Shown here: in pieces, positions 1 through 64,000 of the stretch
Layout of the letters: the number at the start of each line of letters is the position of its first letter
Numbering within the stretch: position 1 is the stretch's first letter
Source of the DNA: Candidatus Nomurabacteria bacterium
GTDB lineage: Bacteria > Patescibacteriota > Minisyncoccia > Phycocordibacterales > UBA9973
Assembly: GCA_023267215.1 (NCBI GenBank)
Contig: JAHFNS010000001.1
Coordinates: forward strand, 98,736-162,735
DNA: 64,000 nucleotides
Direction: 5' to 3'
Notes under the pieces: generated by a model
Databases searched by the model: none
What the model saw: the letters and a program-made list of their open reading frames with translations, nothing else
Told to the model about the DNA's origin: nothing
Made by a program: the position numbers and the translations under genes

Positions 1-518
1 AAATTTTTGAGCTTTTAGAAGAGGGGAAGAATCTAGCATTAGTTTCAGATGCTGGTACTCCGACTATCTCTGACCCTGGAGCAATGCTTATTTCTAAAAT
101 AAAAGAAAAGTTTTCCCAGAAGACGGTCTTCGGGGAAGAACCCCGAAGACCGTCTTCTGGGGTAGAAGTTATTCCAATTCCTGGAGCTTCTGCAGTTATT
201 GCTGCACTTTCTGCTTCTGGACTTCCAACGCATGAATTCACATTTCTAGGATTTCTTCCACACAAAAAAGGAAGAGAAACTTTATTTAAAGAAATTGCTG
301 AATCAAAACGCACAATGGTTTTCTATGAATCCCCACATCGCATTTTAAAAACATTAGAATCCTTAAATAAATTTTGTCCAAATAAAAAAGTTTGTATTGC
401 TCGCGAAATCACTAAGATTTATGAAGAGTTTAAAACAGGTACACCACAAGAACTTTTAGAATATTTAAAAAAAAATCCCGTAAAACAAAAAGGGGAGTTT
501 ACAGTATTAGTTTCTTAA
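1..518 (+). CDS. rsmI: 16S rRNA 2'-O-methyltransferase RsmI, C-terminal part (5' end lies outside window)
   Basis: Frame 3 is open from the window edge. Translation gives LEEGKNLALVSDAGTPTISDPG ... VIPIPGASAV ... FYESPHR, typical RsmI motifs. Track ORF 84..518 is the internal-Met tail. Carries an in-frame 48-bp palindrome at 115..162. Confidence 0.85.
   Translation, partial: IFELLEEGKNLALVSDAGTPTISDPGAMLISKIKEKFSQKTVFGEEPRRPSSGVEVIPIPGASAVIAALSASGLPTHEFTFLGFLPHKKGRETLFKEIAESKRTMVFYESPHRILKTLESLNKFCPNKKVCIAREITKIYEEFKTGTPQELLEYLKKNPVKQKGEFTVLVS
115..162. repeat. family A GC-rich palindromic element, copy 1 (in rsmI, in-frame)
   Basis: cccagaagacggtcttcgggg-aagaa-ccccgaagaccgtcttctggg. Perfect 21-bp inverted arms. 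Confidence 0.8.
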
Positions 519-519
519 T

Positions 520-2484
520 TTACAACAAATCTTCTGGATCTACAGAGACTTCGTAGGAAAAAGGTAAAGACGAAAGTAAATCAAAAAGACGTTGGTCTAT
601 GGTTGAACCTATAGACAGGAGAGATAAAGACCACTTTTTTGGTTCTAATTTAATAAGTGCATTGGTGACATATTGGTTTTTGTTTTTAGCCATAAATCCG
701 CCGAATATGTCTGGAGCGTATTCTTTGAAAAGCTCTGCCAGCAATCTCTTTGCTTCTATAGAGCCCTCTTTATCTCCTAAATAAGTAATTTTAATAAAGC
801 GTTTATATGGAGGATAATTTAAATTTTTTCTATCTTCTAATTCTTCACGCACAAAAGGAAGCAAGTTTTCTCCCTTGACGGCAAGCAAGGCGGAATCATT
901 TTTATTTTTTGTATGAATGATTAGTTTTCTTTCAGTTAACGAAAGCATAGAGAGCAGAAGCTGAATTATTTTCTCACTCATTTTGTAATTTGGAATTGTC
1001 CAAAGCCCGTCAAAGGAAGCGATGACAGACAAATCAACTTTATTTTTTAAATAATAAAAAGCCATTTCTGTGCCGACCAATATAGAGCCGGGAGTTTCCT
1101 CAAATTCTTTTATTATTTTATTTGCCCCACTAGCCGTTTTTGCTATCTCTTTATCCAATTTAAATATTTTAACTTTTGGAAATTTTTCTTTTAACTCTTC
1201 ATATACAGTGTCTGTGCCTATACCGAGCGGCATCAAATTCCAGCTTTCACAAATAGGGCATTTAGTTTCAGGGTCTTTTTCAGTATTGCATTTATTACAG
1301 ACAAACATTCTTTTTTTACCATCACGAGACAAATACAATACCAGAGGAGCCATACATTCGTCGCAATTTATAGTTTCATTGCAATCTTTACATATAGTAT
1401 AAGTGGCTAGGCCCTTCCTTAAAGAAAATACAAAAACATTTTTTTTAGATTTTATAGTGTTTTCTATATCCTCAATGCTCTTATCTGCAAATATTTTAAA
1501 TTGAGAATTTATTTTTTCGTTTTGCGAAGAGGGCTCATCTTCTTGATTTGGATTTATTATATTTATAGATACTCTATTAAAATTGGTTCTAAAAGACATA
1601 GGGTAAACTTCGCCTAGATTTTCTGTTTCTTTTCTTGCAATTGTTTCAAAACGGAGCAATGTGTCAGCCAATATAAATTTCACATTAATTTTTGCTGCAT
1701 AAAGTTCGGCAAAAGTTCTCATATCAAAATGTGGTTTTGGAATCATTTTATAAACATTGGAACTTTCATGTTCCACTATAATAGCCCCTAAGTCTTCTCT
1801 CGGAACAGATAAGAATTGAGTAGTTCCAAGTATTAGTACTCCGTGTGTAGAATTTATTATTCTCTCATAATTTTCAAGGATTTTTTTAGGTTTTAAACTT
1901 CCATGCATAGTGAAAGTAAAATTTTCTATACCTTTAGAAAGAGCTTGCTCAAATATTTCTATGTCATACTCTGTTGGTAATATTATGAAGACAGATTTTT
2001 TGAGAGCAAAATATCCGCGAATCAAAGTTTTGTAATAAGAAATACGATCTTCTAAAGAAGCTTGCAAAAGTAATTTTTCAGTTTTAATATTTGGATTTAC
2101 AAGACGGTCTTTAAGAAATTCTATATTAGAAAATTTTACTATTTGGTCATATTTTTCCCGAAAGATAGCAGGAACAAAAGAAATTACTCCGCTGTTTTTT
2201 TTGGAAATAAAATAAGAAGAAATAGAAAGCGCAGATTCCAGAAATTCATTTTTGAAAATGGAATACTTTTTTACTTCATTTATTTTCTTTAATTTGAAAG
2301 GCATACCCTTTATGCCAGATTTTGCATTACTCAAATCTTCACAAGATATTACTAAACCTAAGATTTTTTTATTACGGATGGGTACACTGACAATACTTCC
2401 ATTTTCTATATCTTTCGCAGTAAAATAAGTCAAGTCTGTTTTGAATACTCCTTTCTGAAGTGGGATTATTGTTACAATTTTCAT
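520..2484 (-). CDS. priA: primosomal protein N' (PriA)-like with possibly degenerate helicase motifs
   Basis: 654 aa. Has the PriA-type Cys-rich region CKDCNETINCDECMAPL...CNKCN...CPICES, GIGTDTVYEEL, and a C-terminal domain. I find no GxGKT P-loop, and the DEEH position reads VEHE. Confidence 0.75.
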   Translation of the reverse strand: MKIVTIIPLQKGVFKTDLTYFTAKDIENGSIVSVPIRNKKILGLVISCEDLSNAKSGIKGMPFKLKKINEVKKYSIFKNEFLESALSISSYFISKKNSGVISFVPAIFREKYDQIVKFSNIEFLKDRLVNPNIKTEKLLLQASLEDRISYYKTLIRGYFALKKSVFIILPTEYDIEIFEQALSKGIENFTFTMHGSLKPKKILENYERIINSTHGVLILGTTQFLSVPREDLGAIIVEHESSNVYKMIPKPHFDMRTFAELYAAKINVKFILADTLLRFETIARKETENLGEVYPMSFRTNFNRVSINIINPNQEDEPSSQNEKINSQFKIFADKSIEDIENTIKSKKNVFVFSLRKGLATYTICKDCNETINCDECMAPLVLYLSRDGKKRMFVCNKCNTEKDPETKCPICESWNLMPLGIGTDTVYEELKEKFPKVKIFKLDKEIAKTASGANKIIKEFEETPGSILVGTEMAFYYLKNKVDLSVIASFDGLWTIPNYKMSEKIIQLLLSMLSLTERKLIIHTKNKNDSALLAVKGENLLPFVREELEDRKNLNYPPYKRFIKITYLGDKEGSIEAKRLLAELFKEYAPDIFGGFMAKNKNQYVTNALIKLEPKKWSLSLLSIGSTIDQRLFDLLSSLPFSYEVSVDPEDLL

Positions 2485-2521
2485 CTTTTCATTCTATCAT
2501 AAATTGTGTTATATTTACGGG

Positions 2522-3535
2522 ATGAGTATTTTTTCTAGAAAATTAGGCATAGATTTAGGAACAGCCAACACATTGGTCTTTTTGCCAGGCAAAGGTATCG
2601 TTTTAAACGAACCTTCTGTGGTAGCTGTTTCAGAACAAGACAACAAAATCTTGGCTATTGGCTTTGAAGCAAAAGACATGATAGGAAAAACGCCGGATTC
2701 CATCATCACTTATTGTCCAATGAAAGACGGAGTTATTGCAGATTATCGAGTGACAGAAGCAATGCTCAAATATTTTATAAATAAAGCTTTAGGGAAATTT
2801 AATTTATTTAAACCAGATGTGATGGTCTCTGTACCTGCTGGGGTGACTTCCACAGAACGTAGAGCTGTCGTCGAAGCAGCTATTCGCGCAGGAGCAAAAA
2901 ATGCTTATGTGGTGAAAGAGCCTATTTTAGCTGCGATAGGTGCTGGAATCCCTATTTATGAATCAAAAGGGTATATGGTTGTAGATATCGGTGGAGGTAC
3001 GACGGATGTAGCAGTAATATCTTTAGGAGGAATAGTTTCTTCTACTTCTGTAAAATGTGCTGGAAATAAAATAGATCAAGCTATCGCAGATTATATTAAA
3101 AAAACTTTCAACTTGGCGATAGGCGATAGAACAGCAGAAGAAGTTAAAATAAAAATCGGTGCAGCTGTGCCTCTCGAAGAAGAACTTCGAGTGACCATCA
3201 AAGGACGAGATTTTATTCAAGGCTTGCCACGTTCTGCTCAAGTTGGGACTAATGAAATAGTCAAAGCGATAGACGGAGAATTAAAACAAATAATAAAAGC
3301 GATCAAAGATGTATTACAAGAAACTCCACCCGAACTTGCTTCTGATATTATGGACTATGGAATTATTATGACAGGCGGTTCTTCGCAATTACGCAACCTG
3401 ACAGATTTGGTCTATAGAAAAACTGGAGTAAAAGCGACACTTGCTGAGGATGCTCTCTTTTGTGTAGCAAAAGGTACAGGTATAGCTCTGGAACATTTAG
3501 ACGTCTATAAAAAAACAGTTTTAAGTAAAAAATAA
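2522..3535 (+). CDS. mreB: rod-shape determining actin homolog MreB
   Basis: GIDLGTANTLVF N-terminus, DIGGGTTDVAVIS, GIIMTGGSS actin-fold motifs. Start placed at MSIFSRK (track ORF begins 18 nt earlier at 2504). Confidence 0.9.
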   Translation: MSIFSRKLGIDLGTANTLVFLPGKGIVLNEPSVVAVSEQDNKILAIGFEAKDMIGKTPDSIITYCPMKDGVIADYRVTEAMLKYFINKALGKFNLFKPDVMVSVPAGVTSTERRAVVEAAIRAGAKNAYVVKEPILAAIGAGIPIYESKGYMVVDIGGGTTDVAVISLGGIVSSTSVKCAGNKIDQAIADYIKKTFNLAIGDRTAEEVKIKIGAAVPLEEELRVTIKGRDFIQGLPRSAQVGTNEIVKAIDGELKQIIKAIKDVLQETPPELASDIMDYGIIMTGGSSQLRNLTDLVYRKTGVKATLAEDALFCVAKGTGIALEHLDVYKKTVLSKK

Positions 3536-3540
3536 AAATA

Positions 3541-4272
3541 ATGGGAATTTTAGAAAATATAGATAAAAATAATCTGCATCATGCTTATCTAATAGAAGGT
3601 GATAAAGAGGAAATTATACCAGAGCTTTTAAAATTTCTAAAAAATTTAGGAATAGAAACATCTCACAATCCAGATTTTTGTCAGATTACACTCGATTCTT
3701 TTAAAATTGAAGATGCTCGTAATTTAAAATCGATAGGAAACGAAAAAGGTTTTTCTGTAGGTAAAAAAGTATTTTTAATTTCAGCTAATAATTTTTTATT
3801 GGAGGCACAAAATACATTGTTAAAAATATTTGAAGAGCCGATAGAAAATACTCATTTTTTTATAATAGTGCCTAACGCAGATGTTCTTTTAAAAACTCTT
3901 GTTTCTAGATTTTATTTAATCAAAACGAAATCGGAAATGATAGATGAGTTGAAAGAAGCTGAGAAGTTTATAACTATGCCTCTTAAAAACAGGATTGATT
4001 TTATTAAGGAATTGATAACTGAAGAAGAGGAAGAAGACGAAGAAGAAACATTAGAAATAAAAAGCACTAAAGCAAAAGCTTTAAAATTTCTAAATGCGCT
4101 AGAATCTGTGCTTGTGTCAAGGATGCCCTTTGACAAAAAGATGTCAAGGGGCATCCTTGACACTAAAACTTGTTTTGCCCACATTTTCAAAGTTCGTGAA
4201 TTTATAAACCAACCAGGCTCGTCTTTAAAAACCTTAATGGAATCTGTAGCCTTAATGATTCCCAATTTTTAA
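3541..4272 (+). CDS. holB: DNA polymerase III delta' subunit-like (AAA+ clamp loader lacking a canonical P-loop)
   Basis: HHAYLIEGDKEE (delta'-type HAYLF motif), SRF arginine-finger region. 243 aa, short. 4 nt after mreB. Confidence 0.55.
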   Translation: MGILENIDKNNLHHAYLIEGDKEEIIPELLKFLKNLGIETSHNPDFCQITLDSFKIEDARNLKSIGNEKGFSVGKKVFLISANNFLLEAQNTLLKIFEEPIENTHFFIIVPNADVLLKTLVSRFYLIKTKSEMIDELKEAEKFITMPLKNRIDFIKELITEEEEEDEEETLEIKSTKAKALKFLNALESVLVSRMPFDKKMSRGILDTKTCFAHIFKVREFINQPGSSLKTLMESVALMIPNF

Positions 4273-4301
4273 CTTTTATCATTAAATGATACAATATACA
4301 T

Positions 4302-4853
4302 ATGTTATTCAACTTTTCAAATTTTAAAACAGAGCTTAATAAAATAGCTGAATTTTTAAGCAAAGAATACAGTCAATTAAACATTGGCCGAGCTTCTCCT
4401 ATGGTTTTAGATTCTATTTCTGTAGAATTTTATGGAGCAAGTCAGCCTATAAAAAACGTCGCTTCTATTTCTATAGAAGATCCAAAAACACTAAGAATCA
4501 ATCCTTGGGATAAAAATCAGATTAAAGAAATAGAGAAGGCTATCATGGCTTCAAACTTAGGGTTGTCTGTAGCTGTCGATGGTGCAGGAATAAGAGTGAT
4601 ATTTCCTCAACAAACAACAGAGAGTAGACAAAAATTAGTGAAAGTTTTGAAAGATAAATTAGAAGAAAGTAGAATAGTCGTTCGTAAAGAAAGAGAAAAA
4701 GCTTGGGATGATATTCAAAAAATGGAAAAGGAGGGGAATATGACAGAAGATGAAAAATTCAGAGCAAAGGATGAATTGCAAAAAGTTATAGATGAAATAA
4801 ATCAAAAGTTGGAAGGTGTCTTCGAGAAAAAAGAAAAAGAAGTAATCGGATAA
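4302..4853 (+). CDS. frr: ribosome recycling factor
   Basis: 183 aa. RRF-like pattern: N-terminal EFxKExxxL, GRASP, central NLG/VIFP, C-terminal coiled EKxxKDELQK. Confidence 0.85.
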   Translation: MLFNFSNFKTELNKIAEFLSKEYSQLNIGRASPMVLDSISVEFYGASQPIKNVASISIEDPKTLRINPWDKNQIKEIEKAIMASNLGLSVAVDGAGIRVIFPQQTTESRQKLVKVLKDKLEESRIVVRKEREKAWDDIQKMEKEGNMTEDEKFRAKDELQKVIDEINQKLEGVFEKKEKEVIG

Positions 4854-4855
4854 AT

Positions 4856-5944
4856 ATGAACATATTGATTTTTATAATAATTTTATTAGTTTTGGTGCTT
4901 GTTCATGAATTTGGGCATTTTTTTACTGCTAAAAGATTTGGTATTAGAGTAGATGAATTTGGTTTTGGTTTTCCTCCAAAATTATTTGGTATAAAAAAAG
5001 GGGAGACAGAATATAGTATTAATCTTCTACCAATTGGTGGATTTGTGAAAATTTTTGGCGAAGATCCAAACGAAGAAAATACAGTAGGACCAGATGCTGC
5101 TAGGAGTTTTGTAAATAAACCAAAATATAAACAAGCAATAGTTCTTTTCGCTGGAGTCTTTGCGAATTTTTTACTTGCTTGGCTTTTGTTTTCTATTGGT
5201 TTTATATCAGGACTTCCTACTTCTGTTGGTAGTGAGCCGAAAGATTATAAAATGGAGAATGTGCATCTTGTTGTTCTTTCTGTTTTGCCAAATTCTCCAG
5301 CTCTAGCTGCTGGTCTAAAAACCGGAGATAAAATAGTTTATATAAAAAGTGGAGATGCTGTCACAGATCAAATCAGCCCTGAGACTGTCAAATCTTTTGT
5401 TGCTTTAGGTAAACAATTAGACATGGCATATCTTCGTGGCAATGACCCGACTTATAATATGATCCAGGTTATTCCAAAAGATACTAATGGTACTTATGCA
5501 ATAGGTATTTCTATGGATCAGATAGGGACCGTTAAATTGCCCTTTTTTAATGCCTTTTGGGAGGGTTTAAAATTAGACTGGTCTGTTACAGAAGGTACTG
5601 TTGTGGGGCTTTATACGCTCATTGTAGGGGGTATTATGGGTAAAGGAAGCTTTGCGAACGTTACTGGTCCTGTCGGAATGGTGGGTATCGTAGGTAATGC
5701 GTATCAATTTGGTTTTGTATATTTATTCTCTTTCGCTGCTTTAATTTCAGTGAATTTGGCGATAATAAATCTGATTCCATTTCCAGCCCTAGATGGTGGT
5801 CGTCTCTTCTTTTTACTTATTGAAAAAATAAAAGGTTCTCGTATGAATCCTAAATTTGCAAATACTGCAAACATGGTGGGCTTTGCAATTTTAATTATTC
5901 TCATGCTTCTTGTCACTTATCATGATGTAGTTAAATTATTTTGA
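4856..5944 (+). CDS. rseP: RIP metalloprotease RseP (site-2 protease, M50) with PDZ domain
   Basis: HEFGHFFTAKRFG (HExxH) in TM1, PDZ-like LAAGLKTGDKIV, C-terminal LDGG motif (ALDGGRLFF). Confidence 0.85.
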   Translation: MNILIFIIILLVLVLVHEFGHFFTAKRFGIRVDEFGFGFPPKLFGIKKGETEYSINLLPIGGFVKIFGEDPNEENTVGPDAARSFVNKPKYKQAIVLFAGVFANFLLAWLLFSIGFISGLPTSVGSEPKDYKMENVHLVVLSVLPNSPALAAGLKTGDKIVYIKSGDAVTDQISPETVKSFVALGKQLDMAYLRGNDPTYNMIQVIPKDTNGTYAIGISMDQIGTVKLPFFNAFWEGLKLDWSVTEGTVVGLYTLIVGGIMGKGSFANVTGPVGMVGIVGNAYQFGFVYLFSFAALISVNLAIINLIPFPALDGGRLFFLLIEKIKGSRMNPKFANTANMVGFAILIILMLLVTYHDVVKLF

Positions 5945-6003
5945 CCTCACCTAGAGCCCCTCTCCTTAATAAGGAGAGGGTGGCCAAAGGTCGGGTGAAG
6001 TGT
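5945..6003. repeat. family B palindromic element, copy 1 (intergenic rseP / Cys-rich gene)
   Basis: gacctcacc-tagag-cccctctcctt-aat-aaggagaggg-tgg-ccaaaggt-cgggtgaagtg. Core has perfect 10-bp arms around aat. Confidence 0.7.
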
Positions 6004-6007
6004 ATTT

Positions 6008-7726
6008 ATGAAATCAGAAACTAAAACATGTCAGAATTGCAAACAAGACTTCACTATCGAGCCAGAAGATTTTAATTTTTATGAAAAAATAAAAGTTCCA
6101 CCACCGACATTTTGTCCAGAATGTAGAAGACAAAGACGTTTTGTTTGGCGAAATGAACGGGTGTTATATCGTCGTACTTGTGGTTTATGTAATAAAAATG
6201 TTATTGCAATATATCACGAATCTTCACCTTTTCCTGTGTATTGTCGAGAATGTTGGTATGGAGATAAATGGGATCCTACTTCTTATGGTAGAGAGTATGA
6301 TATGTCTAAATCATTTTTTGAACAATATAAAGAATTATCTAATGTTGTTCCAAGATTGGCTATGTGGCAAAGAAATTGTATAGATTCAGATTACTCAAAT
6401 ATGGCTGGAGAATCAAAAAATGTTTATTTATCTGTTTCGGTTGTAAAAAATTCAGAAAATATTTTTTATTCAAAATCCGTAGATAAATCAAAAGACATTG
6501 TAGATTGTTTAAATATTATAAATGGATCTGAAAGTTTATATGAAAATGTCGAAGCACAGAGTAATTATAATTCACAATATCTTTTATTATGTAGAAGTTG
6601 TATGGATTCTTATTATTTGGTTGATTGCGTAAATTGTAGTAACTGTTTTTTGTCTTATAATTTAAGGAATAAACAATTTTGTATAAACAACAAAGAATAT
6701 AAAAAGGAAGATTATTTTAGAGAGGTAGAAAAGTTCAATTTAAAAAGTAGAGCTTCTCGTCAAGTTTTATTAAAAAGATTTGATGAGATAAAAAAGAAAT
6801 CCATTTATCGTTTTGGAAATATTAATAGGTGTGTGAATGTTACAGGCAACAATCTTTTAAATGTTAAAAATGGTAAAAGTTGTTTTGAAATTTATAACAT
6901 AGAAAATGTAAAATATTGCTATAGAGCTTTTGATATTAAAGATTCTATGGATTTTGACTATGGCGGATGGTCAGAATTACTTTATGAATATACGACAGGT
7001 GCGTTACATGATTACAATGTTAAGTTTAGTTATTCCGCAATGGATTCTGTGAGAAATGCTGATTATACAGAATCTTGTAGAAATTGTTCTAATATTTTTG
7101 GTTGTATTTCTCTCGTAAACACAGAAAATACAATATTAAATAAGGTTTATCCCGAAGAGGAATACAAAAAACTTCGTGAAGAAATTATCAAACAAATGAA
7201 TGAAGTACCATATATTGATAAAGTAGGTAGGGTTTATAAATATGGCGAATTTTTCCCAATAGAGTTATCACCCTGGGATTATAATGAGACTTTGGCCCAA
7301 GAATTTTTTCCTATTACAGAAGATACTGCGAAAGAAAAAGGATATCCATGGCGTCATTCAAACATAAAAAAATTTGAAATTACAATTACTTCAGAAAAAA
7401 TTTCTGATAATATAGATGACGTCAATGAAAATATTTTAAAAGAAGTTTTAGGATGTGCCCATAAGGGGAATTGTAGTCATCAATGTAATGTTGCTTTTCG
7501 TATAACGGACTATGAATTTAAATTCTATAAAAAACATAACATACCGTTACCTATTTTGTGTTCAAATTGTAGACATTATGAGAGATTCAAAGTTATGCCA
7601 GCATTAGATTTGTGGCATAGAAAATGTATGAAAGAGGGTTGTGATAATGAATTTGAGACAGCTTATGCTCCCGACAGGCCGGAGATTGTTTATTGTGAGA
7701 GATGTTATCAACAGGAAGTGTATTAA
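6008..7726 (+). CDS. large Cys-rich (multi zinc-ribbon) protein of unknown function with duplicated N/C-terminal module
   Basis: 572 aa with many CxxC pairs. N-terminal CQNCKQDFTIEPEDFNFYEKIKVPPPTFCPECRRQRRF recurs C-terminally as CNVAFRITDYEFKFYKKHNIPLPILCSNCRHYERF. Sits between rseP and mraY. Confidence 0.7.
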   Translation: MKSETKTCQNCKQDFTIEPEDFNFYEKIKVPPPTFCPECRRQRRFVWRNERVLYRRTCGLCNKNVIAIYHESSPFPVYCRECWYGDKWDPTSYGREYDMSKSFFEQYKELSNVVPRLAMWQRNCIDSDYSNMAGESKNVYLSVSVVKNSENIFYSKSVDKSKDIVDCLNIINGSESLYENVEAQSNYNSQYLLLCRSCMDSYYLVDCVNCSNCFLSYNLRNKQFCINNKEYKKEDYFREVEKFNLKSRASRQVLLKRFDEIKKKSIYRFGNINRCVNVTGNNLLNVKNGKSCFEIYNIENVKYCYRAFDIKDSMDFDYGGWSELLYEYTTGALHDYNVKFSYSAMDSVRNADYTESCRNCSNIFGCISLVNTENTILNKVYPEEEYKKLREEIIKQMNEVPYIDKVGRVYKYGEFFPIELSPWDYNETLAQEFFPITEDTAKEKGYPWRHSNIKKFEITITSEKISDNIDDVNENILKEVLGCAHKGNCSHQCNVAFRITDYEFKFYKKHNIPLPILCSNCRHYERFKVMPALDLWHRKCMKEGCDNEFETAYAPDRPEIVYCERCYQQEVY

Positions 7727-7729
7727 ATT

Positions 7730-7770
7730 CCCCTAAGCTGGGCTTAGGGGACAGAAGCCCAGCTTAGGGG
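7730..7770. repeat. family C GC-rich nested palindrome (intergenic Cys-rich gene / mraY)
   Basis: cccctaagc-tgg-gcttagggg-acag-aagcccagcttagggg. The left 21-mer is itself palindromic, and its reverse complement recurs 3'. Confidence 0.65.
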
Positions 7771-7798
7771 AAGTCTAAAAATATGTTAATATAACTAT

Positions 7799-8854
7799 AT
7801 GCTTTTGAATTTGATTAAAATTTTTTTACCAATGATGACAGCTTTGCTAATAGGGCTTTTCATTACGCCATTTGCCACTCATTTTTTTTATAAATACAAA
7901 ATGTGGAGAAAATATTCTCGTGGTGATACGGTTGGTACTTTAGATTTTAAAAAAATTCATAATAGCGAAGAAGAACTTAAAACACCTAGAGTTGGTGGAA
8001 TAATTATTTGGGTTTCAATCCTTTTTTCTGTTTTGATTTTTTATTTTATTTCAATTTTTTTCCCATCAGATAATACTGAAAAAATTAATTTTTTAAGCAG
8101 AAATCAAACTCTAATTCCTCTTTTAGTTTTAATTTTTGGTTCTTTATTAGGTTTAACGGATGATTTGATTCAAATTTATGGAAAAGGAAAAATTGCTCAT
8201 GATGATAAATCTTGGCGAAAATGGAAAGCGTTTTTAGTATTTCTTATTTCTTTTTTGATTGGACTTTGGTTTTATTATAAATTAGGAATGGTCTCAATTC
8301 ATATTCCTTTTAATGGGGATTTGTATTTGGGGATTTTAATTATTCCATTTTTCATAATTGTTTCTTTGGCCACTTTTTCTGGAGGAATTATTGATGGTTT
8401 AGATGGACTCTCAGGAGGAGTACTTGCCTCGATTTTTTCAGCTTATTCTGTGATAGCATTTATGAATAATCAAATCGATATTGCTGCATTTTCAGCTGTA
8501 GTAACGGGAGCAATTTTGGCATTTCTTTGGTTTAATATTCCACCGGCTAGGTTTTATATGGGCGAAACAGGAATTATAGGTCTCACTATTACTTTGGCCA
8601 CCTTGGCTTTTTTAACTGATACCGTTTTGATTTTACCTATTGTGGCAATGCCTTTAGTTGTGACTTCTTTATCTGTTATTATTCAAATGATTTCTAAAAA
8701 AATGAGGAATGGTAAAAAAGTTTTTAAAATATCCCCACTGCATCATCATTTTGAAGCTTTAGGTTGGTCTCCTTATAAAGTGGTTATGCGTTATTGGATT
8801 TTTTCAATCTCTTTTTCAATTATAGGAATAATTTTAACTGTGATAAGTAGATAA
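7799..8854 (+). CDS. mraY: phospho-N-acetylmuramoyl-pentapeptide transferase MraY
   Basis: Polytopic membrane protein. DDxxD-type (TDDLIQ), ISPLHHHFEALGW (MraY HHH signature). Confidence 0.85.
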   Translation: MLLNLIKIFLPMMTALLIGLFITPFATHFFYKYKMWRKYSRGDTVGTLDFKKIHNSEEELKTPRVGGIIIWVSILFSVLIFYFISIFFPSDNTEKINFLSRNQTLIPLLVLIFGSLLGLTDDLIQIYGKGKIAHDDKSWRKWKAFLVFLISFLIGLWFYYKLGMVSIHIPFNGDLYLGILIIPFFIIVSLATFSGGIIDGLDGLSGGVLASIFSAYSVIAFMNNQIDIAAFSAVVTGAILAFLWFNIPPARFYMGETGIIGLTITLATLAFLTDTVLILPIVAMPLVVTSLSVIIQMISKKMRNGKKVFKISPLHHHFEALGWSPYKVVMRYWIFSISFSIIGIILTVISR

Positions 8855-8858
8855 AATC

Positions 8859-9962
8859 ATGAGAGAAAGAAAAGTAGATAAATTTTTTTTAGTAATAGTT
8901 TTTATTTTGATTGTTGTTGGTTTTGCGATGTTTATCTCTGCTTCTTTGGGTATTTTAAATAAGAGCGAAAGTACTTTTTATTCTGTGCTTATTAGTCAAC
9001 TTATCCTTGGTTTTGGATTCGGTTTTTTGGGAATGTATTTTGCTTATAAAATTGATTACAAATTTTGGCGTAAATATTCTTTTTATATTTTTTTAGGTTC
9101 TGTGCTTTTAACAGCTGCTGTTTTCATTCCTTTTTTAGGCTGGAGTCATTTAGGAGCAACAAGATGGATAGAGTTAGGACCTTTGAGATTTCAACCAGCT
9201 GAATTTTTAAAATTTGGTTTTGTAATTTATTTTGCCGCTTGGCTTTCTTGGGCAAAAAATAAAGTGCAAGACTTCAAATTTGGTATTTTACCACTTGGTA
9301 TATTATTGGCCATTATCGCTTTTATTTTATTTAATCAACCAGATACGAAAAGTTTTATTTTAATTGCAATAACAGGCATATGTATGCTTTTTATCTCTGG
9401 TGTATCAATGAAATATTTATTACTAATTGGTATAGGGTCTATCGTAGTTCTCGGTTCTCTGGTATATTTTACTCCTTATCTTCAAAGTCGGGTAAAAACA
9501 TTTATTGATCCTTCTCAAGATCCACAAGGCTCTTCTTATCAAATACAACAATCTTTAATTGCGATTGGTTCAGGTGGAATCTTTGGCAGGGGATATGGTC
9601 AAAGTATTCAAAAATTTAGTTATTTACCTGAACCACAAGGAGATTCTATTTTTGCTGTTATTGGAGAAGAATTAGGTTTTGCAGGAGGAGTTTCCATAAT
9701 TTTACTTTATTTAATTTTTTTATTACGTGGTCTTAAAATTGCTAATAATTCTCCCGATTTATTTAGTAGACTTTTGGTTTCTGGAATTGTTATACTAATA
9801 GTGGCGCAATCGTTTATGAATATCGCTTCAATTACTGGAGTTTTTCCGTTGACAGGAGTGCCACTACCTTTTATGAGTCATGGCGGAACTTCATTAATGA
9901 TTTATCTTATAGCGATGGGTATCGTTTTTCGAATATCAAAATATCAACATAAAAATATATGA
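8859..9962 (+). CDS. ftsW: SEDS-family peptidoglycan glycosyltransferase FtsW/RodA
   Basis: 10-TM profile, LPEPQGDSIFAVIGEELGFAGG and PLPFMSHGGTS SEDS motifs. Overlaps murG start by 4 nt. Confidence 0.8.
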   Translation: MRERKVDKFFLVIVFILIVVGFAMFISASLGILNKSESTFYSVLISQLILGFGFGFLGMYFAYKIDYKFWRKYSFYIFLGSVLLTAAVFIPFLGWSHLGATRWIELGPLRFQPAEFLKFGFVIYFAAWLSWAKNKVQDFKFGILPLGILLAIIAFILFNQPDTKSFILIAITGICMLFISGVSMKYLLLIGIGSIVVLGSLVYFTPYLQSRVKTFIDPSQDPQGSSYQIQQSLIAIGSGGIFGRGYGQSIQKFSYLPEPQGDSIFAVIGEELGFAGGVSIILLYLIFLLRGLKIANNSPDLFSRLLVSGIVILIVAQSFMNIASITGVFPLTGVPLPFMSHGGTSLMIYLIAMGIVFRISKYQHKNI

Positions 9963-11089
9963 AAATAGTATTTACAGGAGGAGGAACAGGTGGGCATTTT
10001 TATCCGATTATTGCTGTTGCTCAAAAAGTTAATCAAATAATAGATAAAGAAAAAATAATAGGAGTAAAACTCTACTATATTTCTGATAGTCCATATGACA
10101 AAGAAATGCTTTTTGAAAATGGACTTATATATGAAGAAGTAAGTTCTGGAAAGATGCGTATCTATTTTTCTTTTAAAAATTTTACCGATATTTTTAAAAT
10201 GTTTTTTGGTACGATTAATGCAATTTATAAACTATTTACAATTTATCCAGATGTTGTTTTTGGTAAAGGTGGATATGGTTCATTTCCGACAATTTTAGCA
10301 GCGAGGATTTTACATATTCCTATTGTTATTCACGAATCAGATTCTGCTCCAGGGCGAGTGAATAAATGGGCTGGTCATTTTGCTAAAAAGATTGCTCTTT
10401 CTTTTAAAGAAGCGGCAGAGTATTTTCCAAAAAATAAAGTGGCATGGACGGGACAACCAATTTTAGTTGAAAAAGAACATAAAGCACCACAAAAAGAAGC
10501 ATTGGAATATTTTAAATTAGAATCAAATTTACCTGTCGTATTTATTTTAGGTGGTTCTCAAGGTGCAGAAATTATAAATAATACAATATTAGAAGCACTT
10601 CCTAGATTAATAAAGAATTTTCAAATAATTCACCAGACGGGAATAAATAATTATAATAATGTTGTCGGACAAGCGAAAGTTATTTTAGAATCCAATCAAG
10701 AAAAAATAAGATATTTACCTTTTGCTTACCTGAATCCTTTAGAAATGAAAATGGCTGCTGGGGTGGCAACAATCATTGTTTCTCGGGCAGGTTCAACTAT
10801 TTTTGAAATAGCTTCTTGGAATGTGCCATCTATTTTAATTCCTTTTACTAATTCAAATGCAGATCATTCAAGAAAAAACGCATTTAATTATGCACATACA
10901 GGAGCATGTGATGTGATAGAAGAAGCAAATATGACGGCTAATATTTTAAGTTCTGAAATTGAAAGAATAATAGAAGATAAAGAAGTTTGGAATAAAATGA
11001 CAGAAGCTACAAAAAATTTCAATAAACCCGATGCAGCTCTCAAAATCGCTCGCGAACTCGTAGACATAGCTCTTGCACATGAGAAATAA
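9959..11089 (+). CDS. murG: UDP-GlcNAc:undecaprenyl-PP-MurNAc-pentapeptide GlcNAc transferase MurG
   Basis: MKIVFTGGGTGGHFYP N-terminus, GGSQGA, GT28 fold. Confidence 0.85.
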   Translation: MKIVFTGGGTGGHFYPIIAVAQKVNQIIDKEKIIGVKLYYISDSPYDKEMLFENGLIYEEVSSGKMRIYFSFKNFTDIFKMFFGTINAIYKLFTIYPDVVFGKGGYGSFPTILAARILHIPIVIHESDSAPGRVNKWAGHFAKKIALSFKEAAEYFPKNKVAWTGQPILVEKEHKAPQKEALEYFKLESNLPVVFILGGSQGAEIINNTILEALPRLIKNFQIIHQTGINNYNNVVGQAKVILESNQEKIRYLPFAYLNPLEMKMAAGVATIIVSRAGSTIFEIASWNVPSILIPFTNSNADHSRKNAFNYAHTGACDVIEEANMTANILSSEIERIIEDKEVWNKMTEATKNFNKPDAALKIARELVDIALAHEK

Positions 11090-11176
11090 TTGTGATATAA
11101 TATACTTAGTTAATTAGTATCTTGATAGTTTAATAATCAAAGTTTTTAGAATTTCACTATATTCCAAAAAGAAGAG

Positions 11177-11482
11177 GTGTTTATGTTAAAAGTAAATGAA
11201 GTTGCAAGCCAAGAGGAATTTATATCTTGGTATGTTGATTCACAAATCTATAAATTTAAAGATCCGATTTGGGTTTTTAAATTATTAGAATTTCCTTCTA
11301 TTTTAGAAAATGAAATTGGAGGGAAATTGATTGATGCTTTTTTAGCATTTATCGAAGAAAAAGGGAAAGTCTTTCAACCAGAGACTTCCAATATGTATAT
11401 TTTCAAAAGAGCTATAATCTTAGCTTTAAGAGAAAAATATTTCACTATTCAGCAAGAAGAAATCTCAAAAATAGTAGAATAA
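11177..11482 (+). CDS. hypothetical protein (101 aa)
   Basis: ORF preceded by aagagg SD-like sequence. No recognisable motif. Confidence 0.45.
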   Translation: MFMLKVNEVASQEEFISWYVDSQIYKFKDPIWVFKLLEFPSILENEIGGKLIDAFLAFIEEKGKVFQPETSNMYIFKRAIILALREKYFTIQQEEISKIVE

Positions 11483-11514
11483 TCAAGATTTTTAAATTTC
11501 AAACAGGAGAAAAA

Positions 11515-11748
11515 ATGGAAAAGAAAGAAGGTTGGTTTTTAGAATATGAAAAATTTTCTGGGCATGATTCACTGCATGAACCAACATATTCTAATGTAAG
11601 TGTTGCTTTAGAAGTTGGAGATGATGGAGCAAATGAAATTGCACTTATCACTGCGACTACACAAGCTTTAGAAATTGTTGCAAAAGAAGGCTTAGAATCA
11701 AATAATCCTTCTTTGGCTTGGAAAATGCCTCTAAAAGTTAAAAAATGA
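11515..11748 (+). CDS. hypothetical protein (77 aa)
   Basis: ORF preceded by caggag SD and followed by hairpin terminator at ~11753..11790. Confidence 0.45.
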   Translation: MEKKEGWFLEYEKFSGHDSLHEPTYSNVSVALEVGDDGANEIALITATTQALEIVAKEGLESNNPSLAWKMPLKVKK

Positions 11749-11752
11749 ATGA

Positions 11753-11795
11753 AAAAGTCCGATGTACTATCGGACTTTTCTTATTTTTGGTAAAA
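11753..11795 (+). terminator. rho-independent terminator
   Basis: aaaagtccgat-gtact-atcggacttttc stem-loop followed by a T-run. Confidence 0.6.
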
Positions 11796-11816
11796 AATTA
11801 ACTAAAATGGTAGAAT

Positions 11817-13247
11817 ATGTATATGGAAAATAAAGTTGTCACACGATTTGCACCTTCACCTACAGGTTTTATGCATGTTGGTAATTTAAGAACTGCTCTC
11901 TATGCTTATTTATGGGCCAAGAAAAACAATGGCATTTTTATATTACGTATTGAAGATACAGATAAAGAAAGGGAAGTACAAGGTTCTATTTCACATATTT
12001 TAAAAGTTTTAGAATGGGTAGGTATTAACTGGGATGAAGGCCCAAATGTCGGTGGACCACATGCTCCATATTTGCAATCAGAAAGATTAGATTTATATAA
12101 AAAATATGCACAAATTTTAATTGATAAAGGTTTGGCATATCCTGACCCATACACTGAAGAAGAAGTAGGAATTTTCCGTGATACTGCAGAGCTTGCAAAG
12201 AAACCATTTTTATATAGAGAACACAGACCAGAAGTTTTTGAAAAATGGGATGGAACTAAACCTTTGAGATTTAAAACTCCTCTAATAAAAAGTTATAAAT
12301 GGAATGATTTAGTTTATGGCGAACTTTCGGGAGGTCCTGAAGCACTTGATGATTTTATTTTAATAAAAAGTGATGGATATCCAACATACAATTTTGCTCA
12401 CATTATAGATGATATAGAAATGGGTATTACTCATGTAATGCGTGGACAAGAATTTATTTCTTCTGTACCTAAATTTTTGTCTCTTTATGATGCATTAGGT
12501 ATTTCATATCCTCTTTTTGCAACCTTGCCACCAATTATGGGCGAAGGAGGAAATAAAAAATTAGGCAAAAGAGATGGAGCTAAAGATGTTTTAGAATATA
12601 AAAATGAAGGATATTTACCTTTCGCAATGGTGAATTTTTTAGCTTTGCTTGGTTGGAATCCGGGAGATGAAAGAGAAATTTTCAGTATGGATGAATTGAT
12701 AAAGATTTTTGATATTTCTAGAATAGGGCATTCAGGCGCTCAATGGAATGATGACAAGCTTGATTGGATAAATAAAGAACATATTAAAATACTTGCCTTA
12801 AAAAATCCTGAAGAATTAAAAAATAATATTTTTGCATATTTACCAGATGAATTGAAAATAGAAAAATTAATTCCTGTTATTACAGAAAGGATTTCTAAAT
12901 GGAGTGATGTAAAAGTAATGCTAGAAAAAGGGGAGTTAGATTTCTTTTATAAAATGCCAAAATATTCTAAAGAAAAACTAATTTATAAAAATATAAAATT
13001 AGAAAAAATTTCTAAAAATATTTCACAAGCAGTGTCAGAATTAGAAAAAATAAATGAAAAAGATTTTATATTAGAAAATATAAAAAAAGTATTGATGCAG
13101 GTAGCAAATACTTTAGAAAGTAGGGGAGAACTGTTGCATCCTGTAAGGTATGCCCTCTCAGGTCTTGATAAATCACCAGATCCATTCGTTATTGCTGAGA
13201 TTTTAGGTAAAAATGAAACTTTATTACGATTACAAAAGGCTATATAA
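11817..13247 (+). CDS. gltX: glutamyl-tRNA synthetase
   Basis: PSPTGFMHVGNLRTALYAY (HIGH), KLGKRDG (KMSKS-like), class I catalytic core plus anticodon-binding C-terminal domain. Confidence 0.85.
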   Translation: MYMENKVVTRFAPSPTGFMHVGNLRTALYAYLWAKKNNGIFILRIEDTDKEREVQGSISHILKVLEWVGINWDEGPNVGGPHAPYLQSERLDLYKKYAQILIDKGLAYPDPYTEEEVGIFRDTAELAKKPFLYREHRPEVFEKWDGTKPLRFKTPLIKSYKWNDLVYGELSGGPEALDDFILIKSDGYPTYNFAHIIDDIEMGITHVMRGQEFISSVPKFLSLYDALGISYPLFATLPPIMGEGGNKKLGKRDGAKDVLEYKNEGYLPFAMVNFLALLGWNPGDEREIFSMDELIKIFDISRIGHSGAQWNDDKLDWINKEHIKILALKNPEELKNNIFAYLPDELKIEKLIPVITERISKWSDVKVMLEKGELDFFYKMPKYSKEKLIYKNIKLEKISKNISQAVSELEKINEKDFILENIKKVLMQVANTLESRGELLHPVRYALSGLDKSPDPFVIAEILGKNETLLRLQKAI

Positions 13248-14505
13248 GCTTATAATAATACTATTTCTAGGAATTTTAGTGGTATTTCCTATTATTTTTT
13301 CTTATGCACAGACAGTAGGAGAGTTAAATAGTAAGATAAATCAAAAAAATGTAGATATAGACAAATTAGAACAAGAGATCAAACAATACCAAGCACAAAT
13401 AGATGACCTGGGAAAACAGAAAAATTCTCTAAATGGCTCTATTAAACAATTGGATTTAACTAAAAAAAAGTTGGTTGCAGATATAGCTGTTACTCAGAAT
13501 AAAATAGACAAAACAAATTTAAAAATAAAAGAATTAAGTTTACAAATAAATGATAAAGAAAGTGTTATTTCAAACAATCTAAATGCCCTATCTCTTGATA
13601 TTAAAAAGATAAATGAATTTGATCAAAATGATGCAGTAGAAACTATTTTATCAGAAAATAATTTTACAGTAATTTGGAATGATATAGATAATATGGCCAC
13701 ATTAAGTAATTCTATTAGAGTTGAAACAGCTAAATTAAGAGAGGTGAAAAGTATTTTAGAAAGTACCAGAAAAGAAACAACAGATGCAAAAAATGAGTTG
13801 TTGGTACTTAAATCTAAATTAGCCGACCAGAAAAAAATTGTAGAGCAAAATACAAAAGATAAAAATAAACTTTTAGCTCAGACAAAAAATAGCGAAGCTA
13901 ATTATCAAAAATTATTAATGGACAGGTTAGCCAAAAAAGATGCTTTTGAAAAAGAATTGCGCAATTATGAATCACAGTTAAAATATATTCTTGATCCATC
14001 TTCGCTTCCTAGCGCAGGAGTATTAAGTTGGCCAGTTGATAATGTATATATTACTCAATATTTTGGTAAGACAGAAGCAGGGAAACGTCTTTATGCTAAT
14101 GGAACACACAATGGTGTAGATTTTCGTGCTTCCATAGGTACACCTATTAAAGCTATGGCAGACGGTGTAGTGGCAGGTACTGGAGACACAGATGTGCAAT
14201 GTAATGGAGTTTCTTTTGGACGTTTTATTTTAATTAAATATGAGAATGGCCTTGCTAGTACTTTTGGACATTTATCACTTATAAAAGTAAGCACAGGAGA
14301 AAAAGTGTATCGTGGTCAAATTGTTGGTTATAGTGGCAACACTGGTTACTCTACAGGTCCTCATCTACATGTTTCTATTTATGCAAAAGATGCTGTTGAG
14401 TTAAAAACTTTACCAAGTAAATCTTGTCCGGGAAGAGTTTTAACTCAACCGATATCACCAATCAATGCTTATCTAGATCCTATGTATTATCTACCTCATT
14501 TATAA
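13213..14505 (+). CDS. M23 family metallo-endopeptidase with long N-terminal coiled coil (EnvC/NlpD-like)
   Basis: Signal/TM N-terminus, ~230 aa heptad-rich region, C-terminal HNGVDF...GHLS...GYSTGPHLHVSIY (HxxxD and HxH M23 motifs). Confidence 0.8.
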   Translation: MKLYYDYKRLYKLIIILFLGILVVFPIIFSYAQTVGELNSKINQKNVDIDKLEQEIKQYQAQIDDLGKQKNSLNGSIKQLDLTKKKLVADIAVTQNKIDKTNLKIKELSLQINDKESVISNNLNALSLDIKKINEFDQNDAVETILSENNFTVIWNDIDNMATLSNSIRVETAKLREVKSILESTRKETTDAKNELLVLKSKLADQKKIVEQNTKDKNKLLAQTKNSEANYQKLLMDRLAKKDAFEKELRNYESQLKYILDPSSLPSAGVLSWPVDNVYITQYFGKTEAGKRLYANGTHNGVDFRASIGTPIKAMADGVVAGTGDTDVQCNGVSFGRFILIKYENGLASTFGHLSLIKVSTGEKVYRGQIVGYSGNTGYSTGPHLHVSIYAKDAVELKTLPSKSCPGRVLTQPISPINAYLDPMYYLPHL

Positions 14506-14547
14506 TATATATTGCAGAAGGCATACAATAAGTGGTAAAATAAATAC

Positions 14548-14685
14548 ATGATTAATAAAACAGAAGGCGGTTTTTTGAAGATAATTATAATTATTCTTGT
14601 TGCTTTTATTTTAATGAAATATCTTCATATTACTTTTTATGATATTTTTAATTGGATCAAGACATTATTTAATAGTGTTTTATAA
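14548..14685 (+). CDS. possible small hydrophobic protein (~45 aa), not in ORF track
   Basis: atg...taa ORF translating MINKTEGGFLKIIIIILVAFILMKYLHITFYDIFNWIKTLFNSVL. Coordinates approximate. Confidence 0.2.
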   Translation: MINKTEGGFLKIIIIILVAFILMKYLHITFYDIFNWIKTLFNSVL

Positions 14686-15021
14686 ATGAAATTTACAATG
14701 AAAAAAGTAAATAAACAAAAAGGCGGTATAAGTATTTTGGGAATTATATTTTTAGGATTAATTTTAATTTTAATACTTAGTTATTTTAATATAAGTGTCA
14801 GATCAGTGGTAGAAAGTCCTACTGGACAAGATAACCTTAATTATGTCGGGGGAGGGACTAGAAATCTATGGAATGACTATCTCAAGAAACCAGCCGATTA
14901 TTTATGGAATGATATATTTGTAAATATCTTTTGGAAATCTTTTATTTCAAATATGGAACGTATTAGAGATGGCAAACCAACAGATTACGAAAATGCTGCT
15001 CCATTGTTTAATAGGAGTTAA
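14686..15021 (+). CDS. hypothetical secreted/membrane-anchored protein
   Basis: N-terminal hydrophobic segment GISILGIIFLGLILILIL. No known motif. Confidence 0.4.
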   Translation: MKFTMKKVNKQKGGISILGIIFLGLILILILSYFNISVRSVVESPTGQDNLNYVGGGTRNLWNDYLKKPADYLWNDIFVNIFWKSFISNMERIRDGKPTDYENAAPLFNRS

Positions 15022-15129
15022 GTGTTGAGGGGACAGTCTTTTTGGGCTTATCTTTTTTGATAGTTTAATTAACATAGTGTCGCACAATATATGTTTTGGA
15101 CATGGTCTATCTGAAATAATGCAGTAATA

Positions 15130-15510
15130 TTATTTACACGAGTTAGAAAGCACATAGCCGGATTTCTCTGCCTCTAGAGACGTTGCAAAATATATTCTAT
15201 TTTCTTCTTTAATAGTTTTTCCTGCTCCACAACTTATAGAATAATATTTACTCCCCCGACTTGAAGCGAAAAAATTTCCAGAGTTTGATTTTTGAGAATC
15301 ATTTGAATTTTGAGGTAAAGTGGCTAAATTTTGATCTATGGCACCTATAGCATTGGCTTCTCCTCCGTTATATTCGATCTTAAGGCCCGAAGGCATTTCT
15401 TTTGATAGTCTACCTAATTCAAATGAGCCTAAACCGACCAAAATAATAATGATAATTACCAATATATCTTTACCTTTGTCGCTCTCTATAAATGACTTGA
15501 TTTTTTCCAT
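15130..15510 (-). CDS. membrane-anchored protein with C-terminal Ada-like (Ada_Zn_binding-like) domain
   Basis: Start taken at MEKIKSF to avoid overlap with rpmA. TM helix ILVIIIIILVGLG. C-terminus KYYSISCGAGKTIKEENRIYFATSLEAEKSGYVLSNSC resembles the YxxPSCxxxKxIxxENRVxFxSxEEAxxAGYRPCKxC family but keeps only 2 Cys. Confidence 0.5.
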   Translation of the reverse strand: MEKIKSFIESDKGKDILVIIIIILVGLGSFELGRLSKEMPSGLKIEYNGGEANAIGAIDQNLATLPQNSNDSQKSNSGNFFASSRGSKYYSISCGAGKTIKEENRIYFATSLEAEKSGYVLSNSCK

Positions 15511-15582
15511 ATAATTGTTTATACTTGATTTTACGTTGATTTGTAAGTAAATTTTAACATTTAATAATATAAAAATAAACAT

Positions 15583-15855
15583 ATGGCACATAGAAAAGCT
15601 GGCGGAACCGCGAAAAACTTAAGAGATTCAAATCCAAAATATCTTGGTACTAAACTTGCTGATGGACAAAAGGCACAACCTGGTTCTATTATTATCCGCC
15701 AACGCGGTACAGTGATTATGGCTGGTAATAACGTATCCATGGGCAAAGATCACACCTTATTTGCTTTAAAAGCTGGTACAGTCAAATTTGGCTCTAGACG
15801 TAAGATATCTTTTAATGGTAAAACGGTAGTTAAAAAGGTAGTAAATGTAGTTTAA
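15583..15855 (+). CDS. rpmA: 50S ribosomal protein L27
   Basis: [22 protein letters not shown]...RQRGT N-terminus is diagnostic for L27. Confidence 0.9.
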
Positions 15856-16295
15856 ATCCTTTCTATAATAAGCTTAAATGAAGATTTCTTGTTTTTTATA
15901 AGAATCGGAATTTCAAATTCCCCTATTTCTTTTATTTGTTTTTCTAAGACAATAAATTTTTCAGCTATTTCTGCATGACATTGTTTACTCATAGCCTCAA
16001 CTATCATTTTAGGATGAATAGCAGAAAACAGATGTCCTTTATCATCTGATTTTGCTTTTATATTGATAATCTTACCCTTTATCTCTTCTAAATTTTTCAT
16101 CAAAAGATCTTCTTGGACTTCCCTCTCTATTACAATTTCTTTTTTGTGTCTTTCGATTTCAGTTACTGCTTTTGCTGTTGCTAGTGTTGCCAATTTTTTA
16201 GGAAATAAAAAATTTATGGCATAGCCGTCATTTATTTCTTTTATGTCATATTTTTTTCCTACCCTTGGAACATCTTGTAAGAAAATTATTTTCAT
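15852..16295 (-). CDS. rplI: 50S ribosomal protein L9
   Basis: MKIIFLQDV...[25 protein letters not shown]-domain and a C-terminal domain. 147 aa. Confidence 0.85.
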
Positions 16296-16296
16296 A

Positions 16297-17508
16297 TTAT
16301 TTATTCAATAATTCTACAGCTTTATTTAACTGCACATCATTTTTATTTTCAATATCTTTTTTAGTAAAAGATACAACATAATCAGGATCTAGTCCTTTTT
16401 CAGATATGGATTTACCATTTGGAGTTAACCATTTAGCTACAGTGATTTTCAAAAGAGTATCTGGTGTTACCTTCACCATTTCCTGCACAGATCCTTTACC
16501 AAAACTTTTTTCCCCAACTAGAAAAGCTTTTTTGTAATCTTGCATGGCTCCAGCCAAAATTTCAGAAGCTGAAGCAGAACCTCCATCTATTAAGATGGCA
16601 AATTTCAATTTATCAGTAAATATATTATATCCTTCACTTCGATAAACTTTAGGCTTAGCATTACTACCATAATCTTCTGTAACAACTGTTTTTCCTCCTT
16701 CTAAAAACCAACTAGCCATACTTACGGCTGCATTCAAATATCCACCTGGATTACCCCTTAAATCTAGTATTAATTTATCTGATTTAGATGCAGAAAATTC
16801 TTTTATTGCATTTTGGAAAAGTTCGGCTGAATTAGCTGAAAAACTATATAATCTTATAACAAAAATTCCATCTTTTCTTGATTCAATATCAAGGGTTGGC
16901 ATATTTATTGTATCTCGCACCATTTTAACTTCTTTTGGATCTATATCTCCCTCATGAAAAATGGTAAGGGTTACAGTCGTACCAACATCACCTCTAATTA
17001 AATTTATAGCTTTTTCTATACTCATATCAGAAGTAGTTAAATTATTTATTTTTAGAATTTTATCACCAGATTTTATATTAGCTTTATAAGCTGGAGTATC
17101 TTTTAGAGGAGCAATGACTGTAAGTATCTTGTCTTTCATACCAATTTCAATACCAACTCCACCAAAATTTCCTTGTATACTATCTTGAAATAGTTTTGCA
17201 TCATCTGGTTTAAAAAATATGCTATATGGGTCATTTAAAGAGCTTACAAGGCCAGAAATAGCTCCATAAACTTTATTTTGATCTGTTATTTTACTAATAT
17301 TTGGATATTTGTCATTTATTTCGTTCCAAGCTTTCCAAAAAGGTGAAAAATCAGCTTCAGTGGAAACAGCTGTTTCTTTTCCTAAAACATTGACAACTTT
17401 ATTTATTTCTGGTCTATTATTTAAACCAATATAAGTGCCTAGACCAAAAAAAATAGCTACAAGTAATATAGTGGAAAAAGCACGTCTTGTTTGAAAATAT
17501 TCTAACAT
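16297..17508 (-). CDS. carboxy-terminal processing protease (S41 family, PDZ-containing)
   Basis: N-terminal TM, PDZ (GVGIEIG...GDKILKIN), LDLRGNPGG and Ser/Lys dyad region typical of CtpA/Prc. Confidence 0.85.
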   Translation of the reverse strand: MLEYFQTRRAFSTILLVAIFFGLGTYIGLNNRPEINKVVNVLGKETAVSTEADFSPFWKAWNEINDKYPNISKITDQNKVYGAISGLVSSLNDPYSIFFKPDDAKLFQDSIQGNFGGVGIEIGMKDKILTVIAPLKDTPAYKANIKSGDKILKINNLTTSDMSIEKAINLIRGDVGTTVTLTIFHEGDIDPKEVKMVRDTINMPTLDIESRKDGIFVIRLYSFSANSAELFQNAIKEFSASKSDKLILDLRGNPGGYLNAAVSMASWFLEGGKTVVTEDYGSNAKPKVYRSEGYNIFTDKLKFAILIDGGSASASEILAGAMQDYKKAFLVGEKSFGKGSVQEMVKVTPDTLLKITVAKWLTPNGKSISEKGLDPDYVVSFTKKDIENKNDVQLNKAVELLNK

Positions 17509-17511
17509 AAA

Positions 17512-17805
17512 TTATATTTTATCATTAAAATCTCTATTTTCAGAAAAATTATCAAAAGTCTTTTCTTCCTTCTCTCCTGTCTTTTCATTATTATAAATTA
17601 AATAACTAAAATAAATGATCACTAAACCAGTGATAGAAAAGATTATATTCTTTAGAGAAAGTGGAAATCCTAAATAAGGCAATATAGCTATCCAAATACC
17701 TAAAATAAAGACTATTTTTATTTTGCTCATAGTTACTATTATACCGCATTTATTAATAAAAAACAAAACTATTTGAAATATTCTGGTGTATTTATAGACA
17801 TCCAA
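17512..17805 (-). CDS. small membrane protein (97 aa)
   Basis: Two predicted TM helices. Tightly packed between ctpA-like gene and PBP2. Confidence 0.4.
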   Translation of the reverse strand: MDVYKYTRIFQIVLFFINKCGIIVTMSKIKIVFILGIWIAILPYLGFPLSLKNIIFSITGLVIIYFSYLIYNNEKTGEKEEKTFDNFSENRDFNDKI

Positions 17806-19463
17806 TCTAAAAGTCCACGCATTATTGAAGAAGCACCTACTCCCCCTCCAGAGGGACCTGATTCCATCATAATAGTAAAAGCATATTTAGGATTTTCATA
17901 AGGGAAAAAACCAATAATCCAAGAATTGACTTTGCTTTTACTTATTCCAACTTGAGCTGTTCCAGTTTTTGAAGCAATTTCAACATAAGGCACATTGATG
18001 GCTACCGAAGTTCCAACTAAGACACTTTGTCTCATTCCTTCATGCACAACATCAAAATATTCTTTTTTAAAATCAATTTTTGAAGTTGTATTTTCTTTTG
18101 TTTTATCTCCTAGAATATAATGTGGAGTAACTAGTGTACCATCATTAGCTATAGCAGAAACTGCTCGAACCATTTCCATAGGTGTCACTTGAAATCCATA
18201 TTGTCCGATAGCGGTATGATAAGTGTCCCCAATGCGCCATAGATCTCCTTTAAAATTTTTTATTTTCCATTCAGGGCTTGGAATAATGCCACCTTTTTCA
18301 TCCGGTAAATCAACATTAGTTTTTTCACCGATGCCGAATAATTTTGCATATTTTTCGATATTTAATATACCTAAACCTTTTTGATCCTGGAATCCACCTC
18401 CAATTTCATAAAAATAAACATCACTTGATACAGCTAGAGCTTGTCGCATATCTACCCATCCATGTGCTTTCCAATCTTTGAAAATTGTTTTTTGATCTGG
18501 AAAATATGGGTTTGGAATTGAAATAGAGCCTGTAGATAATATTTTTTTTGCTGGATCTATTACATTCTCATTTAATGCCCCCATGGCAAAAAATGGTTTG
18601 ACAATGGATCCGGGTGTATAAAGTCCTGAGATTGTTCTATCTAAAAAAACTTTTCTTTTATCATTAAAATAATTTGTAATTTTTTTTGAATCTTTACCAA
18701 GAGAAAGCACCTCTGAATCATATTCAGGAAAGCTAACAGAAGAAAGTATTTCGCCGTTACGAACATCCATCAAAACACCTGCTCCACCAGAAAAAGAATT
18801 ACTTTCTGATAAATTCTTAATTAGAATAAATAATTCTTTTTGGATACGTGAATCAATTGTAGTTACTAAATCAGCACCTCGTTTTGGTATATTTACAATA
18901 TTTTCAGAATGAACAGTTTTACGTGCATCCATTTCTACTATTTTTGAACCATTTTCTCCTTTTAATTCCTTATTATATTGTTTTTCTAAGCCATCTTTTC
19001 CTATAAATTCACTTTGCCAATAATTGCCTGACTTGTCTTGCATTGGATAACTTACATACCCCAAAATATGTGAAAATCCGGGAGATAAATAAGTGCGAAT
19101 AGTGGTGGGAAGATCTGACACTTTTTTATTCCAAGTAAGTTCTATTTTATTTCTATCATAAATAATTCCTCTATCACTAAAAATAATTTGTTTTTCTAAA
19201 ACGTTGTTTTTACTTCTATCTAGAAAAGCTTCTCCTTTTTGAATTTGTAAATAACCAAGCCTAGTTCCAAAAGTTCCTAAAAATAATATAAAAAAGATGC
19301 CGATAAAGAAAATGGTTTTTTTTGAAATCGGTTTTTCTATCCTACCTTCAAATTGTTGGCGATCAAAATTTTGTAAGTTTTTAGAATCAAGAAAAATCTC
19401 ATCGGGTTCAACGAAGAAATTTGCGTTTTTTATTTTCTTTTTTGATAATATTCTCTTTATCAT
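17769..19463 (-). CDS. penicillin-binding protein 2 / FtsI-family class B transpeptidase
   Basis: N-terminal TM, dimerisation domain, transpeptidase motifs GSIVKPF (SxxK), SSD (AVSSDVYF), KTGTA. Confidence 0.85.
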   Translation of the reverse strand: MIKRILSKKKIKNANFFVEPDEIFLDSKNLQNFDRQQFEGRIEKPISKKTIFFIGIFFILFLGTFGTRLGYLQIQKGEAFLDRSKNNVLEKQIIFSDRGIIYDRNKIELTWNKKVSDLPTTIRTYLSPGFSHILGYVSYPMQDKSGNYWQSEFIGKDGLEKQYNKELKGENGSKIVEMDARKTVHSENIVNIPKRGADLVTTIDSRIQKELFILIKNLSESNSFSGGAGVLMDVRNGEILSSVSFPEYDSEVLSLGKDSKKITNYFNDKRKVFLDRTISGLYTPGSIVKPFFAMGALNENVIDPAKKILSTGSISIPNPYFPDQKTIFKDWKAHGWVDMRQALAVSSDVYFYEIGGGFQDQKGLGILNIEKYAKLFGIGEKTNVDLPDEKGGIIPSPEWKIKNFKGDLWRIGDTYHTAIGQYGFQVTPMEMVRAVSAIANDGTLVTPHYILGDKTKENTTSKIDFKKEYFDVVHEGMRQSVLVGTSVAINVPYVEIASKTGTAQVGISKSKVNSWIIGFFPYENPKYAFTIMMESGPSGGGVGASSIMRGLLDWMSINTPEYFK

Positions 19464-19467
19464 AATC

Positions 19468-19731
19468 TTATTTTGAAACTCTTATTTTTTTCTTTAACAA
19501 TTCTATTAATATTAAAACTATAGCCGAAATGATAAAAGAAACAAAATAGATATTATAAAATTTGATTTCTTGTGTTCCATAAAGTAAATCTGAAAGAAGG
19601 AATAAAACAACACTTTCCCAGAAAAATGAAAAATAAGCCATTCCTGCTAATCCCAAAATGAGAGAAAGCCAAAAAGGCATGAAAAGTATGGATAAAATAA
19701 GTATTAAAAAGGCTAAGATTCTAAATACCAT
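19468..19731 (-). CDS. small polytopic membrane protein (possibly MreD-like)
   Basis: 87 aa, entirely hydrophobic helices. Immediately upstream of PBP2 as mreD often is. Assignment speculative. Confidence 0.35.
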   Translation of the reverse strand: MVFRILAFLILILSILFMPFWLSLILGLAGMAYFSFFWESVVLFLLSDLLYGTQEIKFYNIYFVSFIISAIVLILIELLKKKIRVSK

Positions 19732-19754
19732 AACCTTATTTTACACTTTTCTTA

Positions 19755-20570
19755 TTAAAATACCAATCTCCAAAGATAACGTAATATAAAAAATAAAAGA
19801 ATAATTAAAATTCCATAAAACAAAATTTTACTACTTAAAATAAAAGTAAACAAAGTTAGAAAAAAAACTTCTATATATTTAAATGGTTTTAATAGATAAT
19901 TTGTTGAGAAATCTTTTGTTGTTTTTGGAGTGTTTAGAGATTTTATTTCATTTTGTATTTCTTTTTTTTTATTTTCTGAATTGATATTTATATTATTTCT
20001 TAACTTTTCCAAGCTACTAGTTGTAGTATCTACTGATTGAGTGACAAAGCTAGGTGTTTTATCTTCTATTATCTTTTTTATATCTGATATAGATGTGGAG
20101 TTTGAAGTAGTATCGGAATCTGTTGTTTTGGGAATAATTTTTTTAGAAATACTACGCGGATTCTTTTCTGTTTCATTTTCAGCTAAATATACTTCTTCAT
20201 ATTTCCCTTTTGAGATTAAAAATTTTGCATTTTCTATTTTACCAAAAATATTATGATCTCCTGCAGTTGCTGTCCAATCAATAGAAACATCATTAGCTGT
20301 TTTAGGAGCTAAAGAGAAATCTTTTCTACCCAATAGAACAGTGTTGTCAAAGAAAATAACAGTACCAGAGAGTTCTCTATTGTCAGGATTAAAAACAAAA
20401 GTATAAATCTTTATTTTATCTCCCTCTTCAAATGGATCTTTGGAATACCAAATGTTGCCAGAAACAAAGCCAGTGTTTGGAGTCTGTGCAAGTATTTTTT
20501 GTACTGGTAAAAAAGACAATAAGAAAGAAAATATTAAAAATAAAATTATTCCAAATTTCTTGAGAGTCAT
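19755..20570 (-). CDS. hypothetical bitopic protein (N-terminal signal peptide, Ser/Thr/Asn-rich linker, C-terminal TM anchor)
   Basis: MTLKKFGIILFLIFSFLLSFLPVQKILAQ signal. C-terminal FFLTLFTFILSSKILFYGILIILLFFIL helix. Confidence 0.5.
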   Translation of the reverse strand: MTLKKFGIILFLIFSFLLSFLPVQKILAQTPNTGFVSGNIWYSKDPFEEGDKIKIYTFVFNPDNRELSGTVIFFDNTVLLGRKDFSLAPKTANDVSIDWTATAGDHNIFGKIENAKFLISKGKYEEVYLAENETEKNPRSISKKIIPKTTDSDTTSNSTSISDIKKIIEDKTPSFVTQSVDTTTSSLEKLRNNININSENKKKEIQNEIKSLNTPKTTKDFSTNYLLKPFKYIEVFFLTLFTFILSSKILFYGILIILLFFILRYLWRLVF

Positions 20571-20589
20571 AATAATATTATATTCTTTT

Positions 20590-21852
20590 TTATTCTTTAT
20601 TCAATGCTTCGATTGGGTTTAGTTTTGAAGCATTACGAGCTGGGAAAACCCCGAATACAACTCCTATAATCATAGACATGGAAAGAGACAAAATTATTCC
20701 ATATAAAGGTACGATAAAGCTCCAAGCAAAATTAAAACTTTGTGCAATCTTGGCGACAGCATAAGCGAATAGTGCCCCACCCAAAATTCCGACGATTCCA
20801 CCTATCAAGGTAAGAAGTACTGCTTCAATTAAAAATTCAAAAAGAATATCTTTATTACGAGCACCCAATGCTTTTTTGAGTCCTATCTCCCCTATTCTTT
20901 CAGTCACGACGACATACATTATATTCATAACACCCACTCCTCCGACAACGAGTGAAATGAGGGCAATAGCAATTAAAAGAAATGTCACGGCACTCAGAAT
21001 TGTATTAAATGTTTCTAGATTTTGTGCTTGAGTTTTTACACTAAAATCATCTTTAGATGGGTCAGTGATGGAATGATTACGACGAACCATATCCGTCACA
21101 TCAAGAGCTGTTGTTTCAGCCTTATTTCCATCATAGAGTTCTACGATGCCATAAAAAAGATAATCTATGCCTAAGTATTTTTTTTGCAATGTAGTGATCG
21201 GTATAAAAATTTGATCATCATCCGTGGTCCCTAATCCACCACGAGGTTCATAAACTCCTATTACCTCTAGGTTGTAATTGCCAACGCGTATGAGTTTACC
21301 TATTGGATCAATATTACCAAATAAATCTGTCGCAACAGTGCTTCCTAATACAGCCACTTGTCCTAAGCCACGATTCTCTTCTTCAGTATATGGACGTCCA
21401 GAAGCTATCACTCCTTTATCAATATCAAAACGTGAAGCATTAGCCCCAAAGATAAAAGTATTTTTAGAAATATTTCCATAGCTCACTATTTGCTGACTTA
21501 AAACTGCGCCATAAGCATTCTTTACATTTGGAATACTTTTTATATCTTCTATGTCTTTGTTTTTTAAAGTTGTGATAGGAACAGCATTAGTTCCTGCATT
21601 ATTTTGTATATTGTTGCTAGTATTTGCATTGGCATTACGTTGTTTGGTTGAAGCCGGAATGACTGTCTCTATTGAAAGAGTGTTTGAACCAAACATTTCT
21701 ACTTGTGAATTGATATAACTTTTAAATCCTTCTCCAGCTGAAAGGACGAGCACCACAGTGCCTATACCTATCATGATACCGAGAGTCGTCAAAAAAGTAC
21801 GACTTTTGTTGTGAGTGATCCCTCTTATAGCTTGTTTGAAATATTTATTCAT
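20590..21852 (-). CDS. ABC transporter permease, FtsX/MacB-like
   Basis: N-terminal TM, large extracytoplasmic MacB-type domain, C-terminal FtsX 3-TM bundle (LGARNKDILFEFLIEAVLLT). Confidence 0.8.
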   Translation of the reverse strand: MNKYFKQAIRGITHNKSRTFLTTLGIMIGIGTVVLVLSAGEGFKSYINSQVEMFGSNTLSIETVIPASTKQRNANANTSNNIQNNAGTNAVPITTLKNKDIEDIKSIPNVKNAYGAVLSQQIVSYGNISKNTFIFGANASRFDIDKGVIASGRPYTEEENRGLGQVAVLGSTVATDLFGNIDPIGKLIRVGNYNLEVIGVYEPRGGLGTTDDDQIFIPITTLQKKYLGIDYLFYGIVELYDGNKAETTALDVTDMVRRNHSITDPSKDDFSVKTQAQNLETFNTILSAVTFLLIAIALISLVVGGVGVMNIMYVVVTERIGEIGLKKALGARNKDILFEFLIEAVLLTLIGGIVGILGGALFAYAVAKIAQSFNFAWSFIVPLYGIILSLSMSMIIGVVFGVFPARNASKLNPIEALNKE

Positions 21853-23110
21853 ATCTTAATGCGTCTATTGGGTTAAGTTTAGATGCTTTCATTGCTGGGA
21901 AAAGTCCGAAAACAATACCTGTCATTGAGGAAACAAAAATGGCGAGAATTATGGCGATTGGTGAAATTACAAAAGCCCAATCATAACCAGCGTAACGTGC
22001 GCCGAGTGCAATAAAATAAGAAACAATTATTCCTGCAATAATACCCAAGATTCCACCTATTCCTGTTAAGACAACTGCTTCTATTAAAAATTGATTGCGA
22101 ATCTGATGCGAAGTAGCACCTAATGCTTTACGTAAACCTATTTCGCGGGTACGTTCAGATACAGTGACAAGCATTATATTCATAATTCCTATCCCTCCCA
22201 CTATCAATGAAATTCCGGCCATCAGTCCTAAAAACATACGAAGTCCATCGGTGATACTCGTCAATATTTTTATGGCATCAGCTAAATCTCGAACTGAAAA
22301 ATCATCATTATCTTTATTTGTGATGCGATGTTGTTCACGAAGTACTTGTTCTACATCAGAAATTGTACTTTTAACATTATCGGATGAATCAACTTTTATT
22401 CGAATACCTTGGACATAATCAATACCTAAAATTTGTTTTTGTCCGATGATTAAAGGAATAAAAACTTGATCATCTTGATTTTGAAATGCGACCGTGCCTA
22501 ATTTTTGTTGTACTCCAATTATACGAAAAGGAATACTACCGAAAGTGTTACTACTACTTTGCATTTTTACAATTGCACCAAGCTCTCCACCGTTTGGAAA
22601 TAATTGTTCAGCCACGTCATATCCCAATACCATGACATTTGCCCCACTCTTTCCTTCTTCAACAGTAAAAAATGTTCCACGATCCATTGTGACATTACCA
22701 ATTTGAGGATAATTACCGAGAGTTGCGGTAAAACTTGTATCGACAGATTCATCACCTGTCACTAAGGTTGTAGTTCCGCGGACAATTGCTATGACATCTG
22801 TCGCATGTGGTACTCTATTTTTATCTCCTATTGCATCTACATCATTATCAATGAGAGTTTTTATTTGAATTCCAAAAACAGCAGCTGGGGGGCCAGTTTC
22901 GTTGCTTTTTCCTGGTAAAACTCCTATCAAATTCGTACCCAATTTCGTGATTTGTCCTAAAACAAGAGCTTGTGCTCCAGCACCAATAGAAATAATTATG
23001 ATGACCCCTGCGACACCGATGACTATGCCTAGAATTGTCAAAAAACTTCTTGCTTTACGTGTCAGAAGATTTTTAATAACTGACTTTATATTTTTTGAGA
23101 AATTCACCAT
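21845..23110 (-). CDS. ABC transporter permease, FtsX/MacB-like (paralog)
   Basis: Same architecture (LGATSHQIRNQFLIEAVVLT). 8-nt overlap with downstream permease. Confidence 0.8.
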   Translation of the reverse strand: MVNFSKNIKSVIKNLLTRKARSFLTILGIVIGVAGVIIIISIGAGAQALVLGQITKLGTNLIGVLPGKSNETGPPAAVFGIQIKTLIDNDVDAIGDKNRVPHATDVIAIVRGTTTLVTGDESVDTSFTATLGNYPQIGNVTMDRGTFFTVEEGKSGANVMVLGYDVAEQLFPNGGELGAIVKMQSSSNTFGSIPFRIIGVQQKLGTVAFQNQDDQVFIPLIIGQKQILGIDYVQGIRIKVDSSDNVKSTISDVEQVLREQHRITNKDNDDFSVRDLADAIKILTSITDGLRMFLGLMAGISLIVGGIGIMNIMLVTVSERTREIGLRKALGATSHQIRNQFLIEAVVLTGIGGILGIIAGIIVSYFIALGARYAGYDWAFVISPIAIILAIFVSSMTGIVFGLFPAMKASKLNPIDALRYE

Positions 23111-23112
23111 AG

Positions 23113-23826
23113 TTATGATTCTTCTTCTATCATTTCACTCTTTTTTGGATTTGCATTTTTTTCGTCAGAGACAATAGAGCCATCTCTGATAGTGATAATG
23201 CGATGAGCATGTTCAGCTACTGTTCTATCGTGAGTGACGAGTATAATAGTACGGCCTTCATCATTTAAACGTCCTAATATGCTCATAACTGTCGTTCCAC
23301 TCTTAGAGTCCAAGTTACCTGTCGGTTCATCGGCGAAAATAACTTTCGGATTACAAACGAGAGCTCGAGCTATGGCAACACGTTGTTTTTGTCCGCCAGA
23401 AATTTGATTGGACAAAAAGTTTAATCTATTACTGAGACCTACTGCTTCGAGTGCTTTTGTTGCCAAGGCGACATGATCTTTCATTTTACTGTATGTTAAA
23501 GGAAGAATGACGTTATCGAGAACAGAAGTACGTGCTAAAAGATTGAAAGATTGAAAAACGAAACCAATTCTTTCGTTTCGAATACGGGCAAGTTCATCAT
23601 CAGTAAATTCTTCTATGTTTTCACCATCAAAAAGATAAGTACCAGCTGTTGATCTATCAAGGAAACCAATGATATGCATCAAAGTAGATTTACCAGAACC
23701 AGATGGTCCCATGATAGCTAAAAATTCCCCTTCTTCTACATCTAAACTTATTCCGCGAAGAACCTTAGTGACAGCGGCACTACTGTTGTCGTATTCTTTT
23801 GTTATATTTTTAAGTTGTATTAACAT
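23113..23826 (-). CDS. ABC transporter ATP-binding protein (MacB/LolD-type)
   Basis: Walker [10 protein letters not shown], signature [15 protein letters not shown], Walker [13 protein letters not shown]-loop VTHD. Confidence 0.9.
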
Positions 23827-23829
23827 TTT

Positions 23830-25323
23830 TTATTTTTTTATGAGAGTCACTATTTCTTCACCTTCCGAAAGACCCGTCGAGACTTCTGTCATTCCTCCAT
23901 CACCTTCCATACCTGTAGATATCTCTACTTCTTTATAATCTTTAGTTTTTGTATTTGTCACCAAGCGAATAGTTTTCACTCCAGTTTTATCTTTTAATAT
24001 TGCTCGAGAAGGAACTACTAAAACATTATTTTTCTCCCCTACTAGAACAGTCATATTTGCTGTCATTCCTGGACGGAGTTTTGGTGTGTCTGAAACGTTA
24101 GCAGTTATTTTGTAATTTACTACTCCAGAAATAATAGTAGAGGCAGGATCTATTTTTAATATAGTACCTTTAAATATTTGATCAGTATTAAATGCATCAA
24201 ATGTAATATCTATCGGAGCTCCTATTTTAATACTGGTTACATTTGCCTCATTTATATTTGCTTCTAAATAAACACTGTTTACATCTTGCAGAGTCACTAC
24301 ATTTTTTAGAGCTTGGGCTAGTTCGCCAATTTTTATATCTACATTTGTAATAGTTCCACCTGCGGGGGCACGAAGAATAGTGTGTTCTAAATTTGCACTA
24401 GCTAATTGAAGTTGTCCTTCGGCAGTTAAAATATTTGCTTTTGCAAGATCTATATCAGCTCCACGAGCTCCAGCTTTTTTCAAAGCGAGAGCTGCTTCTT
24501 GTTGTGTTACTAGATTTAATGCTGATTGATATGTATTATAACGAGTAATGTAGGTTCCAGATTTAGTATTTGGAATTGAAATTATCCATTGTACATTGAA
24601 ATTTTGAAGAAAGTTAGCTGGAAATTGAATAAATAAACCCTTGGTTCCGAGTGGTGTCGCGATAGATGTACTAACAGAACCAGTAAAAGATTCAATTCCA
24701 GAAGTAGTAAAATAAGATGAAGAACCAGGAATGACAGTAATCACATAATCACCTTTTTCTTCTCCTGTATATGTACCAGATATAGTCGGAGCGGTAATAA
24801 TATTTGAATTTGTGCTGTTGCTAGGTACGGCTATTAGATCATTTGTAAGAAGAGTATTATATGCATTACTAGCATCACTACGTGCATTATCTAGCGCTAT
24901 TTGTGCTAATTTTATTTCTTCATTTGAAGCACCATCTAAAATTGCTTTATATCTAGCTTCTGCAGCTGCCACAGCTCCGCGAGCTTGTGTGAGTGCTGCC
25001 AATTCATTACCTTGATCTAGGGTGGCTAAGATTTGTCCAGGTCTAACGGTATCCCCCACTTTTATTTTTAGCGAACGAACTATCCCACTACTAAAAAATG
25101 ATAAATTTAAATCGGTATTAGATGTCACTTGACCTGTCGCCAAGACAGTTTGTTTAAGGTTTGTAATTTTTACTGTATCCGTAGTGATATTGGCGCTATT
25201 GTTTTTAGATTTGAATATCATATATCCAATCAAAATTACAACAATTAAAATAATTCCATAAATTACTTTTTTAGTTAAAGACCACATTTTAATTTTTTCC
25301 CAAACGTTTTTTACTTTTTGCAT
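23830..25323 (-). CDS. HlyD/MacA-family periplasmic adaptor (membrane fusion protein)
   Basis: N-terminal TM, biotinyl/lipoyl-like half motifs, coiled-coil hairpin, beta-barrel region. Heads the operon adaptor-ATPase-permease-permease. Confidence 0.7.
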   Translation of the reverse strand: MQKVKNVWEKIKMWSLTKKVIYGIILIVVILIGYMIFKSKNNSANITTDTVKITNLKQTVLATGQVTSNTDLNLSFFSSGIVRSLKIKVGDTVRPGQILATLDQGNELAALTQARGAVAAAEARYKAILDGASNEEIKLAQIALDNARSDASNAYNTLLTNDLIAVPSNSTNSNIITAPTISGTYTGEEKGDYVITVIPGSSSYFTTSGIESFTGSVSTSIATPLGTKGLFIQFPANFLQNFNVQWIISIPNTKSGTYITRYNTYQSALNLVTQQEAALALKKAGARGADIDLAKANILTAEGQLQLASANLEHTILRAPAGGTITNVDIKIGELAQALKNVVTLQDVNSVYLEANINEANVTSIKIGAPIDITFDAFNTDQIFKGTILKIDPASTIISGVVNYKITANVSDTPKLRPGMTANMTVLVGEKNNVLVVPSRAILKDKTGVKTIRLVTNTKTKDYKEVEISTGMEGDGGMTEVSTGLSEGEEIVTLIKK

Positions 25324-25373
25324 ATTAAAATAGAGTATAGCATAAATAATACTAAAAATAAAGCTTAATTCTT

Positions 25374-25754
25374 CTATTTTTCTTCTAGAATTTTGAGAAT
25401 TTTATTTAATTTATTTTCTTCAATATCATCTAAACGCTTCATAAGTATTTCCGCATCTTCTTTTACTCGTAAATTGTTTTCATAATCTGCATCTGCTCGA
25501 AGTTCTGAATGTTTACTCTGTAAATTTTGTCCAACCATAATAATAGACAATAATACTAATTGTAAAAATGTTTGCGCGATCCAAGAGATAGTCGTCGCTG
25601 TGCCATTATTTATCGCTTCTGGTAAACTTATCAAAGCAATAATAGTAAATATTATAGCGCACCACATGGTGCCAACCATTTTGGTAATAGCAACAGCTAT
25701 TTTATCTAGTAAAGTTAACTTTTCTCTATGTTCTTTGTTTACGTTTCGTATCAT
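25374..25754 (-). CDS. DUF1003-family membrane protein
   Basis: 126 aa. Two TM helices then a charged coiled C-terminus (pattern of the DUF1003 family). Assignment by pattern recall. Confidence 0.45.
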   Translation of the reverse strand: MIRNVNKEHREKLTLLDKIAVAITKMVGTMWCAIIFTIIALISLPEAINNGTATTISWIAQTFLQLVLLSIIMVGQNLQSKHSELRADADYENNLRVKEDAEILMKRLDDIEENKLNKILKILEEK

Positions 25755-25791
25755 AATATTATTATACTACATTTTTTAACTTTCCCGAGGG

Positions 25792-26304
25792 TTACCTTCG
25801 AGAGGTTGTGTCATAGCCTAATTCTATTGCTCGATTTACTGCTTTTTTCATAAAGTATATCCAGTGGTCTCGATTTTTTTCTTCATTAAATTTTTCTAAG
25901 TTGTCTAAAACTTCTTTAGCTGTTTTCCAAACCAAAATAAATTTTTCATGTTCTTCAAGTTGTGTTGGTTTCAGGTCTGTAGTTTTAAGTATAACTAGTA
26001 AGCATGTAGCATGTGCAAAACGATTCACATGCTTTAATGTATTATGGTAGTGAGTTATTGCTTCAGCAATTTTTTCTGTATATAAAAAATTATATAAACC
26101 ACTTTCTTCTAAAACTTCTCTCAAAATTCCATCTTGTATATTTTCTCCATTTTCTACCCCACCAGAAAAAAACCAAATTTTTTCTCCATCGCTTATTCTG
26201 TTTACTGCATACATTTGACTAATTGGGTCAAAAACCACAGCACATCCGCCATCCCGTCGCTCCTCATTTTCTCTTTTGATTCCAAATTCCAAAATGTCTG
26301 ACAT
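25792..26304 (-). CDS. NUDIX hydrolase
   Basis: Nudix box GGVENGENIQDGILREVLEESGL. Confidence 0.75.
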   Translation of the reverse strand: MSDILEFGIKRENEERRDGGCAVVFDPISQMYAVNRISDGEKIWFFSGGVENGENIQDGILREVLEESGLYNFLYTEKIAEAITHYHNTLKHVNRFAHATCLLVILKTTDLKPTQLEEHEKFILVWKTAKEVLDNLEKFNEEKNRDHWIYFMKKAVNRAIELGYDTTSRR

Positions 26305-26307
26305 AAT

Positions 26308-26997
26308 TTATTTTATAATCTTTATTTTTAAAATTGTTTTTAGGTCAGTGTCTAAATGAATGGCGACTTTTTCTCCTACTCTCAATTTCTCTGTCATAGA
26401 TGATTCTTTTATTATATAAACTTCTTCTAATTTTTTCATTTTTAAAGTAATTAAAATATTATTGTTTTCTTCTTTTATTGAAGATATGACTCCTAGAATA
26501 TTATTAGAAGCTTTTAAAACTGCATGTGTGCTTGTACTTTGAGCACTACGCACTGGCACATTTTCCTCATAAGCATCTTTTACAGTATGCAAACTTTGTC
26601 TAACAAAGAATACATTCTCAGCTAACTTTGCCATACCAAAACCTAAAGTTATTACTATCAATATAGCTATGATAAATATTTTATTCTTTTCTTTGACTAA
26701 AGGCCAATCAAATTTCCTATACATAAAAACAAAAAAGATAGTCAAAACAATAGCTATTAAAATATATTCAAAAAGAAAATAAGATGGATTATAAATACTT
26801 TGTTCTACAAAATCTTCTATGGAGCTTTTTTCAAAAATATCTAATATGAAAATGCCGATAAACATCGTAGAAAATATAAAAAGTAAAACGCTCAAACCGA
26901 TCACTCCTAAACGCATAGCAGACATGACCCAAGCTTGGATTGGCTTTTTAACTTTGATGTTTTCTTCTATTTTGGCTAAAATTTCTTCTTTATTCAT
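26308..26997 (-). CDS. membrane protein, putative anti-sigma factor (translationally coupled to ECF sigma)
   Basis: 229 aa with 4 TM helices. Start overlaps the stop of the upstream sigma gene. Confidence 0.45.
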   Translation of the reverse strand: MNKEEILAKIEENIKVKKPIQAWVMSAMRLGVIGLSVLLFIFSTMFIGIFILDIFEKSSIEDFVEQSIYNPSYFLFEYILIAIVLTIFFVFMYRKFDWPLVKEKNKIFIIAILIVITLGFGMAKLAENVFFVRQSLHTVKDAYEENVPVRSAQSTSTHAVLKASNNILGVISSIKEENNNILITLKMKKLEEVYIIKESSMTEKLRVGEKVAIHLDTDLKTILKIKIIK

Positions 26998-27547
26998 AAT
27001 ATTTAATTCCTTTTTCTTCTGCTAATTTCTTGATCTTTTCTTTAATTCTTTTTATTTTAACACTAATCGTATTTTCTTTCATTTTGTACAAATCTGATAA
27101 TTCTTTTATGGAAATATCTTCCAAGTAATACATCGTGAGTAAACTTCTCTCTTCCTCATCTAAATAATCTAAAAATAAATTTACTAGCATTTTTTCATCA
27201 TATACATCTTTTTTAAGATCATGCATTGGTTCGTTATGTGTTTCTAAATATGATTCGAGAGATATTTTTGGTTGGCGTTTATTTTTACGTAAAGCATCAA
27301 TAACTGTATTTTTAGCAATACGATAAAGCCAAGCTCTAAATGGAATAGAAGATGAGTAAGAATTTATAAATCGGTAAGCTTTATAAAAAGTTTCAGCAGT
27401 AGAATCTTCTGCTTCTTCTTTATTACCAAAATGCATTTTTTGGGTATAGAAAAAAATCTTATCAAAATAACGATTGGTTATCGTAGAAAATAAATTAACT
27501 TCTCCGTGTTGTATTTTTGAAACGATTTCTTCATCCGTAGGATTCAT
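26990..27547 (-). CDS. RNA polymerase sigma factor, ECF (sigma-70 family group IV)
   Basis: Region 2 (FYKAYRFINSY...WLYRIAKNTVIDALRK) and region 4 HTH (LSDLYKMKENTISVKIKR). Confidence 0.8.
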   Translation of the reverse strand: MNPTDEEIVSKIQHGEVNLFSTITNRYFDKIFFYTQKMHFGNKEEAEDSTAETFYKAYRFINSYSSSIPFRAWLYRIAKNTVIDALRKNKRQPKISLESYLETHNEPMHDLKKDVYDEKMLVNLFLDYLDEEERSLLTMYYLEDISIKELSDLYKMKENTISVKIKRIKEKIKKLAEEKGIKYYE

Positions 27548-27621
27548 ATCTAAACATAATACCCCACATTTAGAAAAAATGCAGGGTATCTATGCTTATT
27601 ATTAGTTTATTTTCACCTAGA

Positions 27622-27939
27622 TTAGTTTCCAGATGTTGGAGTTGTTGTAGAAGAATCTACTGTTGTTTTTGGAGTAGTTTTCTTTACTGTTTTCTTTATA
27701 GTTTTCTTTGTTGTTTTTGGAGTCTTTTTAACTACCTTTGTTGTTTTGACAACAGTTGTCTTTTTTGTCTTTTTTACAGCCTTTTTGGTTGTTTTAGGAG
27801 CAGTGACAGTGGTTCCTGTTCCTGTATTGTCTACTCCAGGAGTTGTTAAATCAGCAGCGAAAGCAGGAGCAACCATAGCTAAAGCCATAAGAGCACTCAT
27901 AGAGCCTAGAACTAAAGATTTTTTTATAGATTTATTCAT
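27622..27939 (-). CDS. secreted Lys/Thr-rich basic repeat protein
   Basis: Signal peptide MNKSIKKSLVLGSMSALMALAMVAPAFA, then (K/T)-rich repeats TTKKAVKKTKKTTVVKTTKVVKKTPKTTKKTIKKTVKKTT. The DNA underneath is low-complexity. Confidence 0.5.
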   Translation of the reverse strand: MNKSIKKSLVLGSMSALMALAMVAPAFAADLTTPGVDNTGTGTTVTAPKTTKKAVKKTKKTTVVKTTKVVKKTPKTTKKTIKKTVKKTTPKTTVDSSTTTPTSGN

Positions 27940-28046
27940 AATTTTGTTTAATTTGTTTATTTTTAATGATTTAAGGTATTCGACCTCTCACCTTCTTATA
28001 TATCATTACGAAGGAAGAGGTATAAATATGACAAAAAACTATTAGA

Positions 28047-28769
28047 TTAAATTTCTATTATTACCGAAATTGGTAAATGGTCAGAGGCTCTTGTTTTATA
28101 AACTTCAAAAGAACTCACCTTCATATCTTTACTCGTAAATATATAATCTAATTTATGTTTAACCTCTTCAATAAGACAAACTGTACATCCGTTTTTATAA
28201 ACTGACCATGTGGGAGTATCGGAATTTATCTCAGTATCTTTTAATTCTTGTTTCATTTTTTGAACTGGGAAACTTTCAGGCAATGCATTAAAATCACCGA
28301 GCACTATAGTATTTGTTTTTGGTAAAAGTTTTAGTAAATTTTCTGTTTGTAGATTTTGTAATTCCAATGGTTTTTGATGAGAGTGCCTCAAATGAATACT
28401 AAAAACATTTAAAATATTCTCCCCTATCTTAATATTTGCTTCTACGGCAGATTTTTTACTTTCTTCTGTCAATTGATGTATTTTGCTGTTTACAATTTTG
28501 TATTTACTTAAAATTGCATTACCAAATTTTATTGATTTCTTGTCAGCTGTTTCCTCTCTAGATAAATATTTTAATGGCATATTTAAATTAGCTTCATAGA
28601 CATATTCATAACCTAATTCTTTTGCAATAATTTCTCCAATATTGCCATTTTCATCTTCTACTACTTCTTGAAGAGCAATAATATCTGCATCAGCATTTTT
28701 TAAAAACTCAATTACCTCATCTAAATAAGTTCCACACCATATATTCCAAGATAATATTTTTAATTTCAT
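28047..28769 (-). CDS. endonuclease/exonuclease/phosphatase (EEP) family hydrolase
   Basis: MKLKILSWNIWCG...ADIIALQEV N-terminal EEP signature. C-terminal SDHLP. Confidence 0.75.
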   Translation of the reverse strand: MKLKILSWNIWCGTYLDEVIEFLKNADADIIALQEVVEDENGNIGEIIAKELGYEYVYEANLNMPLKYLSREETADKKSIKFGNAILSKYKIVNSKIHQLTEESKKSAVEANIKIGENILNVFSIHLRHSHQKPLELQNLQTENLLKLLPKTNTIVLGDFNALPESFPVQKMKQELKDTEINSDTPTWSVYKNGCTVCLIEEVKHKLDYIFTSKDMKVSSFEVYKTRASDHLPISVIIEI

Positions 28770-28790
28770 AATTTTATTGTCCCCAATCCA

Positions 28791-29321
28791 CTAATTAGTT
28801 TTAATTCTTACTTTTTCTGTCATTGCTTTTGTGCTTATATAAGCGAGAGCATCAATATCTGGGTCAGATAATTCAATCATATCTAGATCAGGACGATTAA
28901 ATATTTTTGCACTATTAATTTGAGAATCATTCTGTAATGATTTTTTAAGTTCAACATATTTTTCATCTTGTAATACAAAATCAACATCTCCCACTTGTGC
29001 CCTATATTGATCTGGTCGGCGAATATAAAGATAAGTATATACAGTTTTTGGAACATCATTTTGAGCAGGAATAACAATCGGCTTATGTAAAAGAAAATAT
29101 TTTTGATTCCAATTATCAGATTTTTCAGTTAATTCTTCCCGTAATTTTATCAGAAGTTTATATTCATTGTCATAATGACAGAATATCCCCATATTCCCTG
29201 CTACAGGAAGATATTTATCAAAAGCTTTTTTACACAATTCAAAACAAGCAAAATGTGTATGTTTTATAGCCTCCGTCAATTGCTCTTCGTTTTCTATTGG
29301 ACTAAATCTATATAATTTCAT
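28791..29321 (-). CDS. hypothetical protein (176 aa)
   Basis: ORF in the phosphoesterase cluster. No motif recognised. Confidence 0.45.
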   Translation of the reverse strand: MKLYRFSPIENEEQLTEAIKHTHFACFELCKKAFDKYLPVAGNMGIFCHYDNEYKLLIKLREELTEKSDNWNQKYFLLHKPIVIPAQNDVPKTVYTYLYIRRPDQYRAQVGDVDFVLQDEKYVELKKSLQNDSQINSAKIFNRPDLDMIELSDPDIDALAYISTKAMTEKVRIKTN

Positions 29322-29328
29322 AAATTTA

Positions 29329-29691
29329 TTATTTTAATTCCACTAAATGCAAATGGAAATGATTTGGTATAGAAGCCATTTTTTGGTTAGCTTCCATTAT
29401 ATAATGGTAATTTGTATTTCTAATATAATTTTCTTTTATCTTTTTATATTCAGCTATTTCCCTTTCATTTAGTTTATTCTCACTAATGTGTCTTCTTGGC
29501 AAGAGCATGTCGTGCCTATTTGCTATCTTATCATAAGGAAAAATATTTTTAACAATTCTCCAATATTTAAAAGACTTCACAGAAACCCGTTCGTCGCATA
29601 ATGGGCATAAAGTTTTTTTATGACTTTTTAAACCTTTCAAGTATTTCCTATATATTTTCGCACTTTTTTGTGTTCTTAATGTTTTTAACAT
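29329..29691 (-). CDS. HIT (histidine triad) family nucleotide hydrolase/transferase
   Basis: C-terminal NHFHLHLV histidine triad (HxHxHxx). Size typical of HIT. Confidence 0.7.
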   Translation of the reverse strand: MLKTLRTQKSAKIYRKYLKGLKSHKKTLCPLCDERVSVKSFKYWRIVKNIFPYDKIANRHDMLLPRRHISENKLNEREIAEYKKIKENYIRNTNYHYIMEANQKMASIPNHFHLHLVELK

Positions 29692-29699
29692 AAAAATAA

Positions 29700-30626
29700 T
29701 TATTTTTCTAACTCTTCTTTTAATAAAGGCGAGATTTGTTTTCTCATAATTATACCTTCTTTTTGAGCTAAATTATCTTCAAAACTAACATTTAAAATTT
29801 TTTTAACTAAATCTTTTGTATTTTTGTCATCACTTATAAGGTAAGTCTTTTCTTTTTCTAAATCAATAGCACTCAAAAAAATAAAATCTAAACTTTCTTC
29901 ATCCTTTACTTTATTTATTATTTCTATAATCTCATCAATCCTTTCTCTCATTAATTTTTCTACTCCAATCATTTCGATCTGAGCGATACCGAATTTTTTA
30001 TTAGCAATATTATATAAAGCTAAGTCTCCTGTAATTCTGTTAATAAGCTTTTCACCTGATAAGTCTGATTTTGCTTCAAAAAGTTCCTTCCAAAAATTAT
30101 CAGGTAATTTTGCAATTTTATTAAGATACTCTGCTATTTTTTTATCTCTATCTGTCGTAACACCTCCTTTGAAGTTAGAAGTATTAGATATTACTGCAGT
30201 TAAAAGTAGAATTGCTGATTTTTGAGATATCTCTATTTTTTTTTCCATAAATTTTTCAGCGATTAAAGTAGCAACTGAATCAACTAGTTCAATCTGAACT
30301 TTTGCATTTGGAAATTTATCAGCTTCATGAATTTTTCTATGGTCTATAATCTCAACAACCTTTTCTAGTTCAATATTTCCTTCAACTCCATTCAAATCAG
30401 AAGTATCGATAAGTACAACTTCATCAAAATCTTTGGAATTTAAAATAACTGCGGGATATTCAAAATTAAAACGATCTAAAACATACTTGGCTTCATCGTG
30501 AAGTTCTCCCATTACACCAATAATATTATTCCTCCCAGTTTTTTCTAAAAACTCCGAATAAGCAAAAATTCCAGCCACACCGTCTATATCAGGATTTACA
30601 TATGATGTTACTAGTAATTTTGACAT
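29700..30626 (-). CDS. DHH/DHHA2 phosphoesterase, family II inorganic pyrophosphatase (PpaC)-like with substituted catalytic residues
   Basis: MSKLLVTSYVNPDIDGVAG aligns to PpaC MSKILVFGHQNPDTDAIAS. LIDTSD (motif II). IIDHRK where DHH is expected. ISNTS where ISDT is expected. C-terminal MRKQ (RK pair). Confidence 0.7.
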   Translation of the reverse strand: MSKLLVTSYVNPDIDGVAGIFAYSEFLEKTGRNNIIGVMGELHDEAKYVLDRFNFEYPAVILNSKDFDEVVLIDTSDLNGVEGNIELEKVVEIIDHRKIHEADKFPNAKVQIELVDSVATLIAEKFMEKKIEISQKSAILLLTAVISNTSNFKGGVTTDRDKKIAEYLNKIAKLPDNFWKELFEAKSDLSGEKLINRITGDLALYNIANKKFGIAQIEMIGVEKLMRERIDEIIEIINKVKDEESLDFIFLSAIDLEKEKTYLISDDKNTKDLVKKILNVSFEDNLAQKEGIIMRKQISPLLKEELEK

Positions 30627-30630
30627 ATAT

Positions 30631-30978
30631 TTATCTATATACTTTAGACTTATGATATTTTTCTTGAAAATAGGTTAATTTTTCTATTTCAGATATATTA
30701 TAATCTTTTCCATCAGTAACTATCAATTTTATTTCTCCATCCTCGCCTCTTTTTATTCCAGCAATAACTACTCCTTCAAACTCTTTTAATGACTCAGTCG
30801 GACCTAAAACATAAGCATCTATCTCTTCATTATCTGCTTCTGAAAGAGTGTCTGGTATAAAACCATAATTAACAGGATAAATAGTTTCAAATCTAGGGTC
30901 TGGATGTTTTGTCCCTAAAGGCCTATCCATCACAACTTTCACCTTTTTGCCTAACCAAATTTTTATTTCTTCTGGCAT
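30631..30978 (-). CDS. truncated family I inorganic pyrophosphatase-like protein with degenerate DGDPxD motif
   Basis: YPVNYGFIPDTLSEADNEEIDAYVLGP aligns to PPase YPxNYGFIPxTLxxDGDPxDVLVL with the Asp residues replaced (A, N, E). 115 aa against the usual ~175 aa. Confidence 0.6.
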   Translation of the reverse strand: MPEEIKIWLGKKVKVVMDRPLGTKHPDPRFETIYPVNYGFIPDTLSEADNEEIDAYVLGPTESLKEFEGVVIAGIKRGEDGEIKLIVTDGKDYNISEIEKLTYFQEKYHKSKVYR

Positions 30979-30991
30979 AAAATTGTTATGC

Positions 30992-31429
30992 TTATTTTTC
31001 TTTTTTTATAATATCCTTTTTGCCATCTGAATAACCCTCAATGACTTCAATTTCTTCAGGATTAGAAAAATATTCAATAGTATTAGCTAAAGCAGCTTTC
31101 TTAAATAATTCATTTGAATAAACAGCAGGTATCCCCTCTGAACAAGAAAGAGTTATATGAGAGTACTCATTTTTTGATTTTAGGTTTTCAACCAAGAGAG
31201 CATCTCCTTTTTCATCATATGCACGTCCAATAATTTTCATTATAGTTTCTTTTCCTATTTCTATTCCATCCAAATTATCAGGTTTAAATGCAATAGTTGA
31301 ATGATGCCCAAAAACTTTTTTATGTTTAGGTGGAAATTTCTTTAATAAATTTTGTACATCTTTTACAAATTCAGCTGTGTACATTATAAATATCTTCTCT
31401 TTATTTTCTAAATTACTTTGTTCAATCAT
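30992..31429 (-). CDS. 2H phosphoesterase-like protein (two HxT/S motifs)
   Basis: GHHSTIAF and SHITLSCS (H-x-T-x twice) spaced as in LigT/2',3'-cyclic phosphodiesterase family. 145 aa. Confidence 0.5.
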   Translation of the reverse strand: MIEQSNLENKEKIFIMYTAEFVKDVQNLLKKFPPKHKKVFGHHSTIAFKPDNLDGIEIGKETIMKIIGRAYDEKGDALLVENLKSKNEYSHITLSCSEGIPAVYSNELFKKAALANTIEYFSNPEEIEVIEGYSDGKKDIIKKEK

Positions 31430-31448
31430 AACTTTATTATACCAAAAC

Positions 31449-31745
31449 CTAAATTAAAAAAAGTAAAATTACAAAAAGGACTACAAAACAAGCGAAAAAA
31501 CCTACGACTTTAGCAAAGAAAAGCATAGCTTCTTGTTTTTTATTTTCTATTAGTAACTGTAATGGTCGAGCTAAAAACAAGAACCCCATAACTGCAGCTG
31601 ATAATACAAAAAGACTCAACATTGTCATTGGAATTATGATGGTATCTTCTTGGTTTTTTATAAAAGAAATTACCGTGCTCATAGATAAAACTAAAAGGAC
31701 AATATATAAAGCAGCCTCTACTGCACATAAAAATGGTTTTTTCAT
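31449..31745 (-). CDS. small polytopic membrane protein
   Basis: 98 aa, three hydrophobic helices. Confidence 0.4.
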   Translation of the reverse strand: MKKPFLCAVEAALYIVLLVLSMSTVISFIKNQEDTIIIPMTMLSLFVLSAAVMGFLFLARPLQLLIENKKQEAMLFFAKVVGFFACFVVLFVILLFLI

Positions 31746-31789
31746 ATACTTAGATTATATCAAATTTAAATTAAAAAGTATTAGCTGCT

Positions 31790-31801
31790 GGGAGGCTCGG
31801 G
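31790..31801 (+). repeat. 11-12 nt direct repeat of the tRNA-Gln 3' end (gctgggaggct), candidate att remnant
   Basis: Same 11-mer as plus-strand 33556..33566 (acceptor 3' strand, discriminator and first C of CCA of tRNA-Gln), in the same orientation. GC-rich, so unlikely by chance in this genome. Confidence 0.4.
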
Positions 31802-31881
31802 CTGGGACCCCTTGATTCCTTACCTCATAATGTTATTTTTAACTCTTTTATTATATCAAAACGACGTATCTCGAGCACTAA

Positions 31882-32550
31882 TTATAAATCACTTTTTCCA
31901 ATATTACATACTGAGCAAAGTGTCTGTAAATTTTCTAAAACAGTTTCTCCACCTTTCGCCCATGCCTTTATGTGGTCAACATGCAGAATAATACTTGGGT
32001 CAGTTGCAGGTGACCTCCCACAATTTTTACATTTAAAATTGTCTTGTCTCATAACAACAAAGCGGAGTCTCCAATTTATTGTTCTTGATGTTTTATGTTT
32101 TGTGCTTGGCTCAATTCTAAATTTTTTTACTGCTTCTTCAGAAGAGACATCTTCTTCTTTGTTCATATATGTAACAAATTTCTCTAATGCTTTATGCCAA
32201 CCACCAAAACGTCTTGCGTAGGTATCAACACTGTATTTTGAAAATGGTTTCAGAATATCCCCATATTTAGGTTGTTTGCCAAGTTTTATCCAAATTTCTT
32301 CTAGATTCTTAAACAACTCTTCTTCTGGGAGATTCATTGGTGTTCTATTATCTTTAAGATTGGCTTTTTCTAACGCAGTATGCCAACTTCCAAAACGACG
32401 AATATAAGTTGTACTATGAAATTTCCCTTTTTTATCTTGTTCATCACGAGTAATTGAAGGTTTATTCAACATTAAAGCAAGTCCCCTTAAATCAGCGACC
32501 AGTTCTTCGTCTGTAACACCACGATGATAATCTTCGAGTTCAAATTTCAT
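31882..32550 (-). CDS. HNH endonuclease with two N-terminal HNH-associated repeats
   Basis: C-terminal CKNCGRS...HVDHIKAWAKGG...NLQTLCSVCN (HNH). Repeats RRFGSWHTALEKANL / RRFGGWHKALEKFV. Start taken at MKFELEDY to avoid overlap (track ORF runs to 32664). Confidence 0.8.
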   Translation of the reverse strand: MKFELEDYHRGVTDEELVADLRGLALMLNKPSITRDEQDKKGKFHSTTYIRRFGSWHTALEKANLKDNRTPMNLPEEELFKNLEEIWIKLGKQPKYGDILKPFSKYSVDTYARRFGGWHKALEKFVTYMNKEEDVSSEEAVKKFRIEPSTKHKTSRTINWRLRFVVMRQDNFKCKNCGRSPATDPSIILHVDHIKAWAKGGETVLENLQTLCSVCNIGKSDL

Positions 32551-32584
32551 AATTTTATTATACCAAAATAACGTCTTTCTAGTG

Positions 32585-33154
32585 TTATTGTTCAGCAATC
32601 TCTTCAATAGATTCTCTGGTAATTCTAATTTTTTTTCCAGTCGGAAGAGTGATAACCGATTCAATTTTTAGAATTAATTCTAAAGGTTCTAATTGGTTAT
32701 CTTCTACTCGAATTTCTCCTGTTTTCTCATCAAGCACAACATGAGCTTTTTCAGAATTTCCATCTCGTTTGCCAATTATTAAATGCATATCGCCAACTTC
32801 TTTGGAGCGCGATTCAATAAATAGTCCCTCGGCGTCCAATCGATTTTTAAAAGTTTTGGTTGAGCTCTTTATATGATTCAAGATTTCATCTATAAAAATT
32901 CTCCAAATCTCAAGCCTTGTGTGTGCAGTCATTACATTATGAAAACCTGGTTTAAGTTGTGTTCTCAATCCACTGTTTAACTTTTTAAACTTTAGTTGTA
33001 AAATTTCATCATCTAAATTTTTTACAATATCAGTAAGCTCAGACCTAATTTTAGATTCAACGCTTTCTAATCTTTCTCTCTCTAAAAGATCTTGACCGCC
33101 CAATAAATAGCATCTATCTATTTCTTGTAATAATAATTTTAAAATATGTTCCAT
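32585..33154 (-). CDS. hypothetical protein (189 aa)
   Basis: ORF between the HNH gene and tRNA-Gln. No motif recognised. Confidence 0.45.
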   Translation of the reverse strand: MEHILKLLLQEIDRCYLLGGQDLLERERLESVESKIRSELTDIVKNLDDEILQLKFKKLNSGLRTQLKPGFHNVMTAHTRLEIWRIFIDEILNHIKSSTKTFKNRLDAEGLFIESRSKEVGDMHLIIGKRDGNSEKAHVVLDEKTGEIRVEDNQLEPLELILKIESVITLPTGKKIRITRESIEEIAEQ

Positions 33155-33188
33155 ATATTTGACGCATCTCGAGCAATGATAAAATCAA

Positions 33189-33476
33189 TTAACCTTTTAC
33201 AAAAGTTATAATGACAAGTGCTATTGTAGCCAATGCAAGTATGCCTGTAGCAATAGCTAAAATCCAGGTAGCACGAACAAGTGCATCGGTGTGTTTGTCT
33301 GAAGAACTTGATGCTTTCTCAATCGCGTCTTTTGCGTAACTCAAAGCCGTCGATGTTTTTGAGCCTGAATTAAATATAGCAACTGTTAGTTTATGGATTG
33401 CACGATTTATGCCTGTACCAACAGTACCTCCATTTTGATTTATATCGTCCCAGCCATCTAATTCAAAATTTCCCAT
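33189..33476 (-). CDS. small tail-anchored membrane protein
   Basis: 95 aa, single C-terminal TM (ILAIATGILALATIALVIITFV). Confidence 0.4.
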   Translation of the reverse strand: MGNFELDGWDDINQNGGTVGTGINRAIHKLTVAIFNSGSKTSTALSYAKDAIEKASSSSDKHTDALVRATWILAIATGILALATIALVIITFVKG

Positions 33477-33553
33477 ATGTTTAAAAAATATTTGTAAACA
33501 AGCTTACAACTTGCAGATGAGAAGGAACTCGAGCGCGCGAACCTAGCTCAAAC

Positions 33554-33627
33554 TGGCTGGGAGGCTTGGAATCGAACCAAAATTGATCGCTTCAAAGGCG
33601 ACTGTCCTACCGTTAGACGACCTCCCA
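33554..33627 (-). tRNA. tRNA-Gln (anticodon UUG), CCA encoded
   Basis: Reverse complement reads TGGGAGG TC GTCT AACGGTA GGAC A GTCGC CTTTGAA GCGAT CAATT TTGGT TCGATTC CAAGC CCTCCCA G CCA. It has U1-A72, G73, GG in the D-loop, a TTCGATT T-loop, and anticodon loop CU-UUG-AA. Confidence 0.8.
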
Positions 33628-33630
33628 AAA

Positions 33631-34326
33631 TTATTTTTTTATTATATTTTCAAAAATACCTTCTGACCAACCTGCTATTTTTCTTACCAAACTTGAACTT
33701 TCCCTAACCTTTATTTTTAATACTCCATGATACTTTTCATTGGTATTTTTGCGATTGGTCGTCAATTTATTTCTTTTCCAATAAACAGCAGAAAAGTTAT
33801 TGATAGGAAAACCTGTTACTTTTGACCAATATTTCCTTACTTCTTCAACTCTATCTTTATGGGTTTGATGAAGAAATATATTAAAGATTAGCATATTTTT
33901 ATTGATTTTGCACACCCTAATAAGCCAAATTAAAAAGACCTGTATCATTTTGGGATCCATGTTAGAAAATTGAAGTTGAGATCCTGGGTAGTATTCTTTT
34001 TCCTTTGCACCTTCTGCCCAATACATAATAACTCCTATTAAAAATAATTCTTTACTAGTAATAGTATTAATTTCTAAATTGGCTTGCGTGAAAATTTTAT
34101 TTTGTTTTTCTATTCTTTGTTTTCTTTTCGCATCACCACCTCTCTGAGAAGCGGCTAATCTTTCTTTCGTAATTCTTTGTTTTTGTTTTTTACCTAGTTT
34201 TACAGATTGTAACCAAATAGCCAAAGTTGATTTTGCAATAGGGACAATAGACAAAATTTCAGAATAAGTCTTCCCTTCTTTGCGTAATTTTATAACTAAT
34301 TCTTTTTCTTTTGTTTTTTCTATCAT
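33631..34326 (-). CDS. HTH-domain protein (resolvase/transposase-type N-terminal HTH), function unknown
   Basis: N-terminal KELVIKLRKEGKTYSEILSIVPIAKSTLAIWLQ helix-turn-helix. Central IGVIMYWAEGAKE weakly LAGLIDADG-like. Immediately upstream of tRNA-Gln. Confidence 0.5.
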   Translation of the reverse strand: MIEKTKEKELVIKLRKEGKTYSEILSIVPIAKSTLAIWLQSVKLGKKQKQRITKERLAASQRGGDAKRKQRIEKQNKIFTQANLEINTITSKELFLIGVIMYWAEGAKEKEYYPGSQLQFSNMDPKMIQVFLIWLIRVCKINKNMLIFNIFLHQTHKDRVEEVRKYWSKVTGFPINNFSAVYWKRNKLTTNRKNTNEKYHGVLKIKVRESSSLVRKIAGWSEGIFENIIKK

Positions 34327-34373
34327 AGGTAGGATACAAGTATTATAACACCTTACCTATGTTTAAATCAATT

Positions 34374-34592
34374 TTATCTTTTTACTTTTTTAGATTTAAC
34401 AACACCATTTTTGAACCAAAAACCAACAGTACTTTTACCTATTTTTAATTTATCTGCTATCTGACAAAAACTAAAACCTTTTTTTCTAAGCATTGCTGCT
34501 TTTTCTTTAATTTTTAAACTATGTGAAATCATATATATTAACAATATACTTTTATATTTTAATAATGTGAAGTAATGTAAATAGAAGTACAA
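34374..34592 (-). CDS. small HTH protein, paralog of the N-terminus of 33631..34326
   Basis: KEKAAMLRKKGFSFCQIADKLKIGKSTVGFWFKNG aligns with the HTH of the neighbouring gene. Confidence 0.4.
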   Translation of the reverse strand: MYFYLHYFTLLKYKSILLIYMISHSLKIKEKAAMLRKKGFSFCQIADKLKIGKSTVGFWFKNGVVKSKKVKR

Positions 34593-35350
34593 GCATTAAT
34601 ATTATTATTTTGACATAAAGTAATCGTACTAGAACCAGCAGAAAGAGCTGTGATTATAGCTGATGTATTGTTATTGTTGTAGTAATTATTATTTATTGAA
34701 GTAGAACATAATTGCCCTGTGATAGAACTATATAATGTATTTGTAGTACATCCTGGAATATATGAAGAATATCCTAAATTGTTCGTTCCACTACATAATT
34801 GTCCAGTAGTAATACTATACAAATAACCTGAAGCGCAACCTGGAATAGTAGAATTGGAAGAAGTATATGATACAGAAGCAACACTTGGATTGGTATTTCC
34901 TGATACATATAATCCAGTTGAAGTAGCAGATGAAATAGTTGCTGAGTTTCCAACAGAAAGAGAAAGGCCAGATAAATTAAAACCAGAAGTATTGGTAGAG
35001 TTGATACCTACACCTGTCACATAAACATAAATAGTACCACAAGAACTCGCATCATTGGTCTGGCAAACAGTTATTGTGTCATTACCACTAGTGTTACCGT
35101 AAATCGAAATAGTATTACCACTTACATATGCTGTGGCTATGCTTTGATTATAATTACTAGAAATATAATAACTCATATAGTTATAGTTGTAACTATAACT
35201 ACTGTTATATATAGTGACAGTAGACGTCTGTCCGACAGTAAGAGAAAGACTTGTCTGACTCATGGAAAGTGTAGAAGCATATACACTATTACTAAAAGCT
35301 AAAAAAGCACTAAACACAAGACACATTGCGACTAATTTTTTTATTTTCAT
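34559..35350 (-). CDS. secreted Ser/Thr/Asn/Tyr-rich low-complexity surface protein
   Basis: Signal peptide MKIKKLVAMCLVFSAFLAFSNSVYAS. YNYNY and repeated ITGQLCS motifs. Ends ...TLCQNNNINACTSIYITSHY. Confidence 0.55.
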   Translation of the reverse strand: MKIKKLVAMCLVFSAFLAFSNSVYASTLSMSQTSLSLTVGQTSTVTIYNSSYSYNYNYMSYYISSNYNQSIATAYVSGNTISIYGNTSGNDTITVCQTNDASSCGTIYVYVTGVGINSTNTSGFNLSGLSLSVGNSATISSATSTGLYVSGNTNPSVASVSYTSSNSTIPGCASGYLYSITTGQLCSGTNNLGYSSYIPGCTTNTLYSSITGQLCSTSINNNYYNNNNTSAIITALSAGSSTITLCQNNNINACTSIYITSHY

Positions 35351-35398
35351 ATTTATATTAATAAATTAACTGTTAATAATTTCGACTATTATTTATAA

Positions 35399-36442
35399 TT
35401 ACTCTTTTGAAAGAATTTTTATTAAAGCAAGTTCTAATGGAAGTTCTCCTATAAAAGCTCTATCTATGTCATTAAAAGATTCTAATAAAATTGACAATGA
35501 ATGAGAATCAAATTGAGTTTTTATTAAACTTTTTAAAAATTCTAAATCTTCTTCTCCTAAATCCCCTGCCATTTCTTTTTCCAATTTTGGTGCATACCTT
35601 AGAATAACTGCCATACGAAATTTTTCTATGATAAGTTTAAAATAAAGTTTTATATCTAAATTTTCTCCTACCGCTTTTTTGATAGTCGCAATTCCTTTTT
35701 CTAAATCTTTTTCTGCTATAGCAGAGATATAATCATTTACCAAAGTCGTCTTAGGTGCGCCGGTTATCTTTTCTACATCTCTCCTAACTATTTTGCTTAT
35801 CTTTTTTCCTTTTGCATCAACAGAGAAATTTAAAACTTTTTGTAATGTACCTAATGCATCTCGGAAAGAACCATCTCCCAATATTGCTATGAGTTCTGCC
35901 ACACCACTTTCTAATTCATAACCTTCTTTTTTGGCAACATCCAAAACCATATTTTTAGCAATGACATTGGAAGCTTTTCTAAATGTAAAAACCTGACAAC
36001 GAGAAACAATTGTCTCTGGCACTTTGTGCACTTCTGTTGTAGCCAGAATAAAAATAACATGTTTTGGAGGCTCTTCTAAAGTCTTCAATAATGCACCCCA
36101 AGCATCTTTGGAAAGCATATGAACCTCGTCTATTATGTAAACTTTATATTTTGAGTCAAAAGGAAGGACTCTAGCCCCGTCCCGAAGGGCTCTAATGTCC
36201 TCTATACCTCGATTTGAGGCGGCATCTATCTCATAAAGGTCATTCTCTGAGACTCCAATTTCCTTAGCGAAAATACGAGCCACAGAGGTTTTTCCTATGC
36301 CTCTAGAACCCACAAAAAGGTAAGCATGTGAGACTTTATTAGTCTCAACAGAGCTTTCTAAAACCTTCACAATATGGTCTTGCCCAACGACTTCCTTGAA
36401 AGTTTTGGGTCGGTATTTACGATATAAAGCAAGGTCGTGCAT
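35399..36442 (-). CDS. dnaX: DNA polymerase III gamma/tau subunit (clamp loader ATPase)
   Basis: YRPKTFKEVVGQDHIVKVLESSV...HAYLFVGSRGIGKTSVARIFAKEI (Walker A), DEVHML (Walker B), SRCQ sensor. 347 aa, short form. Confidence 0.85.
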   Translation of the reverse strand: MHDLALYRKYRPKTFKEVVGQDHIVKVLESSVETNKVSHAYLFVGSRGIGKTSVARIFAKEIGVSENDLYEIDAASNRGIEDIRALRDGARVLPFDSKYKVYIIDEVHMLSKDAWGALLKTLEEPPKHVIFILATTEVHKVPETIVSRCQVFTFRKASNVIAKNMVLDVAKKEGYELESGVAELIAILGDGSFRDALGTLQKVLNFSVDAKGKKISKIVRRDVEKITGAPKTTLVNDYISAIAEKDLEKGIATIKKAVGENLDIKLYFKLIIEKFRMAVILRYAPKLEKEMAGDLGEEDLEFLKSLIKTQFDSHSLSILLESFNDIDRAFIGELPLELALIKILSKE

Positions 36443-36454
36443 TAACTAACTATA

Positions 36455-37462
36455 TCAAATTTTTTTTAAAAAATCACGAATTATTTTTTCTACTTCTTTA
36501 GAATTTTCTGTCTCCATTAATTTTGCACGTAATTCTTTCGCACCAGGAAAATCATTTACATACGCTTTGAAATGTTTTTTCATGACAGCAAAACTTTTAT
36601 GTTTTGGTATCGCAAGCTCTTTATCAAAAAGTTGAGTGTGTTCCATGAGAACTTCTAGTTTTTCTTCTACCCTCTCCTTTTCAAGGAGAGGGGTTGGGGG
36701 TGAGGTGAATACCCAAGGATTTCCAAAAACTCCCCTACCTATCATTATTCCATCACAACCATACTTTTCTGCTTTCTCTTCCGCATCTTTTAAATCTTTA
36801 ACATCACCATTGCCAATGAGCAAAATATCTTTGCCACTTTTTTTAATAAGCTCTTTTATTTTTTTAATGTAATCCCAATTTGCAGGAACGAGAGATAATT
36901 CTTTTGTTGTTCGTAAATGAATCGTCAAAGCAGAAATATCTTCCTTTAATAATTCTGGTATCCAATTATCAATATCTTCCCTATTGAAACCAACTCTCGT
37001 TTTGACAGACACTGGGATATGAAGCCCTGCAGATTTTATTCCAGCATGAGCAGCCTGTATTATTTTTCTAGCAAGTTGTGGTGTCTTTATCAAACCCGAG
37101 CCAGCACCTTGAGCAACGACAGATTTGTCTGGACAACCCATATTTATATCTATTCCATCAAAACCGAGACTAGCAATATAACTACAAGCTTTTTCCATAT
37201 TCTCCGGGTTAGCACCGAAAACTTGAGCGATGATAGGTCTCTCAGCTTCAGAATATTTTAAAATGTGAGAAAGTTTCTTTTTGGCGAGTTTATTACACAA
37301 GCCATCAGCCGCCACAAACTCTGTCCAGAAAACGACGCTGTTTCTATTTTCTCTGTTCTTACTATATTTCGCCAAGATACGACGAAAAGCAATGTCAGTG
37401 ACATCCGACATCGGTGCAAGGCAGAAAAATGGTTTTTTAAGTTTTCTCCAGAAATTTTGCAT
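36455..37462 (-). CDS. tRNA-dihydrouridine synthase (DusB-like)
   Basis: FCLAPMSDVTDIAFRRI, MIGRGVFGNPWVF, TIM-barrel FMN motifs. Carries an in-frame palindromic element (TSPPTPLLEKERV) right after GNPWVF. Confidence 0.85.
   Translation of the reverse strand: MQNFWRKLKKPFFCLAPMSDVTDIAFRRILAKYSKNRENRNSVVFWTEFVAADGLCNKLAKKKLSHILKYSEAERPIIAQVFGANPENMEKACSYIASLGFDGIDINMGCPDKSVVAQGAGSGLIKTPQLARKIIQAAHAGIKSAGLHIPVSVKTRVGFNREDIDNWIPELLKEDISALTIHLRTTKELSLVPANWDYIKKIKELIKKSGKDILLIGNGDVKDLKDAEEKAEKYGCDGIMIGRGVFGNPWVFTSPPTPLLEKERVEEKLEVLMEHTQLFDKELAIPKHKSFAVMKKHFKAYVNDFPGAKELRAKLMETENSKEVEKIIRDFLKKI
36655..36725. repeat. family B palindromic element, copy 3 (inside dus, in-frame)
   Basis: ttcacctcaccccc-aa-cccctctcctt-ttc-aaggagaggg-tagaggaaaaa. 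Read in-frame as FTSPPTPLLEKERVEE on the minus strand. Confidence 0.7.
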
Positions 37463-37623
37463 AATTTTAAAAGAAATAAGAAATAATTTTTAGAAAGCCT
37501 TGCGCAAGAGCTTAGAAAATAAAGGAGGTATTCCGACTATTATTTTCTTGAGCGACGAGCAGTTCGCTGGCAAAGCTTTGCCAGATAGATTGCTTTATAA
37601 AAATTGATTTCTTGTTTCTCGCT

Positions 37624-38478
37624 CTATTTGAACTTGTAATATACCTTATTCCCAAACCTTAGGTCAATGTATAAAAGCGAGGAATATTTATTCTTAAAAT
37701 CGGTCTGTAAAGGCTCTGTGGTTAAAACAGATTGTAAATTTTCTAAAACTTGTTCAAAATCAGAGTCAGCTTTAAAAATTATCTTTGGGCCCATTTGTGA
37801 TTTCAAAGACGAAGAAAGATAAATTTCAATATCTCCATTATCTAAAATATTAAAAATGGCTGGCTTTACACCTATTTTTTCTAAAGTATTTTTAAAAGAA
37901 ATCAATTTAGTAAAATAAGGAATATTCGTTTTGCCATAAAATTTTAAATATACTTCTCCAGAAAAATATGGCGCTTCGTCAAAGACATAGCCACTTTCAT
38001 CCATAAAATAGCATTTTTCATCATTAGAATTTGTTTCTTTCGTATTGGTATCCATCTTTTCTTCTAATTGTTCACCACAATATGTATATAAAGCAGTCCT
38101 TTCAACTAAAGAAACATTTAAGGTTTTTGAGTTTGATGTATTAAGAGAAATATTTTTTAATCTTTTAAATCTGAGAGTCAATTCATTTATTATTTCTCCT
38201 TTTGGATAAAGTAAAAAATTTGATTTTGGAAAAAAATAAAAATAGTAACCAAAAGTTTTGTCTTTGACAATATTTTTTATTGCTTCTGTTTCTATAACTT
38301 TGTTGCCAGTAATTTCTATATTAGAAATATTAAATTCTCCCCATCTTGAAAGAAAAGCAAGTCCAATAAAAATTGTCGCTAAAAATAAAGTCAGAAATAA
38401 TATTTTCTTGTATAAAATTTTATGTTTCTCTTTTTTTATTTTTAAAAGACGCGGAGAATTTAAAACGCTTTTTTGCAT
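37624..38478 (-). CDS. FtsQ/DivIB-like cell division protein (TM + POTRA)
   Basis: N-terminal TM (ILFLTLFLATIFIGLAFL) followed by ISNIEITGNKVIETEAIKNIV POTRA-like start. Confidence 0.5.
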   Translation of the reverse strand: MQKSVLNSPRLLKIKKEKHKILYKKILFLTLFLATIFIGLAFLSRWGEFNISNIEITGNKVIETEAIKNIVKDKTFGYYFYFFPKSNFLLYPKGEIINELTLRFKRLKNISLNTSNSKTLNVSLVERTALYTYCGEQLEEKMDTNTKETNSNDEKCYFMDESGYVFDEAPYFSGEVYLKFYGKTNIPYFTKLISFKNTLEKIGVKPAIFNILDNGDIEIYLSSSLKSQMGPKIIFKADSDFEQVLENLQSVLTTEPLQTDFKNKYSSLLYIDLRFGNKVYYKFK

Positions 38479-38492
38479 TACAAGTTAGTTTA

Positions 38493-39803
38493 TTATTTAA
38501 TAAACTCTTTATTTCCCATATATTTTCTCAATACTTCTGGAATCTTTATGGTACCGTCTGCTTGCTGATAATTTTCAAGAATAGCTGCCATTGTTCTACC
38601 CATGGCACATGCAGTAGCATCATTCATATGAACTGGCTCTATTTTACCGTCACTTCTTCTCACTCTCGTGTTTAAACGACGAGATTGAAAACTTGTCATT
38701 AAATCCGCAGTATGTGTTTCTCTATATAAATCTTGTCCTGGCATCCATGTTTCTATGTCTATTTGTCGATAATCTGGTTTCCCCATATCTCCAGTACAAA
38801 TCATTACTACTTGATAAGAAAGTTTTAAGGTTTGTAAAAAATATTCTTGTATAGCAACTAAAAATTCTTGCTCTTGAATTGAATTTTCTGGAAGACAAAA
38901 GGTTTCCATTTCAAGCTTCTCAAATTGGTGCACTCTTATTATTCCTTTTGTGTCTTTTCCTGCGGCTCCAGCCTCTCTTCGAAATGCCGGAGAATAACCT
39001 ATATATCTAAGAGGCATATCCTGTTCATTTAAAATTTTATCTATATGCATTGCCCCTAAAGTGTGTTCAGCACTTCCTATTAAATACAAATCATCAACTT
39101 CTAAATGATATTTATCTTCTTTTGGAAGGAGTCTTGCCATTTTAAGATAAACATTTGGTTTTATCATAAATGGAGGGATAACAGGAATGAATGGTTTAGA
39201 ACTTATATTTATATTTTTTTCTTTTACAATTTTTTCTAAAATTTCTCCGTTCGTAAAAATTTCTAAAAGATAATTTATCAGAGCAAACTGTAATAAAACT
39301 AGATCTCCCTTAAAATAAGTAAATCGAGCGCCTGTTACTTCTGCAGCAGTCGTATTATCCATAATTCCTAATTTCTCCCCTAATTCATAGTGTTCTTTGG
39401 GTTTAAAATCAAAAACTGGTTTTTCTCCCCAACTTCTTATAACTACATTCCCCGATTCATCTGGACCAATAGGAACATCTGGAGAAGTAACATTAGGAAT
39501 CTCCAACATCATTTTTTGCCATTCTTCCATAGTCGCTTTCAACTTTTCTTCTTTTTGTTTGATGTCTTCTTTAACAGCACGCATTTCTTCTATCAATTGC
39601 ATTTTTTGAACAGAATCTTGATTTCGAGAAATGTTATTGGAAACTTTATTCACTTCACTCCTTAAATCTTCAACTTCTTTAAGTTGTTTTAAACGTTCAT
39701 CGTCAAGCTCTATTAATTTAATAATATCAACATCGACAAATTTCTTTTTTGCTCCTTCTTGTACTATTTCTTTATTTTCACGAATAAATTTGATGTCTAA
39801 CAT
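38493..39803 (-). CDS. serS: seryl-tRNA synthetase
   Basis: Start at MLDIKFIRENKE (typical SerRS N-terminus). Track ORF extends 87 nt further, which is unlikely. Coiled-coil arm, class II motifs (FRREAGAAGKDTKGIIRVHQF, ...GRTMAAILEN). Confidence 0.9.
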   Translation of the reverse strand: MLDIKFIRENKEIVQEGAKKKFVDVDIIKLIELDDERLKQLKEVEDLRSEVNKVSNNISRNQDSVQKMQLIEEMRAVKEDIKQKEEKLKATMEEWQKMMLEIPNVTSPDVPIGPDESGNVVIRSWGEKPVFDFKPKEHYELGEKLGIMDNTTAAEVTGARFTYFKGDLVLLQFALINYLLEIFTNGEILEKIVKEKNINISSKPFIPVIPPFMIKPNVYLKMARLLPKEDKYHLEVDDLYLIGSAEHTLGAMHIDKILNEQDMPLRYIGYSPAFRREAGAAGKDTKGIIRVHQFEKLEMETFCLPENSIQEQEFLVAIQEYFLQTLKLSYQVVMICTGDMGKPDYRQIDIETWMPGQDLYRETHTADLMTSFQSRRLNTRVRRSDGKIEPVHMNDATACAMGRTMAAILENYQQADGTIKIPEVLRKYMGNKEFIK

Positions 39804-39826
39804 AAAGTTATTATATACTATAATGT

Positions 39827-40687
39827 ATGAAAATTCAAAAGCTCCCCAAAAATAAATTTCCGAAAGCATTATTAGAAATTCCACAACCACCAGAGCAGCT
39901 TTACATTATTGGCGAATTGCCAAAAGAAAATTTGATTTATTTATCTGTCGTCGGTTCTCGTAAATTTACTTCTTATGGAAAAGATATTTGTGAAAAAATA
40001 ATCGCAGGATTGAAAGGGTATCCGATAGCTATAGTTTCTGGCTTCGCTATAGGCATAGATACAATATCTCATAAAAAAGCAATGCAAGTAGGTTTAAAGA
40101 CAATAGTTTTTCCTGGATCAGGACTTTCTGATGAAGCGATTTATCCAAAAACAAATGTACGACTAATGAGAGAAGTAGTAGAAAATGGTGGCTGTCTAAT
40201 TTCAGAATTCGAACCAGATTTCAAAGCGACTCAGTGGAGCTTCCCTATGCGTAACAGACTCATGGCTGGTATTTCAAAGTCTGTACTTATTATAGAAGCC
40301 GAAGAAAAGTCTGGCACGCTCATCACCGCTCGCTTGGCCACAGAATACAATAGAGATGTGCTTGCAGTGCCTGGCTCTGTATTTTCATCAAGTTCAAGAG
40401 GTACCAATAAATTGATCAAGCAAGGAGCGACTCCAGTATCTTCGGCGGAAGATGTGCTCGAAGCTCTCGGATTCGAAATCAAAAAAGATGAAAGCAAACA
40501 AGCAAAACTTTTTGCTGACTTGTCTCCCGAAGAGAAAAAAGTAATAGATCTACTTCGTGAACCAATGCCTCGTGATGATTTGATTCGTGCAATGAAAATG
40601 CCGACACCGAATGCAAACGCCATCATCTCCATAATGGAAATAAAAGAATTAATTAAAGAAGAATTAGGCGAGATACGATTAGCATAA
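39827..40687 (+). CDS. dprA: DNA processing protein DprA (Smf)
   Basis: VVGSRKFTSYGKD...IVSGFAIGIDTISHKKAM...FPGSGL Rossmann-like DprA core plus C-terminal winged-helix-like tail. Confidence 0.85.
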   Translation: MKIQKLPKNKFPKALLEIPQPPEQLYIIGELPKENLIYLSVVGSRKFTSYGKDICEKIIAGLKGYPIAIVSGFAIGIDTISHKKAMQVGLKTIVFPGSGLSDEAIYPKTNVRLMREVVENGGCLISEFEPDFKATQWSFPMRNRLMAGISKSVLIIEAEEKSGTLITARLATEYNRDVLAVPGSVFSSSSRGTNKLIKQGATPVSSAEDVLEALGFEIKKDESKQAKLFADLSPEEKKVIDLLREPMPRDDLIRAMKMPTPNANAIISIMEIKELIKEELGEIRLA

Positions 40688-40692
40688 ACAAA

Positions 40693-40735
40693 AAAGTCAC
40701 ACAAGAAAGTGTAACTTTTTTGTGTGACTTGAATT
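40693..40735 (+). terminator. rho-independent terminator of dprA
   Basis: aaaaagtcacacaa-gaaagtgtaac-ttttttgtgtgactt inverted repeat with T-run. Confidence 0.7.
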
Positions 40736-40904
40736 TACTATTCAATTTTCTCAAATGTTTTGAGAAAATTATAACCATCTTCAATAGCTATAAATATTTT
40801 TCCAAATTTTTTCCTCCTCAGGAAATTATTGTTATTGAAATTTGTCAAAAATCTAAAGCTTATTTATTTGTCTATAATATAGCATATATAGATATAAAAG
40901 TCAA

Positions 40905-40932
40905 TTGCAAATATCAGGGATTTTGGTATAAT
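40905..40932 (+). promoter_or_regulatory. near-consensus sigma-70-like promoter (TTGCAA-16-TATAAT)
   Basis: ttgcaa at ~40905..40910, 16-nt spacer, tataat at ~40927..40932. Followed ~30 nt later by a hairpin terminator, defining a tiny transcription unit. Confidence 0.45.
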
Positions 40933-40938
40933 GTGAAT

Positions 40939-40992
40939 ACAAAGTGCCGAAAGGCTTCGAGAAACCCCGCTTCTGCGGGGTTTCGATTTTCT
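40939..40992 (+). ncRNA. candidate ~55-nt small RNA (GNRA-tetraloop hairpin + terminator hairpin)
   Basis: gccGAAAggc hairpin then aaaccccgc-ttct-gcggggttt followed by tcgattttc. Lies between the promoter above and the convergent mazF-like stop codon. Putative only. Confidence 0.3.
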
Positions 40993-41380
40993 ACAAAAAT
41001 AGTTTAAGTTTTTGTTTTATTTCATTAAAAAGATGGTCAGGCATTACATAGATATCTCTTTTTAATCTTTTCACACTAATCAATCTCATCTGAGCAAGTA
41101 TAGCTGACACTTTTTGATTATTTGGATCAATATAATTAAAATAAAAATCAAATTTCTTTTGTTTAGTTGAAAGTGGGACACACCAAAACATATGATTATT
41201 AAATTTCTTTACAATTAATACTGGACGAGAAAAACTATCTTCACTACCATTCTGCTCATATCCAATATTTCTACCTAAAGAACACATCCAGACTTCTCCT
41301 TCTTTAGGAAAATTATCAGGCATATTTTCTCTGGTATTTATTTTCTTTTTTAATTCGTTCCAATTATCAAATTCTTCCAT
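40991..41380 (-). CDS. MazF/PemK-family toxin (mRNA interferase)-like protein
   Basis: GEVWMCSLGRNIGYEQNGSEDSFSRPVLIVKKFNNHMFWCVPLSTKQK aligns with MazF GDLIWVDFDPTKGSEQAGHRPAVVL...CVPCTTQSK. No adjacent antitoxin ORF. Confidence 0.6.
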   Translation of the reverse strand: MEEFDNWNELKKKINTRENMPDNFPKEGEVWMCSLGRNIGYEQNGSEDSFSRPVLIVKKFNNHMFWCVPLSTKQKKFDFYFNYIDPNNQKVSAILAQMRLISVKRLKRDIYVMPDHLFNEIKQKLKLFL

Positions 41381-41507
41381 GTTTTTATTATCTCAAATAA
41401 TTAAATTTAATACAAATAAAAAAACTAAAATTTGCAAAAAAAATATATTTCGTGTAATACTTGAAGTTAGGTGCTAGCGACTAGTTGCTAGGGACTAGAA
41501 AAAATTT

Positions 41508-43781
41508 ATGAAATTACTCATTGTTGAATCACCATCAAAAGCAAAGACTATAGAAAAATATTTAGAAGGCGCATACACAGTGCGTGCTTCTATTGGACAT
41601 ATTCGTGATTTACCTAAATCAAACAAACAAGCGATAGATATCGAAGGTGGTTTCATTCCACATTATGAAATTTCAAAAGGTAAAGAAAAAGTTGTTCATG
41701 AACTTCAATCACTCGGAGAAAAAGCCACAGAGATATTGTTAGCGACAGACCCCGACCGTGAAGGAGAAGCTATAGCTTGGCATATAGAAGAACTTTTAAA
41801 GAAAGATAAAAAAATAAAAGCTAAAGCGAAACGTGTGACATTCCATGAAATAACAAAGGAAGCCGTAGAAGAAGCATTGAAACATCCTCGAAACATAGAC
41901 ACTGCTTTGAGAAAAGCTCAAGAAGCAAGACGTGTCCTCGACAGACTCGTAGGATATGATCTGTCTGGTTTGATATGGAAAAAAGTACGCTATGGACTCT
42001 CTGCAGGACGTGTTCAATCCCCTGCACTCCGCATAATAATGGAACGCGAAAGAGAAATCCGTGCTTTTGTGCCAGAGAAATATTGGAGAATATTAGGACT
42101 TTTTGAAACACCCAAAAAAGGAAAACTTACTTTAAATTGTTCTATTGAGCCAAGAGATGAAAAAGTTGTAGAAAAAATAATGGAAGAAGGCAATAGTAAA
42201 GATTGGTTTGTAACTGATGTCAAAGAGGGAGAGCAAAAGAGAGTTCCTCGTGCTCCGTTCACTACTTCCACATTACAACAGACAGCGAGCTCTCGCCTTG
42301 GATATTCCCCTTCTAGGACAATGCAAATAGCTCAAAAACTTTATGAAGCTGGACATATCACATACATGCGTACAGATAGTACAAATTTATCTCTTGTCGC
42401 TCAATCACAGATAGTTTCTATGATTGAAAAAAAATATGGGAAAAATTTTGCACAAGCAAGAATTTATAAAACAAAATCAAAAAATGCCCAAGAAGCACAC
42501 GAAGCTATTCGCCCAACTCATATAGAAAATATGTTGGCTGGCACAGATGAACAACAAAGACTTTATAGATTAATCTGGGAGCGTGCTGTTTCTTCACAAA
42601 TGGCAGATGCGAAATTATTGAAGACAAAAATAAGTGCGAATATAGCTTACAGCCCCAAAGACGGTCTTCGGGGAGCTCCCCGAAGACCGTCTTTGGGGCA
42701 ATTCGAATTCCCAGACTTCACAGCTGTCGGTTCCAGAATTCTTTTCTCTGGTTGGCTAGAAGTTGATAGAGATAGTGTCGGAGAAGATTTTGAATTACCA
42801 GAAGTAAAGAAGGGAGACAAATTAAAATTGTTAAATCTCGTTAATGAAGAAAAATTTACCGAACCACCAAATAGATATAGTGAAGCAGGCCTCATTAAAG
42901 AACTCGAGGCACGAGACATAGGTAGACCTTCTACTTATGCTTCCATAATGAAAACATTGGAAGACAGAGAATATGTCAGGAAAGAAGGCAAAACTCTATT
43001 CCCTACAGACGTCGGTGAAGTCGTGTCAGACTTCTTAGAAAATAATTTTGCAAATTATATCTCTGATACATTCACAGCTGAGATGGAAGACGAGCTAGAT
43101 GAAATATCTCGTGGTGAACGTGAATACGAAAAAACATTAAAAGATTTCTATGGACCATTCTTAAAAGAAATAAAAATAAAAGAAAAGTTAGAAAAAGCGA
43201 CAAATTTAGGAGAAGCACCAGAAGGTATAGTGTGTCCAAAATGTGGCAGTAAAATGATAGTGAAGCTTTCTCGTGCAGGAAAATTCTATTCTTGTATTAA
43301 ATATCCAGATTGTGACGGAGCCCTTATGATAGACGGTACAGAATTGAAAGGTCCAAAAGAAACTGGTGAGATGTGTCCCCAATGTGGACATAAGAGTGGA
43401 GGAAAAAAAGGAAATGGGGGTGGAGGAAAATTGATCATACGCGAGAGACGTGATGGCACTGGCACATTCATTTCTTGTTCTCGTTATCCAAAATGTAAGT
43501 TCATAAAAAAAGACGAAGCAGAAGAAGCAAAAAAAAGAACTGGGGTTATCTGTCCAACTTGCAAAAAAGGAGATATTTCTGAGCGCAAAGGAAGATTTGG
43601 AGTATTTTATTCCTGTTCAAACTATCCTGATTGTAAATTTGCAATTAAAGCAAAACCCACTGGTAAAACATGTGATAAATGTGGATCTTTAATGATGCAA
43701 GGTACAAAAACTATCCCTGATAGATGCAGTAATAATACATGTTTAAATTATCGACCTGATAAATTAAATAAAATTAAATAA
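41508..43781 (+). CDS. topA: DNA topoisomerase I with C-terminal zinc-ribbon repeats
   Basis: MKLLIVESPSKAKTIEKYLEG...GHIRDLP (TOPRIM), active-site region HITYMRTDS, four CxxC...CxxC zinc ribbons at the C-terminus. Carries an in-frame 46-bp palindrome at 42653..42698. Confidence 0.9.
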   Translation: MKLLIVESPSKAKTIEKYLEGAYTVRASIGHIRDLPKSNKQAIDIEGGFIPHYEISKGKEKVVHELQSLGEKATEILLATDPDREGEAIAWHIEELLKKDKKIKAKAKRVTFHEITKEAVEEALKHPRNIDTALRKAQEARRVLDRLVGYDLSGLIWKKVRYGLSAGRVQSPALRIIMEREREIRAFVPEKYWRILGLFETPKKGKLTLNCSIEPRDEKVVEKIMEEGNSKDWFVTDVKEGEQKRVPRAPFTTSTLQQTASSRLGYSPSRTMQIAQKLYEAGHITYMRTDSTNLSLVAQSQIVSMIEKKYGKNFAQARIYKTKSKNAQEAHEAIRPTHIENMLAGTDEQQRLYRLIWERAVSSQMADAKLLKTKISANIAYSPKDGLRGAPRRPSLGQFEFPDFTAVGSRILFSGWLEVDRDSVGEDFELPEVKKGDKLKLLNLVNEEKFTEPPNRYSEAGLIKELEARDIGRPSTYASIMKTLEDREYVRKEGKTLFPTDVGEVVSDFLENNFANYISDTFTAEMEDELDEISRGEREYEKTLKDFYGPFLKEIKIKEKLEKATNLGEAPEGIVCPKCGSKMIVKLSRAGKFYSCIKYPDCDGALMIDGTELKGPKETGEMCPQCGHKSGGKKGNGGGGKLIIRERRDGTGTFISCSRYPKCKFIKKDEAEEAKKRTGVICPTCKKGDISERKGRFGVFYSCSNYPDCKFAIKAKPTGKTCDKCGSLMMQGTKTIPDRCSNNTCLNYRPDKLNKIK
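42653..42698. repeat. family A GC-rich palindromic element, copy 2 (in topA, in-frame)
   Basis: ccccaaagacggtcttcgggg-agct-ccccgaagaccgtctttgggg. Perfect 21-bp arms, near-identical to copy 1. Confidence 0.8.
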
Positions 43782-43835
43782 TAAATTTAAATCTTAAAAA
43801 TTGAATAAAAATAACCATTATAATATAATGATATT

Positions 43836-45308
43836 ATGGCTGAAGTAAAAGAAATTATAAATCTCGTAAAAGGAGGTTTAAATAAAAAAGAAGAAGAGCT
43901 CGTAAGAAAAGCTTGTACTTTTGCTAAAAATGCACACGAAGGACAAAAAAGATTAAATGGAGACCCATATTTTATTCACGTATTTGAAACAGCAAAAATA
44001 TTAGCCAAACTTGGAATGGATGCCGAAACTATAGTCGCAGGATTTTTGCATGATGTACTCGAAGATACTAAAATTACGGCTGAAGAAATGAAAAAGGAAT
44101 TTGGAGAAAATATAGTATTTTTGGTAAATGGCGTCACGAAGCTTGGAACTTTAAAATATCATGGAGATGAACGACATGTAGAAAGTTTAAGAAAATTTTT
44201 TGTGGCAATGACAAATGATTTGCGAGTAGTGATCATAAAATTTGCAGACAGATTGCACAATCTTCGTACTCTTCAATATATAAAAGAAGACAAACAAAAA
44301 AGAATCGCTTTAGAATCTATCGAAGTTTATGCTCCACTTGCCAATCGTCTTGGAATGGGAAAATTAAAGGGTGAAATAGAAGATGCTGCTTTTCCTTATG
44401 CATATCCAAAAGAATATGCACAAATAGAAGAAATAATTAAAGAAAAAAGAAGTCTTTATGAAAAAAATTTAGAAGAAATACATAGAGAGCTTGAGAAAGA
44501 ATTATACAAAAACAATGTTAAAGTAATTGAAGTTAATTATAGATTAAAACACAGATATAGTTTGTGGAAAAAGCTTTTAAAGTACGACATGGATATCGAA
44601 AAATTAAATGATATTATAGCTTTGCGTGTTATTGTAGAAAATATAGAAGATTGTTATAAAGTGTTAGGTATTATCCATTCTATTTGGAGACCATTACCTG
44701 GTAGAATTAAAGATTATATCGCTGTTCCTAAACCCAATGGATATCGTTCAATTCACACTACTATTTTTACTGGTTCAGGTGGAGTAGCAGAAATTCAAAT
44801 AAGAACACAAGAAATGCATGCTGAAGCAGCCTATGGTGTTGCTGCCCATTTTGCTTATAAAGAAAAAAAGAAAAATAAAACTGACAATGATGAAAAATCT
44901 AAATTTAAGTGGATTGAAGAATTAAAAAACTTCAATTATGAATTAGATAATCCTAAAAAATATTTAGAACACTTAAAAACTGATTTCTTTAATGACCGTA
45001 TTTTTATTTTTACCCCCAAAGGAGATGTAATTGATTTACCGGAAGATTCTAGTCCAGTAGATTTTGCGTATTCTATTCACTCAGATGTTGGCGATCATGT
45101 CGCTGGAGTTAAAATCAACAATAAAATGGTTCCGATTATTTCTAAATTAAAAAATGGAGATATTGTCGAAATAGTAACTAAAAAAGATGCTCATCCTTCA
45201 AGTAAATGGTTAGAAATTTCAAAAACAAATATTGCTAAAAAAAATATTAGATCTTACTTAGAAAAAAATAGCCTACTTTCTAAACTTAAATCTTTTGGTC
45301 GCAGTTAA
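43836..45308 (+). CDS. (p)ppGpp synthetase/hydrolase, short RSH (HD + synthetase + TGS)
   Basis: HD domain (HVFETA...GFLHDVLEDT), synthetase domain (YRSIHTTIF, RVIVE), TGS-like C-terminus (IFIFTPKGDVIDLPEDSSPVDFAYSIHSDVG). 490 aa, no ACT domain. Confidence 0.8.
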   Translation: MAEVKEIINLVKGGLNKKEEELVRKACTFAKNAHEGQKRLNGDPYFIHVFETAKILAKLGMDAETIVAGFLHDVLEDTKITAEEMKKEFGENIVFLVNGVTKLGTLKYHGDERHVESLRKFFVAMTNDLRVVIIKFADRLHNLRTLQYIKEDKQKRIALESIEVYAPLANRLGMGKLKGEIEDAAFPYAYPKEYAQIEEIIKEKRSLYEKNLEEIHRELEKELYKNNVKVIEVNYRLKHRYSLWKKLLKYDMDIEKLNDIIALRVIVENIEDCYKVLGIIHSIWRPLPGRIKDYIAVPKPNGYRSIHTTIFTGSGGVAEIQIRTQEMHAEAAYGVAAHFAYKEKKKNKTDNDEKSKFKWIEELKNFNYELDNPKKYLEHLKTDFFNDRIFIFTPKGDVIDLPEDSSPVDFAYSIHSDVGDHVAGVKINNKMVPIISKLKNGDIVEIVTKKDAHPSSKWLEISKTNIAKKNIRSYLEKNSLLSKLKSFGRS

Positions 45309-46342
45309 ACACTAAAATTAGAAATATCGTAAAGATTGTCATTATTTTCCTCTTCTTTTATTTCTTCTTTACTTCTATCATCTAATGGAACATCTGTTGG
45401 AATTTCTGCAGCAAGATTATCCATAGGATCAATGATTGTTTCAGTTTGTATTCCACCCTCTGGTGCATTACTTTTTGCTATATAATTTTCAAGCATATCA
45501 TCTGCTCTTTTTTCTACACTTGTTTTATTAATCAAATCTAAAATAGTTCTTAAATCATCTGTAGAAAAAAAATCTATCTTAATTTGTCCGCCTAATTCAT
45601 GTCTATCTATATGTACCCTGGTGCCTAATTTATCTTGAAATTCTTCTTCTAGTTCTACTATCTCTGGATCAGGCATAAATTCTTTTTTACGCACACGATC
45701 ATAGGCTATTTTTCTAGCTAATCTTTCTGCCTCTCGTACGGTTATTTTTTTATAAACAATTTCTTTAAACAAAACAATCTGCTCTTCAGGATGATCTACA
45801 AGCATGAGCAATGGCCTAGTATGACCTTCAGTAATTTTTCCTTCTGATAATGCATTCAATATTTCTTCTGGTAAAGATAAAATACGCAAAGAATTTGAAA
45901 CATATTCCCTACTTCTACCCATTTTTTTAGCTATTTCAGCATGAGTAAATTTAAATTCATTTGCTAAACGAAAAAAAGCACGAGCCCGATCAACTACATT
46001 TAAATCTTCTCGTTGTAAATTCTCTATTATAGCCAATTCAAGTTTTGTCATAGAAGAATCACCTGTTCGAATTATAACTGGCACTTGAGATACTCGTGCT
46101 AAAATAGCAGCTCGGAGTCTACGTTCTCCAGCGATAAGCTCATATTCTGTCATTAAACCACCATCTTCTTTTTCTACTTCCACTCGAGAAACTATCAAGG
46201 GAGAAAGTACTCCATACTGTTTTATAGAATCGGATAAATCTTGTAATCGAGCTTCATCAAAGTCTCGACGAGGTTGATATGGATTTGGTTTGATTTTATC
46301 TGTATCAACCCAGAAAATTGAATTGGAATATAATGTGGACAT
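45305..46342 (-). CDS. parB: chromosome partitioning protein ParB/Spo0J
   Basis: ParB box LIAGERRLRAAILA, HTH region, acidic C-terminal tail. Confidence 0.8.
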   Translation of the reverse strand: MSTLYSNSIFWVDTDKIKPNPYQPRRDFDEARLQDLSDSIKQYGVLSPLIVSRVEVEKEDGGLMTEYELIAGERRLRAAILARVSQVPVIIRTGDSSMTKLELAIIENLQREDLNVVDRARAFFRLANEFKFTHAEIAKKMGRSREYVSNSLRILSLPEEILNALSEGKITEGHTRPLLMLVDHPEEQIVLFKEIVYKKITVREAERLARKIAYDRVRKKEFMPDPEIVELEEEFQDKLGTRVHIDRHELGGQIKIDFFSTDDLRTILDLINKTSVEKRADDMLENYIAKSNAPEGGIQTETIIDPMDNLAAEIPTDVPLDDRSKEEIKEEENNDNLYDISNFSV

Positions 46343-46438
46343 AAATTGATTTTAGCATAAATTAGAAAAATAAAAAAATTGATTTTGAGCATAAATTTGT
46401 GTAGAATGTGTGAATTGTTAATTAGTAATTAAAAAGAA

Positions 46439-46522
46439 GCCCAGGTGGCGGAATTGGTAGACGCGATAGACTCAAAATCTATTGGTGGCAACATCATGAG
46501 AGTTCGATTCTCTCCCTGGGCA
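46439..46522 (+). tRNA. tRNA-Leu (anticodon CAA)
   Basis: GCCCAGGTGGCGGAATTGGTAGACGCGATAGACTCAAAATCTATTGGTGGCAACATCATGAGAGTTCGATTCTCTCCCTGGGCA. Long variable arm, anticodon loop CU-CAA-AA, GTTCGATTC T-loop. Confidence 0.85.
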
Positions 46523-46527
46523 CAAAT

Positions 46528-47856
46528 ATGCCAAAAATGAAAGTACAATCAAATAGTTCTATTGATTTTGAAGTAAACGGCGGAAAAAAGTTAAGCGGAA
46601 CAATAAAGACTAATTTTTCTAAAAACGGCTCTGTTGGGCTTCTTTGTGCTTCCCTTTTAAATAAAGGAAAAACGACCTTGCACGGTATTGCTCGCATTGA
46701 AGAAGTTTATAGAGTGATAGAAATATTGGAAAGCATAGGAGTGAAAATCAATTGGATAAATCAAAACTCTATTCAAATAATTCCTCCCGTAAAATTTAAA
46801 CTAGAAAATATAAATGTTGAATCAGCGGTAAAGACTCGCTCCGTCGTGATGCTTATGGGCCCGATGATTCATTTCTTAAAATCTTTTTCTCTCCCTCATG
46901 CACAAGGCTGTAGCCTAGGCAAACGCACTATTGCTGCTCATACTTATGCCTTAGAAGACCTTGGAATAAAAATAAAAACGACAAATACGAGTTACGAAGT
47001 AAGCACTAAAAAAATAAAACCAGCTGATATTGTGATGTATGAATCTGGAGATACAGCCACTGAAAATATTTTACTTGCTTCCGCTTTAATTTCAGGTATT
47101 ACCAAAATATCTTTTGCTAGTCCTAACTACATGGTACAAGAAATTTGTTTCTTTCTTGAAACTTTAGGTGTACAAATAGATGGAGTTGGCACTTCTACGC
47201 TAACTGTGCATGGAATAAAAGAAATAAACAAAAATATTGAATATTGGAATAGTGAAGACCCTATTGAATCTATGATGTTTATTGCTGCTAGTATTATTAC
47301 TGACTCACATCTCACTATCACCCGAGTGCCTATAGATTTCTTGTCTCTTGAAATGGAAAAACTAAAAAGAATGCATTTAAAATACAAAATTTCAAAAATT
47401 TATTATTCTTATAACGGCAGAACAAAATTGGTAGATATTGAAATCTTTCCTAGTAAATTAAAAGCCTTAGAGGATAAAATCCACGCAAATCATCCAGGGA
47501 TAAATATAGACAATCTTCCCTTCTTTGTACCTATCGCTATAAAAGCACAAGGTCAAACGATGATTCATGATTGGTTTTATGAAGTACGTATGATATATAT
47601 GAATGAATTAAATCGTCTTGGGGCAAATGTTACTCTTGCCGACCAACACCGTCTCTATATTCAAGGTGGAACACCTCTCAAACCTGCACAAATCGTCTGT
47701 CCTCCAGCTCTTCGTCCCTCTATGGTTATACTTATTTCCATGCTTGGAGCTCCCGGCACATCCATTCTTCGCAATGTATATATGATAAATCGTGGCTATG
47801 AAGAAATAGCAAAACGTCTAAACTCCATTGGCGCCGACATTAAGATTTTAAAATGA
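46528..47856 (+). CDS. murA: UDP-N-acetylglucosamine 1-carboxyvinyltransferase MurA
   Basis: EPT/EPSP-synthase fold. N-terminal KLSGTIKTNFSKNGSVGLLCASLL, 442 aa. Stop overlaps miaA start. Confidence 0.8.
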   Translation: MPKMKVQSNSSIDFEVNGGKKLSGTIKTNFSKNGSVGLLCASLLNKGKTTLHGIARIEEVYRVIEILESIGVKINWINQNSIQIIPPVKFKLENINVESAVKTRSVVMLMGPMIHFLKSFSLPHAQGCSLGKRTIAAHTYALEDLGIKIKTTNTSYEVSTKKIKPADIVMYESGDTATENILLASALISGITKISFASPNYMVQEICFFLETLGVQIDGVGTSTLTVHGIKEINKNIEYWNSEDPIESMMFIAASIITDSHLTITRVPIDFLSLEMEKLKRMHLKYKISKIYYSYNGRTKLVDIEIFPSKLKALEDKIHANHPGINIDNLPFFVPIAIKAQGQTMIHDWFYEVRMIYMNELNRLGANVTLADQHRLYIQGGTPLKPAQIVCPPALRPSMVILISMLGAPGTSILRNVYMINRGYEEIAKRLNSIGADIKILK

Positions 47857-48794
47857 ATACACCTCACCCTAACCCTCTCCTTAATAAGGAGAGAGGAAAA
47901 ATCTTACCAAAGGTTATTGTGATATTAGGCTCAACAGCTACTGGAAAGAGTGACCTAGCTGTTAAAATTGCCAAAAAAATCAATGGAGAAGTTATTTCAG
48001 CTGATTCTAGACAAGTCTACAAAAGTCTTGATATAGGCACAGGTAAAATAAGTAAAAAAGAAATGAAGGGTATCCCTCATCATTTGCTCGATGTCGTAAA
48101 TCCAAAGAAAAAATTTACAGTCGCAGAATATCAAAAGAAAGCAATCCACGCCATGGCTCTGATTGTAAAAAAAGGCAAAACTCCCATAATTTGCGGAGGC
48201 ACGGGATTTTATATTGATGCTATTACCAAAAGCACCGTTTTTCCTGAAGTTCCACCGAATTTAAAATTAAGAAAAACTTTAGAAAAAAAATCAGCTCTAG
48301 AGCTTTTTAAAATGTTAATGAAATTAGATAAAAGACGTGCGAAAGATATAAAAGATAAAAATGAAATAAATAATAAAGTCAGATTAATAAGAGCAATAGA
48401 GATAGTTAAAGCTATCGGTAAAGTTCCAAAATTACAAAGTGACACAAACTCTGCCATGGCAAAAAATGTGTCACTATATGAGTTTATAAAAATTGGATTA
48501 TATTTATCGCCAGATGAATTAAAAAAGAAAATAGAAAAAAGAGTTAAAAAAATGTTTAAAGATGGATTGTTGAATGAAATAAAAAAATTAAAGAAAGCAG
48601 GAATATCCGAAAAAAGATTAAAAGAGTTTGGTTTTGAATACGATTCCCCTACTTATGAAAAAGTGGTGAAAGAAACCATAAAATACACCAAACGCCAAAT
48701 GACTTGGTTTAAGAGAGATAAAGAAATTAAATGGATTGATGCCTCAACACAAACAAATTTAGAAAAAATAATTAATGATTTACAAAAGGATTAA
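47853..48794 (+). CDS. miaA: tRNA dimethylallyltransferase MiaA
   Basis: P-loop GSTATGKSDLAVKIAK, DSRQVYKSLDIGTGK, HHLLDV. N-terminal 22 residues are encoded by a palindromic element. An in-frame GTG at ~47919 is an alternative start. Confidence 0.85.
   Translation: MNTPHPNPLLNKERGKILPKVIVILGSTATGKSDLAVKIAKKINGEVISADSRQVYKSLDIGTGKISKKEMKGIPHHLLDVVNPKKKFTVAEYQKKAIHAMALIVKKGKTPIICGGTGFYIDAITKSTVFPEVPPNLKLRKTLEKKSALELFKMLMKLDKRRAKDIKDKNEINNKVRLIRAIEIVKAIGKVPKLQSDTNSAMAKNVSLYEFIKIGLYLSPDELKKKIEKRVKKMFKDGLLNEIKKLKKAGISEKRLKEFGFEYDSPTYEKVVKETIKYTKRQMTWFKRDKEIKWIDASTQTNLEKIINDLQKD
47858..47915. repeat. family B palindromic element, copy 2 (5' end of miaA)
   Basis: acacctcaccctaa-ccctctcctt-aat-aaggagagagg-aaaaatctta-ccaaaggtt. 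Shares cctcacc, the core palindrome and ccaaaggt with copy 1. Confidence 0.7.
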
Positions 48795-49443
48795 AGTTGG
48801 TATCTCTATCATAATAATCTTCTCTTTCTTCTTTCTTTAAGAATTTTACGACTTTGTAGGTAATAGGTGTAAATAATATTTCAACACCTGTTTTAAATAA
48901 ATAATTCGAGATTATTAAGGTGACGAGTAATGAATTCGGTAAAATACCAAAGAAAGCTATTATAATAAAAATGACACTGTCCACAAGCTCTCCAACTAAC
49001 GTCGAACCTATGGTCCTAGTCCAGAGCCATCTACCACGTGTTATTATTTTCATTTTAGCTAAAACAAATGAGTTAGAAAATTCTCCAAAGAAATATGCTA
49101 TCAGACTGGCACAAACAATTCTAGGTGTTAATCCTAAAATAACATCATAAGCAGATTGATTATCCCAGCCAGATGCTGCTGGTAATTTCCCTACTACAAT
49201 AAATATAATAGACATCATAAGTGCCATAAAAAATCCAAGCCAAATAACACTTCTCGATCTTTTATAACCATAAACTTCAGTTAATACATCTCCAAAAATA
49301 TATGAAAGTGGAAACAATAAAGTACCTCCATCAAAGACGAACCATTTTAAATCTATAATTTTTGTCGAAGCTACATTAGAAATGAGTAGAACTGAGACAA
49401 AGAAAACGCTAATAACATTCAGGTATTTAAAATTTTTATTCAT
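48772..49443 (-). CDS. queuosine-precursor transporter (YhhQ/DUF165 family)
   Basis: LFPLSYIFGDVLTEVYGYKRSR signature. 6 TM. Start set at MNKNFKYL because the track ORF's extension would overlap tRNA-Trp. Confidence 0.65.
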   Translation of the reverse strand: MNKNFKYLNVISVFFVSVLLISNVASTKIIDLKWFVFDGGTLLFPLSYIFGDVLTEVYGYKRSRSVIWLGFFMALMMSIIFIVVGKLPAASGWDNQSAYDVILGLTPRIVCASLIAYFFGEFSNSFVLAKMKIITRGRWLWTRTIGSTLVGELVDSVIFIIIAFFGILPNSLLVTLIISNYLFKTGVEILFTPITYKVVKFLKKEEREDYYDRDTNFNPFVNH

Positions 49444-49446
49444 TTG

Positions 49447-49517
49447 CGGGCGATGAGAGAATCGAACTCCCGCCAAAGGTTTTGGAGACCTTCGTTCTAC
49501 CACTAAACTAATCGCCC
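49447..49517 (-). tRNA. tRNA-Trp (anticodon CCA)
   Basis: Reverse complement GGGCGATTAGTTTAGTGGTAGAACGAAGGTCTCCAAAACCTTTGGCGGGAGTTCGATTCTCTCATCGCCCG. Anticodon loop CU-CCA-AA, G73. Confidence 0.8.
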
Positions 49518-49584
49518 TAACATAAACAAAAAGAACAACTTTACGCTGTCAATTTAGTATAGCAAAATAAAGAAAAAATTGAAA

Positions 49585-49743
49585 TTATTTTTTAACTTCT
49601 TTATGCTTCACTTGTTTTTTACACCATTTGCAATACTTTTTGAGCTCGATTTTTTTAGTAACGAGTTTCTTATTTTTACTGGACCAGTAATTGATACGTT
49701 TACAGGTAGTACATGCAAGTTTTATAAGTCTATCTTGTGACAT
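49585..49743 (-). CDS. rpmG: 50S ribosomal protein L33
   Basis: Not in ORF track (52 aa). Translation MSQDRLIKLACTTCKRINYWSSKNKKLVTKKIELKKYCKWCKKQVKHKEVKK has the L33 CxxC...CxxC zinc ribbon and YxxxKNKK pattern. Confidence 0.7.
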   Translation of the reverse strand: MSQDRLIKLACTTCKRINYWSSKNKKLVTKKIELKKYCKWCKKQVKHKEVKK

Positions 49744-49787
49744 ATATATAGAATAATATAAAATCCTTTAAATTGCAAGCCTATTTT

Positions 49788-50924
49788 TTATTTTACAACC
49801 CTCGGCAAGAGGGCACTTAGGCGCGTGGTTATTTCATAATTTATAGTATCAATCTTTTCAGCCATTTCTTCTGCTGTAATTTGTTCTTTGCCTTGATTCC
49901 CTATTATTACAACCTCATCCTCAATTTTTACATTTTTTAAATTATTTATATCAACGACAAACATATTCATGGCAATTCTGCCTAAAATTTTGCATCTTGT
50001 CTCATTAATAAGAACTTCAGCCTTGTTTGATAGTCCTCTATCTATGCCATCAGCATAGCCTTGTGGTATTACAGCTATTTTTGTTGGAGCATATGTCATA
50101 AAAGTTAACCCATATCCTATAGTGTTCCCAGCTGGTAGGGTTTTAATTTGAGCAATCTTTGTTTTCCAAGAAAGTACTGGTTTTAATTCCAATTTATTTT
50201 TATATTGATATTTTATATGTTCCGATGGCCACATACCATACACTCCAATACCAAGTCTGATAATATTATTTATTCCTTTATTTTTTTCATAAACAAGCAA
50301 ACCAGAAGTAGCAGAAATATGTGTCTGTAAATTTTTATAACCAAACTTTTTTGCGATATTTATTGCTTCACCGAATTTTTTTATTTGCTTTTTAGCATGT
50401 GTAAAATTATTTGTATCTTCTATGTTTGCAAAGTGTGCATAAATTCCTGTAAGTTTTATATTTCTACATTTCTTTAGTTCCTCAAAAAATTTAGATAACT
50501 CATTTATCAAAAAACCTTCTCGGCCTAAATATGCATCTATCGGCAAATGTATTTCTTGTTTAATTTTTAATTTTTTAGATACTTTATCTATATTTTTTAA
50601 TTCTTCTAAAGAAAAAACAGATAAAATGGGGCCTAATTTGATAGCTTTATTTAAATCCCCTTTTTTCACATAACCTAAAAGTAAAACTTTCTTTTTACTA
50701 ACTTTTCTCAATAAACTAAGTTCCTCTATACTATTTATTTGAAAATAATCTACATATGGTTCTAGAACTTTGGCTATTTCATTCTGACCATGACCATAAG
50801 CATTACCTTTTATGGCAACAGAAAACTTAGTACCCTTTTTGGCTAAATTTCTAAACTGCTTGATATTATGAATCAAATTTTCTTTTGATAATTCAATGTA
50901 AGAAAGAGGTAAATTATTTTTCAC
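49788..50924 (-). CDS. alr: alanine racemase
   Basis: PLP-lysine motif AIKGNAYGHG, TIM-barrel plus C-terminal beta domain. Confidence 0.85.
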   Translation of the reverse strand: MKNNLPLSYIELSKENLIHNIKQFRNLAKKGTKFSVAIKGNAYGHGQNEIAKVLEPYVDYFQINSIEELSLLRKVSKKKVLLLGYVKKGDLNKAIKLGPILSVFSLEELKNIDKVSKKLKIKQEIHLPIDAYLGREGFLINELSKFFEELKKCRNIKLTGIYAHFANIEDTNNFTHAKKQIKKFGEAINIAKKFGYKNLQTHISATSGLLVYEKNKGINNIIRLGIGVYGMWPSEHIKYQYKNKLELKPVLSWKTKIAQIKTLPAGNTIGYGLTFMTYAPTKIAVIPQGYADGIDRGLSNKAEVLINETRCKILGRIAMNMFVVDINNLKNVKIEDEVVIIGNQGKEQITAEEMAEKIDTINYEITTRLSALLPRVVK

Positions 50925-50929
50925 AATAT

Positions 50930-51901
50930 TTATTTAACGGTAGTTTTTAATTTTTGTTCTCTTTTAAATCTTTCTACTGCTAAGTCAATCAATCTATCTA
51001 ATAATCTAGCTAGCGGCAAACCACTTGCTTCCCATAATTTTGGATACATACTTATTGATGTAAATCCTGGAATTGTATTAATTTCATTAACAAATATTTT
51101 TCCATCTTTCTTAACAAAGAAATCTACCCTTCCCATACCTTCACAACAAAGAACTTCAAAAACTTTTACAGCTATGTTTTGAACTTTTTTGACAATATCT
51201 TTTGAAAGTCTAGCTGGTATTAAAAGATCTGCAGCTTTGTCGTCAAGATATTTAGCTTTGTAAGAATAAAAATCATTAATCGGAACTATCTCTCCCGGGA
51301 TCGAAGCTTCAGGATTTTCATTTCCCAAAACAGAACATTCTATCTCTTGTCCTTCTATAAATTCTTCTAGAACAACCTTACTGTCATAATTAAAAGCATC
51401 TTTTACTCCAGCTAAAAATTCTTTTTCATTATTTACTTTATGAATACCTACAGAAGAACCCATGTTTGCTGGCTTTATAAAAATAGGCAAACCCAATTTT
51501 TTTTCTAAATCTTTAAAAGAAATTTTTTCTTTTTGTTTTATTGTCACAAATTTACCGATAGGAATACCTGCTTCTTTGAAAATTCTTTTCATTACATCTT
51601 TATCCATAGAAACAGCCGAACCTAAAACACTAGGACCAACAAAAGGTAAATTTAAAATTTTTAATAATCCTTGCATGCTTCCATCTTCTCCAAATGGTCC
51701 ATGAAGAACAGGAAAAATGACGTCTACTTTCTTAAGAGAATTTAAATCAAATTTACCATCTCTATTTATTTTAATTGGGAATATCTGATATTTATTTTTA
51801 TCTAATGCACTAATCACGTTTTTTGAGGAAACTAAAGAAACATCATGTTCTGCTGATTTACCTCCAAAAAGTATACCTATTTTTAACTTCTTTTTTACCA
51901 T
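50930..51901 (-). CDS. ddl: D-alanine--D-alanine ligase
   Basis: KIGILFGGKSAEHDVSLVS, ATP-grasp motifs (EFIEGQEIECSV, RVDFFV...NEINTIPGFT). Confidence 0.9.
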   Translation of the reverse strand: MVKKKLKIGILFGGKSAEHDVSLVSSKNVISALDKNKYQIFPIKINRDGKFDLNSLKKVDVIFPVLHGPFGEDGSMQGLLKILNLPFVGPSVLGSAVSMDKDVMKRIFKEAGIPIGKFVTIKQKEKISFKDLEKKLGLPIFIKPANMGSSVGIHKVNNEKEFLAGVKDAFNYDSKVVLEEFIEGQEIECSVLGNENPEASIPGEIVPINDFYSYKAKYLDDKAADLLIPARLSKDIVKKVQNIAVKVFEVLCCEGMGRVDFFVKKDGKIFVNEINTIPGFTSISMYPKLWEASGLPLARLLDRLIDLAVERFKREQKLKTTVK

Positions 51902-51940
51902 ATTTTGAGTATAACATTTATATTTATAAATAAAAATAAT

Positions 51941-52825
51941 TTAATTATCTAAAATATTAACCATTTTTTCCATATCTATAAATCTCCCTTCTTCAGTCGA
52001 GCCTAAGACAGTAATTGCCACAATGTGTCCGTTTTTAGCCTTATAGATTATAGTTAAATTCCCTCCTGCTAGCGGAGTAAATCCTGTTTTAGAAAACAAA
52101 ATATTTGGTATTTTATCTAAAATCACATCAGTATTTTTAATATTATGTTCAAAACCTGAAAGAGATTTTATCTTTATTTCTGGCAATATTGTAGCACTGA
52201 AAATTTCAGGATAACCTTTAAAAGCATATAAAGCTAGTATATTCATACCTTCTGCTGTAGCAGAAGCTCCTGCATGACTCTCGTCTATATCTAATCCGGT
52301 AGGATTTAAAAACAAAGTTTTCTCCATTCCTATCTTTTTTGCTTTCAAATTCATTTGTTCTAAAAAATTATTAACACTTTCTGCTAAAGCATACGCTCCA
52401 TCATTCACAGAACCTATCAAGGTGAATTTAGCCAAATCTTCTATTTTAAATTTTTCATTCACAAAAAATCCATAATCACTTTCTTGCTTTAAAGCATTTT
52501 GAGAGATAAAAATAACATCACTTTCTTCGTGTTTACTTAAAGCTAAGATGATCGTCATTATCTTCGTAAGTGAAGCAATGGGCATAGAAACATCATCGTT
52601 CTTTGCATAAATTTTTACCCCTTGAGTCTGATCATAGATAGATATTGCCCTAGCTTGAATGGAAGCATTAGTGAGTATGTTTTGTATTTTTTCTATTTTA
52701 GTTTCTTCATTGTTAAATAAATTATCTAATTTTTTATTTTCAATAAAAAATAAAATTGCCTCTAAGGCAAGAATAATTAAAATAAAAAATAAAAAATAAT
52801 TTTCTTTAGATATCTTCATCTTCAT
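51941..52825 (-). CDS. D-alanyl-D-alanine carboxypeptidase (S11, PBP5/6-like)
   Basis: SLTKIMT (SxxK), SVNDG (SxN), KTGFT (KTG). N-terminal signal/TM. Confidence 0.8.
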   Translation of the reverse strand: MKMKISKENYFLFFILIILALEAILFFIENKKLDNLFNNEETKIEKIQNILTNASIQARAISIYDQTQGVKIYAKNDDVSMPIASLTKIMTIILALSKHEESDVIFISQNALKQESDYGFFVNEKFKIEDLAKFTLIGSVNDGAYALAESVNNFLEQMNLKAKKIGMEKTLFLNPTGLDIDESHAGASATAEGMNILALYAFKGYPEIFSATILPEIKIKSLSGFEHNIKNTDVILDKIPNILFSKTGFTPLAGGNLTIIYKAKNGHIVAITVLGSTEEGRFIDMEKMVNILDN

Positions 52826-53366
52826 TCTTTATTTCTTCTGCTAAATTTTGTGAACTAGATTCTATCGTGGTATTTATTAATTCATAATCTGGTAATTCTT
52901 CTACAGATTTAACACCCATGAAAGAAAGTAATTCGAAAGTAGGCTTATAAATATAACGTCTACTATCTAAGGGGTCAACACTTTTTTCTATGAGTCCTCT
53001 TATAGAAAGCGCTCGCAGGGTGAAACTAGAATTTACACCTCTTATATAATCTATCAATGCACGGCCAACTCCATTTTTATAAAGGATAACAGAAAGAGTT
53101 TCTAGGCTTGCTTTTGAAAGCTCTTTATTTAATTCTTCTTTTTGTAATTTTTCTATAAGGTCTGAGAGTTCTCCCGCAGTACCCAAAGTAACCTCATTCT
53201 CTTTTTCTTGCAATACTATTCCTCTACCCTTCAGGTTTTCTTTTAATTTTTCTAAAGCTTCATTCATTTCCATCTGCTCCACACCCAAAAATTCAGAAAG
53301 TTTCTTCCTAGACATTGGTTCTCCTTTAAAGAAAAGTATTGCTTCTATTTTTTGTTCTAAATCCAT
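52806..53366 (-). CDS. scpB: segregation and condensation protein B
   Basis: Two winged-helix repeats (IEAILFFKGEPMSRKKLSEFLGV... / ...GRALIDYIRGVNSSFTLRALSIRGLIEK). Confidence 0.8.
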   Translation of the reverse strand: MDLEQKIEAILFFKGEPMSRKKLSEFLGVEQMEMNEALEKLKENLKGRGIVLQEKENEVTLGTAGELSDLIEKLQKEELNKELSKASLETLSVILYKNGVGRALIDYIRGVNSSFTLRALSIRGLIEKSVDPLDSRRYIYKPTFELLSFMGVKSVEELPDYELINTTIESSSQNLAEEIKNEDEDI

Positions 53367-53427
53367 AAATTATTATAAATATTAATAACATTTAGAGCGA
53401 AGGCTCAAAAATTCTTTAGCAAAATCT

Positions 53428-54165
53428 TCATATCTGTTTCTCTATCAATATGTCTTCAAAATTATTCTCCTGCACGACATGGAGAATTCCCTGCCTCACA
53501 AGTTCTAGCATAGCAAGAAAACCAACAATTACAACTACCTTTTCTTCTCGCGTCTTCGCCACCCCAGAAAAGTCTCTAAAACTCATTTTTAGTGCCCCTT
53601 GTATTCTCTCGGTCAATTTATCAATCATTTCTTCTATGCTCATCACTTTTTTCACTTCCACTTCTGGTAAGAATACTTTTTTGGGCATTCTGCCGAGAGC
53701 ATCTTTCGCAAAAGTCATCATAGACTCTTTTGTGATTTGCTCATCTGGTAAAAATACCAAGACTTCATTCTTTCTTTCAAGTGGAGCAAAAATTATTTTC
53801 TCACCAAACCTCTCTTTGATATGCCCTGCGAGCTTCATATAAGTCTCGTAGAGTTTCAATCTGTCTTCTAAGTTGTGTATGTCACTTTCTTCTTCAGAAG
53901 TTAAATTCAAATTTGGTAAAAGTGATTTTGATTTTATTAAAATGAGTGTCGCTGCGACGACGATAAAACTAGAAATCTCAGAAGGATCTTTCTTCTCTAA
54001 TTCATTTACATATTTCAAGTAGTCTTCAGTGACTTGAGCTAAAGATAAATCATTGATAAAAAACTTCCTTTCTTCGATCAAAGAAAGCAATAAATGAAAC
54101 GGCCCTTCATAGGCGTCTGTTTTTATCTTATATAAATCTTTTGTCACTTCGGCTTCTTCTCCCAT
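53428..54165 (-). CDS. scpA: segregation and condensation protein A
   Basis: YEGPFHLLLSLIEERKFFINDLSLAQVTEDYLKY kleisin N-terminus. C-terminal winged helix. Confidence 0.75.
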   Translation of the reverse strand: MGEEAEVTKDLYKIKTDAYEGPFHLLLSLIEERKFFINDLSLAQVTEDYLKYVNELEKKDPSEISSFIVVAATLILIKSKSLLPNLNLTSEEESDIHNLEDRLKLYETYMKLAGHIKERFGEKIIFAPLERKNEVLVFLPDEQITKESMMTFAKDALGRMPKKVFLPEVEVKKVMSIEEMIDKLTERIQGALKMSFRDFSGVAKTREEKVVVIVGFLAMLELVRQGILHVVQENNFEDILIEKQI

Positions 54166-54193
54166 CCTTATAGTATATACCTTTTTTTATATT

Positions 54194-54592
54194 TTATCTA
54201 TTTAAATAAGTAACGGTGAGCTGTAAGACAGTCGCAAACATAACCCATAAAAGATATGGAATGTTGACAAGAGCAACCCATTTCACATATGGATAAATGA
54301 TTATCAACGCCCAAATCAAGGTTCCTAAAACGAGAAGTATGTCTATCGCTGCTAAATAATTGTTCTGCAAAGTAAATTGGAAATAAGTAAAAGATAAATT
54401 GAAAATAAGATTGAGGATAAAAGGAATCAAAACAAAAACTGGTAATTCTTTTTTGAAAACTTTATAAAATACTGTCCCAAAAGAAAAAATAATAATTGCA
54501 TAAAGTACACTCCACACTGGACCAAAGAGCCAAGAAGGTGGAGCCCAAGATGGTTTTATAAGTTGCTGATACCAAGAATAAGATGTATTCAT
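54194..54592 (-). CDS. tspO: tryptophan-rich sensory protein TspO/MBR
   Basis: WYQQLIKPSWAPPSWLFGPVWSVLY signature. 5 TM, 132 aa. Confidence 0.7.
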   Translation of the reverse strand: MNTSYSWYQQLIKPSWAPPSWLFGPVWSVLYAIIIFSFGTVFYKVFKKELPVFVLIPFILNLIFNLSFTYFQFTLQNNYLAAIDILLVLGTLIWALIIIYPYVKWVALVNIPYLLWVMFATVLQLTVTYLNR

Positions 54593-54604
54593 AATTATAT
54601 TTTA

Positions 54605-55354
54605 TTAATTAATAATCATGCTTAAAACTTCCCCCTTCTCATTTGTAGTATATGTAAAATTCTTTTTTTCTTGAATATGCCCATCTTCATACATTACAGT
54701 TCCTGACTTTTTTTCTAAATCAATAGTGTTAGACAAAACATGCCAAGAACCACCTAATACAGCTTTTACAGGAGAAAGGCTAATTATATTATCTTTCAAA
54801 TATTTTTCTACATTCTCTCTTTCTGTTAAGTCAGAACAGGAAACATCATTAAGGGTCAAAGTATAATGAATATCTGGATTCTCTGTATAAGCATAAACAC
54901 CATCACCTCTATCAGCCGTCCCTCCAAATCCCACACTAGCTGTACCTTCTCCAAAGATTATTCTCTGCTCTTCCATCACATTCATTCCTTCACCAAATGT
55001 ATTCCACCATAAGTCTGCAGTACGGCTCATGCTCATTTTATCAACAGGGCTCACAGTACCTACAAATTTACCCACTTTACTATCTTTTTGAGCTGGAAAA
55101 AAATTTAATTCACCTGTTGCATTCGTACCACCTTCTCCACTAAGTAATAGTCGCAAAGTAAATTTATCATAATATCCACTATCATCATAAGGCTTGCCAT
55201 ATTTAGCAAAACAAAGTTCGATTGGTTTAATGTCAGTATTAGTGCCTATTGTATTTATAGGTTTAAATATATTTATACCACCTAAAAAGTAAAGCCAATA
55301 CACAAAACAAAGCACTATGATCAACGATATTATAATTGTTATTTTTTTAGTCAT
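54605..55354 (-). CDS. hypothetical membrane-anchored extracytoplasmic protein
   Basis: N-terminal TM (ITIIISLIIVLCFVYWLYFLGG). No motif recognised. Confidence 0.5.
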   Translation of the reverse strand: MTKKITIIISLIIVLCFVYWLYFLGGINIFKPINTIGTNTDIKPIELCFAKYGKPYDDSGYYDKFTLRLLLSGEGGTNATGELNFFPAQKDSKVGKFVGTVSPVDKMSMSRTADLWWNTFGEGMNVMEEQRIIFGEGTASVGFGGTADRGDGVYAYTENPDIHYTLTLNDVSCSDLTERENVEKYLKDNIISLSPVKAVLGGSWHVLSNTIDLEKKSGTVMYEDGHIQEKKNFTYTTNEKGEVLSMIIN

Positions 55355-55392
55355 ATCATTTATGACGCCAATTTCATACTTTCATTACAATA

Positions 55393-56109
55393 CTATTTTA
55401 GCGTAATGCTTTTTATTATTATTGGTTCAAGGGGTTTATCAGAACTATCTGTCTTTACAGAATTTATTGCGAGAGCTACATCCGAACCCGCAATTACTTT
55501 ACCAAACACAACATGCTTCGTATCTAAAAAATTATTATTAGCAGCATTGATGAAAAATTGACTACCGTTTGTGTTTGGTCCTGAATTCGCCATTGCTATC
55601 GTACCTAGATCATTTTTGTTATTAGAATTTAATTCATCATCAAATTTATATCCTGGATTTCCCGTACCCCAAGAATCTTTTTTAGAATCATCTTTAGAAA
55701 GTGGGTCTCCTCCTTGACTCATAAAACCTTTGATCACTCGATGAAATTTAGTCTCATCATAAAAGCCCTTTTTTGCCAAAGTAATAAAATTCTCTACAGT
55801 TTTTGGCGTATTTGGATTAAATTCTATTTTAATGTCTCCTTTGTTTGTATGTAATATTGCACTCATAATTTTTTTGTCATCGACTTGGTTATTAATATTT
55901 TTATCTTTTGTACTATCGACAGGTGTTTGTGTTTGTTCCTGTGCTTGTAATTGTGTTTGATTCTCGGATTTTTGTGCAGGAGAATTAGATAATAAACTAG
56001 CTAATTTTTGTTCTTCCTCACTTGGTACTTTTTTTTCGCTTGGCATAGAAAGCCAATAACCTGTTCCAAGTGCTATAAGTATCAAAAATCCAATTCCAAT
56101 TTTACTCAT
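55393..56109 (-). CDS. peptidyl-prolyl cis-trans isomerase, cyclophilin type, with N-terminal anchor/linker
   Basis: AILHTNKGDIKIEFNPNTPKTVENFITLAKKGFYDETKFHRVIKGFMSQGGDP cyclophilin core. N-terminal TM then Gln/Ser-rich linker. Confidence 0.85.
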   Translation of the reverse strand: MSKIGIGFLILIALGTGYWLSMPSEKKVPSEEEQKLASLLSNSPAQKSENQTQLQAQEQTQTPVDSTKDKNINNQVDDKKIMSAILHTNKGDIKIEFNPNTPKTVENFITLAKKGFYDETKFHRVIKGFMSQGGDPLSKDDSKKDSWGTGNPGYKFDDELNSNNKNDLGTIAMANSGPNTNGSQFFINAANNNFLDTKHVVFGKVIAGSDVALAINSVKTDSSDKPLEPIIIKSITLK

Positions 56110-56164
56110 TTTTTATTTACTAATTAAATCTTATAATTTTCTTATTATATATTAAATTTTGCAC

Positions 56165-56195
56165 ATACAAAATGCCCCCTTGGAGGCATTTTGTA
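56165..56195. terminator. hairpin terminator-like element downstream of the SWIB gene
   Basis: aaaatgcc-ccctt/gga-ggcatttt inverted repeat (8-bp stem) flanked by T-rich sequence. Confidence 0.4.
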
Positions 56196-56202
56196 TTAAT
56201 AA

Positions 56203-56460
56203 CTATGAAAGATGTTTAGAAACAAGCTTTGTCATTTCAAACATATTGACTACTTTTTTACCACCAAATACTTCCTTAAGGAGAGCATCAGCATTGATAT
56301 TACGCTTATTCTTTGGGTCTTGAAGATTATTCTTCTTGATATACACCCACAATGCCTTTACCACTTCAGATCTAGGCATAGAACCTTTACCGACTACTGC
56401 TGCTAATTGGAGACTCACACTCATTGGCTTCATAAATGCGGAAACTTTTTTTACTACCAT
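56203..56460 (-). CDS. SWIB/MDM2-domain protein
   Basis: PRSEVVKALWVYIKKNNLQDPKNKRNINADALLKEVFGGKKVVNMFEMTKLVSKHL matches the SWIB fold signature. Confidence 0.65.
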   Translation of the reverse strand: MVVKKVSAFMKPMSVSLQLAAVVGKGSMPRSEVVKALWVYIKKNNLQDPKNKRNINADALLKEVFGGKKVVNMFEMTKLVSKHLS

Positions 56461-56531
56461 ATTTTTTTTATTAATTAATAATATTTATATATTATAGCAC
56501 ATTTTATTAAGAATAATAGTCATATATAAAA

Positions 56532-56801
56532 TTAAAATTTATATCCTTCAGATTTTAAAATTCTTTTCTTTTTATCCGGCCCCCGATTGTATCCACCAAG
56601 CCCTCCATCAGAACGAATGACTCTATGGCAGGGAATTTTAGGGTTGTGATTTCTATTTAAAATATTCCCAACTGCCCGACTCGCTTTTATATTCCCTGCT
56701 CTCCTCGCCACTTCCTTATACGTCAAAACTTTTCCTTTTGGAATTTTCTTAACAACTTCATATACTTTTTCTGAAAAAGATTTCATATCTAGAATATTCA
56801 T
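56532..56801 (-). CDS. MGMT-family protein (methylated-DNA-protein-cysteine methyltransferase DNA-binding domain only)
   Basis: VPKGKVLTYKEVARRAGNIKASRAVGNILNRNHNPKIPCHRVIRSDGGLGGY, i.e. PCHRV active-site motif in an 89-aa stand-alone C-terminal domain. Confidence 0.75.
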   Translation of the reverse strand: MNILDMKSFSEKVYEVVKKIPKGKVLTYKEVARRAGNIKASRAVGNILNRNHNPKIPCHRVIRSDGGLGGYNRGPDKKKRILKSEGYKF

Positions 56802-56825
56802 CCCAACAAACTCCAGTTTGTAAGG
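56801..56825. promoter_or_regulatory. palindromic operator-like motif (copy 1 of 3), cccaACAAACTccAGTTTGTaagga
   Basis: Abuts the MGMT start codon. The same 14-16 nt palindrome recurs at ~58881..58904 and ~59214..59238. Confidence 0.45.
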
Positions 56826-56838
56826 ATATTAATAATAC

Positions 56839-57084
56839 TTAATCTTCAATTATTAAAAGTTTACTTTCGCTTTGATGCCCGTTTATGATGCGTATTTTGG
56901 AAAATGGAAGTTTAAAATGCAAAGAAAGAAGCTCTATCACTCGCTTATTGGCTAAATTACGCTCAGCTTTTTCTTTGACAGAAACTAAAAAATGATCTTC
57001 CGATTTTTGTTTCAGAGATTCCTTTTTCGCCTTAGTTGCAACTTTCACATGAATGTATTTCATTTTATTAAAACCAAATCTCAA
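56839..57084 (-). CDS. DUF167 (YggU-like) protein, copy a
   Basis: YIHVKVATKAKKESLKQKSEDHFLVSVKEKAERNLANKRVIELLSLHFKLPFSKIRIINGHQSESKLLII matches the DUF167 pattern. Probable start MKYIHV. Confidence 0.6.
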   Translation of the reverse strand: MRFGFNKMKYIHVKVATKAKKESLKQKSEDHFLVSVKEKAERNLANKRVIELLSLHFKLPFSKIRIINGHQSESKLLIIED

Positions 57085-57463
57085 TAGTAATTAAAATATC
57101 TATGCCATCATAAAGATTTTCCTGAAAGCGGATTTGTTTTTTGAGAGGCAAAATGTATGTCGGAGAATACCAATCCGGGAAAATAGAAGTCGTCCACTCC
57201 GTCTTCTTTATCTTCGCCTTGGCATAGACAGCTCCGAACCCTCTCCTCAGCTTCCCCTTCTGCATTTCCCTAATCTTCGCCGAAATATCCTCCGGCACCC
57301 GCGCAAATCTCCAAGCCGAATCTTTTTCGCTCTTGTCATACCCGTATACCCAAACAATAACCTTACTCTTAAACCTAAAAGTCCCTCTTATCTTCCCTTT
57401 TCTAATTTTTTTAGTTTTAGATTTTAGATTCTTTGGCATTAATTTTCCATACTCCTTTTTCAC
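57068..57463 (-). CDS. DUF1905 family protein, copy a
   Basis: FRFKSKVIVW...AWRFARVPEDISAKIREMQKGKLRRGFGAVYAKAKIKKTEWTTSIFPDWYSPTYILPLKKQIR matches the DUF1905 beta-barrel pattern. Lys-rich N-terminal extension. Confidence 0.6.
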   Translation of the reverse strand: MKKEYGKLMPKNLKSKTKKIRKGKIRGTFRFKSKVIVWVYGYDKSEKDSAWRFARVPEDISAKIREMQKGKLRRGFGAVYAKAKIKKTEWTTSIFPDWYSPTYILPLKKQIRFQENLYDGIDILITIEIWF

Positions 57464-58304
57464 GAAAAGCTGGGATTGTTTGACGTCTAGCCATATTAAT
57501 CAAACTGGCTAAAGATTGTAAATTTTTCTTTGCATATTCTGCCAGAGTTATTATTTCGGCACCCTTTAAATATGCAATTCTTTTATTTAGACTTTCAGAA
57601 AGAGCTAAATATAAAACTTGTTCCATTTCTTTTGTTGATTTTTTAACTTTAAAATTTGAAAAAGTTTTGTAATATATATGCTTTTCTTTATCACGAATAA
57701 TAATATTCGGATAACCAAATTCTTGAAGCTGTAAATTAATAAGGACACGACCGATACGCCCATTACCGTCACAAAATGGATGAATATGTTCAAATTCTAA
57801 ATGAAAATAAGCTATTTTTTTAAAAATATTTATATCATGATCTGTTTTATAATCATTCAATAATACTTCTACCATTCTCATGACATGTTCTGGTGCAGGT
57901 GCAATATGGTTACTGACTCTAACAAATTCACCTGCTTTTCTAAATCTACCAGCAATAGAATCATCTATTCCACCGATAAGTAAGCTATGAATAAAAAGAA
58001 CCGTTTCTTGGTTTAAGACGATGCTATTTTTTTTTGCTTTTATATATTCATAAACTCGAGCTAAATTTTTTGCTTCAAAAACCTCACGGAGTGAATAATT
58101 TTTGGAAACTTCCAAATCTAAAAGAATCTTCTCTGTGTCTGGAAGAGTGAGTGTTGAATTTTCAATTGCATTTGAGTTGTATACGGATTCAGCAAGCTCT
58201 ACTTCGTCTAAAACTGTCAAAAGAGACTCTTTCCCCTTTTTTAGAGAATCAAGAGACTTTTTTAAATTTATTATATTTTGAAACTTCTTATTTACTTTAT
58301 TCAT
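57417..58304 (-). CDS. Fic/DOC-family protein (class II-like, internal inhibitory motif)
   Basis: Fic motif HPFCDGNGRIGRVLINLQL. N-terminal SNAIEN fits the (S/T)xxxE(G/N) inhibitory-helix motif. Confidence 0.8.
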   Translation of the reverse strand: MNKVNKKFQNIINLKKSLDSLKKGKESLLTVLDEVELAESVYNSNAIENSTLTLPDTEKILLDLEVSKNYSLREVFEAKNLARVYEYIKAKKNSIVLNQETVLFIHSLLIGGIDDSIAGRFRKAGEFVRVSNHIAPAPEHVMRMVEVLLNDYKTDHDINIFKKIAYFHLEFEHIHPFCDGNGRIGRVLINLQLQEFGYPNIIIRDKEKHIYYKTFSNFKVKKSTKEMEQVLYLALSESLNKRIAYLKGAEIITLAEYAKKNLQSLASLINMARRQTIPAFREKGVWKINAKESKI

Positions 58305-58420
58305 AAATATATACTTATAGTATAGTCTATTTACTGTTTATTGTCAAGTAAAACGTAAATATGAGGTAAAAACAGCCTATATTTACGTTTTTTAATTTTA
58401 ACCTTTAAATTCTTTGGCAT

Positions 58421-58864
58421 TTATTTATCAAACTGACTAACCCAAAATATTTTTTTATCTTTTAACCATTTTAGTATCTGTTTCTTTAATGCAATTGGGT
58501 AAATTTTTTCTTTCATAAATTGCTCTTTGGAAAATAGAGCAAATTCAATATGGCCTTCTTGGCTTTTTGTTTTAATCTTTTTTACTTCTGTTTTAAATAC
58601 TAAATTTATTTCGTGACGTCTTTGCCCTTCTTCTATATAAATATTATCAGCAACACCAATAAAGGTTATTTTCTTTACTTCTATATTTAATTCTTCCTTA
58701 AATTCACGTTTAATCGCTTTTTCTATTTTTTCATTAAATTCTAAATGCCCACCTGGTAAAAAATAGTTACCATGTTTCTTACTCCTACAAATTAATATTT
58801 TATTATTATCAAAAACAACAGCTCGAATAATAACCTCAACTATATTTTTATATTTATATTTCAT
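58421..58864 (-). CDS. NUDIX hydrolase
   Basis: Nudix box GGHLEFNEKIEKAIKREFKEELNI. Confidence 0.7.
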   Translation of the reverse strand: MKYKYKNIVEVIIRAVVFDNNKILICRSKKHGNYFLPGGHLEFNEKIEKAIKREFKEELNIEVKKITFIGVADNIYIEEGQRRHEINLVFKTEVKKIKTKSQEGHIEFALFSKEQFMKEKIYPIALKKQILKWLKDKKIFWVSQFDK

Positions 58865-58880
58865 ATTTTTATATTCATCC

Positions 58881-58904
58881 TTACAAACTCCAGTTTGTAA
58901 GGAT
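58881..58904. promoter_or_regulatory. palindromic operator-like motif (copy 2), ccttACAAACTccAGTTTGTaagg
   Basis: Perfect 11-bp inverted arms. Lies between the NUDIX start and the ArsR-like stop. Confidence 0.45.
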
Positions 58905-58905
58905 G

Positions 58906-59193
58906 TTAATTAAACTGTTGAAATGATTTTAAAAAGTTAACAAACATTTTACCATATGGAGATAAAGTGTGTTCGACAAACTTACCTTTATATCTTTTAT
59001 TAACTAATCCTGCTTGATGAAGTCTTCGAGTGTGTTCACCTATTGTTTTTGGATTTGCCTTAAGCGTATCAATAATATCATCGAGAGTTATCCCATTTTC
59101 TTTTTGTACAAGGAGCAATATCTCAATGCGATAGTGATTTGCTATCCCTTTTAGATGTCGCTCCATTTGTTTTGCTGTTTTTATTTTTGCCAT
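58906..59193 (-). CDS. ArsR/SmtB-family HTH transcriptional regulator
   Basis: Start taken at MAKIKTAKQMERHLKGIANHYRIEILLLV. wHTH ...TIGEHTRRLHQAGLVNKR. Track ORF extends upstream over the palindrome. Confidence 0.6.
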   Translation of the reverse strand: MAKIKTAKQMERHLKGIANHYRIEILLLVQKENGITLDDIIDTLKANPKTIGEHTRRLHQAGLVNKRYKGKFVEHTLSPYGKMFVNFLKSFQQFN

Positions 59194-59213
59194 ATTTATA
59201 TTATATACTACAT

Positions 59214-59238
59214 CCTTACAAACTCCAGTTTGTTGGGG
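59214..59238. promoter_or_regulatory. palindromic operator-like motif (copy 3), ccttACAAACTccAGTTTGTtgggg
   Basis: ~20 nt upstream of the proposed ArsR-like start, suggesting autoregulation. Confidence 0.45.
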
Positions 59239-59251
59239 TGTTAATTTGATA

Positions 59252-59623
59252 TTAGAACCAGATTTGGATTGAGATTGAGATTTGGATATCATCATAAAGA
59301 TTTTCCTTGTAACGGATTTGTTTTTTGAGAGGCAAAATGTATGTCGGAGAATACCAGTCTGGAAAAATTGAAGTCGTCCACTCCGTCTTCTTTATCTTCG
59401 CTTTGGCATAAATAGCTCCCCATCCCCGTCGTGGCTTCCCTTTCTGCATCTTTTTAATCTTAGCCGAAATGTCCTCCGGTACCCGAGCGAATCTCCAAGC
59501 ACTATCAATATTCTCCCTATTAGTACCGTAGCTCCAAACAATAACTTTACTTTTGAATTTGAAAATCCATTTTATTTTGCTTTGACTAATTTTTTTAGTT
59601 TTAATATTTAAATTCTTTTGCAT
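59252..59623 (-). CDS. DUF1905 family protein, copy b (paralog of 57068..57463)
   Basis: AWRFARVPEDISAKIKKMQKGKPRRGWGAIYAKAKIKKTEWTTSIFPDWYSPTYILPLKKQIRYKENLYD is almost identical to copy a. Underlying DNA is also near-identical over more than 130 nt. Confidence 0.6.
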   Translation of the reverse strand: MQKNLNIKTKKISQSKIKWIFKFKSKVIVWSYGTNRENIDSAWRFARVPEDISAKIKKMQKGKPRRGWGAIYAKAKIKKTEWTTSIFPDWYSPTYILPLKKQIRYKENLYDDIQISISIQIWF

Positions 59624-59671
59624 TTTTTAAAAAAATTCATTCATCTTGTATATATTTTTTTAATATATCAT

Positions 59672-59950
59672 TTAATCTTCAATTACCAAAAGCTTACTTG
59701 GGCTTCTGTGGCCATTTATGATTCTTGTTTTTGACACAGGTATTTTGAAATGAAGAGAGATGAGTTCCAACACTCTTTTATTAGCTAAATTACGCTCGGC
59801 TTTTTCTTTGACCGAAACTTCAAAATGATCCTCAGATTTTTGCTTAAAGGATTCTTTTTTCATTCCAGCCATAACTTTTACGTGAATGTATTTCATTTTA
59901 TTATTTACTTTTTCAATGCAATTGGGTAAATTTTTTCTTTCATAAATCAA
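59672..59950 (-). CDS. DUF167 (YggU-like) protein, copy b
   Basis: MKYIHVKVMAGMKKESFKQKSEDHFEVSVKEKAERNLANKRVLELISLHFKIPVSKTRIINGHRSPSKLLVIED, paralog of 56839..57084. Confidence 0.6.
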   Translation of the reverse strand: MIYERKNLPNCIEKVNNKMKYIHVKVMAGMKKESFKQKSEDHFEVSVKEKAERNLANKRVLELISLHFKIPVSKTRIINGHRSPSKLLVIED

Positions 59951-60037
59951 TTATAACCCACTAACTCATGAATTAATAATAAAAAATCCACTTACAGAAG
60001 TGGATTTTTTAATCTAAATATTGAGATAATCTAGAGA

Positions 60038-60601
60038 TTATTTAATACAAGCTGCTTTGGCTGTTGTGAAAGCTGTATTAGCTGCTGTTTTAGCATCTTT
60101 CATAGCTACGACAGCTGCATCCTTTGCAGACTTACGAGCTGCCACGGCTGCTGTTTTAGCATCTTTCATAGCTACGACAGCTGCATCCTTTGCAGACTTA
60201 CGAGCTGCTATAGCTGTTGTCATAGCTGTCTTTTTAGCTGTTGCATTAGTCAAGGCTTTTGCTGCTGCTACAGCTATCGTATAAGTGCTATTAGCATCTT
60301 TAATAGCTCCTGTATAAGTAGTATTTGAAGATTTAACTGCTGTAACATAGGTAGTATTAGCATCTTTTACTGCTGCAGTGTAAGTTTTATTAGCATCTTT
60401 TACCGCTACCTTTTTTGCAGTAGTCGCATCTGCAACACATTTTTTTTGATCAACTGTTAATTTAGTTTTAGAAGTCGGTGCACTTGTTGTCGTTGGAGTA
60501 GTTACGTCAGTAGATGTAGTATTTTCTTGTGCATATGCAAGAGAAGATACAAACAATACACCAACCAACAATGATCCAACAAATAATTTTGATTTATTCA
60601 T
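60038..60601 (-). CDS. secreted Ala/Lys/Thr-rich repeat protein
   Basis: Signal peptide MNKSKLFVGSLLVGVLFVSSLAYAQ. Protein repeats KDANxTYTxAV and a perfect 22-aa tandem AARKSAKDAAVVAMKDAKTAAV x2. Confidence 0.6.
   Translation of the reverse strand: MNKSKLFVGSLLVGVLFVSSLAYAQENTTSTDVTTPTTTSAPTSKTKLTVDQKKCVADATTAKKVAVKDANKTYTAAVKDANTTYVTAVKSSNTTYTGAIKDANSTYTIAVAAAKALTNATAKKTAMTTAIAARKSAKDAAVVAMKDAKTAAVAARKSAKDAAVVAMKDAKTAANTAFTTAKAACIK
60081..60212. repeat. 66-bp perfect tandem duplication inside the repeat-protein gene
   Basis: gctgctgttttagcatctttcatagctacgacagctgcatcctttgcagacttacgagctgc occurs twice back to back (period 66 nt). Confidence 0.6.
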
Positions 60602-60724
60602 AATTTATTTTATATTTATTATTTTAATAAACTAATATATTCGACCTTTTGCTATCTATAGTATATACGATAGAGAAGACTTGAATATGACAAAATTATT
60701 TATTAAAAATACGTTTTTTTACTT

Positions 60725-61900
60725 TTATTTTTTTCTATTCTCTCTAAAAGAATCATCAAATATCTCATAATAATCAGCATATATGTATTTCTGTCCATAA
60801 TCTATATTACCCAGAGACTCTAGAATTCCCAATTTCTTAAGTCTTTCAATAACCTTATAAGCACCTGGTGCAGTAAAACCAGTCCACTTCATAATTTCTG
60901 CTACACCAACTATTGGCTGACTAAAAAGTTTTCTAACAATTTCTAATGTTGACTCCGCTGATTTTTTACCTAATTTCTGCATTTTAGCAAAATCACGATC
61001 ACGTAAAGCTGTAATTTTTGTACAAGTTTCAATTGAAGAATCAGCTATTTCTATTACACCTTCAAGAAAAAATTCTAACCAACTATTAATATTAGAATCT
61101 TCGTCGTGATAATCTTGTAATTTCTGATAATATAGTTTTTGATATTTTTTGAAATAACTTGAAAGATATAAAACAGGTAATTCAAGTAACCCGATATGAT
61201 GAATAAACATCGCTATAAGTATTCTACCTGTTCTACCGTTGCCATCAGTAAAGGGATGAATTGTTTCAAATTGCGCATGTAAAAATGCAGCCTTTATTAA
61301 AGAAGGATAATCATCTTTATCGTTAATAAATTTTTCTAAATCATCAAGAGATTTATTCATATCTAAAACAGCAGGAGGAACAAAAGATGCATCACTTGGA
61401 GTTTTTCCTCCAATCCAATTTTGGGAATGACGAAATTCCCCAGGATAAGCATGTTGAGTAGAACGTGCATCCACCATGAGTCTTTCATGTAGCTCTTTAA
61501 TAAATCGTAAAGAAAATGGAAAATCTTTCACACGATCAATGCCATAATTTGCAGCTCTTATGTAGTGTTCTATGTCGTCTACATCTTTATTCTTTCTCTC
61601 TTTTTTTTCAGTGACTGGCGCCGCTACGGCATCTTGCATTGTAGCTTTCGTTCCTTCTATTTGACTTGAATAAGTTGCATCCTTAGCAACGAACATGAAA
61701 ACAAAATAATCTTTATCTGGTAAAAGACGAGTGATACCATCAAGTTTACCAACAAGACGAATTGCTTCCTCATGTTTTTTATACAACTTAGGACTGATAA
61801 AAAAACCTTCCTTGGGTGGAAAATCAAAAGGGGTAAAGGTTTTATATCCTCCTTTTTGCTCTATATATCTACCTATTTTTTGTTTGTTTATATTGCTCAT
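60725..61900 (-). CDS. Fic-family protein, long form with C-terminal winged-helix domain
   Basis: Fic motif HPFTDGNGRTGRILIAMFI. YSSQIEG fits the (S/T)xxxE(G/N) inhibitory motif. 391 aa. Confidence 0.8.
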   Translation of the reverse strand: MSNINKQKIGRYIEQKGGYKTFTPFDFPPKEGFFISPKLYKKHEEAIRLVGKLDGITRLLPDKDYFVFMFVAKDATYSSQIEGTKATMQDAVAAPVTEKKERKNKDVDDIEHYIRAANYGIDRVKDFPFSLRFIKELHERLMVDARSTQHAYPGEFRHSQNWIGGKTPSDASFVPPAVLDMNKSLDDLEKFINDKDDYPSLIKAAFLHAQFETIHPFTDGNGRTGRILIAMFIHHIGLLELPVLYLSSYFKKYQKLYYQKLQDYHDEDSNINSWLEFFLEGVIEIADSSIETCTKITALRDRDFAKMQKLGKKSAESTLEIVRKLFSQPIVGVAEIMKWTGFTAPGAYKVIERLKKLGILESLGNIDYGQKYIYADYYEIFDDSFRENRKK

Positions 61901-61966
61901 ATCAATGTAAACATTTTACCCTATTTCGTTTATATTTGCAACTAAGATATAAACTCAGAAGCCTAC

Positions 61967-62137
61967 TCATTTTTTCTTATCTTGATCTTTTGGAAAGTTA
62001 TTCAAAAAATTCTGCAAGCTAAAAGCTTTTAGTAAGGCCTCTTCAGTCGGGTTCGGATTTCCCCTAATAAGTCTACACACCTCGCAATCATCGTCATCAA
62101 AATCTTCTTCCTTTGGTTTTTTAATTTTTTTCGACAT
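61967..62137 (-). CDS. possible small acidic protein (56 aa) upstream of the long fic gene, not in ORF track
   Basis: MSKKIKKPKEEDFDDDDCEVCRLIRGNPNPTEEALLKAFSLQNFLNNFPKDQDKKK. Co-directional and immediately 5' of fic. Coordinates approximate. Confidence 0.3.
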   Translation of the reverse strand: MSKKIKKPKEEDFDDDDCEVCRLIRGNPNPTEEALLKAFSLQNFLNNFPKDQDKKK

Positions 62138-62162
62138 AAATATATTTTATACTAATTTTCTA

Positions 62163-62888
62163 TTAAATGCTTACTCCTAAAATTTCCAATTTATCTTTAA
62201 CTTTTTCCCATTTTGGAAATTTTTTATTGAACAACTCAAAAAACCTTTTGTCATGATTTTTGTATTTTAAATGACAAAGTTCATGAACAATTACGTAGTC
62301 AATACATTCTTTGGGTGTACTAATGAGCTTAGGATTGAGAAAAATTTTATCTTTATTCAAAAAACTACCCCAGCGTTTTTTCATTTCTCGTATTTTCAAA
62401 ACTGGATTATTTTTGTAATCAAATTTATTCAACATAGCAGAAAATCTTTCAAGAAAGATTTTCTGCATTTTTTCTAGAAACCAAACATCAATTAATTTCT
62501 TATTGTGCTTACCATTTGATACTAGTTTAGTCGTAGACACCATTAGTTTGCCTTTTGTAAGGGTGACCAGATCTCCCTTGCCGTGTTTAACGACAAGTTT
62601 GTATTGCCTGCCAAGATATAAATATCCTTCACCAGAAATATATTCTTTTTCATAAATATTCCTTTGGTATTTTTTAAAAAAAGAAAGTTGTTTTTCCAAC
62701 CAAAACCACTTTCTTTTTAGAAATGCCTCAATCTTTTTATCATCAGCCTTGTGCGGACACTTAAGGATAATCTTTAGTTTTGGAGTAACTGTCAAAGAAA
62801 GAGTTTTTCTATCTTGTTTTATAAGTTGGTATTCATATATGAATGTGCCAAAAATAAACTTCTTCATATAATTATATAAATAATTCAA
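62163..62888 (-). CDS. DUF45/YgjP-like zinc metallopeptidase-fold protein (HExxH)
   Basis: IDYVIVHELCHLKYKNH (HExxH) near the C-terminus. Start overlaps the 3' end of the hsdR-like gene. Confidence 0.7.
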   Translation of the reverse strand: MNYLYNYMKKFIFGTFIYEYQLIKQDRKTLSLTVTPKLKIILKCPHKADDKKIEAFLKRKWFWLEKQLSFFKKYQRNIYEKEYISGEGYLYLGRQYKLVVKHGKGDLVTLTKGKLMVSTTKLVSNGKHNKKLIDVWFLEKMQKIFLERFSAMLNKFDYKNNPVLKIREMKKRWGSFLNKDKIFLNPKLISTPKECIDYVIVHELCHLKYKNHDKRFFELFNKKFPKWEKVKDKLEILGVSI

Positions 62889-64000
62889 AGTTATTTTCTG
62901 CTAAAAGCATAATGGTATCAATAATTGATTTAATAAAATCACTATCAATATCTATTCCTTTTTCTCCTTTTACTACATCATATAAATAGTCGTCAATTGT
63001 GTTTCTAATTTTTCTTTTAACATCTATATTTTTCTGCCAGTCAATTATTGCCCCCTGTTTAAGTATAGAGAAGATATCTAGGACAATTGAGACATATGCC
63101 TCATTTTTGACCCCTAAACCTTCAAATTGGACTTTTAAATTGCGATAAAAGACATCTGAGCCATTTAGCCCTTTTATCTCTTTTGGCAAATCATCGCCTT
63201 TCTTATTGAGCACATCATCACTAATGAGCCTCATCTGCTTTAGAGCTTCAATATCAGCTAGTTTTCCTAATCTCATTTTTTCTATGATTTCCTCTATTTT
63301 CTTTGAAAACCTTTCAAAAAATTCTGGATCTTTATCCATTTGTTCGCTAATAGTCCTTTGCGTTTGAGACGCTATCGCTTCCGCTTTTGACTTATCAGAA
63401 CCAAGGTTTTCGACAGCTTCTTTAAATTGCTCTCTGTCTGTAATATTTACTTGTTTTGTGAGTAATTCAACTCCCTTGGCATCAACATATTTATCAAGAA
63501 TTTTAATTAATGATTCTTTATATTCCGACAAATCAACTCTTTCTCTATAGAGAAGACTGGCTGATTTTCGGATTTCCATAAATTTCTTTAAATCTTTTTT
63601 ATACATTCCTATCTTATCTTTGAATTCATGAACGAAATCTTGCAAAATAAAACATTCGTTTAAGTTTCTTATAAAATCATTTAAGCTTTTATAAAACATT
63701 TCTCTTTTTGCTTCATCCTTAAGAAATTGCAAATAAACTTCGTCGTCAGACGAATTTTTTATTTCATTAAATAAATCGTGAATCAAACCATAACTTTGCT
63801 CCAATTCATTTATTTTCTCTGATACATCAATTAGACTTCCTTTAACATCATTTTCGTCATAATTACCGAAAAGCTTCATGGCTGTATCTATGTTTTTGGC
63901 ATTTTCTGAATAGTCAATAATATATCCAGCCGTCTTTGGCAGTTTATTATTTTCAAAAAGTCTATTTACACGAGCAATTGCTTGAAGTAGCCCGTGGTCG
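62872..64000 (-). CDS. hsdR: type I restriction enzyme R subunit (HsdR), C-terminal part (5' end beyond window)
   Basis: Frame stays open to the window edge. Upstream in-frame translation reads DHGLLQAIARVNRLFENNK (helicase motif VI QxxxRxxR). Followed by the coiled C-terminal domain and the usual DUF45 neighbour. Confidence 0.6.
   Translation of the reverse strand, partial: DHGLLQAIARVNRLFENNKLPKTAGYIIDYSENAKNIDTAMKLFGNYDENDVKGSLIDVSEKINELEQSYGLIHDLFNEIKNSSDDEVYLQFLKDEAKREMFYKSLNDFIRNLNECFILQDFVHEFKDKIGMYKKDLKKFMEIRKSASLLYRERVDLSEYKESLIKILDKYVDAKGVELLTKQVNITDREQFKEAVENLGSDKSKAEAIASQTQRTISEQMDKDPEFFERFSKKIEEIIEKMRLGKLADIEALKQMRLISDDVLNKKGDDLPKEIKGLNGSDVFYRNLKVQFEGLGVKNEAYVSIVLDIFSILKQGAIIDWQKNIDVKRKIRNTIDDYLYDVVKGEKGIDIDSDFIKSIIDTIMLLAENNFELFI

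Follow-up and report, generated by a model that had tools for sequence, protein, structure and literature searches.

Within a 64,000-nucleotide stretch of a Candidatus Nomurabacteria contig (the window), we find a 1.8-kb islet (31787-33566) that is, on balance, probably what remains, decayed and lacking an integrase, of DNA inserted in the chromosome at the 3' end of a tRNA-Gln gene. An earlier note, written from the letters of the window, had proposed a decayed or minimal element integrated in the tRNA gene. A repeat of the tRNA 3' end, the same design at a second locus (L088) and the lack of the islet genes in L008 and L004, the closest relatives available, agree with that proposal; the notion of one element does not fit, since the three genes of the islet do not form one and the HNH endonuclease gene among them is independently mobile. 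The locus is a decayed or stacked tRNA-Gln islet, probably the outcome of a familiar kind of event in a little studied host group. CPR bacteria (Patescibacteria) have tiny genomes with few recognised mobile elements, and their gain of accessory genes is poorly documented.

ARAGORN and Rfam (tRNA family, 59 bits) agree on a tRNA-Gln(UUG) on the minus strand at 33554..33627, with CCA encoded (lower end 33554 or 33557), as had been read from the sequence. Within the 64 kb there are exactly two occurrences of the 11-mer GCTGGGAGGCT, 33556-33566 and 31787-31797, both in plus-strand orientation; it spans 2 nt of the T-stem, the 3' strand of the acceptor stem, the discriminator and the first C of CCA. 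The exact, same-orientation repeat that the earlier note had reported thus exists, with its distal copy 3 nt away from the position first given (31790..31801), and the 11-mer is infrequent in the window rather than present at many unrelated sites. Ungapped extension of the match into the T-arm gives 23 nt with 18/23 identities (78%), 31787-31809 against 33556-33578. Read on the minus strand, the proximal copy (33556..33578, exact core 33556-33566) runs through the T-arm and the acceptor 3' strand to the discriminator and the first C of CCA, and the distal copy (31787..31809, exact core 31787-31797), GGTCCCAGCCCGAGCCTCCCAGC, resembles a decayed tRNA-Gln 3'-end remnant. The distal copy sits beyond the tRNA 3' end, in direct orientation, where the accessory genes end, and the geometry of a tRNA-integrated element had been recognised correctly. 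The islet starts about 77 nt past the tRNA-Gln 3' end on the same strand, and the tRNA gene is intact. Rfam gave no match at the distal GC-rich patch, the tRNA alone being detected in its scan, and a structured RNA or terminator at this patch was ruled out (folding z = 0.73, terminator scan blank). The GC content of the islet is raised only slightly, too weakly for use as evidence.

Between the two copies lie, all on the minus strand, the three ORFs that had been described there, namely a 95-aa tail-anchored protein, a 189-aa protein and an HNH endonuclease with two N-terminal repeats. The 95-aa ORF (33189..33476) encodes a small near-orphan protein with a hydrophobic C-terminal anchor, which has no match in Pfam, PHROG or PADLOC; among 1.84 billion representatives, just 4 have E<1e-10. 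The interval between the repeats has no integrase-like ORF, in agreement with the first reading, and searches against Pfam, PHROGs, PADLOC and NCBIfam revealed no integrase or recombinase among the ORFs between or beside them. The hallmark integrase and replication module of tycheposon-type elements are likewise absent from the islet by Pfam, PADLOC and NCBIfam. Exact-protein look-ups of the window genes matched only contigs identical to the window and gave no variant contexts.

Of the three genes, only the 189-aa ORF (32585..33154, minus strand), the conserved core gene of the islet, is tied to tRNA-Gln across genomes. Its family is rare (25 homologs, 56-84% identity, among 5.8 billion proteins) and patchy, one copy of 67% identity being located in a conjugative-type region of Bacteroidota, and a dN/dS of about 0.08 shows strong purifying selection. 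At five loci (the window, L088, L096, L097 and L102) the gene is found on the 3' side of tRNA-Gln, in the same orientation. These tRNA-linked loci involve both the UUG and the CUG isoacceptor and include one unrelated chromosomal context; L102 differs in its chromosomal context and tRNA isoacceptor, and there the gene begins 40 nt past the tRNA. A leader resembling the tRNA end precedes the gene in L085, and in L100, L104 and L087 the gene has no nearby tRNA. Elsewhere its neighbours are restriction-modification, toxin and ubiquitin-like genes, which hints at a possible role in defence or addiction. The family has no match in IMG/VR, GenBank phages or PLSDB, and an AF2 model of the protein (pLDDT 84) found no fold match in PDB or BFVD.

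The association with tRNA-Gln might instead have been inherited. The 189-aa gene would then have resided near DnaX and tRNA-Gln for a long time, perhaps in one transcript with the tRNA, and would have been lost in most lineages, and the tRNA-like fragments would have arisen by local duplication or gene conversion. DnaX adjoins tRNA-Gln in every Paceibacteria relative examined, and since four of the tRNA-linked contexts of the 189-aa gene have the DnaX neighbourhood in common, part of the association could indeed be inherited rather than reacquired. In the window, L088, L097 and the P0003 contig the gene follows Dus, DnaX and tRNA-Gln, and its strong purifying selection and its close spacing to the tRNA in L102 would suit a resident gene, as would the partial tRNA-Gln duplications seen also on the 5' side in L006 and L102. 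We nevertheless hold this explanation to be rather unlikely. A resident gene with just 25 homologs would hardly be expected to have one at 67% identity in Bacteroidota, or one in the different context and beside the different isoacceptor of L102. For the window and L088, identity is 84% in the 189-aa protein and just 56% in DnaX, and the 189-aa gene has a lower synonymous divergence (pS 0.555) than DnaX, Dus and a 231-aa gene (0.68-0.70). Moreover, the remnants represent only the 3' half of the tRNA. Attachment sites look like such 3'-half remnants, and decayed whole tRNA genes would leave more.

The closest available relatives also argue against an inherited linkage. L008 and L004, whose DnaX proteins are 80% and 77% identical to that of the window, have tRNA-Gln and DnaX, yet at the tRNA-Gln locus they carry none of the three islet genes and no tRNA-3' remnant. 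The comparison with related genomes that the earlier note had called for gave no precise empty site in either relative, the downstream flanks not being syntenic with the window, and relative to L008 the whole of ~25.3 to 33.5 kb (~8 kb) differs, not just the 1.8-kb islet. Among the relatives examined, none has the same three genes and no repeat.

Locus L088 shows the same design as the window. Its order is tRNA-Gln(UUG), a 398-aa ORF, a tRNA-like remnant, the 189-aa homolog (84% identical in amino acids, 82% in nucleotides), a 57-aa ORF and a further tRNA-like remnant. The two remnants, of about 42 nt, are homologous (nhmmer E 1e-9 to 1e-10), whereas the separators in the window are GCTCGAG motifs only. 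The distal remnant reads GGTTCTAGCTCGAGTTCCCCCAGCAAA against GGTTCGAGTCCAAGTTCCCCAGCAAA in the tRNA and is the top non-self match in the L088 locus. Each distal copy matches the acceptor stem of its own genome (CCTCCCA in the window, TTCCCC(C)A in L088), and both have (C/T)CGAG where the tRNA reads CCAAG, together the pattern expected of a hybrid attachment site.

How far the repeat in the window exceeds chance differs by test because the null models differ. In a naive test, in which the last 45 nt of the tRNA were compared with the 6 kb downstream and any exact match of >=11 nt was counted, 9/200 shuffles reached such a match because AT-rich words match easily, and a gapped Smith-Waterman comparison was not significant (z = 1.2). 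By composition-aware scoring the repeat reaches 30.0 bits against a mean of 16.4 and a maximum of 24.8 for shuffles, 0/100 of which reach it. It is also the top non-self match on both strands of the whole window (128 kb search space; 27.7 bits against 20.5 for the next), with p roughly ~1e-3 for 5 kb downstream and ~1e-2 window-wide. The repeat therefore exceeds chance expectation once base composition is counted, and the earlier judgement that such an 11-mer is unlikely to arise by chance holds by this score and does not hold by the naive and gapped tests. The remnants are too decayed for profile searches: a tRNA-Gln profile HMM detected none of them at E<=20, and the copies in the window were missed by an HMM of the remnants in L088 and L094. 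Testing for a tRNA-3' remnant gave p ~0.01 or better at 3/4 gene-carrying loci versus 0/6 relatives lacking the 189-aa gene.

A coincidental 11-mer in a GC-rich intergenic patch, with the three genes being unrelated lineage-specific insertions (for example through homing-endonuclease traffic) at a recombination-prone locus, would be compatible with the naive, Smith-Waterman and profile results. It would also accommodate an HNH gene that is demonstrably independent of the other islet genes and a region of difference from L008 far larger than the islet. Such a coincidence is unlikely, given the composition-aware score and the rank of the match as the best in 128 kb. Furthermore, the match lies exactly at the tRNA 3' end, in direct orientation and closing the accessory genes, and the repeat in L088 matches the acceptor stem of its own tRNA.

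Short motifs mark the boundaries of the islet genes. The tRNA trailer (33505..33553, minus strand), with TTGAGCTAG...GCTCGAG (GCTCGAG at 33528-33534), aligns both with the leader that precedes the 189-aa gene in L085 and with the tRNA-Gln trailers of L088, L096, L007 and L005; the trailer motif is absent after tRNA-Gln in L008, L009 and L010. Six nucleotides upstream of the 189-aa start codon is the boundary motif GCTCGAGATGCGTC (33161..33174, minus strand), and nucleotide homology with L088 starts exactly here (33174-32586 versus L088 7980-8569, 82% identity). The 3' boundary motif GCTCGAGATACGTCGTTTTGATATAATAAAA (31846..31876, minus strand), 5 nt past the HNH stop codon, matches the sequence found directly past the 189-aa stop codon in L094 and L099 (TAGTGCTCGAGACCCGTCGTTT). 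GCTCGAG is present at every gene boundary of the window and L088 islets, always on the tRNA strand, with 3/7 occurrences in the window and 5/5 in L088 at boundaries (expected totals 1.56 and 0.50). We rejected the idea that GCTCGAG is a general genome motif: it is enriched overall, and in both islets it is found only at gene boundaries.

The HNH gene (31882..32550, minus strand; start codon ATG at 32550) encodes a homing endonuclease of 222 aa with two HNH_repeat units and an HNH domain (Pfam PF18780, 8.8e-27; PF01844, 1.2e-11). It is an independently mobile, free-standing homing endonuclease gene that is probably nested in the islet as a secondary insertion. More than 2,900 homologs in Patescibacteria are 70-91% identical, and nucleotide homology to copies elsewhere is confined to the ORF, stopping at its ends. 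These other copies lie between unrelated genes and not beside tRNAs; an identical protein (P0073) has at least four different flanking contexts, in which homology to the window is likewise limited to the ORF. In the window the ORF is bracketed by a duplication of ~30 nt: just upstream of the gene, a degenerate copy of the 3' boundary plus a promoter-like segment (CTAGAAAGACGTTATTTTGGTATAATAAAA; 32553..32582, minus strand) is 80% identical to 31846-31875 and contains TGGTATAAT, the HNH start codon following 6 nt later. At the HNH-free junction of the L094 type, the 189-aa stop codon is followed by TGCTCGAGACCCGTCG.

Free-standing HNH homing endonuclease genes, such as those between phage genes, have the same HNH plus HNH_repeat architecture, and they too are ORFs wedged in short intergenic gaps, with near-identical ORFs between unrelated neighbours. 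The likeness covers the HNH gene only and not the islet, and the HNH family of the islet is chromosomal in CPR bacteria. Looking for this family in CPR phages or plasmids, as had been suggested, gave no phage or plasmid link: similarity to phage genes is restricted to the catalytic domain, with no full-length phage homolog. A phage or plasmid origin of the islet was rejected on these catalytic-domain matches and on the absence of the 189-aa family from the viral and plasmid collections. Scanning viral sequences for GGTTCNAGCTCGAGTT gave 41 matches, roughly judged to be at about chance level, none in a related context.

Directly on the 5' side of tRNA-Gln, the window, L088 and L011 carry a gene of a 231-aa family, which six relatives do not have there. 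Homologs of the 231-aa protein with 79-82% identity (P0147-P0153) are encoded on other contigs; its identification as a LAGLIDADG enzyme was unsupported by Pfam, NCBIfam, a PDB sequence search and Foldseek. Spread without an integrase, in which a homing-type endonuclease (HNH, or the 231-aa or 189-aa candidate) cuts at or near tRNA-Gln and repair from the donor allele copies adjacent genes, with tRNA- and trailer-like repeats giving homology, is quite improbable: there are selfish genes on both sides of tRNA-Gln, a 15-nt duplication of D-arm sequence from the tRNA encloses a GIY-YIG ORF in L102, much as the ~30-nt duplication encloses the HNH ORF, and no recombinase is near the islet, but the 231-aa and 189-aa proteins have no detectable nuclease fold or motif, HNH copies elsewhere are away from tRNAs, and homing normally splits its target site and leaves no direct repeats.

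We favour entry of DNA at tRNA-Gln, probably in two or more steps. Most likely, the tRNA gene would have recombined site-specifically with a tRNA-like site on the incoming DNA, through a recombinase that was either supplied in trans or has been lost since. A crossover inside the 11-nt identity block of the acceptor 3' strand would keep the tRNA intact and give the far end a hybrid copy similar to the tRNA 3' part. The empty-site junction is predicted to lie inside AGCCTCCCAGC, and a candidate attP would consist of GGTTCYAGCTCGAG followed by acceptor-strand sequence. The assemblies from two samples both break inside 33530-33557, the one hint at an excised or circular form or at population heterogeneity at the junction. 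The 189-aa gene is probably the core passenger; across genomes it is accompanied by a leader similar to the tRNA-Gln 3' end plus trailer, including GCTCGAG. The 95-aa gene would have been added on the tRNA-proximal side, and the HNH ORF would later have been wedged between the 189-aa gene and the 3' boundary of that gene.

tRNA-targeted integrative elements and genomic islands of the tyrosine-integrase type, with an attachment site in the tRNA 3' half, also combine an intact tRNA 3' end, a distal direct repeat and accessory genes that are absent from close relatives. The islet differs from these in having no integrase, excisionase or replication gene, in its size of only 1.8 kb and in an exact core of only 11 nt. 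In the tycheposon-type tRNA islands of Prochlorococcus, modules are stacked beside a tRNA and parted by partial tRNA copies, and degenerate, integrase-less remnants occur as well (bioRxiv 10.1101/2020.12.28.424599). The streamlined host genome and the two modules of L088, parted by tRNA-like remnants, are similar. However, the islet has no hallmark tyrosine recombinase, primase or helicase, each of its modules is a single gene, it differs in phylum and target tRNA, and the GCTCGAG separators of the window are not recognisable partial tRNAs. Integron gene-cassette arrays resemble the islet in having promoter-proximal single genes in one orientation, a recurring short boundary motif and a fixed entry point, but the islet has no IntI integrase or attC-type imperfect hairpins, and its entry point is a tRNA. 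Integron-like attC hairpins were rejected, as the boundary regions show no more folding than shuffled sequence does (z = 0.73 and -0.23).

A far more speculative reading, to which we give little credence, is that the 189-aa gene and its leader resembling the tRNA-Gln 3' end and trailer (including GCTCGAG) constitute a minimal, integrase-less mobile cassette specific to tRNA-Gln. Single genes would then accumulate in an integron-like manner 3' of the tRNA, with the tRNA end as entry site, and the 189-aa protein, which has no known fold and always occupies the usual place of an integrase, beside attachment-site-like sequence, could be a new site-specific recombinase, a nuclease or a factor acting on tRNA-Gln. 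Should insertion turn out to need no classical integrase, streamlined genomes would have a new route of gene gain. If the islet is instead a decayed element of the integrase type, it is an ordinary island remnant, useful mainly for annotation. Small selfish or accessory genes have landed repeatedly at the conserved junction of DnaX and tRNA-Gln, on either side of the tRNA, and the locus ties a rare, strongly conserved protein family of no known fold to tRNA-Gln.

The window represents an AT-rich CPR genome whose best DnaX matches are Candidatus Nomurabacteria/Paceibacteria MAGs (77–80% identity). A Dus-DnaX-tRNA-Gln block is conserved across Paceibacteria, with tRNA-Gln about 20–130 nt after DnaX in five relatives (L005, L006, L008, L009 and L010). 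In the window, insertions flank tRNA-Gln(UUG) (33554-33627, minus strand) on both sides, and the 3' one is the islet (31787-33566). It contains the three ORFs that the earlier note described: a 95-aa ORF with a hydrophobic C-terminal tail, a 189-aa ORF and an HNH gene with two HNH_repeat units. We also agree that an integrase is absent, as nothing among the ORFs of the interval is recombinase-like. The islet is probably the decayed, integrase-less remnant of at least one small insertion: one or more elements would have landed at the tRNA-Gln 3' end by site-specific recombination, the recombinase would since have been lost or be supplied in trans, and the HNH gene would have joined afterwards.

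None of the three islet genes is found in the closest available relatives, L008 (80%) and L004 (77%). Synteny of L008 with the window picks up again only at window 23830-25323; the differing region is therefore about 8 kb and an exact empty site is unreadable. In L004, tRNA-Gln (11066-11137) is inverted relative to DnaX, with its 3' end pointing to DnaX. Two sequencing runs (SRR14366760 and SRR14366756) each gave contigs identical to the window, and in both the assembly stops and resumes inside the 28 nt at 33530-33557, at the tRNA 3' end and trailer. These breaks are compatible with, and may stem from, population heterogeneity at that junction of the islet, but are no proof of it.

The 189-aa gene, the most telling of the three, is rare, with 25 homologs among 5.8 billion proteins (56–84% identity), mostly from Parcubacteria/Patescibacteria plus one copy (67%) in Lacibacter luteus (Bacteroidota). 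In the window and four other contexts it lies 3' of tRNA-Gln on the same strand: beside the UUG isoacceptor in locus L088, and beside the CUG isoacceptor in L096, in L097 (3.7 kb 3' of the tRNA) and in L102/L103 (40 nt 3', in an unrelated chromosomal context beside CTP synthase). No tRNA was found near the gene in L100, L104 or the Lacibacter locus L087. In L097 (7278-8567) the 189-aa domain forms the C-terminal part of a 429-aa ORF adjoining type I restriction-modification genes, and the Lacibacter copy (L087 453-10819) has as neighbours PemK, genes for type IV secretion coupling proteins and E2/E1/JAB-like genes; both settings are defence- or mobile-type neighbourhoods. A confident AlphaFold model of the protein (pLDDT 84), helical in its N-terminal half and beta-rich in its C-terminal half, has no PDB or BFVD match, and the protein has no family match either.

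The recurrent position beside tRNA-Gln could also be read as inheritance of the gene together with the tRNA, plus a local duplication of the tRNA region, which we consider unlikely. The 189-aa proteins of the window and L088 share 84% identity (82% for the nucleotides), against 49–59% for DnaX, Dus and the 231-aa protein encoded 5' of the tRNA. The synonymous difference of the 189-aa gene (pS 0.555) is lower than the near-saturated 0.68–0.70 of these three, and its dN/dS is about 0.08, which together show a functional gene that is younger than the host split, yet no recent arrival.

The 11-nt direct repeat that the earlier note placed at the islet ends does have an exact second copy, 3 nt away from the distal coordinates proposed. 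The 64 kb contain just two exact copies of the 11-mer GCTGGGAGGCT, both on the plus strand. One, at 33556-33566, comprises the acceptor 3' strand, the discriminator, the first C of CCA and 2 nt of the T-stem; the other is at 31787-31797. Ungapped extension yields 23 nt (18/23 identical; 31787-31809 vs 33556-33578), so that the match reaches the T-arm. Its significance varies with the null model chosen. When the 6 kb downstream were shuffled, 9 of 200 trials still gave 11 or more consecutive identical nucleotides somewhere in the last 45 nt of the tRNA, as its AT-rich stretches find matches readily; gapped Smith-Waterman alignment was not significant. Under log-odds scoring at 30% GC the 23-mer reaches 30.0 bits, a score attained by 0 of 100 shuffles (mean 16.4, maximum 24.8), and no other non-self match on either strand of the window scores as high (27.7 bits; next 20.5). 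The assertion that a chance 11-mer is improbable holds under the composition-aware score but not under the naive exact-match and gapped tests. We regard the repeat as real, at about p = 1e-3 locally, and find it quite unlikely that it arose by chance in an ordinary variable region.

A second islet of like design lies in L088: tRNA-Gln (6534-6605) is followed by a 398-aa ORF without family match, a first tRNA-like remnant (7927-7968, about 42 nt), the 189-aa gene, a 57-aa ORF, a second remnant (8903-8944) and then unrelated genes. Both remnants share homology with one another and with one that comes after the 189-aa gene in L094 and L099 (nhmmer E 1e-9 to 1e-10). The distal one, GGTTCTAGCTCGAGTTCCCCCAGCAAA vs GGTTCGAGTCCAAGTTCCCCAGCAAA in the L088 tRNA, is the top non-self match of its locus (21.9 + 18.2 bits across a 1-nt indel); the minus-strand sequence of the distal copy in the window is GGTCCCAGCCCGAGCCTCCCAGC. 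In the distal copies of both genomes (C/T)CGAG replaces the CCAAG of the tRNA, and each copy terminates in the acceptor strand of its own genome. Such a mosaic would be expected of a hybrid attachment site, with an element-derived inner part, a host-derived 3' end and a crossover in the identity block. A tRNA-3' remnant at about p <= 0.01 was detected beyond the 3' end of tRNA-Gln in three loci (the window, L088 and L097), not in L102, which has the 189-aa gene, and in none of six relatives without that gene (L004, L005, L006, L008, L010 and L011). A tRNA-Gln profile HMM detected no remnants and a remnant HMM missed the window's copies; the fragments are short and decayed, and caution is called for.

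The islet boundaries share the motif GCTCGAG, present seven times in the window (1.56 expected), three of them at islet gene boundaries on the tRNA strand (33534, 33174 and 31876). L088 has five copies (0.50 expected), every one of them within its islet, at a gene boundary and on the tRNA strand. The stretch over which the window and L088 are homologous at the nucleotide level opens exactly at the motif upstream of the 189-aa gene and closes at the stop codon of that gene. In L094 and L099 the 189-aa stop codon is followed by CTAGTGCTCGAGACCCGTCGTTT, which matches what follows the HNH stop codon in the window (TTAGTGCTCGAGATACGTCGTTT). The tRNA trailer, TTGAGCTAG or GTTCGTGCG followed by GC[T/A]CGAG, recurs in the window, L088, L096, L007 and L005, and in L085 it is found in the leader of the 189-aa gene; L008, L009 and L010 have no such sequence behind tRNA-Gln. 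We read the motifs as putative stacked, decayed junctions. They do not form hairpins, unlike integron attC sites. A regulatory role is also conceivable, since promoter-like TGnTATAAT sequences follow the motif closely.

The HNH gene had been taken as part of one integrated element; it is instead a separate invader, behaving as a free-standing homing endonuclease gene. It starts at 32550 and encodes 222 aa. Nearly all of its more than 2,900 homologs are about 223 aa long, and among the 120 matches listed, identity is 63–91% and the named sources are almost all Patescibacteria, often on short contigs. One such protein (P0073), identical at several loci, sits in an HTH-HNH-DsrE setting with at least four different outer neighbours, once adjoining a serine recombinase; none of these loci has a tRNA, and nucleotide homology to the window is confined to the ORF. 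The HNH ORF is flanked by two imperfect direct copies (about 30 nt, 80% identical; 32553-32582 vs 31846-31875) of the boundary and promoter segment, each with a TGnTATAAT element, which place it between the 189-aa gene and the original 3' boundary of that gene. The behaviour of the HNH gene does not reveal which enzyme moved the islet.

On the 5' side, the DnaX-tRNA gap of about 1.7 kb holds a 263-aa ORF, a 72-aa truncated paralog (34374-34592, minus strand) of the 231-aa protein, and the HTH-containing 231-aa ORF itself (33631-34326, minus strand), immediately 5' of tRNA-Gln. The 231-aa family (924 homologs, the named ones all CPR; no Pfam domain) occupies the same position in L088 (5853-6548, 50% identity) and L011 (11908-12588, 40% identity), and is absent in six relatives whose DnaX abuts the tRNA. 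Apparently this is another selfish gene, directed at the opposite side of this tRNA. An assignment of the 231-aa protein as a LAGLIDADG enzyme was not supported. In L102 (7637-7960) a GIY-YIG ORF (7640-7888) between a 15-nt exact D-arm copy (CTAATGGTAGGACAC) and an intact tRNA-Gln(CUG) looks like a homing-endonuclease insertion at the 5' part of the tRNA, and a 29-30-nt copy of the tRNA-Gln 5' half in L006 (11036-11206; nhmmer E 2e-4), about 70 nt upstream of the intact tRNA, is the footprint of another event there. Such selfish genes and copies lend some encouragement to nuclease-driven co-conversion as an explanation of the islet, but neither the 231-aa nor the 189-aa protein could be shown to have a nuclease fold, and we hold this route to be very unlikely.

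Islands at tRNA genes that carry partial-tRNA repeats and have lost their integrases are a familiar phenomenon. The design of the islet, read as a remnant of site-specific insertions, resembles the tRNA islands of other streamlined genomes, in which elements stack beside a tRNA with partial tRNA copies between them and decay (bioRxiv 10.1101/2020.12.28.424599), but none of their hallmark genes is present in the islet. What is new is the host group, the minute size of the single-gene modules and the association of tRNA-Gln with a rare family of unknown fold; the literature searched yielded no prior description of this. It is a distant prospect that the locus represents an integrase-less cassette system with the tRNA-Gln end as entry site and the 189-aa protein as a possible active factor.

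On the window minus strand, TGnTATAAT followed by ATG 6–8 nt on is found at only four gene starts (32550, 31745, 31429 and 25754, the last reading TAGTATAAT), three of them in or just beside the islet, suggesting leaderless transcripts; the plus strand has two weaker TAnTATAAT matches. A tandem repeat with GGTTCAAGCTCGAGTT in its unit, in viral contigs L122 (13215-13950; spacing 360 nt) and L145 (978-1980; spacing 372–615 nt), has no relation to the islet; the motif scan alone brought it up. The HNH gene and a 145-aa ORF (30992-31429, minus strand) that lies two genes past the distal repeat are preceded by 22-mers 95% identical to each other. The 145-aa protein has two H-x-T/S motifs and a weak Pfam match to the tRNA-ligase cyclic phosphodiesterase domain (2H phosphoesterase), and is possibly an RNA-end repair enzyme near a tRNA-linked islet.

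Follow-up and report, generated by a model that had tools for sequence, protein, structure and literature searches.

A short, probably mobile hairpin element in frame within dus and miaA of a Nomurabacteria genome

The genomes of CPR bacteria (Patescibacteria) are very small and tightly packed with genes. How does a palindromic repeat come to stand in the reading frame of tRNA-dihydrouridine synthase, a housekeeping enzyme, in one such genome? Is it a mobile element that the enzyme tolerates, a hairpin kept for some function, the outcome of DNA repair, or simply a native loop of the protein? Our analysis of 64,000 nt of Candidatus Nomurabacteria DNA around the gene (the window), of orthologous loci and of other genomes leads us to favour, at a probability of roughly 70%, the first of these answers: that the repeat, which we call family B, is a non-autonomous mobile hairpin element akin to REP, MITE and RPE sequences, tolerated in a stop-free, permissive linker.

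The repeat and its host genes

The copy in dus (copy 2) is one of three in the window. The features on which the argument turns are these:

5944..6001, plus strand: family B copy 1, two-armed, 58 nt, intergenic (pattern match, alignment and fold)
36455..37462, minus strand: host gene dus, tRNA-dihydrouridine synthase, 335 aa (Pfam Dus PF01207, E=4e-60)
36670..36707, minus strand: family B copy 2, one-armed, within dus (pattern match, alignment and fold)
36636..36872, plus strand: antisense ORF of 78 aa running through copy 2 (TLSFSRRGVGGEV), wholly antisense to the Pfam-supported dus
47853..48794, plus strand: host gene miaA, tRNA dimethylallyltransferase (Pfam IPPT PF01715, E=2e-57)
47861..47896, plus strand: family B copy 3, one-armed, within miaA (pattern match and alignment)

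The family B core in the window is CCCTCTCCTT-N3-AAGGAGAGGG, with ACCTCACCC lying 5' of each copy. When up to two mismatches are allowed, the pattern CCTCTCCTT-N3-AAGGAGAGG has exactly three matches in the 64 kb (5959-5979, 36671-36691 and 47874-47894), one intergenic, one within dus and one at the 5' end of miaA, against none in 100 dinucleotide-preserving shuffles, which bears out the initial annotation's claim of three copies. Moreover, the similarity extends beyond the short core: in the site alignment a 5' arm ACCTCACC(C), a gap of 3-6 nt and the 10-bp stem are common to all three. Both a 5' and a 3' flank had been claimed for the element. The 5' arm is present in three of three copies; the 3' flank, ccaaaggt, is present in copies 1 and 3 and absent from copy 2, where a look-alike (cccaagga) on the opposite side of the element consists of the gene's own NPW codons. 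The basic unit is the decamer (A)ACCTCACCCC, 3-5 nt and a perfect 10-bp hairpin CCCTCTCCTT-NNN-AAGGAGAGGG, so that a 23-nt hairpin sits in a 37-nt unit, and in a longer form, of about 59 nt, this unit is joined by a mini-hairpin and the inverted arm GGGGTGAGGT. Copy number is low (three per 64 kb in the window, two of them intragenic, and, in related DNA, about 10 arm-plus-hairpin units over 435 kb), and the hairpins, at roughly 60% G+C, stand out because the window has only 31%.

Copy 1 has the layout ACCTCACC-TAGAGC-CCCTCTCCTT-AAT-AAGGAGAGGG-TGGCCAAAGGTCG-GGTGAAGT and occupies the entire spacer between an M50 protease gene and the ORF at 6008-7726; the protease stop codon (5942-5944) overlaps the arm, its last base being the first base of the copy. 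The predicted fold has an energy of -29.3 kcal/mol (z -4.2), and a simple terminator scan called no terminator there. Copy 2, read on the minus strand, is C-ACCTCACCCC-CAAC-CCCTCTCCTT-GAA-AAGGAGAGGG, with a predicted stem of 10 bp and a z of -2.3 for the 61 nt folded. Copy 3 has one stem mismatch, and the predicted folds of copies 2 and 3 lie between -15 and -20 kcal/mol (z about -2.3 to -2.5).

What does the element do to the protein that it interrupts? Copy 2 lies between the end of the TIM barrel, GNPWVF, and the first helix of the C-terminal domain, EEKLEVLMEH. Directly after GNPWVF, and in the dus frame as had been proposed, it encodes TSPPTPLLEKERV, followed by the conserved EEKL; the proposal that the final EE also belongs to the element did not hold, these two residues being those of the Dus EEKL. 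Comparison with orthologues indicates that the element stands in place of a native linker of 7-10 residues, for a net gain of about 5. Against the closest solved structure, 1vhn, the insert lines up with the variable linker behind GRPWIF that connects the TIM barrel with the helical domain. An AlphaFold model of Dus (44 homologues; mean pLDDT 82.5, pTM 0.84) places residues 246-260 (FGNPWVFTSPPTPLL) in coil, where pLDDT is lower than anywhere else in the protein (the two ten-residue blocks at the insert average 64 and 58, compared with 95 ahead of them and 81 behind), and it draws EKERVEE as an N-terminal extension of the following helix. With this position in the most weakly predicted coil, at the passage from barrel to helical domain, and with the alignment to 1vhn, the suggestion that the insert forms a plausible surface loop gains ground, and the model supports reading it as a tolerated surface linker of Dus. 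An intein or a self-splicing intron is ruled out: the insert is 13 residues long and without motifs, and matched neither the Hint/intein Pfam families nor an intron model.

We can sketch how such a state might have come about. In a lineage of Nomurabacteria one family B copy would have entered the part of dus that encodes the linker between the two domains. With one arm pyrimidine-rich and the other purine-rich, the element lacks stop codons in most frames and so could be read through, TSPPTPLL serving as a flexible linker and EKERV extending the next helix, with the enzyme presumably unharmed. The insert peptide is presumably translated and neutral to the enzyme. Absence of stops on the other strand also helps to explain the antisense ORF at 36636-36872, which is open partly for this reason; it is present, runs through the element and lies entirely antisense to dus, and is most likely non-coding, in keeping with its earlier dismissal as spurious.

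The copy in miaA occupies a different kind of place, the very start of a protein. The start codon of miaA and the stop codon of murA overlap as ATGA, and copy 3 follows in frame right behind the first two miaA codons (ATG AAT), giving MN-TPHPNPLLNKERGK-ILPKVIVILG. The great majority of MiaA homologues (110 of 120, including all the closest, at 87% identity) are insert-free and begin M(K/Q)K(Q/P)KVIVILG; the insert is carried by the other 10. At the DNA level the site is empty in L201 and L232 and filled in L234, where these labels denote metagenome loci. The L201 genome has the dus copy and lacks the miaA copy. Two further variants were seen at this site: the L237 copy has an additional mini-hairpin nested between arm and stem, and the P0208 copy is partly deleted.

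The dus junction among relatives

Homologues of Dus and MiaA at 76-100% identity belong to metagenome-assembled genomes of Candidatus Nomurabacteria / Paceibacterota (Patescibacteria/CPR). Close Dus orthologues, 76-88% identical, are without the insert residues, and an alignment of orthologues, which had been proposed as a check, found 72 of 119 close homologues to have instead a short, non-palindromic linker, such as SGYTPTLEEKL, that bears no resemblance to the element; these short linkers measure 13-17 residues from GNPW(V/F)F to L(I/V)EH. The family B peptide occurs in 7 of the 119. In a Dus tree built without the linker region these seven carriers are scattered, each beside a non-carrier or a carrier of a different insert. 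Among orthologous loci the junction takes the following forms, with identities given to the window Dus:

L203, 86% identity: 21 unrelated bases at the site (empty)
L202, 85% identity: complete 59-nt two-armed copy, ACCTCACCCCCAGCCCCTCTCCTTGATAAGGAGAGGGTGGCTGAAAGCCGGATGAGGTG
L201 and L121, 84-87% identity: one-armed form, as in the window
L005 and L169, 55% identity: full-length copy, with TTC followed directly by ACCTCACC at the junction

The checks proposed in the initial annotation all came out on the side of its interpretation. Comparison among relatives, another of them, reveals a polymorphic site, empty in L203, full-length in L202 and short in L201 and L121, and from such presence/absence polymorphisms we infer that family B is probably mobile. 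The DNA of the orthologues also makes plain that a filled site is not simply an empty site plus an insert: since native linker residues are missing where the site is filled, deletion or replacement must also have happened.

Could the element be no element at all? One may imagine a native, lineage-specific Dus loop with chance or low-complexity similarity to sequences elsewhere, the repeat being indeed of low complexity (C/T-rich, then A/G-rich), or an artefact of assembly, given that the window comes from a metagenome-assembled genome and that in one independent assembly the contig ends beside dus. We consider this extremely improbable. Matches were absent from all of the shuffles; 37 nt are held in common, including an arm that lies outside the palindrome; orthologues are without the insert residues; and the filled junction was recovered in independent assemblies of different samples (L121, L201, L202, L005 and L169), with the reading frame intact in every filled case. 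Shuffles, shared arm, orthologue linkers and independent assemblies refute chance, native loop and artefact alike.

The elements at the filled junctions are also highly conserved. Outside the loop, copy 2 is identical to the copies of L201, L202 and L121 at 32-33 of 34 positions, as against 82-87% for the remaining gene. Over four orthologous dus pairs the element matches at 31-33 of 33-34 positions outside the loop and the host gene at 74-87% (P 0.004-0.05 per pair), which points to an element more conserved than the gene that hosts it. The window and L005 go further: their Dus proteins are only 55% identical, yet their elements are identical outside the loop and begin at the same junction nucleotide, TTC followed directly by ACCTCACC. 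This coincidence argues for either independent arrival or strong constraint. High conservation could reflect function, and an alternative to mobility is that the hairpin is kept for a selected role on mRNA or DNA, the peptide being a by-product. Such a role might be a translational pause at a domain boundary, sequestration of an internal Shine-Dalgarno sequence (AAGGAG paired to CTCCTT), an effect on RNA stability, or a terminator-like action. In its favour, the dus site is always a domain boundary. Against a selected role stand the 72 of 119 close orthologues that have no insert at all, as well as the sequences unrelated to family B that take its place.

The latter point emerged from a survey of 200 orthologous alleles of the dus junction (120 database homologues and 80 metagenome loci). 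Linkers of 39-51 nt have predicted folds of 0 to -9 kcal/mol. For most of those of 54-132 nt the predicted folds reach -17 to -52 kcal/mol; these are palindromes, nearly perfect but unrelated in sequence. One of the several kinds is the TTGTCAAAGACCGTCTTTGACA...TGTCAAAGACGGTCTTTGACAA type, whose encoded peptides are of the form CQ..LT. Within the clade closest to the window Dus, almost every sequence at 85-90% identity has a different insert. The junction after GNPW(V/F)F is a hot spot of rapid turnover, occupied by at least 6-8 palindrome families. A second palindrome family of the window, family A, offers a parallel:

42636..42713, plus strand: family A palindrome within topA
106..171, plus strand: family A palindrome within the RsmI-like ORF 84-518

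Lying inside topA and the RsmI-like ORF, family A confirms the view that at least two palindrome families, this one besides family B, lie in coding sequence. At the place in topA that matches the window's family A copy, L201 has an unrelated palindrome of 48 nt; the topA site behaves as the dus site does, with the same turnover.

These observations also suit an explanation in which palindromes turn over by break and repair, with no transposition: a hairpin or cruciform would be cut, perhaps at a stalled fork or by a nuclease of the SbcCD type, and then repaired through microhomology from another palindromic copy. Unrelated perfect palindromes do occupy the exact same dus and topA junctions in genomes about 80% identical, the native dus linker is replaced and not merely interrupted, and a mini-hairpin is nested within a family B copy. 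On the other hand, the idea, which is purely inferential, leaves the first arrival at a palindrome-free site unexplained. In a largely coding genome elements would survive only in permissive places, namely domain linkers, protein termini and short spacers, and because survival is so limited the same sites would be refilled with different palindromes; the hot-spot pattern fits such a selection filter.

Occurrence in other genomes

Is family B peculiar to this lineage? We scanned one genome per species (596 Gb) for the exact 20 specified core bases and found at least 120 genome loci, where about 0.5 would be expected by chance. Of the 80 loci with a record title among the matches listed, 40 are from Cyanobacteria, mostly Nostocales, 14 from Patescibacteria (Nomura-, Morani-, Gracili- and Saccharibacteria, and Kerfeldbacteria), 8 from Bacteroidota / Ignavibacteria, 5 from Armatimonadota, 4 from Chloroflexi and 4 from unclassified entries named 'bacterium'; the remaining 5 are single matches, in Bdellovibrionales, Leptospirales, Desulfobacterales, a gammaproteobacterium and a Bathyarchaeia bin, some of which may be binning errors. 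Among the matches listed, the composite occurs in at least eight phyla. The family B unit is carried, moreover, by 28 IMG/VR viral contigs. In cyanobacteria we also noticed the unit embedded in a larger MITE-like repeat.

Permitting up to two substitutions, we collected 162 copies at the 120 or more loci, and an arm is present in 156 (96%), as ACCTCACCC at one flank, GGGTGAGG at the opposite flank, or the two together; both arms, ACCTCACCCC ... GGGGTGAGGT, are present in 58. Two-armed copies usually have a linker of 5 nt on one side and, on the other, one of 12-25 nt with a mini-hairpin such as GTGCC(C)GAA(G)GGCG, a design that the CPR copies share (GTGCCAAAGGCG). Nor is insertion in frame confined to the window, outside which we found in-frame copies in nine Pfam-supported genes, including those for FemAB, UvrD, a radical-SAM protein, a Ser/Thr-kinase-GAF-HisK protein, an NB-ARC/TPR protein, MgsA, GcvP and an RNA-ligase/poly(A)-polymerase fusion.

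Here the notion of a selected function can be weighed further. Pairing is strongly maintained: 98.9% of stem pairs (168 units, 1,680 pairs) are Watson-Crick, and in the variants L167 and L180 arms and stems have changed with the pairing kept, a co-variation that speaks for function. Many two-armed copies in other phyla, furthermore, sit between A-runs and T-runs in the manner of bidirectional terminators. Against such a function there are several negative results. Intergenic copies between co-directional genes are oriented 25:21, with no bias. Coding copies lean forward 20:5, but many of these are orthologous, and collapsed to distinct genes the ratio is about 11:4 and not significant. Stem mismatches are G-T in 4 and A-C in 7 of the 1,680 pairs, an asymmetry in neither direction and too few cases to infer the strand of action. 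Copy 1 was not called a terminator, and Rfam 15 gave no match at the window copies (gathering score) or in four loci with full-length copies (E<=1). Chiefly because most orthologues are insert-free and unrelated palindromes can substitute for the element, we take selected function to be the weaker rival, and think it distinctly unlikely as the main reason for the element's presence.

Probable movement, and relation to known elements

If family B moves, what moves it? No transposase turned up in those parts of the window that were annotated or scanned, where the only genes of mobile type are those of a PemK toxin and an HNH homing endonuclease. When the 1,672 ORFs of the 120 loci were clustered all against all, no linked gene emerged beyond ubiquitous families such as ABC ATPases, kinases, TPR proteins and glycosyltransferases. 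A RAYT (Y1 transposase) was absent from the annotated or scanned window parts and did not recur among the ORFs of those loci, and a non-exhaustive search for a parent IS in about 1.3 Mb of family B loci turned up no ORF flanked by family B arms. Comparison of filled and empty dus and miaA sites disclosed no target-site duplication, and the 14 nt upstream hold no conserved bases beyond an A or AA 5' of the arm that could serve as a target motif.

That target-site duplication, target motif and transposase were all not found is a further point in favour of break and repair. Nevertheless that explanation does not account for near-identical copies in distant phyla and viruses, and we judge it unlikely. 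Identical junctions, the missing native linker and the lack of transposition hallmarks would be explained by palindrome-directed insertion as well as by break-and-repair replacement; on the reading that we favour, copies would spread by means of either a trans-acting enzyme or templated repair. It is tempting to go further and to regard family B as one member of a pan-bacterial, virus-borne class of hairpins, each a decamer arm with a co-varying hairpin, that moves by a hairpin- or palindrome-directed mechanism with neither an adjacent transposase nor target duplication, homing repeatedly to the same junctions and rewriting the linkers and termini of CPR proteins. We offer this wider picture tentatively and consider it doubtful.

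Among known systems the closest in habit are the palindromic RPE sequences of Rickettsia. As PMC10969869 presents them, following Ogata et al. 2000, RPEs lie in frame in unrelated housekeeping genes of a reduced genome, add a peptide where the fold of the protein permits one, and occur as several families per genome. By the same account family B resembles them in lying in frame in housekeeping genes (dus, miaA), in adding a peptide and in co-occurring with family A. RPEs as described there, however, are about 100-150 bp and confined to Rickettsia, whereas family B measures 37-59 nt and is found in many phyla and viral contigs and, here, in a Patescibacterium host, so that size and host set the two apart; rapid turnover between families, as at the dus site, is a further difference from the RPEs of that account.

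The REP/BIME sequences and their RAYT (Di Nocera et al. 2013, PMC3733652; Bertels & Rainey 2011, PMC3116915) share with family B a hairpin of 20-40 nt, a conserved 5' tag and both single and inverted paired forms, and some of their copies likewise lie within ORFs, including DNA-repair genes (PMC3733652). REPs are dispersed in many, mostly extragenic copies, and the RAYT gene is often flanked by them. Yet the family B tag is ACCTCACCCC and no GTAG or CGTC tag occurs in its copies, these copies are few, the scanned window parts yielded no RAYT, and REP families are lineage-specific whereas the family B composite hardly differs from phylum to phylum. MITEs and terminator-like hairpins (Correia/NEMIS, RUP and SPRITE; PMC10969869) resemble family B in being non-autonomous, with outer arms that in family B are 10-bp inverted repeats, in their stable structure and in their location between genes or fused in frame, and the A-run/T-run flanks of many copies in other phyla add to the likeness. 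Terminal inverted repeats like those of MITEs are present in 58 of the 162 family B copies, window copies 2 and 3 being one-armed. Family B is much shorter than typical MITEs, however, with no target-site duplication, and with no parent insertion sequence found in the loci searched. PATEs, derived from IS200/IS605, differ in having distinct left and right subterminal imperfect hairpins and in inserting 3' of a fixed tetra- or pentanucleotide, whereas family B is a single perfect hairpin with no fixed target.

In the literature that we searched there was no report of palindromic elements in CPR/Patescibacteria, and as literature text the arm sequence matched only eukaryotic primers. The small dispersed repeats (SDRs) of heterocystous cyanobacteria, reported by Elhai et al. 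in 2008, are reportedly very small elements inside hairpin-forming carriers, replacing one another at the same sites; SDRs are not known to have been reported in CPR bacteria or as in-frame linker inserts. Family B is like them in that half of its genome matches lead to the Nostocales and in its nested mini-hairpins, and the two may be related.

Two properties of family B were unexpected: a near-identical sequence across phyla and viruses, and unrelated palindromes that rapidly replace one another at fixed codon junctions. Several palindrome families are, by prediction, translated inside the housekeeping enzymes Dus, MiaA and TopA and an RsmI-like protein, and within about 80-90% sequence identity codon junctions switch from one family to another. 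This would bring a route of protein change like that of the Rickettsia RPEs into a second reduced-genome lineage. Moreover, viral contigs share with Cyanobacteria, Bacteroidota, Chloroflexi, Armatimonadota and CPR a nearly letter-perfect composite of 37-59 nt to which no transposase was found linked in the loci searched, and its movement and maintenance are now open to phyletic profiling. The palindromes also call for care in annotation, because they break contigs and create both spurious antisense ORFs and false N-terminal extensions. At the level of protein, the predicted peptides that span the insertions are FTSPPTPLLEK for the junction in Dus and MNTPHPNPLLNK across the insert in MiaA.

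Palindrome exchange in topA and a contig end beside dus

Besides the copy of family B (a 37-59-nt hairpin repeat) in the tRNA-dihydrouridine synthase gene dus, the window carries palindromes of other kinds, including those of family A, which likewise lie within coding sequence.

106-171: second family A palindrome, inside ORF 84-518 (-46 kcal/mol)
7721-7784: third palindrome type, TTCCCCTAAGCTGGGCTTAGGGGA... (-35.5 kcal/mol)
42636-42713: family A palindrome in topA, translated as the peptide SPKDGLRGAPRRPSLG

The topA element can be compared with a relative, locus L201 (roughly 80% identical), which has, at the corresponding position (L201:5392-5459), a 48-nt perfect palindrome unrelated to the window's family A. 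By our comparison of the two sequences, topA is a second hot spot, at which one element has been replaced by another. As for the remaining two palindromes, ORF 84-518 corresponds to a TP_methylase (RsmI-like) gene of another assembly, and the third type begins exactly where ORF 6008-7726 has its stop codon.

At dus itself, an ENA assembly made independently for this organism has a 14.7-kb contig that stops right beside the gene (window about 37500), and for that assembly there is no record of the exact Dus product. It is possible that the assembly broke here owing to allele heterogeneity at this hot spot.

Variants and settings of family B elsewhere

In a second relative, L237, the family B copy of the tRNA dimethylallyltransferase gene miaA (L237:313-400) contains, nested in the stretch from the arm to the main stem, an additional 6-bp mini-hairpin, CCTGCC-AATTGACG-GGCAGG, by which the peptide gains ACQLTGR. 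A 7.3-kb IMG/VR contig classed as viral (L205) has five one-armed units, two of them within long ORFs in reverse reading (PLSLPRRG..). At eight cyanobacterial (Nostocales) loci (L004, L007, L031, L044, L058, L063, L064 and L094) the unit is enclosed in a larger repeat whose outer parts, ..GCGGTTTTCAGTTGAGTSCAATACA.. and ..TGTATTGCAYCCAAG.., are conserved. This larger repeat looks like a MITE with the family B hairpin as its core.

Inteins occur together with in-frame family B copies in CPR genes at two loci (L068:833-4228 and L073:3-8000), one gene encoding a UvrD helicase and the other being a 2,666-codon ORF that reaches both locus ends and also encodes NYN domains. Selfish inserts of several kinds are thus found in the same genes.

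Other features of the window, including a possible accessory region

31882-32664: free-standing HNH homing endonuclease (PF18780, PF01844)
56770-59950: duplicated block, repeats D1 and D2, 77-82% identical
60054-60374: in-frame 66-nt tandem repeats, inside ORF 60038-60601
60725-61900: second Fic gene

The HNH homing endonuclease has two 'homing endonuclease associated repeats', and a tRNA-Gln (33554-33627) lies ~900 nt from its gene. For the 187-aa protein of ORF 60038-60601, a Pfam search gave no match above threshold. The D1/D2 block contains two DUF1905 genes together with one gene each of the Fic/DOC, ArsR-type HTH and NUDIX kinds, and with the second Fic gene nearby it has the look of a variable accessory region.

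Follow-up and report, generated by a model that had tools for sequence, protein, structure and literature searches.

Within the window, the 64,000-nt stretch of a Candidatus Nomurabacteria contig that we analyzed, a gene for a MazF-like protein on the minus strand meets, tail to tail, a predicted small RNA (sRNA) gene on the plus strand. The elements of this locus are as follows.

40905..40932, plus strand: predicted sRNA promoter, with a -35 box TTGCAA (40905-40910), a 16-nt spacer, and an extended -10 box TGgTATAAT (40924-40932), from the sequence and a 72-sequence alignment
40939..40992, plus strand: candidate-antitoxin sRNA gene of about 54 nt, matched by a covariance model (CM R1), with ends predicted from the promoter and terminator
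40946..40955, plus strand: hairpin 1, a 3-bp GCC/GGC stem with a GAAA tetraloop, from loops and pairing in 72 homologues
40961..40984, plus strand: terminator hairpin of 10 bp (7 G-C) with a UUCU loop, from the sequence and compensatory changes
40985..40993, plus strand: U-rich tail of the sRNA, GAUUUUCUA, from the sequence and T counts across loci
40991..41380, minus strand: gene for a PemK/MazF-fold protein (129 aa), a presumed endoribonuclease toxin, from Pfam, profile search, and AF2/Foldseek
41387..41395, minus strand: putative toxin promoter, an extended -10 box TGaGATAAT read from the sequence

The initial annotation had assigned the open reading frame (ORF) at 40991..41380 to the MazF family, and this identity is borne out. 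The protein matches the Pfam family PemK_toxin (PF02452) at 43.7 bits over residues 26 to 129, against a cut-off of 23.1 bits, and a profile built from 60 of its relatives matches EndoA/MazF of Bacillus subtilis (E = 3.4e-7) as well as MoxT, SaMazF, EcMazF, and Kid. The MazF-type motif quoted for it needs one amendment: the residues and the CVPLSTKQK loop are all present, but 5 residues are inserted ahead of the RP pair, giving G28xxW31, 8 residues, G40xEQxG45, 6 residues, and R52P53xLIV. An AF2 model based on 60 sequences from two subfamilies has a pLDDT of 73, which is moderate, and its N-terminal helix is poorly modeled; all of its top 50 Foldseek matches in the PDB are MazF proteins (probability 1.00, TM 0.53 to 0.62). 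The predicted fold is, with moderate confidence, an SH3-like barrel of the MazF/CcdB type.

R52-P53 and T72 are unchanged in all 60 toxin sequences, across both subfamilies. R25-P26 of EndoA aligns with R52 of the toxin, and the catalytic Arg (R25 in BsMazF, R29 in EcMazF) and Thr/Ser (T48 and T52) are kept, the Thr/Ser equivalence being drawn from the alignment only. Given the MazF fold and these invariant residues, the protein is probably an active enzyme and is presumed to be toxic. Its clade of MazF proteins also carries an extra N-terminal helix (residues 2 to 16) in which W7 and K11 are invariant. Relatives are spread over 271 GTDB species genomes and fall into more than 800 protein clusters; NCBI and JGI label them "type II toxin-antitoxin system PemK/MazF family toxin," and the sole match in PHROGs is a generic "MazF-like growth inhibitor." The best 120 protein relatives are 71 to 88% conserved, and all are about 129 aa long. 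Such unusual conservation could also suit a nontoxic cellular role.

Upstream of the toxin gene, the extended -10 box ends 6 nt 5' of the ATG, and no Shine-Dalgarno sequence precedes that start codon. Because the box lies so close, the mRNA would be leaderless or near-leaderless, with no room for a cotranscribed gene upstream; it is probably leaderless and monocistronic. At least 49 of 80 related loci have a -10-like box (consensus TGnTAAAAT) that ends 5 to 9 nt upstream of the start codon. The length of the upstream gap, 127 bp, had been given correctly, and the ctag-rich direct repeats noted there are genuine, with four CTAG units near topA at an exact 7-nt period, the sole such cluster in the 64 kb. 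These 127 nt hold no other tandem repeats. The CTAG units are not kept beside the toxin gene in other loci and probably belong to topA.

On the opposite strand, the sigma-70-like promoter (TTGCAA, 16 nt, TATAAT) is present where the initial annotation had placed it, with the -10 hexamer at 40927-40932 and the TG dinucleotide at 40924-25. Taken alone, this match is not above chance (6 sites in the region versus 6.3 expected), so the significance of the promoter and of the sRNA gene comes from their conservation in other genomes rather than from a single sequence. The predicted transcript reads 5'-ACAAAGUGCC-GAAA-GGCUUCGAGAAACCCCGC-UUCU-GCGGGGUUUCGAUUUUCU, its ends being inferred. The GAAA hairpin and the strong terminator with its U-run likewise lie at the positions first reported, although hairpin 1 begins 14 nt past the -10 box and not about 30 nt downstream of the promoter. 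The reported overlap of the two 3' ends also holds, since the final 3 nt of GAUUUUCUA are complementary to the TAG at which the toxin gene stops (40991-40993). The segment 40936-40998 folds at -24.6 kcal/mol (z = -4.3 versus shuffles), and CM R1 matches once in the window, at 40935-40996 on the plus strand with 73.2 bits. Invariant CGAG and CGA residues flank the base of the terminator (40958-40961 and 40984-40986), where they could form tandem G.A pairs.

Conservation of the promoter and hairpins next to mazF-like genes had been proposed as a check on this gene. We examined the best 80 of 271 GTDB loci, which come from metagenome-assembled genomes of the candidate phyla radiation (CPR)/Patescibacteria type among the GTDB species genomes. 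In all 79 of these loci with sequence past the toxin stop codon, an sRNA on the opposite strand abuts the stop (33.8 to 86 bits), and the promoter, 5' block, two helices, and U-run occupy the same position. Alignment of 72 sequences shows at least 90% conservation of TTGAC and TAnnnT, with a fixed spacing and a fixed distance to the RNA body, and conservation sets in at the predicted +1 of the sRNA. All 72 sequences agree at 15 positions of the RNA, among them C28 G29 A30 G31 and C62 G63 A64; many of the 15 are unpaired, and the RNA sequence stays invariant across classes of bacteria. Median identity is 87.5% for the RNA core versus 68.5 to 71.8% for the toxin coding sequence (CDS), and the RNA exceeds the CDS in conservation in 286 of 300 random pairs. 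In the divergent loci L065, L068, and L079, hairpin 1 is longer or of other sequence, and in two more (L080 and L076) the 5' module is present in 2 or 3 tandem copies per transcript.

Both helices covary. The stem of hairpin 1 is paired in 100% of sequences, with a G-C to U-A compensation, and compensatory changes occur in 10 of the 11 pairs of the terminator helix; over both helices, 11 of 14 pairs show double changes, and none of 500 shuffles reaches the observed values. Paired cells make up 96.3% of the total versus at most 55.6% in slid controls, and RNAalifold predicts the same two helices. The loops of hairpin 1 in the 72 homologues are GAAA (38), GCAA (13), GUAA (12), UUCG (7), or longer (2), which makes 63 GNRA loops and 7 UUCG loops, forms that they take solely on the strand opposite the toxin. 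The alignment contains 13 G-U cells versus 2 C-A cells. In the 9 nt past the terminator stem, most loci have 4 or 5 T residues on the RNA strand versus about 2 on the toxin strand. As tetraloops, G-U pairs, and U-run fit the plus strand alone, the comparative evidence indicates that the RNA gene is real and that it is a plus-strand gene. A peptide reading of the region (GTG ORF 40944-41051) was rejected, since the loop swaps, variable loop length, and compensatory stems are RNA-level features.

A scan of the whole window with Rfam 15 at gathering thresholds returned three tRNAs and nothing else. Relaxing the limit to E ≤ 10 over 40650-41550 gave only terminator-driven chance matches, to the rnk leader, RsmY, and istR, with best scores of 23 to 26 bits. 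With every Rfam 15 family below its gathering score at the sRNA, the CPR RNA falls outside every curated Rfam family. It shares a position beside PemK or other toxin genes with the Rfam pemK RNA motif, ToxI, and CptI, and it matches none of them. Our literature search returned nothing on this sRNA or on RNA antitoxins in CPR. By its alignment and covariation, this sRNA is a new, strongly covarying RNA family. To our knowledge very few small RNAs have been characterized in CPR/Patescibacteria, a point for which our literature searches were not designed. Viral contigs, searched with a phage decoy in mind, gave zero matches to the RNA.

The genes that flank the toxin-RNA pair vary, with recombinases and further RNase genes frequently close to the toxin gene. 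Synteny with topA, dprA, or serS was rejected as an explanation, as topA adjoins the pair in one locus only (L001). We also searched in reverse, by the RNA pattern. Of 104 genuine RNA genes, 88 face a toxin gene whose stop codon lies 31 to 86 nt beyond the matched pattern; the other 16 are intact (51 to 82 bits) and lack a toxin gene, and several of those read show promoter boxes. An HMM search found no PemK sequence beside these 16 orphan RNA genes, and what looked by eye like C-terminal toxin remnants in two of the loci (L116 and L179) was not significant. The orphan copies keep the same sequence as the toxin-linked ones. Their neighbors are heterogeneous (an aspartyl protease, queA-like and rplS-like genes identified by eye, and unknowns), so a partnership of the orphan RNAs with another toxin is unsupported. 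Conversely, none of the 79 loci with sequence past the stop, among the best 80 of 271, has the toxin gene without the RNA. That the RNA occurs without the toxin and the toxin does not occur without the RNA is the pattern expected of an antitoxin. The same asymmetry would also arise with the RNA as a required cofactor and the orphans as recent remnants.

For a protein partner, we clustered all ORFs of at least 35 aa with ATG, GTG, or TTG starts within 2.5 kb of the toxin gene in 81 loci. No recurrent partner emerged, and the only recurring "ORFs" were reading frames across the RNA itself. Small ORFs do exist in the window once TTG and GTG starts are allowed (36 aa at 40738-40848, minus strand; 32 aa at 41379-41477, plus strand), which qualifies the initial statement that no antitoxin ORF lies near the toxin; neither has a counterpart in the other loci, and the statement stands in that none is conserved in 80 related loci. 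Within this comparison, a conserved protein antitoxin for the window toxin is absent.

We propose, with a probability of roughly 0.75, that the locus is a two-gene toxin-antitoxin (TA) cassette in which an RNA antitoxin is paired with a MazF/PemK-fold toxin. The suggestion made at the outset, that the RNA serves an orphan MazF-like toxin as its antitoxin or antisense regulator, gains support from the real RNA gene, the lack of a protein partner, and the asymmetric co-occurrence. The other early suggestion, a domesticated toxin homologue, is not favored, because the variable contexts, with recombinases and RNase genes nearby, are the behavior of a mobile cassette and not of a core gene. The cassette would be compact (about 0.5 kb) and horizontally mobile. 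In it, the MazF/PemK endoribonuclease would be made from a leaderless mRNA under a modest extended -10 promoter, and the convergent, near-consensus promoter would drive a structured RNA of about 54 nt. That RNA would consist of an ACAAAG 5' single strand, a tetraloop hairpin, an invariant UCCGAG linker, and the terminator helix, with a U-tail overlapping the toxin stop codon, and it would neutralize the toxin.

As to how it would do so, we favor a direct mode in which the RNA binds the toxin protein sequence-specifically, a type III-like logic, which we put somewhat below even odds. The recognition unit would be the 5'-terminal, ACA-containing single strand together with the module of hairpin 1 and linker. 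Several observations point this way: the identity of the RNA core exceeds that of the toxin CDS and 15 positions are invariant, and a fixed RNA sequence counts toward protein binding because a cis-antisense RNA needs none. Hairpin 1 is capped by rigid GNRA or UUCG loops instead of kissing loops, the two loci mentioned above have tandem copies of the 5' module, and the toxin has its extra N-terminal helix with W7 and K11. Neither the 5' end nor the CDS of the toxin gene is complementary to the RNA (median z, -0.08 and 0.06), and trans-antisense targeting of the start region or CDS was rejected for want of such a signal. Against protein binding, the CPR RNA has no motif in common with the Campylobacterota homologues.

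The main alternative mode is a pure type I-like cis-antisense mechanism, which we regard as less likely. Here the sRNA would pair with the exactly complementary, read-through 3' untranslated region (UTR) of the toxin mRNA, and the duplex would be cleaved, for example by RNase III, leading to decay of the mRNA and leaving the protein untouched. The convergent layout, with the stop codon overlapping the RNA tail, suits this mechanism. So does the absence of a U-run past the shared hairpin on the toxin strand, which makes read-through likely and would yield a duplex of about 55 bp. The sRNA promoter is near consensus, and the toxin has an extended -10 box only. 3'-Overlapping type I precedents exist in B. 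subtilis (TxpA/RatA and BsrG/SR4). The same architecture, with unrelated RNA sequence, recurs on Campylobacter pVir and on a Nitratiruptor plasmid, and the antitoxin CjrA is given as type I in PMC10470494. However, complementarity needs no particular sequence, and the conservation of the RNA nevertheless far exceeds that of the CDS, with 15 invariant positions; GNRA and UUCG caps make poor kissing loops; and neither the tandem duplication of the 5' module nor the retention of sequence in orphan RNA copies fits pairing alone. Protein binding and antisense pairing might also operate together.

We consider it improbable that the RNA instead serves a domesticated MazF-fold RNase of cellular or defense function, as its substrate, guide, or cofactor in a ribonucleoprotein. 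Such a role would agree with the unusual conservation and constant length of the protein, its strict linkage to the RNA, and an invariant RNA sequence that points to a specific protein contact, and PADLOC matched no known defense family. On the other hand, every characterized MazF/PemK enzyme is a growth-inhibiting RNase restrained by an inhibitor, the gene sits in varied genomic surroundings linked to mobile elements, and intact RNA genes without the protein are easier to explain for an antidote.

Two further readings are very improbable. The block might contain no separate RNA gene and be a shared bidirectional terminator with a toxin 3' UTR element, given that the hairpin abuts the stop so that toxin transcripts must cross it and that the promoter match in a single sequence is not above chance, but this is largely refuted by -35 and -10 boxes at fixed spacing on the opposite strand in 72 loci, by standard tetraloops and a U-run on that strand alone, by the 13-to-2 ratio of G-U to C-A cells, and by orphan copies without a toxin gene, several with recognizable promoter boxes. 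An ordinary type II system with a missed protein antitoxin (very small, with an unusual start, or encoded elsewhere) would accord with the type II labels that NCBI and JGI give the relatives and with an RHH-like 62-aa ORF after the toxin gene on the Nitratiruptor plasmid, but the 81 loci have no recurrent ORF of 35 aa or more by the toxin, the 36-aa and 32-aa ORFs of the window have no counterparts elsewhere, and the toxin start lies 6 nt past its own -10 box.

By analogy, the closest precedent for the proposed RNA-toxin pair is CjrA/CjpT of the Campylobacter plasmid pVir, reportedly described by Shen et al. in 2016 (Mol Microbiol 101:909, PMID 27291507) as an sRNA antitoxin (CjrA) and protein toxin (CjpT) of Campylobacter jejuni 81-176. 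PMC10470494 and PMC7826846 class CjrA as a type I antisense antitoxin. Like the proposed CPR pair, CjrA/CjpT combines an RNA antitoxin with a protein toxin and lacks a protein antitoxin. pVir of strain 81-176 encodes a homologue of the window toxin (37% identity over residues 3 to 105, N-terminal extension included), and this PemK homologue is the sole toxin-like gene annotated on the plasmid, which makes it a candidate for CjpT. Directly past its stop codon lies a GC hairpin, followed about 100 nt further by TGnTATAAT on the opposite strand, a convergent arrangement like that in CPR. The Campylobacter RNA differs in being longer (about 95 nt predicted) and in resembling the CPR RNA neither in sequence nor by CM: CM R1 gave chance-level scores only at the pVir locus, so that architecture alone is in common. 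CjrA is not known to be under the strong sequence constraint that marks the CPR RNA, and homologous toxins on both Campylobacter and Nitratiruptor plasmids combine the convergent architecture with unrelated RNA sequence.

In type III systems (ToxIN, CptIN, TenpIN, and AbiQ/antiQ), an endoribonuclease toxin is neutralized by binding of a structured RNA, and the toxin ToxN is structurally related to Kid/MazF. The tandem RNA modules in two rare CPR loci add to this likeness; that the CPR RNA would bind and inhibit its toxin is suggested by its sequence invariance. The window toxin, however, is a true MazF/PemK protein, unlike ToxN and CptN: its score against NCBIfam CptIN is 16.3 bits (cut-off, 90), and the top 50 Foldseek matches include no ToxN-type structure. 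The CPR RNA is normally one unit that has its own promoter and lies downstream of the toxin gene on the other strand, whereas the type III RNA is an upstream, same-strand array of tandem repeats, set off from the toxin gene by a terminator; processing of the RNA by the toxin, as in type III, is not implied for the CPR pair.

Type I systems offer a likeness in layout, as the antitoxin RNAs of TxpA/RatA and BsrG/SR4 converge on and overlap the 3' end of the toxin mRNA. Their toxins are typically small (less than about 60 aa), hydrophobic membrane peptides, in contrast to the 129-aa soluble MazF-fold protein of the window, although SymE/SymR and RalR/RalA depart from this pattern. The CPR RNA overlaps the CDS by the stop codon only, and full complementarity to the toxin mRNA arises only with read-through of the shared hairpin; its sequence is invariant across bacterial classes, which is not the case for type I antisense RNAs. 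With MazEF, PemIK, and Kid-Kis, the window toxin shares its family (PF02452), fold, and catalytic-loop residues. Unlike those type II systems, the window locus has no MazE/PemI-type gene, and its toxin has the extra N-terminal helix and a monocistronic, probably leaderless mRNA.

If the proposed pairing is correct, a whole clade of MazF, the textbook type II toxin, would have exchanged its protein antidote for a small RNA. Annotation as a "type II toxin" leaves members of the clade looking like orphans, and the covariance model of the RNA provides a simple means to reannotate such loci. At 54 nt, the RNA is small enough for direct structural and biochemical study, and its invariant sequence suggests a code for specific recognition between RNA and protein, which would make the boundary of types I and III less sharp. 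We also raise, as a less likely extension, an unrecognized class of CPR TA systems in which a single-unit, structured RNA antidote, encoded tail to tail, directly binds RNase toxins of MazF subfamily A, a second MazF subfamily, and the NYN-domain type. In such a class, the ACA-containing 5' strand might serve as an uncleavable pseudosubstrate, and the logic would be that of type III while toxin family, RNA architecture, and gene layout would be unrelated to the ToxIN type. Were this true, tail-to-tail RNA antidotes could be the main TA design in CPR, a large and little-studied portion of the bacterial tree. The tail-to-tail design is also found beside that second MazF subfamily and NYN RNases, and probably on plasmids of Campylobacter, Helicobacter, and Nitratiruptor, a spread that points to a general, overlooked type of module.

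The interval between dprA and topA (40688-41507) contains a single real ORF, 40991-41380 on the minus strand, encoding 129 amino acids. The initial annotation had paired this putative toxin gene with a facing mini-gene, and the promoter, GAAA hairpin, terminator, and stop-codon overlap that it described are all present at 40905-40993 on the plus strand. The features of the locus are as follows.

39827-40687, plus strand: dprA, left neighbor
40905-40932, plus strand: promoter-like site of the small RNA (sRNA) gene, TTGCAA-16-TGgTATAAT, heading toward the toxin ORF
40946-40955, plus strand: hairpin 1, GCC-GAAA-GGC, 3' of the promoter-like site
40961-40984, plus strand: 10-bp G+C-rich stem-loop, 3' of hairpin 1
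after the 40961-40984 stem-loop, plus strand: tail GAUUUUCUA, its final 3 bases complementing the toxin stop codon
41387-41395, minus strand: toxin -10 box TGaGATAAT, 6 nt before the ATG
41508-43781, plus strand: topA, right neighbor

The 63-nt RNA stretch has a predicted fold of -24.6 kcal/mol (z = -4.3), and the RNA has a G+C content of 51.9% versus 31.5% for the window. Taken alone, the promoter match is at chance level (6 sites found versus 6.3 expected) and the terminator is mildly unusual (2 versus 0.7).

Between dprA and the toxin gene, the spacer has two more strong hairpins (40694-40730 and 40744-40770), one a near-perfect 17-bp palindrome directly 3' of the dprA stop and the other formed by UUUUCUCAAA/UUUGAGAAAA; the entire 313-nt spacer folds with z = -7.9. 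These hairpins probably terminate dprA transcription and toxin transcripts that read through. On the other side, 41474-41498 holds four CTAG tetramers that recur precisely every 7 nt (TGCTAG(C/G)GACTAG, twice), 10 to 34 nt upstream of the topA ATG. CTAG is underrepresented in the window (125 found versus 185 expected), and this is the sole cluster of three or more within 30 nt across the 64 kb. Since the cluster shows no conservation beside the toxin gene in other loci, it probably serves topA, as an operator or leader element.

The ORF matches Pfam PemK_toxin at 43.7 bits (cutoff, 23.1), with weak matches to NCBIfam MazF and CptIN. A search of 5.8 billion proteins identified 848 relatives; each of the best 120 has a length of about 129 amino acids, with identities of 71 to 88%, and the few of these with a named source are Patescibacteria (Nomurabacteria, Minisyncoccia), annotated as "mRNA interferase MazF" or "type II ... 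PemK/MazF family toxin." A profile including a second subfamily (30 to 40% identical) matches solved MazF, EndoA, MoxT, and Kid structures (best E value, 3.4e-7). An AlphaFold model from the same two-subfamily alignment (pLDDT 73) was compared with the PDB by Foldseek, and the best 50 matches are all MazF proteins, with no ToxN-type protein among them. Pfam, profile, and Foldseek results thus agree with the initial call of a MazF/PemK-like protein. R52-P53, aligned with catalytic R25-P26 of Bacillus subtilis MazF, and T72, in the PLSTKQK loop, are invariant in both subfamilies. The protein also has a clade-specific additional N-terminal helix (residues 2 to 16, with W7 and K11 invariant); the alignment of solved MazF chains starts only at about residue 25.

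In a scan of one genome per GTDB species, 271 genomes encode a toxin relative, and we compared the best 80 of these 271 loci, almost all of which come, judging by record titles, from uncultured CPR/Patescibacteria-type MAGs of many candidate lineages. Gene neighborhood is not kept, with topA adjoining the toxin gene in one locus only. The absence of an antitoxin ORF held across the compared loci: no ORF family recurs beside the toxin gene, the sole recurring "ORFs" being frames across the RNA region. What is kept, in almost every compared locus, is about 100 nt 3' of the toxin stop codon. The consensus promoter opposite the toxin reads TTGAC(T/A), a 17-nt spacer, and TGnTATAcT; about 6 variable nt follow, and then the RNA, ACAAAGUGCC-[tetraloop]-GGCUCCGAGAAACCCCGC-[loop]-GCGGGGUUUCGA(G/U)UUU(C)UA. 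Conservation extends from the predicted transcription start to the stop codon and so coincides with the ~54-nt transcript.

Next to mazF-like genes in relatives, the promoter and hairpins are conserved. A covariance model of the sRNA family (CM R1), built on 72 sequences, finds the RNA in 79/79 loci with sequence past the stop (33.8 to 86 bits), always on the strand opposite the toxin and always abutting its stop. The window has one copy (40935-40996, 73.2 bits), and no Rfam 15 family matches the RNA. Median identity is 87.5% for the RNA core versus 68.5 to 71.8% for the toxin coding sequence, the RNA being the more conserved in 286 of 300 random pairs.

Both RNA helices are supported by covariation: 96.3% of cells are paired versus at most 55.6% with slid partners, both-side changes occur in 11 of 14 pairs (63 cells), and 0 of 500 shuffles matched the observed pairing and covariation values. 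RNAalifold independently recovers the same two helices. The hairpin 1 loops (GAAA, n = 38; GCAA, n = 13; GUAA, n = 12; UUCG, n = 7) are standard tetraloops on the window plus strand only, G-U cells outnumber C-A cells 13 to 2, and the 9 nt past the stem hold 4 to 5 U on the RNA strand versus about 2 on the toxin strand. Together with the conserved promoter, these features make four independent lines of evidence that the RNA is encoded on the plus strand. All 72 sequences agree at 15 positions. In the 5' single strand these include A7, A9, and G10; at the foot of the terminator helix they include C28 G29 A30 G31/C62 G63 A64, which, judging from how this sequence context is known to behave, could pair as a CGAG/CGAG tandem sheared G.A motif. 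Two divergent sRNAs (L080, 4384-4520, and L076, ~4381-4540, both minus strand) carry two to three tandem 5' modules (AAAGUGCC-loop-GGCUCCGAG), an arrangement that recalls the repeats in type III antitoxins.

A metagenome scan with a 22-nt RNA pattern gave at least 120 loci. Among the 120 listed, a PemK gene faces the RNA in 88, its stop 31 to 86 nt past the matched pattern; 3 match by chance within G+C-rich coding sequence, and 13 have too little flanking DNA to judge. The other 16 are genuine RNA genes (51 to 82 bits) that have 430 nt or more of flanking space but no PemK gene, and a profile HMM with filters off found no PemK-like sequence beside them. Several of those read have recognizable -35 and -10 boxes, and their neighbors are heterogeneous. 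Every toxin gene with sequence past its stop had the RNA (79/79), whereas about 15% of the genuine RNA genes among the matches listed stand alone, an asymmetry expected where loss of the RNA is lethal and loss of the toxin harmless. Some orphan copies abut the stops of unrelated genes (L095, 120-183; L168, 4466-4527; L113, 2454-2515), namely a 136-aa unknown, a retroviral-type aspartyl protease (PF13650), and a 97-aa unknown; these may be a chance outcome of toxin loss or a reused RNA or terminator.

Judging from sequence, we put the probability that the RNA is the antitoxin of this MazF-fold toxin at roughly 75%. Many loci have an extended -10 box ending 5 to 9 nt before the toxin start codon, which suggests a leaderless toxin mRNA from a modest promoter; the near-consensus promoter and strong terminator of the RNA gene suggest that the RNA would be in excess. 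Complementarity of the RNA to the toxin 5' region or coding sequence is at chance level (median z, -0.08 and 0.06), so the sole possible RNA-RNA pairing would be with a read-through toxin 3' untranslated region. Such antisense-only action on the toxin mRNA seems rather unlikely. It would accord with the lack of a U-run past the shared hairpin on the toxin strand and with distant homologs on Campylobacter jejuni pVir and a Nitratiruptor plasmid, which have the same convergent hairpin-plus-TATAAT layout with unrelated sequence. A cis-antisense RNA, however, is complementary regardless of its sequence and has no need of an RNA conserved beyond the toxin coding sequence; the constraint on this RNA argues instead for a conserved recognition partner, of which the toxin itself would be the simplest candidate. 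The rigid tetraloop caps, the 5' module duplications in L080 and L076, and the clade-specific toxin helix also fit protein binding. Direct recognition of the RNA by the toxin protein is the mode that we tentatively propose, at a little under even odds.

The cassette departs from type I systems in toxin type, from type II in having no protein antitoxin, and from type III in toxin family, repeat array, position, and strand; it shares with type III the logic of an RNase and a structured RNA inhibitor. We regard it as a putative RNA-antitoxin module that combines a true MazF toxin with an RNA of a new family. Our literature search turned up no report describing this RNA or any RNA antitoxin from CPR. 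Among known systems, CjrA/CjpT of C. jejuni 81-176 pVir comes closest; published accounts class it as type I, with an antisense sRNA serving as the antitoxin (PMC10470494, PMC7826846). The sole annotated toxin-like gene on pVir, WP_011117588.1, belongs to the PemK family, is 37% identical to the window toxin, and has the same tail-to-tail layout; its identity with CjpT is a lead, not a result.

Related modules occur in the same genomes. The second CPR PemK subfamily (B; motif EIWWCSLGVNVGFEQDG) comes with a separate convergent sRNA that adjoins the stop codon: TTGACA-17-TGcTAnnAT, then ACAA(A)UGGC-UUCG-GCC-UCG-CCCCGC..., with the hairpin 1 stem flipped relative to the window RNA. CM R1 scores it at about 8 bits, which makes it a sister RNA family. 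RNase genes with an NYN domain (PF01936), often in PemK-NYN-PemK clusters, have a GC hairpin directly past the stop and a tail-to-tail promoter of the TTGAC-17-TATAAT type on the opposite strand; the linked RNA body resembles CC(C)U-AUGCAGA...UCUGCAU-GGGGG-U-run.

L208, 1-356 and 1501-1887: subfamily-B modules
L051, 3448-3840, minus strand: subfamily-B module
L208, 517-1029 (+ to 1100): NYN RNase gene
L036, 3035-3610: NYN RNase gene
L051, 2620-3190, minus strand: NYN RNase gene

The NYN gene and its facing RNA are possibly another RNase toxin/RNA antitoxin pair, and both layouts suggest a general module design in these genomes. Between its subfamily-B module and NYN gene, L051 has an extra orphan R1-like sRNA gene with its own promoter (3266-3329, minus strand; 47.6 bits; UACAAAGUGCC-GAAG-GGCAC...); this genome also has a module of subfamily A, the window's type.

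Three related loci carry a LOOT RNA (Rfam RF03000; 78 to 88 bits) about 100 nt past the sRNA promoter.

L005, 3132-3253: LOOT RNA
L010, 993-1114: LOOT RNA
L013, 4553-4676: LOOT RNA

L004, L006, L007, L010, L013, and L077 share a conserved G+C-rich block (ggattcgcaaaaccgagactaa...cgggtttccgccccgcaggagggtgcggg...) 5' of the toxin promoter, about 40 to 160 nt before the toxin start. Large serine recombinase genes are found near the cassette in 8 loci, with tRNA genes close by; together with the upstream block, this suggests that the cassette rides on integrative elements. On the Nitratiruptor plasmid, a 62-aa ORF (L082, 1973-2161) lies past the hairpins on the same strand as the PemK homolog; it looks ribbon-helix-helix-like by eye (…TIRVEDDLWDKFKKIA…) and may serve that lineage as a protein antitoxin or a regulator.
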